Assembly: GCA_032718475.1 (NCBI GenBank)
Contig: JAUCBJ010007736.1
Location: 1 to 45,811 of the forward strand
Length of the DNA: 45,811 bases
Direction of reading: 5' to 3'
DNA from: Nemertoderma westbladi
Lineage: Eukaryota > Animalia > Xenacoelomorpha
The notes beneath the pieces are model-generated. The model worked only from the letters and a program-made list of their open reading frames with translations, was not told the DNA's origin and searched no databases. A program made the position numbers and the translations under genes. Positions 1 through 45,811 of this stretch are shown here, in pieces. Position 1 is the stretch's first letter, and each line of letters starts with the position of its first letter.

Positions 1-499
1 ACCGGGCTATAAAATGTTGTACAAATACCGGGGGGGGGGGTCATATTGACCCCCCCTTCTAAAATCTACAAATATTTACGAAAACGTCTGATTTTTTGTT
101 TGTACGTAGGTATCACTTGTCTGGATCCGACCGAAAAAAAAATTTCGAAAAAATGTACTGGGGTGGTTATATTGCGGCACCAAAATTACAAGTAGTGCAC
201 AATTTTCACAAAATTTGAAAGTTACATTTTCGGCTAATTATTTTTCAATACAGGTTTTCTGGGGTGTAAAATACATTGGAAAATATTTAAAAATGATATG
301 ATTACTATAAATGGCTGTTTAGTCCTCTCTGCGTAGGAAAAAAATGAAAAAAACAAGTAACCAGCACTTTTCAGTTAGAACACAAAATTTTTAATTCACT
401 TATACGATGCTATAAATTCACATTTTCAGGTTTTCGAGGGCGCTGATTCTAATGGAATACATTTCTAATATGCCAGATCATTGCTACTTGTATTTTTCG

Positions 500-1290
500 G
501 CGTAATTTGGCAAATTTTGGTGCTAGCACCAAATTTCGTACCCATCACCAAAAAGTACAAGTTTGCGATGTCCAGTACTGTTTTTATTGATTCCATCGGA
601 TTCAGGACCCTCATAAACCCGTATAACGCAAGAAACAAGGTGATACTATCTACTGATCAATTTGCATATTTTCCAAAATTTGGTGCTGGCACAACAATTT
701 TCACCCACCGGCGAAAAATACAAGTTTGAGAACTCTTATGAAATTTTTACTGATTCCATTAAATTCAGAACCATCACAAACCCGTATAACGCAAGAAACA
801 AGGTGACACAATCAATTGATATATTTGATGGTTTTCAAAATTTGGTGCTAGCACCACATTTTGCACCCACATCCGAAAAATACAAGTTTGAGATGTCTAG
901 TTCGATAATTATATATTCCATTTAATTCAGAACGGCCATAAACCTCTAAAACGCAAGAAATAAATTGTCACAAGCAATTTTATCTATTGAATGGATTTTC
1001 AAAATTTCGTGCTAGCACCAAAATTTGCACACAGCACCGAAAAATACAAGTTTGATACTCTTGGTGCAACTCGTATATATTTCATCGAATCCAGAACCCC
1101 AAAAAACCCCAATTGCGTAAAAAACAAGTTTCAAACAATCAATTTACAAAATTGACGTATTTCAAAATTTGGTGCTGGCACCAAAATTTGGCACCCACCG
1201 AAAAAAACAAGTTTGAAATTTCTAAATCAATTTATATGAATTCCATCCAATTTCTAACCCCAAAAAACCGGTGTAAATCAAAAATAGAGA
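500..1290. repeat. Degenerate tandem repeat, about 163-bp unit x5, inside the MITE
   Basis: AAAATTTGGTGCT(A/G)GCAC...AAAAATACAAGTTTG recurs near 517, 680, 841, 1005 and 1168. Confidence 0.85.
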
Positions 1291-2253
1291 TGTTACAATT
1301 CATATTTAATGAAATGTAATTTTCAAAAAACGTCTCAAAAAAAGTGCCAAAAGTAGGGTTAAAAAATGGTGCTATAACTCGAAAAGTACAAAAAAATTTT
1401 TTGAAAACGGTTTTCACTACTAGGAAGACAATAGATTTTTCGGAAAAGTTATAAAATTTAAGATTCCCAACTGCGTTTGTTTCAGAATTATAATAAAAAA
1501 ACCACGGAAGGTGTCATATTGACCCCCCCCCCCCCCGGGTTTAACCCTTTGAGGACCGCAAGGGTTCCAGAAGTGCCACATTTGATTCAAGTGAATATTT
1601 GGGGTCAAGACCCATATAAAAACATAAAAACAAAAGGACTTTGAAAAATTTCAATGCCTTCATAGAAATCTGAGCCGGGATCCCGGAGTCCCTATGGTCC
1701 TTAAGGTGAACCTGGGCATTTTTCAATAAAATCAACGAAAAGGTAGAAATTGTTGGAAATTATGATGAACTGGTCAGTCCAAAATAGCTGGCAGTATATG
1801 TGTACACAAAAACGTGCCAAGAAGAAGGTCCAAGGTTTTAGGAATTCCTGGAAATTCTGAAAAACAGCAGAAATTTCTGAAAAAAATTTAAAAAAATTAA
1901 CGATTGCGAAAATAGCTAAAATTATTATTAACTGGAAAGTGGAAATGCAAGCTAGAGTAGGGCCATTATATTATATACCAAAGTAACAACTATTTTTAGT
2001 TAAACTAAATTTAGCACAGGTAGGCCGATAAACAATATAGGCTACTGAGAAAATTACAAAAGAATGAAATTATGAAAATTATTTATAACTGGAAATTCCC
2101 ACTAAGAACTATTATATACAGGTACCGCCGGGTACCAATGTAACAATTATTGCAGATTATAATAGTAGAATCAATCTAGGCCCTATATAGTATAGATCTA
2201 TATAGAAACCTATATAATCAAATTAGGCCTATACAACAGTTAAAGTTTAGACT

Positions 2254-3200
2254 AATTATGGTACTCTTCGAAGCAATTGCGAGCATTGATTCCGGGATTA
2301 ACGTGTTTGGGGGCCTCCACATAATACAGTAAAACTGTCAGGCTGTTAGCCTAATATATAAGTAACACACGTCATACTGTAAACCAATTGAGGGAAAGGA
2401 GCAGGTTACAGAGGCAGGCTTTTCTAACCAAAACAATAAACGGCCACTTTCTGACTTTACCACAGTACCGTTACAGTACGTGGAGGCCCTGAAACACGTT
2501 AGTCCTGCGATTCCAGATACAGAGATACAATGCAAAAATGTACTTGACAGGCTTTACATCTAATATTATCGATCTTCTGCTTAGCACACTGGGCACATCT
2601 GCCTCGCCCATCATCTAGCTGAGGCATGTGGGCATTCAGAGCATAAGAAACAATTGGTGGAAGAATCTTCTTGCGGTAATTGGTGGGAGCTTCCCTAGTA
2701 CGGCTGCAGAAGTTTCCAATAGACACTGTTCGAGATTAAGTTTATAATCTAGCAGTCGGGACTTTTCACTGGTTAGTTGTTCCTGGACTCGGAAGGAATT
2801 AACAACACTGACATCCAATAGATCAAATATTAATCGTAAATAAAACCGGAACCTGGACTTTCGATACAACTCGTAGCTGGCCTTCATCTGATCACAGAGA
2901 TCTACCCCACTCACGACTTGGTTGTAGACTTGGACTGATTTTGGACAATAGTATGGACAGCTTATCAGAAGTCCCAGCTTGGTGTTTGGCGCCTCTTTAC
3001 AACTACAGTTTCTCTAGGGTTGATGAAATTATCCAACATATAAACAGAACGATTATCAACCCACTTGGTGGCGACGAGTGATCCTGAAGCAACGCCAATC
3101 AATATCTCCTCTCTTAATTTCCTTATCATCTTTGAGCATATCAACAGGAAATTGTTTGCGGTTTACTCGACAAGTACCCACTTGATTACAAGTTAATTTC
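2254..3200 (-). pseudogene. piggyBac transposase, C-terminal half, frameshifted
   Basis: Motifs GTCRVNRKQFP, WVDNRSVYML, GVDLCDQMKASY...LIFDLLDVSVVNSF, and the Cys-rich tail RCAQC...CKACQVHFC...RNCFEEYHN* are spread over several frames. Confidence 0.85.
2293..2507. mobile_element. 215-bp MITE inserted in the transposase Cys-rich tail
   Basis: About 28-bp imperfect TIR (CGGGATTAACGTGTTTGGGGGCCTCCAC / GTGGAGGCCCTGAAACACGTTAGTCCTG) with GATTC repeated on both flanks. It interrupts the coding remnant. Confidence 0.75.
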
Positions 3201-4146
3201 AGTTAATTTTTGGACAAGATTAGGACTAGTGAATAATTTATCAGAGCCAGAGGCAATGTAATGTAATGAATACCAGTAGTATAGCCTAGGCTGCTAACCT
3301 ATGTCCTGTATGAATAGAATATCTGAACATAGGCCTATATAACATTAAGTTACTAATAGTTGGGCCAAATTATTACCTACAGCCGGCCCGGCCCTACTTA
3401 GCAGCCCTGGTTAGGCTGTTTAGCTACTACTGTAACAAGTAGCTAATTCAGTAATTGAATTCCGTCGGCAATAGGCCTGACTGCCAGACAGCTGATACAG
3501 TGACCGGTAAAGATGATTGAGAAAACGAACCACCTTAAATGAACGGGTAGGCTAATTTGTAGACAATGAATGTATCTGTAAGGGCCATTAAACGCAGCCA
3601 ATCATCGCCGATACCTTGAAAACACTGTCCGGTGTTCAGACAGGCATGTGCATTGAACAACAAGATGATGCAACCAAGCACATCCTGACTTTGGAGAACA
3701 AGGTACCGATGGCGACAGAAGTCCTGTTATTTCAACTCATTTGATTAAAAAGTTACTTACGGACAGCGGGACTCCCAGATCCCGCAAACGGAAACAGCTG
3801 GCATTTTTTCCCTGTAATATGTATAAAAATTTTGTTTGTTGTTTTGAATAAAGGGAAGGTGTGTCTATTTAATTTCAGTAATTACTGCACTTAATGACTA
3901 ATTGTATCAGAACTACAGTTCTCCAAACATTGTCAAAGTAAAAAAAATATTATTCAAATTTGAGATTATACAAAAACTTAACAAATAATAAAATTTGTGA
4001 AATTTCGCTGGGATGAGTTGCTCTCATCTATAATTAGTCCACTAAAACAAATATTTCGTCCGAAGTGCGAAAATCAACTTCAGGAGCTTAGCTTTTGTGT
4101 TTGGGACTCCGGAGTCCCGCAGTCCGCAAAGGGTTAATAGGGTTAA

Positions 4147-5206
4147 TGCAAGTCTGCATCAATCACCTACTTCGCCCTGGGTCTATAGCAATAGTGTTAA
4201 CCGAAATTCCGTCCATCTTCAGGATTTTATCTCTGGAAATGGATTGTTTTCGGCTGGAACCCAGTTCAAGAAGCGAACTGGAAAGCTATGGACTCATAGT
4301 GGACCCAGTGGTCACAAGTCCCAGATAGACCATATCCTGTTTCGTAGGAAATACAGGAGCTCAATACAAGACTGTAATGCATTTACACTACGACCCTTCT
4401 CCATTGATCACCGCCTTATTGTGGCCAAGCCAAGATGACTTAGGATTACTCTCAAAATCACTAGAGGGAGCCCAACGGCTCCTCAGCTCATTAGAACATG
4501 CTGCTTCTAGTGTTGGTCTTTTTATTAACTCCAGAAAGACCAAAATTTTGACAGTTAACTTTGAAAGTCCTCAGCAGGTCTCTGATCGCATGAGCATAAG
4601 CTCAAAAGATGGTATGCTTAAGCATGTGGATGACTTCTGTTACCTGGGATCATGGATCCGGAAGTCAGGTGAGGACCTTCGAATACGTAAGGAAAAGGCA
4701 TGGGCAGCCTTGAATAGGCTTTCCAGGATTTGGAAGTCAACGAGAATTAATCGGAAACTAAAGGTCCGATTATTTAGAGCAGCAGTAGTTCCAGTACTCC
4801 TCTATGGGAGTCCATGCTGGGCTCTAACTGCTGAGGACACCAAATCTCTGGATGGCACATTCACAAGAATGCTACGCCGGGTTCATTGTGTCAAGTACAA
4901 TGCACACATCTCCAACCAGACACTATATAACATTGGAGGTGTCTCATTGGTTCCCCCAGCTTGACACTAGAACAAAATCGCCTCCGCTTTGCAGGACATT
5001 GCTTTCGCCGTGAGGACCAGCCAGTGCATAATCTTGTATTTTGGCAGCCTCATGGAGTGAATAAGCATGGTGGACAGCCCATGACTTTCTTGAGACGCAT
5101 CTTAAAGGACACTGGCCTTGAAGATACGGATGATCTAGCAAATGTCATGGGTGATAGGGAGTTGTGGCGGTGCAATTTTGTCGATAAGCCGGCACAGCAT
5201 TCTTAA
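4147..5206 (+). pseudogene. RTE-like non-LTR retrotransposon remnant (end of AP endonuclease fused to end of RT), internally deleted and frameshifted
   Basis: Endonuclease motifs WTH...SQIDHILF...IDHRLIVAK abut the RT motifs DDLGLLS, VGLFINSRKTK, FCYLGS, LKVRLFRAAVVPVLLYGS and RLRFAGHCFR. Confidence 0.85.
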
Positions 5207-5244
5207 AAATGCAGCTGCAATGCAGCATGCCGATCCTAGTAGTA

Positions 5245-6590
5245 ATTAATTGGATAAAATTTTTTTTGTTTTTTTTTATACATTTCAAGGAAATGTAACA
5301 ATTTTTTTAATACAATTAATTTTATATACAATTTTTAGCATACAATTTTTTTGTATTAAATTTTTTGTATACAATTAATTCTATACATTTTTATTGTTTT
5401 TGTATACATTTCAAGGATTTGTAGAGTTAAGCAGCTACGCCTTAACCATGTGCATCAAGTGTATAATGGTAAATGTCCCAATTACCTAAAACAAAAATTC
5501 AACAGAGTACGCGATACTCACTCTTACCTCCGTGTGCAATGTAAAAATAGGTACAATAGTGCTACAGTAAGTTTTTTAGTTTATTAATTATTTACTATTT
5601 ATACTGTAATTACGTTTTTAATAAATTGTTCTGTACATTACATCTTTATCTTTGAGTCGGACATTGTCACGCTCTCGGTAAAGTTGTACATGTACATAGT
5701 GTAATTACGTTTTATATTGGTTTTAGGTTAGCGTAGTGTAATATTGTATTTGTAACCAAGTAACATAATGGACCCCCTTGGAAATAAGCTGCAAAGCTTT
5801 AGGGGTAATCCTATATGTTATGTTGGACAATACCTTTATATCGGTACATTGTTTGGTGTATTTGTTATTGTTTTTACATAATGTATAAATAAATCTATCT
5901 ATCTTGTATACAATATTTTGTAAACAATTTTTTGTATACAATTATTTGCATACAAATTTTTGTATACAATTTTTTTAATACAGTTTTTATATTACAATTT
6001 TTTCTATACAATTAATTAATTGTATAAATTGGCGAACTCTGGAAGAGTTGCTCTGCATGGGTTGCATAGAAACCCATGCAGACAATTAATTGTATTTGTT
6101 TTTTTACAATTTTTTTTGTTTTTTTATACATTTCAAGGAAATTTTTTTTTGAACAATTTTTTGTATAAAATTAATTGTATTGTAACTTGTTTTTATATAT
6201 ATTTCAAGGATTTGTATACAATATTTTGTATAAATTTTTTTGCATACAATTTTTTGAATACAATTTTTTGTATACAGTTTTTTGAATACAATTTTTTCTG
6301 TACAATTAATTGTATAAATTGGCGAACTGTGGAAGTATTGCTCTGCATGGGTTGCATACAACCCATGCAGACAATTAATTGTATACTTATTTTTATTTTT
6401 ATATACATTTCAAGGAATTGTATAAAACATTTTGTATACAGTACAATTAATTTGTACACATTTTTTTTTGTTTTTGTAAACATTTCAATGATTTGTATAC
6501 ATGTTTTTGTATACAATTTTTTGTATACAATTAATTGTATAAATTTGCGAATAGTGGAAGTGTTGCTTTGAATGGGTTGTCCAGCATGTC
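5245..6590. repeat. AT-rich degenerate repeat region (TTTTGTATACAATT units, plus a roughly 50-bp motif x3)
   Basis: AATTGTATAAATT(G/T)GCGAA...GGAAG.(G/A)TTGCT.TG.ATGGGTTG occurs near 6018, 6308 and 6533 within TGTATACA-rich sequence. Confidence 0.75.
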
Positions 6591-7324
6591 GCCTTAGTGG
6601 AGTGGCCAAATAGAATGATCGGATGAACCAATAGAAAAGTAGCGATGGCAGGATTTCTAATCAAACCACATCTGATATTTTTTTGTGAAATTGCGGAGAT
6701 AAAGTATTGGTATTTATTATTATAGTTATTTATATGGCCTATTTTCCAATAATTTCTTATTTAATTACTTTTCTTCCCTAATTGTTGATATTTTTTCCCA
6801 CTATACAATATAATTGTTTCCCCCAAACTGAAGCGTTACCGGAAGCTGGCTGCTTATCTGTAGTGTTACTTGAACAAGGGAGAGGGAAATATATCCAGCA
6901 ACGAATTGTTCTAGATGCAAATTTACAAACACCTAAATTAGGCAGTAAAACTAATAAATTACCTTTATTTTGTAATGCAGTAGGCGGCCTACAACATAAC
7001 ATAGCACCAATTATGATGCAGAATGTGTTGTACAGTATGTGCGGGATTGTATTACATATTATGTACAGTAGTTGTATACCAGTAACTCATTTTAAATTAT
7101 ATTATTGATCTGCTTCTGTGCTTCAAAACACTTTTCTCTTATAAAAATCGTCATCTTAACTGTACTCGCGCCATGGGGTTTCCATTGAGTTCTTCGTATA
7201 GTATAGTTATTCTCTACAGTGAAGAATTACTCAACCATTATTACCCTGTTGCAAAGTCCACTACAGCATGGCAAATTGGATATGAGATTAAGCAGTTGAT
7301 AGCACAGTAGAGGGTGGTCATGGT

Positions 7325-7966
7325 GAAGATGGCTCTGAAGGGCCATCGCATAATTATATTTTTTTCTTCATAACTGAAAAGTCGTGCGCACGAGATTTAA
7401 GAACTAAAAAGTCGTGCGCACGAGATTTAAGATCTGAAAAGTTGTGCACACGAGATTTAAGAACTGAAAAGTTGTGCGCACGAGATTTAAGAGCTGAAAA
7501 GTCGAGTATGAGATTTTATTTTCAGCTCTTAAATCTCGTGCGCACGACTTTTCAGTTGTTAAATCTCATGCGCACGACTTTTAATCTCTTAAATCTCGTG
7601 CTTACTACTTTTCAGATCTTAAATCTCGTGCACACGACTTTTCAGCTCTTAAAACTCGCACTACATTTCAGTTTTAAACTGAAATCTCGAAATCACGAAT
7701 CGGAATCACGAGATTTTATTTTCAGCTCTTAAATATCGTGCGCACTACTTTTCAGATCTTAAATCTCGTGCACACGACTTTTCAGCACTTAAAACTCGCA
7801 CGACATTTCAGTTTTAAACTGAAATCTCGAAATCACGAATCGGAATCACGAGATTTTATTTTCAGCTCTTAAATCTCGTGCACACGACTTTTCAACTCGT
7901 AAATCTCGTGCACACGATTTTTCGTGAAAAAATATAATCATGCGATGGGCCTTCAGAGCCACCATA
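7325..7966. mobile_element. Foldback-type non-autonomous DNA transposon, possibly IS3EU-like
   Basis: About 40-bp TIR (TGGCTCTGAAGG.CCATCGCAT.ATTATATTTTTT). Right end is ...CCATA. 6-bp TSD CATGGT at 7319-24 and 7967-72. Internal 30-bp units run in opposite orientation in the two arms. The superfamily call rests only on the TAYGG end and the 6-bp TSD. Confidence 0.75.
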
Positions 7967-8870
7967 CATGGTCACGGTAGATTAATATACCAAATTGGTA
8001 GGCAAAATTTATAGGCAAAATTAGTATACCCTGAAACCACTCTCGGCGGCCATGATGAATCGGAACTGTTTCAATGGATCATGTTACAGTGGTACCTTAA
8101 GGGTACCAGTACCCCTTAAGGTGCAATTTTTATTGATGATTAAATCGTTTTGATGGATGAGAATCAGAAGTACAGTACATTTTACCAATTCCATATCATT
8201 TTACCAACTAGTCTCAGGAAGTTCCCAGAGGTTTCCACTGGCCAAGAGCTGGCCAAGAACCCTCAAGAGTGACAGCAGAGGAATATTGAAGGTTTATCAT
8301 TAAATTCAAATCAGGAGTGCCTAACTTTCACAAGATGATTCCTTCTTTTTGATTGGAAATTGTGATTAAATTAATACACAACATTTTTTAACCGCACATT
8401 AGGCCTACTGCCATATAAATATCGTTCCATATTGTTTGTGTGTTTATAAAGCCTTTTACAGATTATCAATTATTCTTTATAATATATTTCAAATCGTTTT
8501 CAGTTCCTGACTAGGCCTATCTATGGTGTAAAGGACGCCATTATCTATCTTATATACATAAACTAATAAGGAGCACGTACCTACGTGGGAAGAAACCTCA
8601 TTAAATAATTTATATTTGAAATTGAAGGGGGATTCAGGAAGCTGAGAAATCAAGTAGTCACGCGGTTAAACTACGGTAAAACTCGGAACAAACAGATCAA
8701 ACCAAGAGTTTATTTCATATCAATGTTTTAATAAATTTTAAATGATAAATGGCTACTGCTACTGATAAATGTTTCGAGCCCAGTAAATAATAACACAGCT
8801 CCTGCCTGTGCTCTTCCGACTGAGCTAAAATTTTGCACTTCTTTTGTAATATTTAATTACTTACTTAATG

Positions 8871-8952
8871 TAATATTTAATTAAATACTAATTTAGTGAT
8901 ATAAAGTACTATAATATTTAATTAAATACTAATTTAGTGATATAAAGTACTA
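8871..8952. repeat. Perfect 41-bp tandem duplication
   Basis: TAATATTTAATTAAATACTAATTTAGTGATATAAAGTACTA x2. Confidence 0.9.
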
Positions 8953-9471
8953 TATAATAATGAGAGAAAGCGTTGGTATCTAGTATCCAAACCAACACCC
9001 AACCCAAATATCCCCAGGCCAGTTACCAAAGATAAGAATAAAAATACGCATTAGTCGGAGTCCATTCAAAATTATTTTGGTGTAAAATGGTGTTGAAGTA
9101 AAGAAAAACACAAAGTTGCATTGTTCGAAAGCGCAATTATTACTAGTACTATATCAGTTTTCAATGAAGATGGTCAAACAGAATGGTAGCATTCGGTATC
9201 GTTGTGATGATGAATGTCACGAAGTAAATAATGCCTAAAGCCGCCCAGTGTCCTAATACTTTAGTGTTAATAATCACTAGAAAAAGGAAAACCCAGAATT
9301 CTTCAATAAAATACACATATAAATACGCATAATGTTTAAAGGATTTCACGCATCACTCGGATTAAATAACGAGGTCTTCCTTCTAAAAACAATTGCGTTC
9401 GGCTTGAGTTAATTTGTATGCGATCCACTCTTTTATGTCGGTTAGCGAGTTGACACAGATGTTTATGTATC

Positions 9472-10673
9472 TGTTCGCGCTTTCAGACCTTTGGCAGTTT
9501 AACCCGCCAAATTAAGATGTCTTCTAGATATTAAATCGCTTTTTAGCCTATGACAAGTATTTGATTCACTACACTAGTCGAAACCAATCCGTGCGCGACC
9601 ATTCACCCGCTGGATATTCCCGGGAGATTGGGTTCGACGGTTTAATTTTATTGCTATGTAAGCTTAATGTATTATTCGACTGACAGTATTATATAATCTC
9701 TGACAATATTATTTACCTTCGGGAATATTAACAGTTCCTTTAGGACGTGGCGCTTTATCTATATAAACAGAGTTATGACTTAAACTACTCACAACGATAT
9801 GGCTTAATTATAATTCACATATATGGCGCATTCTTTAGGAATTGCTTCTTTAACAGGCTCGCTCATACGCAATGCTGCACAATACTGCACACTAATCTGC
9901 CAATCTTCACTGATTTTAATCACATATAAAAGGAACACAGACTGACTCATGTAGGGTCTATCAAATAACATTAGATTCACTTCAAACCACTTTAACATAA
10001 GTCACAATCGTTATTGGTAACCTTTCTCTCTTACCTTCGGTATATCAAGAATATTGGGTATCGGGGTTATTTCTCGTTATTCCAATATAATAATTCATCA
10101 ACAAATATAATGAATAACCGACAACAAATAGCAGTATACAATATTGATTGAGCAGGTAATTTTAGCAGTTTCAGCAGTTATTAAAAGCCGTGTGGCAGCA
10201 GTTGCTGTCGCCAGGCAGCCAGTTAAAGGATATATGTCCTTGTAATTAAACCTACTAGTGTTGAGCTAAAAAGCATAAAACATAAAACACTAAAAAGCCG
10301 TTCTTTCGTGGCTTTGAAAAACTCGTGACTACTGCTCTATACGAGGATACCAACTCCCTTATTCCACGAAGCTCCCGTTCAACACAGAGAAAGAGCAGTG
10401 AGATAGGAAATTTTCAGTTCAGTACTCTGTGATAGGTCAAAATCAAGGCTAACTCAAATTCTATTGGGAGATACAACACAAGGCTATGACGCAACCTCCC
10501 TAGGCTTGTTGGCCGATTAAACAGAGCCCAGATGCCTGCGTATAGCAAATCAGCCAATAAGCTGGTAACTTGCACTATTTTTAGTTATAGATCACTTTGA
10601 GAGTATTCTTAGCGACTGGGGGGGAACTGGCCAACAAGGCAAACTAATCAGTTATCCCACAAAAGCTTTTACA
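9472..10673 (-). repeat. 3' LTR of element 1 (1202 bp)
   Basis: Direct repeat of 25693-26911, with about 20 substitutions by eye, a 1-nt indel and a roughly 18-nt indel. Sense termini are TGTAAAAGC...GCGAACA. Confidence 0.95.
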
Positions 10674-10682
10674 CCGCTCCCA
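10674..10682 (-). other. Putative short polypurine tract
   Basis: Sense TGGGAGCGG immediately precedes the TGT start of the 3' LTR. Confidence 0.55.
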
Positions 10683-10751
10683 GAAAATGGGATTTAAGTC
10701 TATAAAATATACAAAATCACAGTTTCTAAAATATAAAAATACTCTAAACAG

Positions 10752-11957
10752 TTAGTCTTTCTTGCGCGGACGGCGTTTACGCAGTTTCTTAAGATTAACA
10801 AGAGTCCTTTTCTCTTTGGGGCGAGCCACTTTACGAGGAGGGCTGTAGCTCCTAGGCGAAGGGTGCAATATAATTGCATCAGAGGGTGCAGGGTTACGAT
10901 CGGTATACCCGCCGGTCGAAGTACCTGGTTGATTAATATCAATCTCAGGGGAGTGAGGTCTAACGGCCTTTAGAGCGCGTCTCAGGACAGCAGCTCCTAC
11001 GGGTCCTTGACGGATCGTCTGGACACTAGCGGTGGGTGGACCGTGAGTGGTGAGGAACTTTCTCGGTTTAATGGTTCTCTCCAGCTCGCGTTCTCGGGTT
11101 CGGTATTCATATGGGCGCCGAGATACTTCCTGGAGTTCAGGATGCGAGTTCACGAAAATGTCGCCATACTCAGGGTCCTGACGGATAAAATTGATCAGGT
11201 GATATGTGGTTATATCATTAGGGTTAACGTTTCTAAGGTATTTCCTGACAAACTTGGTGGAAATACACTCACCAACACGCTTCATTAACTCGTAACTTGG
11301 TACGCGTGTTTTCTGTTCAATCGACGCGAATAGATAAGGATGGAACGCGTAAACTCCCTCGTAAGCTCGTCCAGGGTAATAGCGATGTCTGGATTCGCAA
11401 TGCAAATCCGCGTTCGCTTCCCAAGCTCGGATGTATCGCAGGGTGATCATCTCGTCTACGCTCTCTAAATCGCGATTAAAGGGACAATTGTAACTTTCGT
11501 GTCCTTTAAGTTGGCAGTAGTGACATTGAGTCATAAATTGTGGGCAGACGGCAAATATATGAGAGTTATTAAGCCGGCAATAAGCACAATATATTTCCAT
11601 CATCGGTTGTTCGAGGAAATAGGAACAAGGTACGCTCGAGTCTAGAGGAGTGAAGTGGTCTCTCGATGCGCATAATCGACAACGTTTTCGGGAAACGTAG
11701 TTGGCGTGTCGATAATCGTACGCTGTGAGACGCTGTGGACCTTGATACCACTCTATGACATAATCATTGTCACTGCTCCGAGAAGCCGTAGGTTGAATCG
11801 CTTCGGATTCCAAGCATACTGGTTCATCCTCCAGCTGCATAGACGAAGTTGGTGCGTCGGTTTCCGTAAGTGGACCCACTGTCTGTATTTCCACGACAGA
11901 ATAACCTGTAGGTATTCGGGTCTTTGTATAACGGATGAATGTGAGTTCTGTATACAA
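10752..11957 (-). CDS. Accessory ORF D: protein with three CCHC-type zinc fingers and a basic NLS-like C-terminus (true start uncertain)
   Basis: 401 open codons. Motifs CRLC-x4-H-x9-C, CAYC-x5-H-x4-C and CHYC-x3-GH-x4-C. Ends KKLRKRRPRKKD. Same strand as gag-pol. Confidence 0.8.
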   Translation of the reverse strand: MYTELTFIRYTKTRIPTGYSVVEIQTVGPLTETDAPTSSMQLEDEPVCLESEAIQPTASRSSDNDYVIEWYQGPQRLTAYDYRHANYVSRKRCRLCASRDHFTPLDSSVPCSYFLEQPMMEIYCAYCRLNNSHIFAVCPQFMTQCHYCQLKGHESYNCPFNRDLESVDEMITLRYIRAWEANADLHCESRHRYYPGRAYEGVYAFHPYLFASIEQKTRVPSYELMKRVGECISTKFVRKYLRNVNPNDITTYHLINFIRQDPEYGDIFVNSHPELQEVSRRPYEYRTRERELERTIKPRKFLTTHGPPTASVQTIRQGPVGAAVLRRALKAVRPHSPEIDINQPGTSTGGYTDRNPAPSDAIILHPSPRSYSPPRKVARPKEKRTLVNLKKLRKRRPRKKD

Positions 11958-12526
11958 ATGTCTTGAAACACGGCAAATCCAGCGCTACTCAGTTTCTCCG
12001 CAGCTGAGTCTCTAAGACTGAGCTTGGTCAGCGCGCGATCTTTGAACTGACTATCGACGTTACGGAACGGAGTCAGAAAGCGCCGGAAACATTCGAAACG
12101 TATGAACTTATTGTGTTCGTCTAACTTGGCGAGTTTAGTTCCAAGTATTAACGGATGAGCGCGTATGGTACGACTGCACACATCGGCTAGCCAACCGGCA
12201 AGTGCTGCGTTTTCAAAGATCGTGTATATAGCTAAGGAAGGGCGAAGTGGAACACTCATAAAGCTATATACGGCACCAGGCGCAGTTAATGGTCCATCAA
12301 AATATAAACGGGAGTAATGATCTCCATATACTTGCTGGTAATTTATAGGATTTCCAACTTTGAAATTCCAACCATATTCTTGAAAGGCAAGATGTCCGAT
12401 GGATGTCCGTTGTACTTTAGTAATGCCGCTGGGTGTATTGGCATACATAGTGCGAAAGAAACCTCGGCCTTCGGCCCAAGGAGCAATCAGCTGAGTATCA
12501 ACGAAAGGGTATGGAATGTTCTCCAT
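11753..12526 (-). CDS. Accessory ORF C, 257-aa protein of unknown function
   Basis: ATG-initiated long ORF with globular-like composition, inside element 1 and sense to gag-pol. No family recognised. Confidence 0.65.
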   Translation of the reverse strand: MENIPYPFVDTQLIAPWAEGRGFFRTMYANTPSGITKVQRTSIGHLAFQEYGWNFKVGNPINYQQVYGDHYSRLYFDGPLTAPGAVYSFMSVPLRPSLAIYTIFENAALAGWLADVCSRTIRAHPLILGTKLAKLDEHNKFIRFECFRRFLTPFRNVDSQFKDRALTKLSLRDSAAEKLSSAGFAVFQDICIQNSHSSVIQRPEYLQVILSWKYRQWVHLRKPTHQLRLCSWRMNQYAWNPKRFNLRLLGAVTMIMS

Positions 12527-12865
12527 ATTCTTGTTGTATGCCTAATATGTCTTCCATTGATGGTAGAGAGCAGGGGAAGACCTATGTCGTATTCAGAAGT
12601 ATTCCGAAATACGATCTCAGTAGGAGGATTGTTACATTCGAGGACTATTTCCAACTGAATTTATCCCCAGTGCGATGAGGTAAACACCAGTTCAAAGATA
12701 TGTTTGACTCAGTGGTTCTACATAAGATTTATATCCCCAATCATTAAGGGAGGTGAACAACTAGATTTATGACACATAATGGTACCAGTTGTTCACAAAC
12801 TATCCGCGTGTCCTTTCAGTCCTTATTTCACGGTTGTGGACTTGAGGAAATTAGGAAGTGGTTGA

Positions 12866-13177
12866 TTATCTAATCAAGAACGAGAGGGTGGAAGTTGATA
12901 TCATAAATATCAACAGAATATGACATGGACAGGAGGTGCGGACACCAATATTAGCATCCAGATGAACAGTAAGGGATGGGAGGTTTAGTATTTGTTTCCC
13001 GAAGCTCCGAGCACGTTGGGAAAAGAAGGTGGGATGAAATATTAGGATGAGGTAGGATCCATACCACGATACCACTATGATTGGTCGATCGATGAAGGGA
13101 GTAAAGAGGAGGAAGGATATAGGGTAGTATCCATAAGACACCACAATGGACAAGTTTTCCATCACGTCATCATTCAT
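12866..13177 (-). CDS. Possible accessory ORF B, small hydrophobic protein
   Basis: 103-aa ATG ORF with two similar hydrophobic segments (IVVSYGYY / IVVSWYGSY). Could be chance. Confidence 0.3.
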   Translation of the reverse strand: MNDDVMENLSIVVSYGYYPISFLLFTPFIDRPIIVVSWYGSYLILIFHPTFFSQRARSFGKQILNLPSLTVHLDANIGVRTSCPCHILLIFMISTSTLSFLIR

Positions 13178-13358
13178 TCTTGTCTTTTAATTGTGACACT
13201 GATCACAATAATTACAGGAAAACGATGAAGGAAGAGAAATTTACAGCCTCCCGAAGGAGACCGCCCGCGAGCACCCGTGCCCCGGGGAAAACTATTCACA
13301 TTATGGACACTGTACATTAACATATGTCTCTTCTCCAGTGATTCGCCTATATTTGTCT

Positions 13359-13757
13359 TTACAAGCCTTCTTCCACGCTCTTTCTTTCGAGCTGATTTCG
13401 AATAGAGTTCTCGTGTTCTATTCTCGATTTATCGTTTCGACTCCGCTGGGCATGATATTTAAATAAAACCATTTCCCTTTCGGTGTCTACATCGTCCGTA
13501 TCGTGTAAATCAATAGGATGACCAGTGGTCAAGAAGTCCATATACGTACCATTACGATGAGTGTAGCGAGTAGTGAACTTTCTATAATCCAATTCACGCG
13601 TAAGTTGCTCCTGGGACATTGGCGGTTCGATATAACGACCATCGTCCTCCGTAGGAGTTGGATCAGCGTCGCCGCGTATTAAGCTATCGACAAACGCTTG
13701 TAAAGGTAGAGTATATCTCTCCCTGATACCAAGATCATCTTCTATTAATTCAGTCAT
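13359..13757 (-). CDS. Accessory ORF A, 132-aa acidic protein of unknown function
   Basis: ATG ORF with protein-like composition, preceded on the sense strand by TATAGCAG, a possible splice acceptor. Confidence 0.55.
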   Translation of the reverse strand: MTELIEDDLGIRERYTLPLQAFVDSLIRGDADPTPTEDDGRYIEPPMSQEQLTRELDYRKFTTRYTHRNGTYMDFLTTGHPIDLHDTDDVDTEREMVLFKYHAQRSRNDKSRIEHENSIRNQLERKSVEEGL

Positions 13758-14569
13758 ATCTGCTATACAAGTTCACCAATATTATAATGAGTTTATATAT
13801 CGTTAGGCGAGCGGGCGTCGCTGCCTATTTCTCCCTTGCCCCCGGACAGTAAGAGATTCTCAGCGCCGATGTACCGCTGTAGCTGTACTTTCGCCAACGA
13901 CGTAGCCGTACAACTACAACGATAACCGACACAAGTCACTCCACTGTCCGTCCCAAAGGCTTAGATATATTTCAGGTATTCCTTGGAGAGTTAGGTTATT
14001 TTACGATTGCGACTAGCTACTGTAAACACACTTTAGCAGTAACATTCACCTATAAACTCACAAATACCACACAACTGGTCACAACTACACACATTCGGGC
14101 CATTTGTCCGTTAGTCAATGCTTTCCAGAATGTCACTGTATTATTATGTATCCTTGGATACTAGTAGTGCGCTATTTATTCCCTATGTTATTCAATGGGA
14201 CAAGCTTTCTATTGTTCGTTTAACTCAATTCTAATTCTAGCGTGGTTGTTGCTATGGTGACATTATGCAAAGCTAGCGGTAGAATTAGAGTAATTCCAAT
14301 GCATACAGATCTGGGATGTTATTTAATAGGAATTCTTTAATAGTCAATGTCCTGTTTATACATGACTTTAAGAATTTTATCGGCTATTAACTATGTTTGG
14401 GAGACTTTCGTACACGCATACGCATAATAATATAAATCTCCGCTCCCTTGATCTATTAATTAATGGAATTTTGGGAACTTTATAAATTGCGTAAAATGGC
14501 AATTTATTAAATTCATTAAAAGGCATGAATTTAAATTTATTCCCTGAAATTTTATTATTTGATAATTAA

Positions 14570-14890
14570 ATGGACATATTTTGATTCTAGAACATGTCTA
14601 GGGACACAAGATCCTTAATTCTATGACAATTGTCTTTTTAAGAATATCGGTAAATGCTACGATATCTTAATTGACTAGAATTGTTGAAGGATCTGAATTT
14701 TACAGATTTTGACTTATTTGATTTGTAAATATTAACTAATTAATATTTGAGATGGGCACCGATTTATTCCAGAACTTGTCTGGGGACGTTAACCACTGAT
14801 TCTATAATTTGTCTTTCAAGTATATCGGTGGGTGCCACGATATCTTAATCGACTAGAATTACAGATGGTCAAAGGGTTTAACAGATTTAT
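14570..14890 (-). ncRNA. Putative duplicated cis-acting structured RNA element (two diverged copies of about 135 nt, 14570-14710 and 14752-14890)
   Basis: Three stems are retained in both copies through compensatory substitutions (see findings). Confidence 0.6.
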
Positions 14891-15405
14891 TTTGCGTTAT
14901 ACGCTACTGTTAAAGGGACATCACGCTACTATATGTATTATTTAATATACGGTATGAGAGCAATATCGCACGAAGCAATGTCAGTGTGAAGAGGCAAGTC
15001 GTTTCCAAGGTCTACCCAGAGCTTGGTTTAGCCGAGACACGAGGATCTGAACTTTGCATTCCTAATACTCTGCCTACCAATAATACTTAAATATAGTAGT
15101 GGCTTTATTGTACTTTAATAAGTACAGACATTTCATCTTACTGTAGTTACGTATTTATAATATAATACGGACAGTAAGGAAAGAGAAAAATAATTATTTC
15201 TTCGCCGTCTCACTAAATATAATATAAGTAAGTATGTACGTAATAAACACGAATATATTGCACTATTCTACAAAATAATCGCTAAATAATATTCTACTAA
15301 ATTAAATAAAACGATTATAATAAAATTACATAGTAATACATACATAAATATAAAAATGATAAAATAATATAAAATAATAGAGTCACACGCCCACTCCGAA
15401 CGATA

Positions 15406-18400
15406 TTAAGTTGGGGAGTCCCTAGATGTCGGTTGGATTAGGGAAGTGGTCGTGGGAAGAGTTTCTTGCCTTCCATAGTTTACGGAGAGCTCTCTGTCTC
15501 TTTCCAGTAAACATAAACGACCCACTGGGCGATTGAGCTGTTGAGTCTCAAAGACTATCCCTGGTTTCTTAAAGTTCCGCCGCATGACGACGAGCTCTAC
15601 TGATCGCACCAAACCATCGCTCGAGATATAAGTCTCGATGATACGTCCTGTTTGCCATCGCTTACGTGGGAGATCGGGGTCCACAATAAGCACCATATCT
15701 CCAGCGCTGACGTTTTCTTGCTGCTCAAACCACTTAGTTCGAAGTTGTAGAGTGGGCAGGTAATGTTTCTCAAAATGGTCAGCGAAACGACGGGATAGCA
15801 ACTGCATAAGTTGCCAGGTTCGACGGCAGTACTCGTCTCCGTCTGTGATCTCCGATTGCGGGAGCATGGCTACGGGTTTCTTCAGTAGAAAGTGCGCGGG
15901 TGTTAGCGCTTCCAGGGAATCAGGATTTGAAGAGACTGGCATAAGCGGTCTTTCGTTGAGATAGGCGGCGATTTCCTCCATTAACGTCCGCAATAGTTCG
16001 TCGGTGAGATAAGCGCGACAAGGCACAATAAAGTGGAACGCAGTCTTCACGCTCCTAATCAATCTCTCCCAACTTCCTCCCCACCAAGGGGCGTCGGCGG
16101 CGTTGAAGGTCCAGCTAGACGCTGTTATCCTTAGCTGATCGTCCACCTGTCTTTTATTCCAGTCCTTTACGTAAGCTTGAATTTCGTTGTTGGCGCCAAT
16201 GAAGTTCGTTCCCTTATCCGATCTCATCGTGTTACTGGTTCCGAAGCGAGCGATCTGTCGTCGTAAACTCAACACGAAGCTGTTGGTGGATAGATCGTTT
16301 ACCATATCGAGATGGATAGCTCTACAAGTCATACAAACGAAGATGACACACCATCTCTTGACTATAGTCCGGGCACGATATACTTCAATAGGGCCAAATA
16401 AATCCACACCGGTATTAGTAAAGGGTGGTTCATAGAAGCTTACTCTTTCCCTAGGTAATTCTGCCTCTCGCTGTGTCAAAGGCCTACTGAATGCTTTCCT
16501 ACAGGGTATGCAGTTCCTAAGAACTTGGTTCAGAGCCCTACGGGGTTTATAAAAATAGTAGCGAGTTCGAATTTCGCTCAGAACTCGTTCTCTACCAGCA
16601 TGGTACAGTTTGCTATGAACATCTACAATCATCTTGATTTGTATATCAAGATTTCTAATGAGTATGGGAAACTTAGTGTCAAAGGATAATGGGGCGTTTG
16701 TTAATCTACCTCCAACACGTATTAACCCATCTATCATGGTACTAGAGAAGCGATCCCTTAAGCGCATCTGTGTATTTCTTAACAACAGGAAATACTTATC
16801 GGAATCCTCATAGCATTGTAGGAGTCTCAGCATTTGTTTGTTGGTTTCATCATGCTCCTGGTAACTGATCTTTTCTTTTAGAAACCTGTCGGGTATCTTG
16901 TATTTAGGAAGATCTTTAATAACATGGACTCGTGCAGATGTTGATGGAGCATCATCACTATGGGTCTTTGTCCCGGAGTAACGATGATGAAAACATCGTT
17001 TTAAATAGGTGACGGCTTTACAGAGCCGATTCCAGGAACTGTAGTGACGTATCGCTCTCTGCAAGAGAGGTGAGAGTCCTTGCGCGATATCTGGTATTCC
17101 AGATTTCCAATCCTTGTCACGGATTTCCAAGACTTCTTTGGTCGTGGCGGTGGGTTTCTGATCCAAAGCATCATCTCTGGAAGTAAATAATACAGATAGA
17201 TCAACCGCAGGTTTAAACAACTTCGATTTACTCGCTCGAGTTTTGGGTTTAACTTTCTCCGCTCCCTTGGCCTGTCTGATCTCTGCTGTTGTGAGATGAG
17301 GAGGCCATTCTTCTTCTTCCCTGTAGAGAAAGTCGGGTCCTCCTAACCATTCGGGAGTATTTACCAATTCCTTTGGAGTCGCTCCTCGGGACGCGATGTC
17401 TGCTGGATTAATCGTTCCTGGGCAATGTCTCCATTGGTCCATCGTCGTGCGACTAAGTATGATGGCTACCCTGTTGGTAACGAAGACGCTGAACTGACAG
17501 ACTTCATTGGTTATATACTCTAACACGAGTAAAGCGTCGGTCCAATAGACAGTTTTCTCTAATGTATAGTCAATCTGTTCGGTTACATTCCGGCCGATGG
17601 CTGTAGCGTATAGAGCCGCTTTTAACTCCGCTCGAGGAACTTTCAACTTGTTGTTGATTAATGCCTTAGAAGTAACCAAGGCGACTTTGATTCCATCCGG
17701 AGTTTCCACTCTTAGGTAGGCTACTATACCGATTCCCATATCGCTGGCGTCTCCAAACACATGGAGTTGATAGGAATACGTAGGGAGAACATGACCAAAA
17801 TATGAACGGGAAATTATAAAATCCTCGATCGCTGGCAGCGAATCTTCCCACTTCATCCACTGCTTCAGTAATTCCCCCTTAAGTGGATCGTCCCATGAGT
17901 GGTTTTCAAGCCACATTTGTTGTACCAAACTTCGAGCAATCAATATAACTGGGCTAATAAATCCCAATGGATCGAAATAAGTGCTCAGTATACTTAAGCA
18001 AATCCGTTTGGTTCGAACTGGATTATCTCGCTGTTTTAGTTGGAAAAACAGGATATCTCGCTCTGTGTCCCATTTCAAGCCGAGTGTCTTGGTCTCTGGC
18101 AGATCATCTTTGATCAAATCGAGATCTTTCGCTCCGCGATCTTCCGCAGGGATCGACTCCAGAAACTCACGGGAGTTGCTGGTGAATTTGGTTAATCGAA
18201 ATCCACCTCTTTTTAAGCACTCTACCGTTCCCTTAGCGACCTCAATGGCTTCCTCAACTGATGGGAGGGACTTCAGATTGTCGTCCATGTATATGTCTCT
18301 CTTGATGTTGTCGATCACTTCCTTAGAGAAGGCCTCTCTGTTGTCCTCTGCAGTAGTACGCACTACCGAACAGGCGTTGGAAGGGCTTGAGATTATCCCA

Positions 18401-21400
18401 AAGGCCTGGATGGTCATCCAGTACTCCACCGGTTTCTGGTTGAGGTCTCCTTCGGGCCACCATAGAAATCGTAAGCTATCTCGATTCCTATCCAACACTT
18501 TGACTTGCAAGAACATACCTTCTATATCGGAGGCGAAAGCAATCGAATATTGTCTCAATCTTAAAAGAATTCCCAACAAAGATTGAAGTAAGTTGGGTCC
18601 GGGTAACAATTCAGAGTTAAGGGATTGACCCATGTAAAGAGCGGAGCCATCAAACACTACTCTCACTTCATTGGGTTTACCGGGTTTAGGAACGTAATGG
18701 TGAGTTAAATAATACGTTCTTTCAGTCACAGGTGTTTCTTCCGGTACTCTCTCCGCGTATCCCTTATTGATAAATTTTTCTAGCTGTGTTTGATACATGG
18801 CTTTCGCTGAAGAATTAGCCGTAAGGCGTCGATGGAGTTGCGCGATTCCTTTTTCCGCCAAAGGTCTGTTATTGATGAACTTCGGTTCTTTCTTGCGGAA
18901 AGGTAAACCGACTTCATACCTACCTTGATCTTTGAGGAAACATGTAGTTGTCTCTTGGATCTGCTTGGCCCTTTCCTCTTCCACCGACAAGGCTTTATCG
19001 TAGGAATTGGGCTCTACCGCCTCTTGCGTAAAGAATCGTACAGCATGTTCATCCCGAATCTTGGCATTATGACGCTCAATGACGTCATTTAACTCGTCGT
19101 TATAAGCTTCTCGTTCAGATGGATAGAGAAGTTGACATAAGTTAACTTGATTTTGCCAAGCCTCGTTTTCCTTAAGGAGATCGATGGTATTCTCCTCATC
19201 AAAAAGCTGGTGAACATCGTCGTTATCTGAGGAGTATGGAATTCCCTCAGTTGAATCGTCTCCCTCACTAGCATCATCTTCCCATTCACTCACCTTGTAG
19301 ACTCTCTCTTGCGGTAGTCTTTCTCTGAGTGTTCTACGGGAAGGGCCAGTAAAGTACCAACCTACTCTAGTTCTTACCGCATAGGTCTGTAGGGGCTGCG
19401 GTTGAGCAGGCCGTTTCTCTAACGTCTCCAGCGCCTCATGCGCGTTTTGGCCGATGAGTATTTGCACTCCAGGATAATCAGTCTGAAATCGAGGTATGTT
19501 AAGATGTTGGATGCTCTCATCCTCGTCCCAATTATAAAGGTCTGCTTGAGTAGTAGCGAAGTTCTTTATAGCCACCATTTTCACTGACCTTATGCTGTGT
19601 TCTCCTAGTTCGTCCTGGGGGGTGGACAACGCTCCGACATAATAATCAGCTGTTATTGTAGATTTCCAAACTTGCATAATGCCTGACATGTTGAGCTTAG
19701 TTTGGAACTTGGGTTGTCCAGCAAATATATCTTCGGCTAACTCTTTATCGATGAATGTTCCTGTGCTGCCGGAGTCCAGGAGGGCGTTCACTACATAACT
19801 CCTCTTAGGTCCGTGAACCCTTACCTGCACCACAGGAAACTCTCGGATCCCTACATTGGAGGATGTCTCTTTCCAAGGTGGTTGTCGTTCAGAAGTAGTT
19901 AGAGTAAAGTCGTTCTCTGTATCTTTCTCATATGTTAGTGCTCGATACACTGCGGTATTTATCATGTAACAGGATTCGTTTTCGTCAGAGAACTCGTCTG
20001 TATAGAATCCTTCCATCTCAGATTGATCAGTGTCGTTCACATCACTGAATTGGACATGTAGCTCGGAATCACTTACCTGATTCGGACTATTTCGATCGAA
20101 TTCAGCGTGCAACAAGATATGATGTTTCGCACCACACTTTGCACACCTTATGTCAGAGAAACAGGTTCGCCGTTGGTGTCCTTGTCTGAGGCAATTATAA
20201 CATAACCGCTTATCCCACATGACTTCGCGTCTCTCCGTTAATGATTTCTTTAGAAATTCATCACACCTATTCAAATAGTGGGTCCCGTCACACAGCGCAC
20301 ATTTTGGTTTGATGTTACTTACCTTATTCTGAGTCACATTGTGTACACTTGCCTTTTCTTCGGGCTTTCTCACCTGAATTCTCTTGGGAGACGTGGGAGG
20401 AGTTTTTCTTACTTGTTCTCTCCTGTCATTTGTTCGAGACTTGAATTTACTTACCTGATCTTTAGGCATTTTATTCACGTAATAAGATCTATCCGTGTCC
20501 TTCCCGCTATCTTCTCCTTGTGAAGTCTGGCTTTCGCCGTCATCTGTATAACATACTGGGGTTATTTTTCTCCTAGAGACGGGTTTTTCACTTACCTTGT
20601 TTTCCGGTGTTTTCTCCCTAGACAGTTTCAGGAGCTGTAATTTCACTTCTCCATCTAGGAATGACATGAGATCAGCCATGGTAGGGTCTCGCCGTTGTTG
20701 TTCCATCATATATAACACTTTCTTATCCCAGCGTGTACCTACTCCACCTTTAGGTAAAGTAGAAGCCACTGCTCTAATAACCATAGTGTTCTGATACTCA
20801 TGAGACTTACCTAGCCAATCTAATTGTCTGCAGATCTCCTGGATCTCATCGGAAAACTCGATAATTCCGCTACTAATAAACTTTCGGGGCGCTACTAACT
20901 TGGCATACAAGTACCCAGCGATATTATTCCTATTACCATACCTGATGTTTAGTGTATCCCAAACTTGTCTTAATCCGTCTGGATGTCCAATAAACTTTAA
21001 CGCCATTAACTTGGGAGATCCTTCCAAGCACTCGATGAGGTATCTAAGTTTTTCTCCATTAGATAGTACAGAGTTCTGTATGTTATCTTTGTAATATTCA
21101 TTAAAAGGTAACCACTTCATCTCATCTCCATTGAACTTGACGATCTCTCCAACCTTTACCGCTTGCCGGGCTTCGGTTCTAGCCATTTGACGCGTAAAAC
21201 TTTCTTGGGCCATTGTGCTATTTAATATCGAGTTATCGGTATATAAATTCCTCGGATTATGATCAGTTCCATAGGGAATATCATTACAAACAGGTCTATA
21301 ATTACCCTTAATAGGGTTCACTATAGGAGTTTCTACTTCGCTAGCAGTATAAATGCGTGTAGGCTCCACACCTTGCGCATGAGATACTTCAGACCTAACG

Positions 21401-23520
21401 GGTTGACACATTGTTACAGGGGGTGGTGGTATACCCTTTTGTAAATTTACTAATTTATCGCGCTCTAGCGCGATATTTTGCTGCACTTCTTGCAACTCTA
21501 ACTTGCTTTCCCTCACTGTTCCCTTTAAATGTTGGACAGTCCCTTCCAACTCTCGGACCTGTTGGGAGGAGCGTATCCGATTCTCCTTCATCTCTCCGAG
21601 GAGAATATCCATCCCCCGCCGTCTCTCGTCTACCCAATCAACCGCCGAAACGGGATCCGCCAACGTCGTAGCGGGCGGATGAGGGACAACGGGCGACAAA
21701 TTATGAATAATTCGCTCGGGGTCCAGGACCTGAACTGTATCCGGGGCAGTTCTACGGGGCACAGGTAGCTTAGTGCTATGCAAAGGGAATTTAGAGGTAG
21801 TCTCAGGGAGCACAGGTATGTCTATCACCGAAGGGGTGATTTCAAGAACAGGCCTAATTATTTCAGGCTCATCTACTATAGTAGGAAGTCTTTCTATTTT
21901 AATTATTTGGTCTGTGGGTTCTGTACTACCTAAGTTGGTGTTATTTAGTTGCCTTCTAACAGCTGGAGGCAAATCAGGCAATTTCTGACGGTGGAATGTT
22001 CTTTTACGTCTACTTAGACGAGATCTATTTCCCTTGCCTTCAGTATCGGTGGTATCGCCTTCCTCAGATGATGTATATCCCTGTCTTTTGGGAGTAGATC
22101 GATTCATCATCTGCATATTACTAGCTGCTAACTGTTTATTTATGCAGTCTTGATTCTCCTGAATGTTTTCCAATTCTAATTGGGTGGTTTCGTCAGCCGC
22201 TTTCCTTTCTGCTTCTGCCACTTTTGCCTCTGCCGCTGCCTCTGCCACTGCCTCTGCCGCTTTTGCCTCTGCCGCTGCCTCTGCCGCTTTTGCCTTGGCC
22301 GCTGCCGCCTTTCTTTCTGCTTCTGCAGCTACTACTGCTGCTTTCTTTCTGTCTTCTATACGTTTTTTCTTTACTTGTTCTTCTTGGTCTCTAGCGATGC
22401 GGAGTTGTTCATCGAATTTAGCTTGGTTCGCCGCTAACCTATCCACATCAATTGCATCCAACACACGCTGGGCTCCTTCACTATTAGGGCTAAGCCCATC
22501 TAGTCTTCTCCGCAACTCTTCATCACCTACGAAACGCTGATAGTCTGACAGATAGATGTCAATGGCATCCCTCTTATGCGGTTTCTCTGCCGTCGCTTCA
22601 CTTTCCACTTGGGAAAAAGTAGCGTCTGTTGATTCTCCATGGGTTGATCGCTCCTCTAGCTGAGCTTTCCACTGAGCAGTTCCTCGAACCTGGAGATTCA
22701 CTCTTTGAAACCAAGTCTTTACGGCAACTTGCAACGACGTGTCTTGTCTTCTTTTAGAAGCCTCCTCAAAGGCGGATAAGATTAGCCTAATCCGCAGAAC
22801 TCTTTCTCTAACTTGATAAAGCAGCGATCCCTGCTCTTGAGGTCCTTGAGATTGTTGAAACAGTTGTCTCTCTACTCGCTCCATAGAGCTGAAGAATCCC
22901 TGTGCGTATCCGGCTGCGGACCTCTTCCATACAGCTGGATCGATGGTTTCCTTGGCTACTCCCATCCGGTGTATGTCTTCCCAGGCAGCTTCTGATAAAT
23001 CAAACGGGAGTCCGGGTCCGGGGAAGTTCCATTGCGACTCGACAATAGACTTCAGTTCTTCACTAGTGTATCCCGCGTAACTATCTCTAGTTGACCGTTG
23101 ACTTCTCGCCCAATCGATCTGGTGTTCTTCCACCGCGATCAATAACCCAGCGAGCACGGCTGCAGGAAGGATGAGAAGGGGATCCGTATAAACCGCATCC
23201 GTCATCTCTGCTCCGCTCTCGGGTGTCAGCTCTACAGTATCCTCACTACTGGAGCTGCTGGGCCGCTGAGGAATAAGTTCTTGACTAGTGGGTTGTTGCT
23301 GTTCCGCTGCCTTTTGGTCCCGCTTGACCTGAGCTCGAGTGCCTATGATAGACCTACGATGTTGGACCAGCCTAGGTTCTGTTATTACTACTGGAGGGAT
23401 GACCTTCCTCACAGTGGGAGGTGAACTGGATTTACGACCAGACGGTTGTACGTCTCTATCTGAGTCGCAGATAGTTACATCTAATAAACTGTCTGACAGG
23501 TTCTGCTTAGTATCAGACAT
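15406..23520 (-). CDS. gag-pol: BEL/Pao Gag-Pol polyprotein, 2704 aa, intact
   Basis: DUF1759-type FNGDEMKW; triple knuckle CALC/CYNC/CAKC..HHILLH; protease ALLDSGS; RT RVVFDGS, GPNLL, SDIEGMFLQV, YMDD; RNase H LHVFGDAS, PRAEL, WTDA; integrase HHCC, GVDLFGP, SDKGTNF, WERLIRSVK; DUF5641-type tail. Confidence 0.97.
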   Translation of the reverse strand: MSDTKQNLSDSLLDVTICDSDRDVQPSGRKSSSPPTVRKVIPPVVITEPRLVQHRRSIIGTRAQVKRDQKAAEQQQPTSQELIPQRPSSSSSEDTVELTPESGAEMTDAVYTDPLLILPAAVLAGLLIAVEEHQIDWARSQRSTRDSYAGYTSEELKSIVESQWNFPGPGLPFDLSEAAWEDIHRMGVAKETIDPAVWKRSAAGYAQGFFSSMERVERQLFQQSQGPQEQGSLLYQVRERVLRIRLILSAFEEASKRRQDTSLQVAVKTWFQRVNLQVRGTAQWKAQLEERSTHGESTDATFSQVESEATAEKPHKRDAIDIYLSDYQRFVGDEELRRRLDGLSPNSEGAQRVLDAIDVDRLAANQAKFDEQLRIARDQEEQVKKKRIEDRKKAAVVAAEAERKAAAAKAKAAEAAAEAKAAEAVAEAAAEAKVAEAERKAADETTQLELENIQENQDCINKQLAASNMQMMNRSTPKRQGYTSSEEGDTTDTEGKGNRSRLSRRKRTFHRQKLPDLPPAVRRQLNNTNLGSTEPTDQIIKIERLPTIVDEPEIIRPVLEITPSVIDIPVLPETTSKFPLHSTKLPVPRRTAPDTVQVLDPERIIHNLSPVVPHPPATTLADPVSAVDWVDERRRGMDILLGEMKENRIRSSQQVRELEGTVQHLKGTVRESKLELQEVQQNIALERDKLVNLQKGIPPPPVTMCQPVRSEVSHAQGVEPTRIYTASEVETPIVNPIKGNYRPVCNDIPYGTDHNPRNLYTDNSILNSTMAQESFTRQMARTEARQAVKVGEIVKFNGDEMKWLPFNEYYKDNIQNSVLSNGEKLRYLIECLEGSPKLMALKFIGHPDGLRQVWDTLNIRYGNRNNIAGYLYAKLVAPRKFISSGIIEFSDEIQEICRQLDWLGKSHEYQNTMVIRAVASTLPKGGVGTRWDKKVLYMMEQQRRDPTMADLMSFLDGEVKLQLLKLSREKTPENKVSEKPVSRRKITPVCYTDDGESQTSQGEDSGKDTDRSYYVNKMPKDQVSKFKSRTNDRREQVRKTPPTSPKRIQVRKPEEKASVHNVTQNKVSNIKPKCALCDGTHYLNRCDEFLKKSLTERREVMWDKRLCYNCLRQGHQRRTCFSDIRCAKCGAKHHILLHAEFDRNSPNQVSDSELHVQFSDVNDTDQSEMEGFYTDEFSDENESCYMINTAVYRALTYEKDTENDFTLTTSERQPPWKETSSNVGIREFPVVQVRVHGPKRSYVVNALLDSGSTGTFIDKELAEDIFAGQPKFQTKLNMSGIMQVWKSTITADYYVGALSTPQDELGEHSIRSVKMVAIKNFATTQADLYNWDEDESIQHLNIPRFQTDYPGVQILIGQNAHEALETLEKRPAQPQPLQTYAVRTRVGWYFTGPSRRTLRERLPQERVYKVSEWEDDASEGDDSTEGIPYSSDNDDVHQLFDEENTIDLLKENEAWQNQVNLCQLLYPSEREAYNDELNDVIERHNAKIRDEHAVRFFTQEAVEPNSYDKALSVEEERAKQIQETTTCFLKDQGRYEVGLPFRKKEPKFINNRPLAEKGIAQLHRRLTANSSAKAMYQTQLEKFINKGYAERVPEETPVTERTYYLTHHYVPKPGKPNEVRVVFDGSALYMGQSLNSELLPGPNLLQSLLGILLRLRQYSIAFASDIEGMFLQVKVLDRNRDSLRFLWWPEGDLNQKPVEYWMTIQAFGIISSPSNACSVVRTTAEDNREAFSKEVIDNIKRDIYMDDNLKSLPSVEEAIEVAKGTVECLKRGGFRLTKFTSNSREFLESIPAEDRGAKDLDLIKDDLPETKTLGLKWDTERDILFFQLKQRDNPVRTKRICLSILSTYFDPLGFISPVILIARSLVQQMWLENHSWDDPLKGELLKQWMKWEDSLPAIEDFIISRSYFGHVLPTYSYQLHVFGDASDMGIGIVAYLRVETPDGIKVALVTSKALINNKLKVPRAELKAALYATAIGRNVTEQIDYTLEKTVYWTDALLVLEYITNEVCQFSVFVTNRVAIILSRTTMDQWRHCPGTINPADIASRGATPKELVNTPEWLGGPDFLYREEEEWPPHLTTAEIRQAKGAEKVKPKTRASKSKLFKPAVDLSVLFTSRDDALDQKPTATTKEVLEIRDKDWKSGIPDIAQGLSPLLQRAIRHYSSWNRLCKAVTYLKRCFHHRYSGTKTHSDDAPSTSARVHVIKDLPKYKIPDRFLKEKISYQEHDETNKQMLRLLQCYEDSDKYFLLLRNTQMRLRDRFSSTMIDGLIRVGGRLTNAPLSFDTKFPILIRNLDIQIKMIVDVHSKLYHAGRERVLSEIRTRYYFYKPRRALNQVLRNCIPCRKAFSRPLTQREAELPRERVSFYEPPFTNTGVDLFGPIEVYRARTIVKRWCVIFVCMTCRAIHLDMVNDLSTNSFVLSLRRQIARFGTSNTMRSDKGTNFIGANNEIQAYVKDWNKRQVDDQLRITASSWTFNAADAPWWGGSWERLIRSVKTAFHFIVPCRAYLTDELLRTLMEEIAAYLNERPLMPVSSNPDSLEALTPAHFLLKKPVAMLPQSEITDGDEYCRRTWQLMQLLSRRFADHFEKHYLPTLQLRTKWFEQQENVSAGDMVLIVDPDLPRKRWQTGRIIETYISSDGLVRSVELVVMRRNFKKPGIVFETQQLNRPVGRLCLLERDRELSVNYGRQETLPTTTSLIQPTSRDSPT

Positions 23521-24846
23521 GACTAGGTATGTACAGTTGAATGCCTACTGCTATATTACAGTCTAAGCAAGTCTAGTAACTCAGTATGAACTGCTAGCCT
23601 AGTAATTAATTACCGTTACTGCTACTCAGTGTAGCGTGATATATATATAATATATTAGAATACCGGTATACTTATAGTATATATAACTATATAAGTATTA
23701 TTACAGACTAGGTTTATCACAGAATACCGGTATAATTTTAGCACAAATATATATAAATATATAATAGGCCTATCGGAATACCGGTATACAGCTTACAGTT
23801 TGTAGTATATATAATTCTGGAATAGAATTAATTACAAGTACCGGTATAATTTCAGCCTAGATTTATAGAAATAAGATAATAGGCCTATCGTAAATACCGG
23901 TATATCAATTATTTTAGAATAATTGAATTTCTGAACTTTAGGGTTACTTGGTTACTTTAACTTACTTTATTACCGTTATTTAAGCAGTAATCCAACTGAT
24001 ATTGAGACCTAATGGTTTTATGGTAGGCCTACTATTTATAAATCGTTAGATTTGATTTATAATATATATACCCGTTTTAATGGGTTTTGTCGATGTTTGA
24101 AATAAATGTTATTATTTCTGGGGAGTAATCACTACACAAAGCGGTGCGCTTTCAGTGAAGTGTTACTTATAGGACACTAAAACAAATAATACTAATTTAC
24201 CTAAGTTACTTAATACTACAAATTACGTACGATTCGGGTTGAGATTACAATCTCTAAATAAACACAAAAATTTACAAAAAACACAAATACGAATTTTTAG
24301 GGTAATTTTACAAGAAGTCTACAAACCAGCCTAACAAAGGGTTAGAAAACTGGTTATTACAACGGACAGGGTACTACGGTATTTGAAATAATAAGTAGTA
24401 GTAAATACACTGCGTTGTCCAGATAGAAAAATACCACCGCCTGACGACCTATAGCCGTATCGCTATAGGTTCTACGTTATGTATCACGGAGTGTTCCTAC
24501 CTAGAAGTTAATAGAGCTAATCGAATGTGCCTATCAACCACTTTACAACACAAATATAATGCCTACCCTAATTATTCTCGGAAAGCACTGTACACTAAAC
24601 CCTAAATTAGGTACGAGTACTTGTACAACAGATAATCAGTAATTAAATATACTTGAACAGCTAAAAGAACCACGGCATCTGCTGGAGTGACCGATGCACA
24701 AAATCACCAGTCTTTACCTACGCCGAGCAGCCCGTGTAGTACCGGGGTTAATTTAACTATAGCGGTATGTATAACAAACACAATTACTGTAGGAACAAAC
24801 TTGGGGAATGAATGTTGCGGATAATCGCATAAACTCTGAATAATAA

Positions 24847-25410
24847 ATATTACGCTACGCGTACAAACCACTCAAACAAAATACAGACCGAACACTGACA
24901 GACTACTATCAAGCCTAAACAAACTACGGTATATGCAGACTCCGAAATGATTAGGGAGTATGCGCTCTAACCCAGTAGTGCGACTTATTCTTTAGTTGGG
25001 GGTTTACCTTACAGCGTTCGCTGCCCCTACTGCCTAACCGTACTTAATCGGACAGATGATCTACACACGCGGCAATCCGTTCAGACCTAATAACAGCCAG
25101 ACAACTATCCAGCCTACAAATTATCTAAGTAAAATTATACGCTACCCGTACAGACTTACACAAACAAAGTACAGACTAAACGATGGCAGACTACTCTCAA
25201 GCCTAAATAAACTACAGGACATGCAGACTCCGAAATGATTAGGGAGTATGCGCTCTAACCCAGTAGTGCGACTTATTCTTTAGTTGGGGGTTTACCTTAC
25301 AGCGTTCGCTGCCCCTACTTCCTAACCGTACTTAATCGGACAGGTGATCTACACACACTGCAACTCGTTCGGACTTAACAGCAATCAGACAACAGCTCAG
25401 CCTACAAATC
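24847..25410. repeat. 288-bp tandem duplication in the 2.2-kb 5' leader of element 1
   Basis: GCAGACTCCGAAATG at 24935 and 25223, with a near-identical core of about 130 bp. Confidence 0.9.
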
Positions 25411-25682
25411 GTCTGTACAATCTGATCAGGCTTACACGCCTTCTGTTCAATACTGGCCTACAAACAAATAAAACTTGACAGAAATAAGTAAAAATCTCAA
25501 TAAAAAACCAGGGCTGCAGTCCCTGATGAATTATTAAGGCCTACTGGTATATAATAATCAAAATCGAATAATACTGCTGTACCTGTACTGCTGTAGGTAC
25601 CGGTCCGGGTGGTTAGGTAGTCAGGCCTACTGGGTACCGGTTGCCGGTACTTCAGCTTTATTGCCTACTGCAATACAGAAGC

Positions 25683-25692
25683 TATCCTTTAA
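25683..25692 (-). other. Non-tRNA primer-binding site (putative self-priming PBS) of element 1
   Basis: Sense TTAAAGGATA abuts the LTR end and is the exact complement of sense TATCCTTTAA at 26470-26461. No TGG start. Confidence 0.75.
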
Positions 25693-26911
25693 TGTTCGCA
25701 CTTTCAGACCTTTGGCAGTTTAACCCGCCAAATTAAGATGTCTTCTAGATATTAAATCGCTTTTTAGCCTATGACAAGTATTTGATTCACTACACTAGTC
25801 GAAACCAATCCGTGCGCGACCATTCACCCGCTGGATATTCCCGGGAGATTGGGTTCGACGGTTTAATTTTATTGCTATGTAAGCTTAATGTATTATTCGA
25901 CTGACAGTATTATATAATCTCTGACAATATTATTTATCTTCGGGAATATTAACAGTTCCTTTAGGACGTGGCGCTTTATCTATATAAACAGAGTTATGAC
26001 TTAAACTACTCACAACGATATGGCTTAATTATAATTCACATATATGGCGCATTCTTTAGGAATGCTTCTTTAACAGACTCACTCGCACACAATGCTGCAC
26101 AATACTGCACACTAATCTGCCAATCTTCACTGATTTTAGTCACATATAAAAGGAACACAGGCTGACTCATGTAGGGTCTATCAAATAACATTAGATTCAC
26201 TTCAAACCACTTTAACATAAGTCACAATCGTTATTGGTAACCTTTCTCTCTTACCTTCGGTATATCAAGAATATTGGGTGTCGGGGTTATTTCTCGTTAT
26301 TCCAATATAATAATTCATCAACAAATATAATGAATAACCGACAACAAATAGCAGTATACAATATTGATTGAGCAGGTAATTTTAGCAGTTTCAGCAGTTA
26401 TTAAAAGCAGTGTGGCAGCAGTTGCTGTCGCCAGGTCAGTTTTGTTTGATCATCAGTCAGTTAAAGGATATATGTCCTTATAATTAAACCTCCTAGTGTT
26501 GAGCTAAAAAGCAGAAAGCATAAAACACTACAAAGCCGTTCTTTCGTGGCTTTGAAAAACTCGTGACTACTGCTCTATACGAGGATACCAACTCCCTTAT
26601 TCCACGAAGCTCCCGTTCAACACAGAGAAAGAGCAGTGAGATAGGAAATTTTCAGTTCAGTACTCTGTGATAGGTCAAAATCAAGGCTAACTCAAATTCT
26701 ATTGGGAGATACAACACAAGGCTATGACGCAACCTCCCTAGGCTTGTTGGCCGATTAAACAGAGCCCAGATGCCTGCGTATAGCAAATCAGCCAATAAGC
26801 TGGTAACTTGCACTATTTTTAGTTATAGATCACCTCGAGAGTATTCTTAGCGACTGGGGGGGAACTGGCCAACAAGGCAAACTAATCAGTTATCCCACAA
26901 AAGCTTTTACA
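25693..26911 (-). repeat. 5' LTR of element 1 (1219 bp)
   Basis: Direct repeat of 9472-10673, upstream of gag-pol. Confidence 0.95.
26461..26470 (-). promoter_or_regulatory. Predicted transcript 5' end / self-primer sequence (also at 10223-10232 in the 3' LTR)
   Basis: Complementary to the PBS position. Inferred by analogy to Tf1; the TSS is not observed directly. Confidence 0.55.
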
Positions 26912-27847
26912 CTATTATTGGTACATATTATAATTTTGCACATCAACCCATATAGTGTCATTTTCTGATGACACGGACCACCACCCCCTCCCCTCCCACC
27001 CAAATTTTTCTACAAATCATTATCATGGGGTAGGGTGGGGTTATTAACGCAAATCCCATCTACGCGAATTCACGATATTATGCTAATTATCAATTTAGAT
27101 TAGAGAAATGAGCAGTTGAAATGGTAGGTATGATATGCTAACCAAAACAATAAACGAAATACAATAGAACAGGTTTCAGTTTTATCTTTGGGAGTGATCA
27201 GCTGTTATTTGCATCGTTCTCTTGGAAAGAAATTAATTATTATTCCTTTGAGTGCTGTCTTCACTGAATGAGTTTATGTTCACGATAATGTACTGTAGGC
27301 CTACTAGAAGTTGTAACCTTATGAATTATGATATCTATAGTATTTGTGATCTATTTTCTATCTATGAATCTATTTTAATCTTAAATGATTCGCGATCTTC
27401 CTTAATATACTAACTATACCTTTTAATGTCTCCTATACTACCGCAATATATATATTATTAATTTATATTACCCTTATGCCATATATTGTTCTTATATTTT
27501 AATCAGTGCATGACCATTTTATGTTTTGATTAACTGAATAATAGCCACTGGGGCGTAAGCCGGGACCGAAATTGTAATTAATCAATGACTATTATATTAT
27601 TTATTTGTTCAACATTTACACAATATTACATTTATTATCTTTATTTATAATATATTTATCATTTATTATATTACATTTACATATATTACATTACATATTA
27701 CATTTTACTATTATACTCTTTTTTTCAACCGAATTATTTTTCAAAACTAAAACCAATATCTGTATAATTGATGGTAGATGTACTGTATTTTGTTTAATTT
27801 TTATTCTATCCACATTAAGTTTATTGGGACCCGTAAATGAATTACAT

Positions 27848-29263
27848 CTAATAATCATAATCAGAATCAGTCAACGATTCATAAGAATCATAAGGCGAAT
27901 AATTTTCGTTATGAGTTTCTATTGGATCCTCAGTCGAATCGTCGCTGAAATGTTGCAACTTTCCGCAACGCCTCAAGAATAGTTGGGCTAATTGACGAAC
28001 CTGGAACGGGTCGATAGTGCCATTACAGTTGATAGAGAAGCTTTGTATTCCGTCCAGATTCCCCCAATCAAATATATTCTCAAGATCCACCAATGTCTCG
28101 TCTTCTAACGAGATATAATTGTCAGTATAATTGAGTAGGACCCTCAGCTCGGTGAGTGAGGACAGAATTCGTAGGGCCGATGTTAGAGATAGATAATCGC
28201 AGTAGGTTATATGGAGAACCGTAATTGAATCAATCTTTTGCATTTCCAAATCCGTATCTTCTACCTTACAGCGGTTTAACCACAACGTCTTTAGCTTTGG
28301 AAACAATCGCGAGAAATGCGGCAAAGAAACGGGATTGTCGCATCCGTGGAACTCAAAATACGTGACTGCGGGTAAATTAACCGCGCGGTTTACAGCTCGC
28401 GAGATTAGCTCAGGAAATTCCGGAATCCGCCAGCAGAAAAGGGTCAATGAGTTTAAGGAAGGAAAGTCTGAAAGTACGTCGAATAGTTCCCGTTCGGAGT
28501 ACAACTCAATGGTTGACGCGTTGAACCATTCCAATACCAGAGTCTGAAGGGAAGTCCGGCAGTTGGGGTTGAGAAAGTCGTTGACGCTCTTTGTGATGGA
28601 CATCAGAGGGGCGGAATAATCTAAGATGTGACCGAATCGACGGTTGTAAAGAATAAAATTCGCAAAATTAAAATCGAGTTGACTCGATTTGTTTCTGCGC
28701 TGTTTAATTATTTCGTGAAGTAATTCCATTGTGTTATGATAAATAATAGTGACTCGAGGGATCAGTTGGTGTAGGTTTATTATATCTTGAACTGATATAT
28801 TGTGACATTCAGACACGTCTAACGTCTGTAATCGTTTCAGTTGCGTCACTAACTGAAGACCATTGTCAGTCAGGTCAGAATTTTTCGCGATTAGCGCTAC
28901 CAGATTTTCGCAACTCCCAACTACACAGCCAATCAAAACATCGTTTAATCCTTTACACTTCAAAGTAGTTAGATTAGGAAATGTACTATCTGTGGTAAAA
29001 ACCGTCGCAAGGATGCTGGCATCGCAGAACCACCATATTTCGAGGATGTCCAATGTAACCAGTACAGATGAAATGCAGGGCAACCATGTGATTAGTATAG
29101 GAACTACATCTCTAGGGAAGTCTTCAATAAATGTTCGATCTACAACAATTTCTATAGGAGATAGACATTGCTTTACGAAAACATCTTTATATGTTTCCAC
29201 AACGTCAGTGAGTGTTTTATTCCATTGTTGAATGTTGAGATTTTCAGGTGGGAAAGTTTGTTT
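27848..29263 (-). CDS. RNI-like / F-box-LRR-type leucine-rich repeat protein, main exon (5' end unresolved, may be a pseudogene)
   Basis: About 470 open codons. Repeats such as FPNLTTLKC, CENLVAL, LTDNGL, LKRLQTLDVSEC and FPKLKTLWLNRC. Acidic C-terminus. Confidence 0.75.
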   Translation of the reverse strand, partial: KQTFPPENLNIQQWNKTLTDVVETYKDVFVKQCLSPIEIVVDRTFIEDFPRDVVPILITWLPCISSVLVTLDILEIWWFCDASILATVFTTDSTFPNLTTLKCKGLNDVLIGCVVGSCENLVALIAKNSDLTDNGLQLVTQLKRLQTLDVSECHNISVQDIINLHQLIPRVTIIYHNTMELLHEIIKQRRNKSSQLDFNFANFILYNRRFGHILDYSAPLMSITKSVNDFLNPNCRTSLQTLVLEWFNASTIELYSERELFDVLSDFPSLNSLTLFCWRIPEFPELISRAVNRAVNLPAVTYFEFHGCDNPVSLPHFSRLFPKLKTLWLNRCKVEDTDLEMQKIDSITVLHITYCDYLSLTSALRILSSLTELRVLLNYTDNYISLEDETLVDLENIFDWGNLDGIQSFSINCNGTIDPFQVRQLAQLFLRRCGKLQHFSDDSTEDPIETHNENYSPYDSYESLTDSDYDY

Positions 29264-29765
29264 TTACTACAAGTAAATACAAAGTGGCCCTAATTAATAA
29301 TATATTGTACATTAATTTTCTGTAAAATATTGGTATTTTGCTATTGAATTTCGCAGTTATCTATAGTTTCTTAGCGATAAATTAAATTATTTGAAAACAT
29401 TTTCAAGCTCATTTAAGGATTTAATGGAGACTAATCTTATAACAGAATCAATATAGTGCAGCGTTATAGATAGTACTGTATATTATAATGAATCAGTTAA
29501 AGTACATATAGTAGGCCTTCAGTATGGCAGTATATGGCAGTACTGTTTTAATATTTTGCATAGGCAGACAGTGGCGCGCATGACCGCAAGTGGAAAAGTG
29601 CAAATTGGTCGAATAGAATTTCGTTCTTATTTTGGTTTTCCACCATTGTAACCTTATCCGCTTATTTCCATTAATGTTTTATATTGAATAGGGGCCTCGT
29701 TGGTGTTTGTGTTGCGGCCATTTTCCGCATTTTCAAGGAAAGTCAGTCAAGGAAAAGTAGAAAAC

Positions 29766-30203
29766 TTAATAAAATAAATTAAAAAAAAGCCTGACATCCT
29801 CATTGTTTGTTTGTAGCATAAAGGTGAAAACTTTCCAACCTGAAACTGATTGGCTGTATGTCGCCTCCAGCTCATTAAACGCCATCACAGACGCATGGAT
29901 GACGTAGTTACGTAAATCAAATCGAATTCTCTTTGATAAACCTTTATCTAGCCATTTACATATGATGTCACAAGGCGGGTGTTTATTGCCTGTGTTATCA
30001 ACATCATTATTTTCCAATCTTCGCGTTTCTGAGGTAACAATGCTTGTAACCAATGTCCGTGTTACACTAGCAATTCCAATTTCCTGCAGAGTTAGCAATC
30101 GTGAACTTTTGTTGAGGATTACTGGGGGTTGAAATTGGTACATAATTTGGAACAATTCTTGAATTCCGTTTATAATAACGTTGCATCTATCATGATATAA
30201 CAA
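29766..30203 (-). CDS. Probable N-terminal exon or fragment of the LRR gene family
   Basis: Same strand, upstream of the LRR ORF. LLTLQEIGIASV resembles the SL..L N-terminal motif of such LRR proteins. I found no clean GT-AG junction to the next ORF. Confidence 0.45.
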   Translation of the reverse strand: MLYHDRCNVIINGIQELFQIMYQFQPPVILNKSSRLLTLQEIGIASVTRTLVTSIVTSETRRLENNDVDNTGNKHPPCDIICKWLDKGLSKRIRFDLRNYVIHASVMAFNELEATYSQSVSGWKVFTFMLQTNNEDVRLFFNLFY

Positions 30204-31408
30204 AAGTTAGGTCATATCCTCTTGTTCTGCCGATGTTGAAGGCTGCTTGTTCAATTAAACTGTAATTCTAAAACATTAATATTATCTAACAATATTTAGT
30301 ATATACAGTACAGTGTATATATATATATATATATATTTACCTTGCATGAACCATACAAATAGGCCGCTTACTTACAATTTAAATTAAATTTCTACAATTT
30401 AGTCTGTACTGTCAGACTGTATCATGTACAGTACAATGCATGTGCATGTACAGTATGTATGTACAGAATAAAGTAGAATGGCGTTTCTAACACCTCACGT
30501 TCAGGTATCAGTTAATTTTATTTCAATTTTATTGTATACACGTGATTTATTATAAACTACCGTGCAGAGATACGTACACTTAATTTTATCTAGACAAGTC
30601 AATTTTATTATATAATTTTATAATGCCTAACTTAACTGCCGTCCATTAATTTACAGTAATTGCATAGCGATAATAATCACATAGCGACGACCCCCATGGA
30701 AACGAGACGCAGTCTCATGGGGCTATCCTCGAAGACAAATCATTATTATTCAATGTTTTAGAGACCCCGTGCAACTACATGCGTATATCCTATGACCATC
30801 GTATTTTCAGTTCAGTAACATATTAAAATATTTTTTTTTTATAAACATACAGTACAGACATTTCTAACCTATTTTAAATTGGACCATTTTATTTTCAGAA
30901 ACATATTTCAATATTTTATATAAATATACAATACAGTACAGTAGAGATGCTTAATGAACAATTAATATATCTGATTGAAGGTCTTTGTATTGGCTTTGTC
31001 GGTACCTTTGTTGTTCTGTTAACTATTTTATTATGTTATCGTTATTGTTCATATTTTAATTGCGTAAACTTTACCTAATTTGACGTCTAATAAAAAATTC
31101 AAATTCCAATTGGACATAGCTCGATTACTTAAAACAATGTAAAATTATAATTACCTGCAGACCGGTAAGTTGTGATTTATTTATATATTCAGTAGGCCTA
31201 TTGTGCAGTTATGTATTTATAATATATAGAAAAAAAATTAATAAAAAATGGCTGTCAGGAGTTATCTGGCTATCGCTAATCAGTGTTAGACACTTGACAT
31301 TTACAGAGAGTTGGAGTATGCCTTACTTTGGGTGATTAAAAAGGCAGTGATTTTTTATGTCCTTTTATTTGACTTTTTTTGTCCTCATTTTTTTACGAAT
31401 TGTGCATA

Positions 31409-31682
31409 ATGACTTTTGTTGTCCCTTTAATGACTTTTGTTGTCCTTTTAATGACTTTTTATGTATGTATTTCTTCAAACTGTCTGACTGCTGATTTCTG
31501 GACTGTCAGACAGTTAATTTCAACATGCCTATGCCAAAACATTCAAAATTTGTTGATTTCTGGTCTGTCGGACAGTTGATTTCACTATGCCTGTGCCAAA
31601 ACATTCAAAATTCCATGATTTATAGACTATGAGCTAGATTTCCATATGCGCCTATGGTAAAAGACTCTAAATTTAATAGTTT
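31409..31682. repeat. Short tandem repeats: 21-bp x2-3, then about 62-bp x3
   Basis: ATGACTTTTGTTGTCC.TTTA repeats, followed by GATTTCTGG.CTGTC.GACAGTT.ATTTCA..ATGCCT.TGCCAAAACATTCAAAATT. Confidence 0.75.
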
Positions 31683-31750
31683 GTGATTGTTGTCGATAAT
31701 CGATTACCACATGACGTAGCAAAACACTCATTTTATAGCCAACAACTATT

Positions 31751-32346
31751 ACCAATTGATGGAAAGGAGCAGGTTAAGGTCGGATTTTCTAACCAAAACA
31801 ATAAACAGTCACTTTACCAAATGAAGGAAAGGAGCAGGTTACAGAGGCTAGCCTTTCTCACCAAAACAATAAACGGTCACTTTACCAAATCATGGAAAGG
31901 AGCAGGTTACAGAGGCGGGATTTTCTAACCAAAACAATAAACAATCACTTTACCAAATGAAGGAAAGGAGCAGGTTACATAGATGGTCTTTTCTAACCAA
32001 AACAATAAACGATAACATTAATAATTGAGAGAAAGGAACAGGTTACAGAGGCGGGATTTCCTAACCAAAACAATAAACGATCACTTAACTGATTGAGGGA
32101 AAGGAGCAGGTTTACAGAGGCGAGATTTTCTAACCATAACAATAAACAATCACTTAACTAATTGAGGGAAAGGGGCAGGTTACAGAGGCGGGATTTTCTA
32201 ACCAAAACAATAAACAGTCACTTTACAAAATGAAGGAAAGGAGCAGGTTACAGAGGCGGGCCTTTCTAACCAAAACAATAAACGGTCAGTTTACCAAATC
32301 AGGGAAAGGAGCAGGTTACAGAGGCGGGATTTTCTAACCAAAACAA
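31751..32346. repeat. 68-bp minisatellite x9
   Basis: GGAAAGGAGCAGGTTACAGAGGCGGGATTTTCTAACCAAAACAATAAAC at about 31761, 31826, 31894, 31962, 32030, 32098, 32167, 32235 and 32303. Confidence 0.92.
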
Positions 32347-33254
32347 CCGGTCAGCCGTACCGTAGGCCTACCATTACCGTATTTATATGGTAGGCTACAC
32401 AATAGGCCTACAGCAGTACCGGTGCCGGAACCGGTACTAAAATACATGCTTTATACCTACATCTGTACATACAATACAGCAATACTGCAAAATAGTGCTC
32501 TATATACTAATACCGGTACTGATAGCCTGAGAGAACAGCAGTAGAGAAACCGGTAGCATGGAACCTAGCGGTAAATTTCTGGAGGACATAAAAATTCAAA
32601 AAAAAACTAATACCGGTACTGACGTGTGTTGTGTACACTCTACCGGTACTGTACAGCACACACACCCACATAAGACACAATAGGCCCATAGTCAGAGGTG
32701 GTGGCCAGTCTGGCTGTGGGTGCTTAGTCAGTCTGTGTATTCTACTTGCTGTCGTGTCATTACAGTAGGCTTACCTGCTTACAGTACTGCAGTACCGTGT
32801 ACCTTGATTAAGTGCAGCAAAAATAAATAGCAGGGTTTACCAAGATATTGTTTTGAATTTCCCGCCTTAGGTTTATAGTAATATAGTTGATTAAATCCAA
32901 GGCACTAGAGATGCAAAGATGCACCTTTTTTTATAATTAAGGATAGCTTTTACTTATTATTTATTACGTTTATATTTTAGGTTATATTAAAAAATACCGA
33001 ACATGAAAAATATCGCGATTAAAATTATCGTGAGTTAAAATATTGCGAATGAAATAATCTATAATTTTTGGATTGAAACTTTAGCTTCCAACGAAAACAG
33101 TAATTTACTAAAAAAAAATAAATTTTTTTAGGCCTATCTATAGTTTTTTGTAAAAACACTTGATCTATGAATTAAAACGCTAGGTAACTAGTAGGGCCTA
33201 CCATAGAAACTAAAATAAACAAATATTAAAAAAAGATAAAAATTTTTATAGCTT

Positions 33255-33981
33255 TAAATTAATAAGTAATTAAACAGGACTAAGGATGATCCAACTCTAT
33301 AGCAAATGGAGCGGAAAAAATGAATTCGCCACCAGCGGGGATTGAACCCGCTTCTCCCGATAAACGTTCAGGTATGCTAACCACTACACCACGGAGGCTC
33401 CTGCATCTTTCCGATTGATTTGCTATAGGTGGTAAGCTACCTTATGGTTGATATTGAATACAGTCCTCCTTACGGATGGATTTAATCTGTATTCTAATAC
33501 AGTAGCAGTTATGACCTGTACTGCAAACGAATATGTTATTGTATATGTGTTTAACATCCATAGATTGTATAAATTAATAAGTAATTAAACAGGACTAAGG
33601 ATGATCCAACTCTTATAGCAAATGGAGCGGAAAAAATGAATTCGCCACCAGCGGGGTTTGAACCCGCTTCTCCCGATAAACGTTCAGGTATGCTAACCAC
33701 TACACCACGGAGGCTCCTGCATCTTTCCGATTGATTTGCTATAGGTGGTAAGCTACCTTACGGTTGCTATTGAATACAGTCCTCCTTACGGATGGATTTA
33801 ATCTGTATTCTAATACAGTAGCAGTTATGACCTGTACTGCAAGTTACAGGTCATAACTGCTACTATATTAGAATACAGGAGCCTCCGTGGTGTAGTGGTT
33901 AGCATACCTGAACGTTTATCGGGAGACGCGGGTTCAATCCCCGCTGGTGGCGAATTCATTTTTCCGCTCCATTTGCTATAG
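33255..33981. mobile_element. tRNA-derived SINE-like repeat: two tandem units (about 315-bp period, minus) plus one inverted, internally deleted unit (plus)
   Basis: tRNA-like heads at 33327-33398 (-), 33643-33714 (-) and 33881-33952 (+), each with A box GTGGTGTAGTGG and B box GGTTCAA(T/A)CC. Confidence 0.8.
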
Positions 33982-33992
33982 GTTAGGTTTGG

Positions 33993-35310
33993 TTAAGTTT
34001 GGTTAGGGTTGTCTACTACGGTACTATTAATTTCTTCTAACGTATTATTATTACCCCCCCCCCCCCCCCCGCCCGTACGGCTACACCAGTTCTGGTTCTG
34101 TCGTCCGGTCCCTGTAAGTGGGGTATTAACAAACGTTTCCATTACTTCGGGCTCCCCATAAATACTACCCGAACCGGCCTCACTCTCTGATAATCCCAAC
34201 TGCGCCAGTTCTAGTCGGCGCTTCTGCTTGGCCTGATATTGCATAAGCCCCCTCAACCGGGCATGCATATCATCCCGCACACGCTTTCCCGTTCTCTCTC
34301 TCTCTCTATCCTCTCGCAAACTCTGGTCGGCCAACTCTGCCTCTCTCGCAATCCTCTCAAGCCTCCTCGCATCACGCTCTTTACATTCCCTTAGTTCCTT
34401 CTCCTCAGCCTCTCTAAAGTTCCTCGCGACCCTCTCAGCCCTCTCTTTATTCTCTCTCACCAACTCTCTCTCTTTCTCTAACAACGCAGTTCCCTCATCC
34501 AACTGCCTCTCTAATTCTTTCTGGTCTAGCGCCACCATGTATAGTTGACACGCCAGATCTATCTCTAACACCCTTCTTGCTTTTGCGGAGGATGTAGCGG
34601 ACTTATCGGTCGCGACGGACTCCCGTCGCCTCTCTGTCCTACTAACTTTCCCCCACTTTCTGGGGTTCTCGCTAACCGACGAGACCGAGTTAACCTCGGG
34701 TTCGCCCTTGTGCGGATCCGCCCAACCCACTAACTTAATTCCCATGGCATCCACTAAATACGGCCCTACCTACACTATTTCAGGCTCCATAACCCCGGAT
34801 TGCCACAGTTCGAATAGTTCGGTGGCGACCCCCCTCGCTCTCTCACTCGCCAGTTCTCCCTGCCCAAAACGAACTAGATACCGAAAGTGTTTATTCGACT
34901 CACCTAGCTGCTGGCTCAACTTTCCCTGGTTTACCTTCTCTCCCTCTTTGGCCTCCTTCAACAGTTTCTTAGTGGCGTTGTAGGCCCGTCGAAGCCGATC
35001 GCTGGTCCCGACGTCCTCCTTGCCGACATCTCCTCCTCCTCTCCTGGTTCGGCGTCGTACCGTCGCCGTTCCGGTGGGCCGTCTGTTGCCCTCGGCCTGT
35101 GGCTGGCCGGCGACTTCGGTACTCCGACCGCCGTCGTGCGTGGACTCGTCCCTTCCTCGTGGTAGACGGCCGCCCTCCGCTTGGGCTACCGGATCGTCCC
35201 TCATCGGCGAATCCGGCGTCGCAGGTCGATACCGACTTGTCACGGCCTTGCGGATCATTTGGTTGGTGTCATCCGGGGTCCGCGGCAGCGTCCTCTCTCC
35301 CTCTGGATCT
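33993..35310 (-). pseudogene. Accessory ORF of element 3: Arg/Glu-rich coiled-coil protein with one in-frame TAG at 34772-34770
   Basis: ORFs 34770-35258 and 33993-34754 are in the same frame (EPEIV*VGPYLVDAMG). The frame is open up to a branch/acceptor-like TACTAAAC...TATAG near 35313-35330. Confidence 0.55.
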
Positions 35311-36149
35311 ACTATAGTTTTAGTTTAGTAATAGTTTTACTGTGACGGGATCAAGGGATCCCGACCGGGTTAGGTTTTTATGCGTCACAGCATGCTGATG
35401 GGTGGATGTGGAAAAGGTTTGAGTTTGATGTTCAACTGAGTATAATATAAAGGTAGTGATAGCAAATTGGATAAGTGTACAGAACGGTAGCAAGATAATA
35501 AATCAGTGTATGGCAGCACCGCAATGATGGTAAAACTAAAATGCCGGTCTGCACTGTAACTGACAACTGAATAAACTGGACCAGTAACGGCATAATATAT
35601 GTATAATTACTGTGGCCTTTCACCTAGTGGATGCTCTCCCTTGCCCATATTGGCTAATAATCTACTTCACGCCTCTCCACTCTCTGGGAGTGTTTCCCCC
35701 CCTGTTGGCCCCTGCTGGCTGTTTCCCCTTCCGAGGTGGTTTGACCTCTAACCTCCTTTTGTGTGGCTTTGGGGTTTGTGTTGTCCCCGGATATTGGTTG
35801 TGATACGAGATTAGTTATTGCTAATCTCGTATCTCCAACATATTGCTGAAAAAGGTGCCACTTCCCATTTGTGAGGGTAATGGAGCGGAATTGAATCCGC
35901 TCACACTCCCCCCCATGCTATCTTCCCGGTGAGAAGATAGCATCATCTATAAGTGCGCTTCAATTCCGCTGGAGCCCGATCTACTATCAGGTGTGGGGTG
36001 GAGTTCTTTTCTTGGAGTCGGCTTTCCAGGCCGCTCCCTCTGGGTATGATATTACTACCCCTTCTTGGTGCAACCGCAACCTATGTTGCACCAAGACATC
36101 TGATGTCTCCGTTTGAGACAATTGTGGACTCGTCACACAATTTTAAAAA

Positions 36150-36900
36150 CTCTCACTCAAACTCACTCTAACTCCACTTCAGCTCCACTCTAACTCCACT
36201 CTACTCTATCTAACTTCACTCTGCTCCCTTTAACTCCACTCTGAATTCCACTCGTCTACATTCTCACCCGCCAACACCTCCTCTCCATACTTCTCTCGGG
36301 ACTGCTCTCATACTCCTCTGTTCTCTACCACTCCCAAAGGTGCTAAATTTCTTATGCTACTATACTGTGCTATCATTCTATCTACCTTGCTACTTACTTC
36401 TTACTTACTGCTTACTATGTAACTCTCTTACTACTAATTCTAACTTACTTCTTACTTACTACTTACTATGTAACTCTCTTACTACTAACTCTATTAACTC
36501 TACTAACTTTCCAACTCTCTACTAACTCTCTAACTCTACTAACTCTCCAACTCTACTTACTCCCTAACCCTCTAACTCTCTAACTACGTGGTGCTTTCGG
36601 TGCCCACAACCCCTCTACTCTCTTTCTACGTGGCGCTTTCGGTGCCCACAACCCCTCTGCTACTACTCGTGGTATGTCAATATACCAAACTCCCTATACC
36701 TGCCTACTTCTAACTCTCCTCTTACTCTTACTAACTTCGACTAACTTTCTTACTACTACTTCTTACTAACTTCTACTAACTTTCTTACTTCTACTTACAA
36801 TCTAACTTCTACTAACTTTCTTACTTACTTACTATCTAACTTCTACTAACTATTACTTTCTAACTTTCTACTTATTTTATTATTTTGTTATTTTATTATT
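36150..36900. repeat. Strand-biased CTAACT/TTACT low-complexity tandem repeats 3' of the element 3 ORF
   Basis: G-depleted plus strand with multiple short duplications, e.g. CTACGTGG.GCTTTCGGTGCCCACAACCCCTCT x2. Confidence 0.8.
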
Positions 36901-38547
36901 TTATTATTTTTATTATATTTGTGTAGGAAGGGCGTCTTGCCCTCATTCCCACCCCCCTCAGTCCAACATTTGGACGACTAAACTCTAAGGTGCCCCTTCT
37001 ATTAGGCAGCACTTTCCTACAGCCCTCCTGTAGGTCTTCCTCTCCTTTGCTCCCATCTTGCCTCCTATTCTCACCCCCACCGACTGGACTCTTCCGTCCT
37101 CGTCGGGGTATGTATCTACCACTCTCGCTAGCCTCCTCCACCACCCTAAAATCCGGTCTTTCCGCCGCCTTCTTGACTTCCTCATCTCCTGGCAGCAAAA
37201 TGCCACCCCCCACCTTGTCGTCTCCCGGTGGCAGAATGAAAAGAAACCGAAAGAACAGACAAAACAGAATGGACAATAGTAATCCTATCCCTTTCCACCC
37301 TGTCTTCTTGTTTGACCTTCCCCTTCTCGGTATGCCTCTCAACCGGACTGGCGTCTCCTCCGGACACTCCTCCGGACACTCCTCCGGGCACTCCTCCGGA
37401 CATCTCGCCATCCACTCTTCCCCATCCTCATACCGATAGTTGCTGGGAACATCCTTGTTCCATCCCATCGTCTCTAAGTCTTCCGCGTCGAATCCATTCT
37501 CCTCCGCCCACTCTCTTGCTGTTGCTTCCCCTCCTAACTGATCTACTGATGGTAGTTTCCTGGAACTATCCTCTATCTTTTCAACATGCCCCACTATGCG
37601 TGGTTCCAGATCTATACACAACTCCTGGTATCTTCCCCCGGGCCGCTTCTCACATGGGCCCTCCCCATCGCCCGTCTCTGGTTTCTTCTCTACGTCCTCA
37701 ACGGTGCCTGGTAGCATGCACCCTGATGTCTCCGACACCCTGGATGGAACCTTGGTTTTAATTGGGCCGCTAAGCGTCCATCCAAACGGCGTGAGAATCG
37801 CCGTCGGATCCCGCTGCTTATTCTCTCCAAAGACTGTTCTTACTCTCTCGTGGGCCATCGGGCAAACCATTCCCACTATGATGGATACCTTCCTGACGTC
37901 CACCTCCGGTATCGAGAAATCGATGTCATCTAGGAATCTATACTGCTCGACCTCGATGTTAGTTGGTCGCCTGGCGTTTATATTGATCGATTCTATAATC
38001 TGTATGGGGTTGATGGTCGCCCCATAGTCACATCCTGGTGCTATTGCTGATATCTTGCACCGTCCCATCCTCATCTCCAGGACCTCATCTTTACTCGAGA
38101 TAGTAGTTACCGCCATCCTACTTGGCCTCGTCTGTAACCCTATCTCCTCGGCCACCCAGTTCTCCACCAGCGTGAAGCCTGCTCCGCTGTCGACCAGCAT
38201 CAATGTTGTGACTGATCGGCCGCCCCTTCCTGTTATCTTCACTGGTACTACCCCGAGTAGTACTTTCCTCTTTCTTCTTGCCCCTGTCGTGCTCGTAGCT
38301 ATTGTTTGGCCTCCAATCTCATCGTCTCCTATCGCTGTTTCTCTACACTCTCCGAGTCTGTGTCCTTCTACCACACAACGATGACATAGTCCGTTTGCGT
38401 CTGCATAGGCTACACGATCTTGTTTAGGCAACGCTTGCCAATGCTTACAACTCATGGTCTTATGGGTTTCATCCCTATGTAATTGACATTCGAATCCTGG
38501 ATTGTAGCGTTCCCTGTAAAGTCCTTCATGTATCGCGCGTAGGTTTA
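36896..38547 (-). mobile_element. Element 3: BEL/Pao-like gag-protease ORF lacking RT/RH/IN core, cut at its 5' side by element 2
   Basis: The frame is open from the junction: CQLH...H...C and CHRC...GH...C knuckles, LVDSGA protease, AILTPFGWTLSGP. An integrase C-terminal (DUF5641-type) motif, LARVVDTYPDEDGRVQSV...RRAVGKCCLIE, lies in another frame (36985-37206). Confidence 0.8.
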
Positions 38548-39796
38548 TGTAAAAGCTTCTGTGGGATATAACTGGCCCTTTTGCTTCGCAATCCAGTTTC
38601 CCCCCTAGGCGCTGGAATACTCTAAAAGGCTCTATAACTATATATATATTCCCCTCGCCCGCAAGGTACCGTTATAGGTGTTTTAACGGACATAAAAGTC
38701 ATTCTGCTATATACGTGTTTTGGCGGACATGGTAAGGCAAAAAACCTGCAATGCACCAAATACCTTTACACAGCTTAGCCTTGATGATTCAGATTACGAC
38801 ATCTAACAGCTGGTTGGTGGTTGCTGACATGGGAACAGCCATTGGACGCATGGTTCTTTGTTTAGCTTAAGCCAATCAGAGCGATTTTTTCTGTCAATGT
38901 GGAGATATTCGGCCGATCATACTAGGAGTGTTCAGTCTTACTGTTTTTTGTGATACTTTGTGTTGTTTGTATCTAGGCCAGGAACACCGGCTCTAGAGTC
39001 AACTCGTTTTTCATACTTTAGAAGAAACATTAGTAGGCTTAAATTATAGAGCGTATAACTGTTATCGGTCCATATCAGCCCAGTTCATATCATAACTTAA
39101 CATACCGTCTTAATGCTGTTTACTGTTGTGTTTTGGTTGAATATTATTTGGAGAACATATATAAAGAACCCAAATTTCCCAATTTTCTTGATACACTACA
39201 GGTTAGAGAGACGGGTTATATACAGCGATTGCGACTTATATTATTGTGGTTTGTAGTGAATTTAATGCTATTTGATAAGCACTACATGAATCCGTTGCTG
39301 TTTTCTTTATATATGATAAAATTCATTGACGGTCGGCAAATTAGTGAGCAGTATTGTGTGTTACCGGTAGCGTGCATGATTGTGACTGATAACTAAGCAT
39401 TTCCTAAAGAATGCGCCTCATACGTGAATCATAAGCCTTACCGACTTACCGTTGTGATTAGTATAAGTCATATCTCTGTTTACTTAGATAGAGCGCCACG
39501 TCCTAAAGGAACTGTTAATATTTCCCGAAAGTGAATAATATTGGTCAGAAATTATTTATTAACGATCAATCGAATAATACAATACAGTAAGCTTACACTG
39601 CAATAATAATCTAAGCCCTCAGAATCCAGTCTCCCGGGTATATCCAGCGGGTGAATGGACGCGCACTAGGCTGGCTTCTGCTAATGTTGTGTTTATTGGT
39701 ATTAAATATTTGTCATCTTCTAAAGTCTATTTATAAACCAAAAGACATATAAATTTTGGCAGGTTAAACTGCTAAAGGTCTTCAAAAGCGCGTACA
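38548..39796 (+). repeat. 5' LTR of element 2 (about 1249 bp)
   Basis: Starts TGTAAAAGCTTCTGTGGGATA and ends AAAGCGCGTACA, matching the element 1 LTR termini. The 3' ~700 bp align with element 1. Confidence 0.85.
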
Positions 39797-39807
39797 ATAA
39801 CAGTTAT
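39797..39807 (+). other. Non-tRNA primer-binding site (putative self-priming PBS) of element 2
   Basis: ATAACAGTTAT abuts the LTR end and is the exact complement of ATAACTGTTAT at 39055-39065. Confidence 0.75.
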
Positions 39808-39862
39808 TGACTTTATTGCAGTAAGCAATAAAGTTGAAAGTACCGGTCAACCGGTAAACCTG

Positions 39863-39988
39863 AACCGGTACTTCTGTAGGTCAGTAGGCCCAACTGCCAG
39901 AACCGGTACTGCTGTAGGTCCGTAGGTCCAACTGTCAGAACCGGTACTTCTGTAGGTCCGTAGGCCCAACTGTCCTAACCGGTACTTC
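39863..39988 (+). repeat. 38-bp tandem repeat x3.3 in the element 2 leader
   Basis: AACCGGTACT.CTGTAGGTC.GTAGG.CCAACTG at 39863, 39901, 39939 and, partially, 39977. Confidence 0.88.
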
Positions 39989-40164
39989 CCGTATAAGTAC
40001 ATTAGTATTATTCGATTTTGATTATTGTATACCGGTAGGTCTCGATATTAAATCGGGGACGCCTGGTTTTTATTGGGATTTTACTTAGGTCTATTTCTGT
40101 CAGTTTTATTTCCTAGTAAGTTAATATTGAGCTGAAGACGTGTAAGTCTGCTCAGATTGTTCAG

Positions 40165-40730
40165 ATAATTGTAGGCCGGACTGTTGTCGGATTGTTGTTG
40201 GGTTTGGAGAGATTACGGCGTGTGTAGAGTTTGTCCGATAGAGTGCCAGTTAGTAAGTTGGGGCAGCCATAGCTGTAAGGTCAATCCCCTCTTAAAGAAT
40301 AAGTCGTACTACCGTGTTAGAACGCATACTAACTAACCATTTTGGAATCTGCACATACTGTAGTTTATTTAGGCTTGACAGTATTCTGCCAACGTTTTGG
40401 CCTGTGTTTGTTTATGTGGTCTGTTCAGGTACCGTAATAGTTATTACTCAGATATTTTGTAGGCTGGATTGTTGTCTAGCTATTATTAGGTCTGAAGAGA
40501 TTGCTGCGTGTGTAGAGTTTGTCTGATAAAGTGCCAGTTAGTAAGTTGGGGCAGCCAAAGCTGTAAGGTCAATCCCCTCTTAAAGAATAAGTCGTACTAC
40601 CGTGTTAGAACGCATACTAACTAACCATTTCGGAATCTACACGTACGGTAGTTTATTTAGGCTTGGTGGTAGTCTGCCAGCGTTTGGTTTGTATTTGTTT
40701 GAGTATTCTGTACGGGTAGCGTAATATTTA
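40165..40730 (+). repeat. 288-bp tandem duplication in the element 2 leader
   Basis: GTGTGTAGAGTTTGTC at 40220 and 40508. Confidence 0.9.
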
Positions 40731-42035
40731 TTGTTCAGAGTTTATGCGATTATTCGCAACATTCATGTCCCCAAGTTTATTCCTACAGTAATTGTGTTTG
40801 TTACACATACCGTTATAGTTAAATTAACCCCGGTACTACACGGGCTGCTTGGCGTAGGACAAGACTGGTGACTTTGTGCTTCGGTCACTCCAGCAGATGC
40901 CGTGGTTCTTTTAACTGTTCAAGTATATTTAACTACTGATTATTTGTTGTACCAGTGCTTGTACCTAATTTAGGGTTTAGTGTACAGTGCTTTCCGAAAG
41001 TAATTAGTGTGTAGGCAGTATATTTGTGTTGTAAAGTGGTTAATAGGCACGCTGGATCTGGTAGTCCGCGGTAATTAACTTCTAGGTAGGAACACTCCGT
41101 GATACATAACGTAGTACCTATAGCGATACGGTTATAGGTCGTCAGGCGGTGGTATTTTCCTATCTGGACAGTGCAATATATTTACTACTACTTATTATTT
41201 TCAAATACCGTAGTACCCTGTCCTTTGTAATAACCAGAAATCTAACCCTTTGTTAGGCTGGTTTGTAGACTTCCTGTAAAATTACCCTAAAAATTCGTAC
41301 GTAATATTTTTGTTGTGTTTAATTAGAGATTTAATCTCACCCGTATCGTAAGTAATTTGTAGTATTAAGTAACTTAGGTAAATTAGAATTATCTGTTTTA
41401 GTGTCCCATAAGTAGCACTCCACTGAGAGCGCACAGCTTCTGTGTAGTGACTTCCCCCAGAAATAATAACATTTATTTCAAATATTGACAAAAAAACCCA
41501 TTTTAAACGGGTATATATCTATTATAAATCAACTCAAAAGATTTATAAATAGTAGGCCTGCCATACAACAACTAGGTCTCAATATCAGTTGGACTACTGC
41601 TTAAATAGCGGTAATAAAGTAAGTTAAAGTAACCAAGTAACCCTAAAATATTCAGAAATTCAATTATTCTAAAATAATTGACATACCGGTATTTACCATA
41701 GGCTTATTATATTTATTTCTATAAATTTGTGCTGAAAGCATACCGGTATTCTGTAATTAATTCTAGTTCATAATTATACTTATATATACTATAAGTGTAA
41801 GCTGTATACCGGTATTCACGATAGGCCTATTATATATTTATATATATTTGTGCTAAATTTATATACCGGTACTCTGTGACAAAACTAGTTTACAATATTT
41901 ATATATATTATAAGTGCATACCGGTATTCTAATATACTGCAATAAATTACCGGTACTAGGCCAACGGTCATACTGAATTACTAGACTTGCTTTAACTGTA
42001 ACTATAGCAGTAAGCATTCAACTGTATAGCTAAAC

Positions 42036-45000
42036 ATGTCTGACACTCAGCAAAACCTGTCAGACAGTTTAATCGATACAACCATCTGTGACACAGATAG
42101 GAGTGTGGAGCGATTAAGAAAGGAGTTCAGCTAACCTCCTACTGAAAGAAAAGTCATCCCTCCAGTAGTGGTATCAGACCCTAAGCTAATCCAACACCGT
42201 AGGTCTATCATCGGCACTCGGGCCCAAGTCAAACGGAACCAGGAAGCAGCTGTCCCACAGCAGCAACAGCCTAGTCAAGAAACTTGTTCCCAGCGATCCG
42301 ATAGCTCCAGTAGTTCGGATACTGTCGAGCTGACCCCCGAACGCGGATTGCAGATGGCGGCTAAAGCCTACTCGGACCCCCTTCTCACCCTTCCTGCCGC
42401 AGTGCTAACTACTATATTGATTGCGGTGGAGGAACATCAAGCCGACTGGGCGAGAAATAAGCGAGCGACCCAAGATAATTATGCGGGATACGCCAGGGAA
42501 GAATTGATGTCTATTGTCGAGTCACAATGGAACTTTCCCGGACCCGGACTCCCGTTAGATCTGTCCGAGGCTACTTGGGAAGATATACACAGGATGGGAG
42601 TGGTTAAAGATACGATGGATCCAGCTGTTTGGAAGAGGTCGGCAGCAGGATATGTGCAGGGGTTCTTCGGCTCCTTAGAGCGATTAGAAGAACAACTGTT
42701 TCGACAACCCCAAGGACCTCAAGAGCAGGAAGAACTGCTATATCAAGTACGCGAAAGAACCCTACGCATTCGACTAATCCTATCAGCTTTTGAGGAAACT
42801 TCCAAAAGAAGACAGGACACGTCGCTGCAGGTTGCTGTCAAAACTTGGTTCCAGCGGGTAGGCCTCAAAGTACAAGAAACGGACCAGTGGAAATCCCAGC
42901 TGTCTGAGAGACAAACCTATGAAGAACCAACCGATGCCACCCTTTCTCAAGTGGAAGGCGAAGAGACCGCAGAGAGACCACGAACAAGGGACGCCATCGA
43001 CATTTATCTGTCCGACTATCAGCGATTCCTAGGAGACGAAGAGTTGAGGAGACGGCTGTCTGGACTTTCCCCTAATAGTGAAGGAACCCAGCGTGTGTTG
43101 GACTCAATTGATGCTGAAATGTTAGCTGCAAACCAAGCTAAATTTGATGAAAAACTTCGCCTCGCTAGAGTCCAGGAAGAAGAAGTAAAGAAAAGGCGGA
43201 TAGAGGACCGAAAAGCAGCGGCAATCGCAGAAGCAGAAGCGGAAAGAAAGAAGGTAGCGGCAATGGCAGAAGCGGAAGCAGAAAGAAAGGCGGCCAAGGC
43301 AGTAGCAGAAGCAGAACGGAGAGCATCTGAGGAGACCACACAACTGGAGTTGGAAAATCTTCAAGAGACGCAAGACAACATAAATAAACAGTTAACTGCT
43401 AGTCACATGCAGATGATGAGAAGATCTACTCCCAAACGCCAGGGATACACATCATCGGAGGAAAGTGAAACCACCGATCCTGAAGGCGGAGGAAATGGAT
43501 CTCGTCTAAGCAGGCGTAGAAAAACATCTTACCGTCACAAATTGCCTGATTTGCCTCCAGCGGTTAGAAGACAACTAGCTAGCCCAGACTTAGGTAGTAT
43601 AGAACCTACAGACCAAATTATTAAGGTCAAAAGTCTCCCTACTATAGTTGATGAGCCTGAAATAATTAGGCCTGTCATTCCCAAAGTCACTCCTGTGCTA
43701 GAGACCCCTGTACTTCCAGAGCTTAACTCTAAATTCCCCTTACACAGTACTACACTGCCTGTACCCGGTAGAACAGTCCATGAGAATATCCCTGTCCTGG
43801 AAGCTGAGAGAGAAATCAAAGATTTGTCTCCCGTCGTCCCACGTCAGCCCGCTACAATGTTGGCGACTCCCGCTTCGGCGGTCGAGTGGGTAGAGGAGGG
43901 ACGGCGGGGGATGAATCTCCTGCTCGGACAGATGCAGGAGACTGTCTACCAACTTAAGGGAACAGTAAGGGAAGGTAGGGCAGAATTGCAAGAAGTGCAA
44001 CAAAGTATCGCGCTGGAACGCGACAAATTAGTCAATATACAAAAGGGTATACCAATTCCCCCTGTAACATTGTGTCAACCTGTTAGGTCTGAAGTATTAC
44101 ATGCGCAAGGTGTGGAGCCTACACGCATCTATACTGCTAGTGAAGTAGAAACTCCTATAGCAAACCCTATTAAGGGTGATTATAAACCTGTTGTTAATGA
44201 TATTCCCTATAGACCTGATAATGATCCAGGAAATTTATATACCGATAATTCGATATTAAATAACACGATGGCCCAAGAAAGCTTTACGCGTCAGATGGCT
44301 AGAACAGAAGCCCGCCAAGCGGTCAAAGTGGGAGAGATCGTTAAATTCAATGGAGATGAGATGAAATGGCTACCTTTCAATGAATATTACAAAGATAGCA
44401 TACAAAACTCTGTACTATCTAACGGAGAGAAACTTAGGTTCCTCATCAAATGCTTGGAAGGACCTCCCAGGTTAATGGCGTTAAAGTTTATTGGACATCC
44501 AGAAGGATTAAGACAAGTATGGGATACATTAAACATCAGGTATGGTAACAAAGATAACATAGCTAAGTATTTGTATGCAAAATTAGTAGCCCCCCGACAC
44601 TTCCTTAGTAGCGGGATTATAGAGTTTTCCGATGAGATTAAAGAGATCTGTAGACAATTGGACTGGTTAGGTAAGTCTCATGAATATCAGAGTTCAATGG
44701 TTATTGGAGCCGTAGTCTCTACTTTACCAAAGGGTGGAGTATGTACACGCTGGGACAAGAAAGTGTTGTACATGAATGAACAACAACGACGAAGTCCTAC
44801 CATGGCTGATCTCATGTCCTTCTTAGATGGTGAAGTAAAACTACAACTCATCAAGCAGTCCAGAGAGAAAACATCGGAAAATCCGCTTCTAGGAGAAGAG
44901 TAACACCGGTGTGTTACACTGATGACGGCGAAAGCCAAGCTTCTCAAGAAGAGGACAGCGGGAAAGACACAGATCGATCTTACTATGTTGACAAAACCTC

Positions 45001-45811
45001 AAAAGACGTAAGTAAATACAAGGCTCGAAACAACGATAGGAGAGAACAGGCTGCCAAGACCCCTCCTCAGTCTCCTAACAGAATACACCGAAGTGCACCG
45101 AATACGAGAGTGCATCAAGTTACCCAAGGTAAAGTGAGTAACATAAAACCTAACTGTGCGCTGTGCGACGGGACCCACCGTTTGAGTGCGTGTGCTGAAT
45201 TCCTAAAGAAATCCCTTGTAGACAGACGTGCAGTCGTATGGGATAAGCGGTTATGCTATAATTGCCTCAGACCAGGACACCAACGGCGAACCTGTTACTC
45301 CGACATAAAGTGTGCAAAGTGTGGCGCGAAACATCACATCTTGTTACACAGTGAGTTCGAACGAGACAAACTGAGTCAGGTAAGTGAGCCCGAACTACAT
45401 GTCCAATTCAGTGATGTAAACGACACTGATCAAGAATCTGAGATGGAAGGATTCTATACTGACGAATTCTCCGACGCCAACGAATCCTGTTATCTAATCA
45501 ATACCGCAGTGTATCGAGCACTTACTTATGAAAAGGACACCAACAATGAGTTTCCCCCAACTACTTTTGCCAAACAACCATCTTGGAAAGCTCCAACTTC
45601 CAACGTAGGAATCAGAGAATTTCCTGTAGTGCAGGTAAGAGTTCACGGTCTTAACAAAAGTTACATAGTGAACGCCCTCCTTGACTCCGGCAGCACAGGA
45701 ACATTCATCGATCAAGAACTAGCCGAAGATATCTTTGCTGGACAACCCAAGTTCCGGACTAAATTGAATATGTCAGGAATTATGCAGGTTTGGAAATCTA
45801 CCCTAACGGTA
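42036..45811 (+). pseudogene. gag-pol: Disrupted Gag-Pol of element 2 (gag, zinc knuckles and protease in window)
   Basis: ATG at 42036 (MSDTQQNLSDSL), premature TAA at 42132, and a frameshifting deletion near 44880. The frame then continues through the CALC/CYNC/CAKC knuckles and NALLDSGS. Confidence 0.92.

Follow-up and report, generated by a model that had tools for sequence, protein, structure and literature searches.

Self-priming, in which minus-strand DNA is started from the RNA of the element itself, is demonstrated for Tf1; for related Ty3/gypsy elements and one Ty1/copia lineage it is a prediction (PMC6317226). The Tf1 mechanism is covered in PMC7175516, PMC4600332, PMC5341516 and PMC10085805, and the primer duplex is given as 11 nt in PMC7175516. 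Tf1 and Tf2 of Schizosaccharomyces pombe and the wider Tf1/sushi group (Tj1, Tosmo, Tcn1) are Ty3/gypsy chromoviruses that carry a 10-12 nt LTR stretch perfectly complementary to a primer binding site (PBS) directly following the terminal CA, a U5 stem beside the PBS and an element-encoded RNase H. A 10-bp rule was used to predict self-priming in Tcn1 and in the copia TAR lineage of plants (PMC6317226). The TAR lineage (Houba, Osr-1), which belongs to the plant Pseudoviridae and has another Pol order, stands at the same level of evidence as the elements described below, with at least 10 bp between PBS and 5' LTR and no tRNA match. Fungal GalEa copia elements have no tRNA PBS and a hairpin, the 'Conserved Hairpin Site', beside the LTR end (PMC5445492), and bivalve TRIMs are described as PBS-less in PMC6934838.

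The replication of the Belpaoviridae (Semotivirus) is poorly understood and host tRNA priming is assumed, the ICTV description giving an 18-nt PBS for tRNA-Arg or tRNA-Gly and genomes of 4.2-10 kb (PMC8742986). The Sinbad paper (PMC554778) and a BEL/Pao survey (PMC3118150) returned no match for PBS, primer binding, tRNA or priming, and the accessible portions of PMC13524379, PMC8220671 and PMC9873768 contain nothing on self-priming in BEL/Pao. No report of it was found in the literature to the extent that this was open; subscription papers, Repbase reports and supplements may bear on the point.

The window analysed here is a stretch of 45,811 nt from Nemertoderma westbladi (positions 1-45,811 of contig JAUCBJ010007736.1, assembly GCA_032718475.1), and contains two related LTR elements arranged head to head. 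Element 1 (26911-9472, minus strand) is 17.4 kb long, with a 5' LTR of 1219 nt (25693-26911, minus strand; TG...CA) and a 3' LTR of 1202 nt (9472-10673, minus strand) that differ by 19 mismatches and 19 gap columns. A short and imperfect purine-rich tract lies immediately before the 3' LTR, and no target-site duplication was seen around the element. The gag-pol gene is a single uninterrupted frame (15406-23544, minus strand; 2712 aa from stop to stop) containing DUF1759, zinc knuckles, a protease, a reverse transcriptase (RT) YMDD motif, a Peptidase_A17 region, an integrase with a zinc finger domain and DUF5641, and the four acidic motifs of RNase H are present within the Peptidase_A17 region. 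The roles of the protease, YMDD, RNase H and integrase motifs are those usually assigned to such motifs. Element 2 (plus strand, from 38548) is truncated by the end of the window and its 3' end lies outside. It has a 5' LTR of 1249 nt (38548-39796, plus strand; TG...CA) and the start of gag-pol (41988-45811, plus strand), which is cut by the window end and disrupted near 42132, where there is an in-frame stop, and near 44880, where the frame changes. The two elements share ~80% nucleotide identity internally, over 6 kb, and 74-78% amino-acid identity. Their leaders are ~2.1 kb (23545-25682, minus strand; 39808-41987, plus strand) and both include a 288-nt duplication. Short repeats surround an ACCGGT palindrome just 3' of the PBS and are possible dimerisation or packaging signals.

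Both elements belong to BEL/Pao, as had been proposed from the sequence: PF03564, PF05380, PF17921 and PF18701 were found in this order in Pfam searches, and the motif order in element 1 (protease, YMDD RT, RNase H, integrase) is PR-RT-RH-IN. Element 1 also has the LTR organisation of the superfamily, with an LTR at each end, TG...CA termini and a purine tract. A protein search gave 642 matches among 7977 scored candidates, the best with only 44% identity. The best homologues listed (38-44% identity) carry PF05380 and mostly also PF03564, PF17921 and PF18701; named sources among the 120 matches listed are echinoderms, cnidarians, mussels, a ribbon worm and a fish, and no clade-labelled reference (Sinbad, Suzu, Tas or others) is among the protein matches listed. 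Pfam gave no match to a chromodomain, which together with a Ty3/gypsy Pol characterizes the Tf1/sushi chromoviruses. A single gag-pol frame, the PR-RT-RH-IN order, BEL-type domains and TG...CA LTRs of ~1.2 kb are shared with the Belpaoviridae (PMC8742986), and element 1 differs from the ICTV description in having no tRNA-type PBS, in its length and in carrying additional 3' frames. Its 17.4 kb exceed the ICTV range because of two extra frames and ~2.9 kb without long frames. The two frames (262 and 410 aa; 10752-12541, minus strand) are located between pol and the 3' LTR and have no Pfam match; the 410-aa frame contains Cys/His knuckle-like motifs, and Atlas leads to CCHC proteins all scored below 0.9.

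The original prediction held that neither element has a TGG-starting tRNA PBS, that the bases following each 5' LTR are the perfect complement of a site within the same LTR, and that pairing halts exactly at the terminal CA. These features were found in both elements. TGG does not occur in the first 60 nt past either LTR, nor in the 10 nt that end each 5' LTR, and an ICTV-type PBS (18 nt, tRNA-Arg or tRNA-Gly 3' end) is therefore absent from this interval. The 10-nt PBS of element 1 (25683-25692, minus strand) and the 11-nt PBS of element 2 (39797-39807, plus strand) lie directly 3' of the terminal CA and are exact reverse complements of candidate self-primers of 10 nt at 26461-26470 (minus strand) and 11 nt at 39055-39065 (plus strand), respectively. 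Pairing ends at the LTR boundary, where the last A of the LTR is opposite a C. Each site is present once per LTR, and elsewhere in the window only the PBS itself matches; in element 1 the site is identical in the 5' and 3' LTRs, the second copy being at 10232-10223. The distance to the LTR end had been put at 730-770 nt, which is correct for the ends of the sites, but from their starts the range is 742-778 nt, with 778 nt in element 1 (761 nt in its 3' LTR) and 742 nt in element 2. The PBS of element 2 is an imperfect palindrome, such that its site is also a 10/11 direct repeat of the PBS; that of element 1 is not palindromic. The arrangement in both elements, with a PBS that adjoins the LTR end and is perfectly complementary to its own 5' LTR, is that of Tf1-type elements, and the length and position of the duplex agree with the 11 nt of Tf1 and with the 10-bp criterion. 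Own-LTR pairing of the PBS departs from the tRNA-priming rule described for BEL/Pao, though it does not exclude the elements from that group, because BEL/Pao membership is assigned by Pol relationship.

The self-complementary, co-varying PBS of these BEL/Pao elements is real and is not due to chance. Dinucleotide shuffles of the LTR equalled the observed pairing length in 7 of 3000 cases for 10 nt and 3 of 3000 for 11 nt, and perfect complements in the own LTR were found for 27 of 15010 10-mers and 5 of 6005 11-mers taken from internal sequence. Counting pairs from the LTR end, the first 10 include 4 in which both partners have changed and none that is broken, and crossed combinations of PBS and LTR between the elements pair over only 5-6 nt. 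The co-variation between the two copies that had been predicted is thus borne out, for two PBS types and one length variant.

The length variant was detected in contigs from four runs, which were compared with positions 25500-27000 (element 1) at 80% likeness; only contigs were compared. The element 1 stretch is present whole or in part in 7 of 8 listed runs, none of which is on record as RNA, and the family looks abundant. With a 2-nt insertion behind 25682, present in one contig of run X1 (~3% of local depth) and two contigs of X3 (~7%), the pairing reaches 12 nt (26472-26461), and one loose end in X5 fits this insertion. The spacing from ATTATA to the start of the site then becomes 6 nt, the value found in element 2; the insertion could also be plain dinucleotide slippage. 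Contigs of three runs break at 26458-26462 in at least five cases (two at 26462 in X3, two at 26458 in X4 and one at 26459 in X5), and the breaking contigs match element 1 across the upstream context and at least most of the site before diverging, the two X3 breaks stopping one base before the 3' end of the site. In X1 and X3 the two bins that follow the site have a summed depth ~sevenfold below that of the bin preceding it, and depth is far higher over the last 600 nt of the LTR, these depths being sums over contigs that are read qualitatively. Contig changes are those given among the matches listed, and as a further 102 substitutions, 38 indels and 429 loose ends lie beyond these, the absence of listed changes in the site or PBS is no evidence of conservation. 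Two features of X5, a contig that ends at 26470 and the missing intron-like joint, were discounted, since contigs cannot show RNA ends and the status of X5 as RNA was a guess. Searches of metagenome and viral contigs with a 21-nt conserved U5 motif gave 0 loci, and those with the RT region gave 0 confirmed relatives, 28 and 9 candidates having failed.

A common context upstream of both sites, also part of the original prediction, proved to be genuine though modest. It comprises a T-rich tract, TTTAG, a TAG.AGG motif and TATAA in element 1 (26479-26510, minus strand), and TTTAG, the TAG.AGG motif and ATTATA in element 2 (39016-39048, plus strand). The best match falls directly upstream of site 2, but shuffles equalled the score 10 and 19 times in 500, and the two sites were not brought together when the LTRs were aligned globally with MAFFT. 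TTTAG is exactly 33 nt from the site in both elements, and ATTATA is 8 nt from it in element 1 and 6 nt in element 2. In a motif scan, neither site had a TATA-type motif at 25-35 nt upstream; LTR promoters lacking TATA are on record (PMC3601003). TATAA is located 12 nt upstream of the site in the 5' LTR of element 1, where element 2 has TATAG and the 3' LTR has TACAA. Read as a TATA box, it would imply a start 3' of the site, a position incompatible with a Tf1-like model; alternatively, it could mark an RNA 3' end. An insertion at 26477 converts TATAA to TATAAA in part of the family, and 26492 has the letter found in element 2 in nearly all contig depth. A further TATAA, which both elements have at LTR position 85-86, was rejected as a promoter, as most contig depth differs at 26823 and 26825 and RNA from LTR position 115 forms no duplex between site and PBS (probability 0.0). 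AATAAA occurs late in the LTR in element 1 only.

Folding favours the site as the RNA 5' end, though the promoter motifs do not confirm it. In local folds of the U5 end and leader alone, the PBS is predicted to be single-stranded in both elements, flanked by a U5 stem and a leader hairpin (z -4.33, 0 of 200 shuffles; z -2.47, 1 of 200 shuffles). The predicted U5 domain of element 1 (25696-25819, minus strand) is closed by a 6-bp stem that ends 3 nt before the PBS and has a predicted inner hairpin of 8 bp (25732-25711, minus strand), and a predicted leader hairpin (25654-25683, minus strand) abuts the PBS on its other side. In element 2, the same 6-bp stem, changed on both sides at one pair, closes the predicted U5 domain (39659-39793, plus strand), which likewise has a predicted inner hairpin (39755-39776, plus strand), while the predicted leader hairpin (39807-39837, plus strand) has 13 bp and again abuts the PBS. 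Of 56 pairs in the consensus fold, 3 change on both sides, including one in the U5 closing stem, which for two sequences is weak support. For RNA beginning at the site, mean pair probability of the duplex is 0.77 and 0.85, and this falls with extra 5' nucleotides, to ~0.5 at 10 nt and to 0.03 or less at 20 or more, a support that is partly circular because any perfect terminal complement is favoured. In the long RNA from LTR position 115 the flanking stems are likely in element 2 (0.64 and 1.0) and have low probability in element 1 (0.11 for U5 and 0.18 for the leader hairpin).

These data are best explained by priming from the RNA of the element. That the primer derives from this RNA by one route or another is likely, and Tf1-like self-priming via the RNA 5' end is the route that we favour with moderate confidence. 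The complementarity, the geometry, the co-variation and the missing tRNA PBS are all as first proposed for a Tf1-like system. Of the three-duplex Tf1 pretzel, the central duplex and the U5 stem are predicted here, and pairing between leader and LTR, the third arm, does not exceed what shuffled sequence gives (36 of 60 and 9 of 60). The open PBS between stems, the dependence on the 5' end, the 12-nt variant and the intact RNase H residues point the same way as self-priming. Transcription would start at the site, near 26470-26472 in element 1 and at 39055 in element 2, and the RNA 5' end would fold back over a loop of 740-780 nt onto the open PBS. The RNase H of the element would then cut the RNA 3' of the site, after nt 10-12, and the freed 10-12 nt piece would prime minus-strand DNA from the last base of the LTR, with a poly(A) site presumably further down the LTR. 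These predictions are exact to the base, the family seems abundant and one copy has an uninterrupted coding region, and self-priming is thus directly testable.

In retroviruses, the PBS is normally copied anew from the primer during plus-strand synthesis. If the same happened here, the sequence and length of the PBS would follow the primer, giving the co-variation and the 10- and 12-nt variants. The strong-stop junction would fall right after the site, which would explain both the variable stretch directly 3' of it (26279-26460, minus strand; 182 nt in element 1 and 112 nt in element 2, with ~44% aligned identity between them) and the 18-nt indel within this stretch that separates the two LTRs of element 1. 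With PBS re-copying and a junction at this position, both patterns would arise without special selection.

The elements probably work like Tf1 and are not members of the Tf1/sushi lineage. In Tf1 the position of the 5' end and the cleavage have been demonstrated, whereas here both are predicted from sequence; 3' of the PBS a local hairpin is predicted here in place of a pairing with the LTR, and the loop is 740-780 nt. GalEa differs further, as its authors report no LTR complement to the site (PMC5445492), whereas here a complement exists and co-varies; the palindrome at the GalEa LTR end described there has a counterpart in element 2 only. A broader reading, which we put forward tentatively and at somewhat under an even chance, is that primer and PBS drift together freely, so that each subfamily would have a private primer code, and that tRNA-free priming would have originated here independently of Tf1 on another scaffold, with the PBS between a U5 domain and a leader hairpin and a 750-nt loop, and perhaps by a primer route other than that of Tf1 (an RNA 3' end, or splice exposure). 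Self-priming in BEL/Pao, if true, would add a third superfamily, and would then be present in all three LTR superfamilies. It would also inform whether self-priming is ancestral or has repeatedly evolved, and account for elements annotated without a PBS.

Four other readings were weighed against own-RNA 5' priming. It is unlikely that a host small RNA, a tRNA half or another, is the primer and that the duplex between site and PBS is regulatory, hiding the PBS or acting as a switch for translation or packaging. The Belpaoviridae are tRNA-primed according to the ICTV (PMC8742986), and half-tRNA priming occurs in Ty1/copia lineages (PMC6317226). Set against this are the lack of TGG and the need for each of two PBSs in close relatives to have its own host RNA as well as a matching LTR site. 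From the PBS start, just 2-4 nt can pair with the three tRNA-Asn genes of the window. Cer7 of C. elegans is said to encode its own tRNA-like primer; in both LTRs and leaders of the present elements, Rfam searches found no match, whether ribozyme or tRNA-like RNA.

It is quite unlikely that the primer is a 3' end of the element's RNA, formed with the AT-rich hexamer as a 3'-processing signal and annealing without RNase H cleavage. TATAA(A) does lie 15-21 nt before the 3' end of the site with the T-rich tract ahead of it, but neither element 2 nor the 3' LTR of element 1 retains the hexamer, a poly(A) tail would need to be removed and the PBS of element 2 starts with A. In addition, a fragment ending at the site and including 100 nt upstream co-folds at 0.0-0.01, compared with 0.60-0.90 for the free primer. 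Very unlikely is a start further upstream, with the primer exposed by splicing or trans-splicing at TTTAG or by an internal cut. The T-rich tract, the 33-nt spacing of TTTAG kept in both elements and a conserved donor-like AG/GT(A/T)AG further down both LTRs would suit this, but the site is contiguous with no splice needed, and 33 extra nucleotides abolish the predicted duplex. Finally, a chance match or a one-off functionless inverted duplication, for which the near-palindromic PBS of element 2 and the AT-rich LTRs (38% GC) might speak, is scarcely credible given joint shuffle odds of 7/3000 x 3/3000, about 2e-6 before similar position or context is counted, and retention of the site in both LTRs and in family contigs among the matches listed.

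The 3' half of the LTR (25693-26280, minus strand; 39178-39796, plus strand) is 76% conserved between the elements, compared with 44-45% in the middle, which suggests a large structured RNA domain. The donor-like sequence (26256-26250, minus strand; 39200-39206, plus strand) opens these conserved last 600 nt, and splicing from it past the PBS would yield an mRNA with the primer and without the PBS. The T-rich tract and AG upstream and the donor-like site downstream may leave room for a role of splicing.

Several further features were found in the window. A 591-aa frame (36896-38671, minus strand) with a match to gag-type aspartyl protease runs off the start of the element 2 LTR, and is probably another retroelement interrupted by element 2. 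A 471-aa frame with weak leucine-rich-repeat matches (27848-29263, minus strand) is located between the two elements. The three tRNA-Asn(GTT) genes are at 33327-33952, and two of them lie within a duplication of ~270 nt that is 99% identical, with one inverted. Tandem arrays consist of 163-nt units (505-1284), 14-nt AT-rich units (5244-6579), 30-nt units (7356-7938) and 68-nt units (31703-32414, with a lone copy at 2382). The array of 30-nt units forms a large inverted repeat, or long hairpin, with sub-threshold matches to miRNA models.
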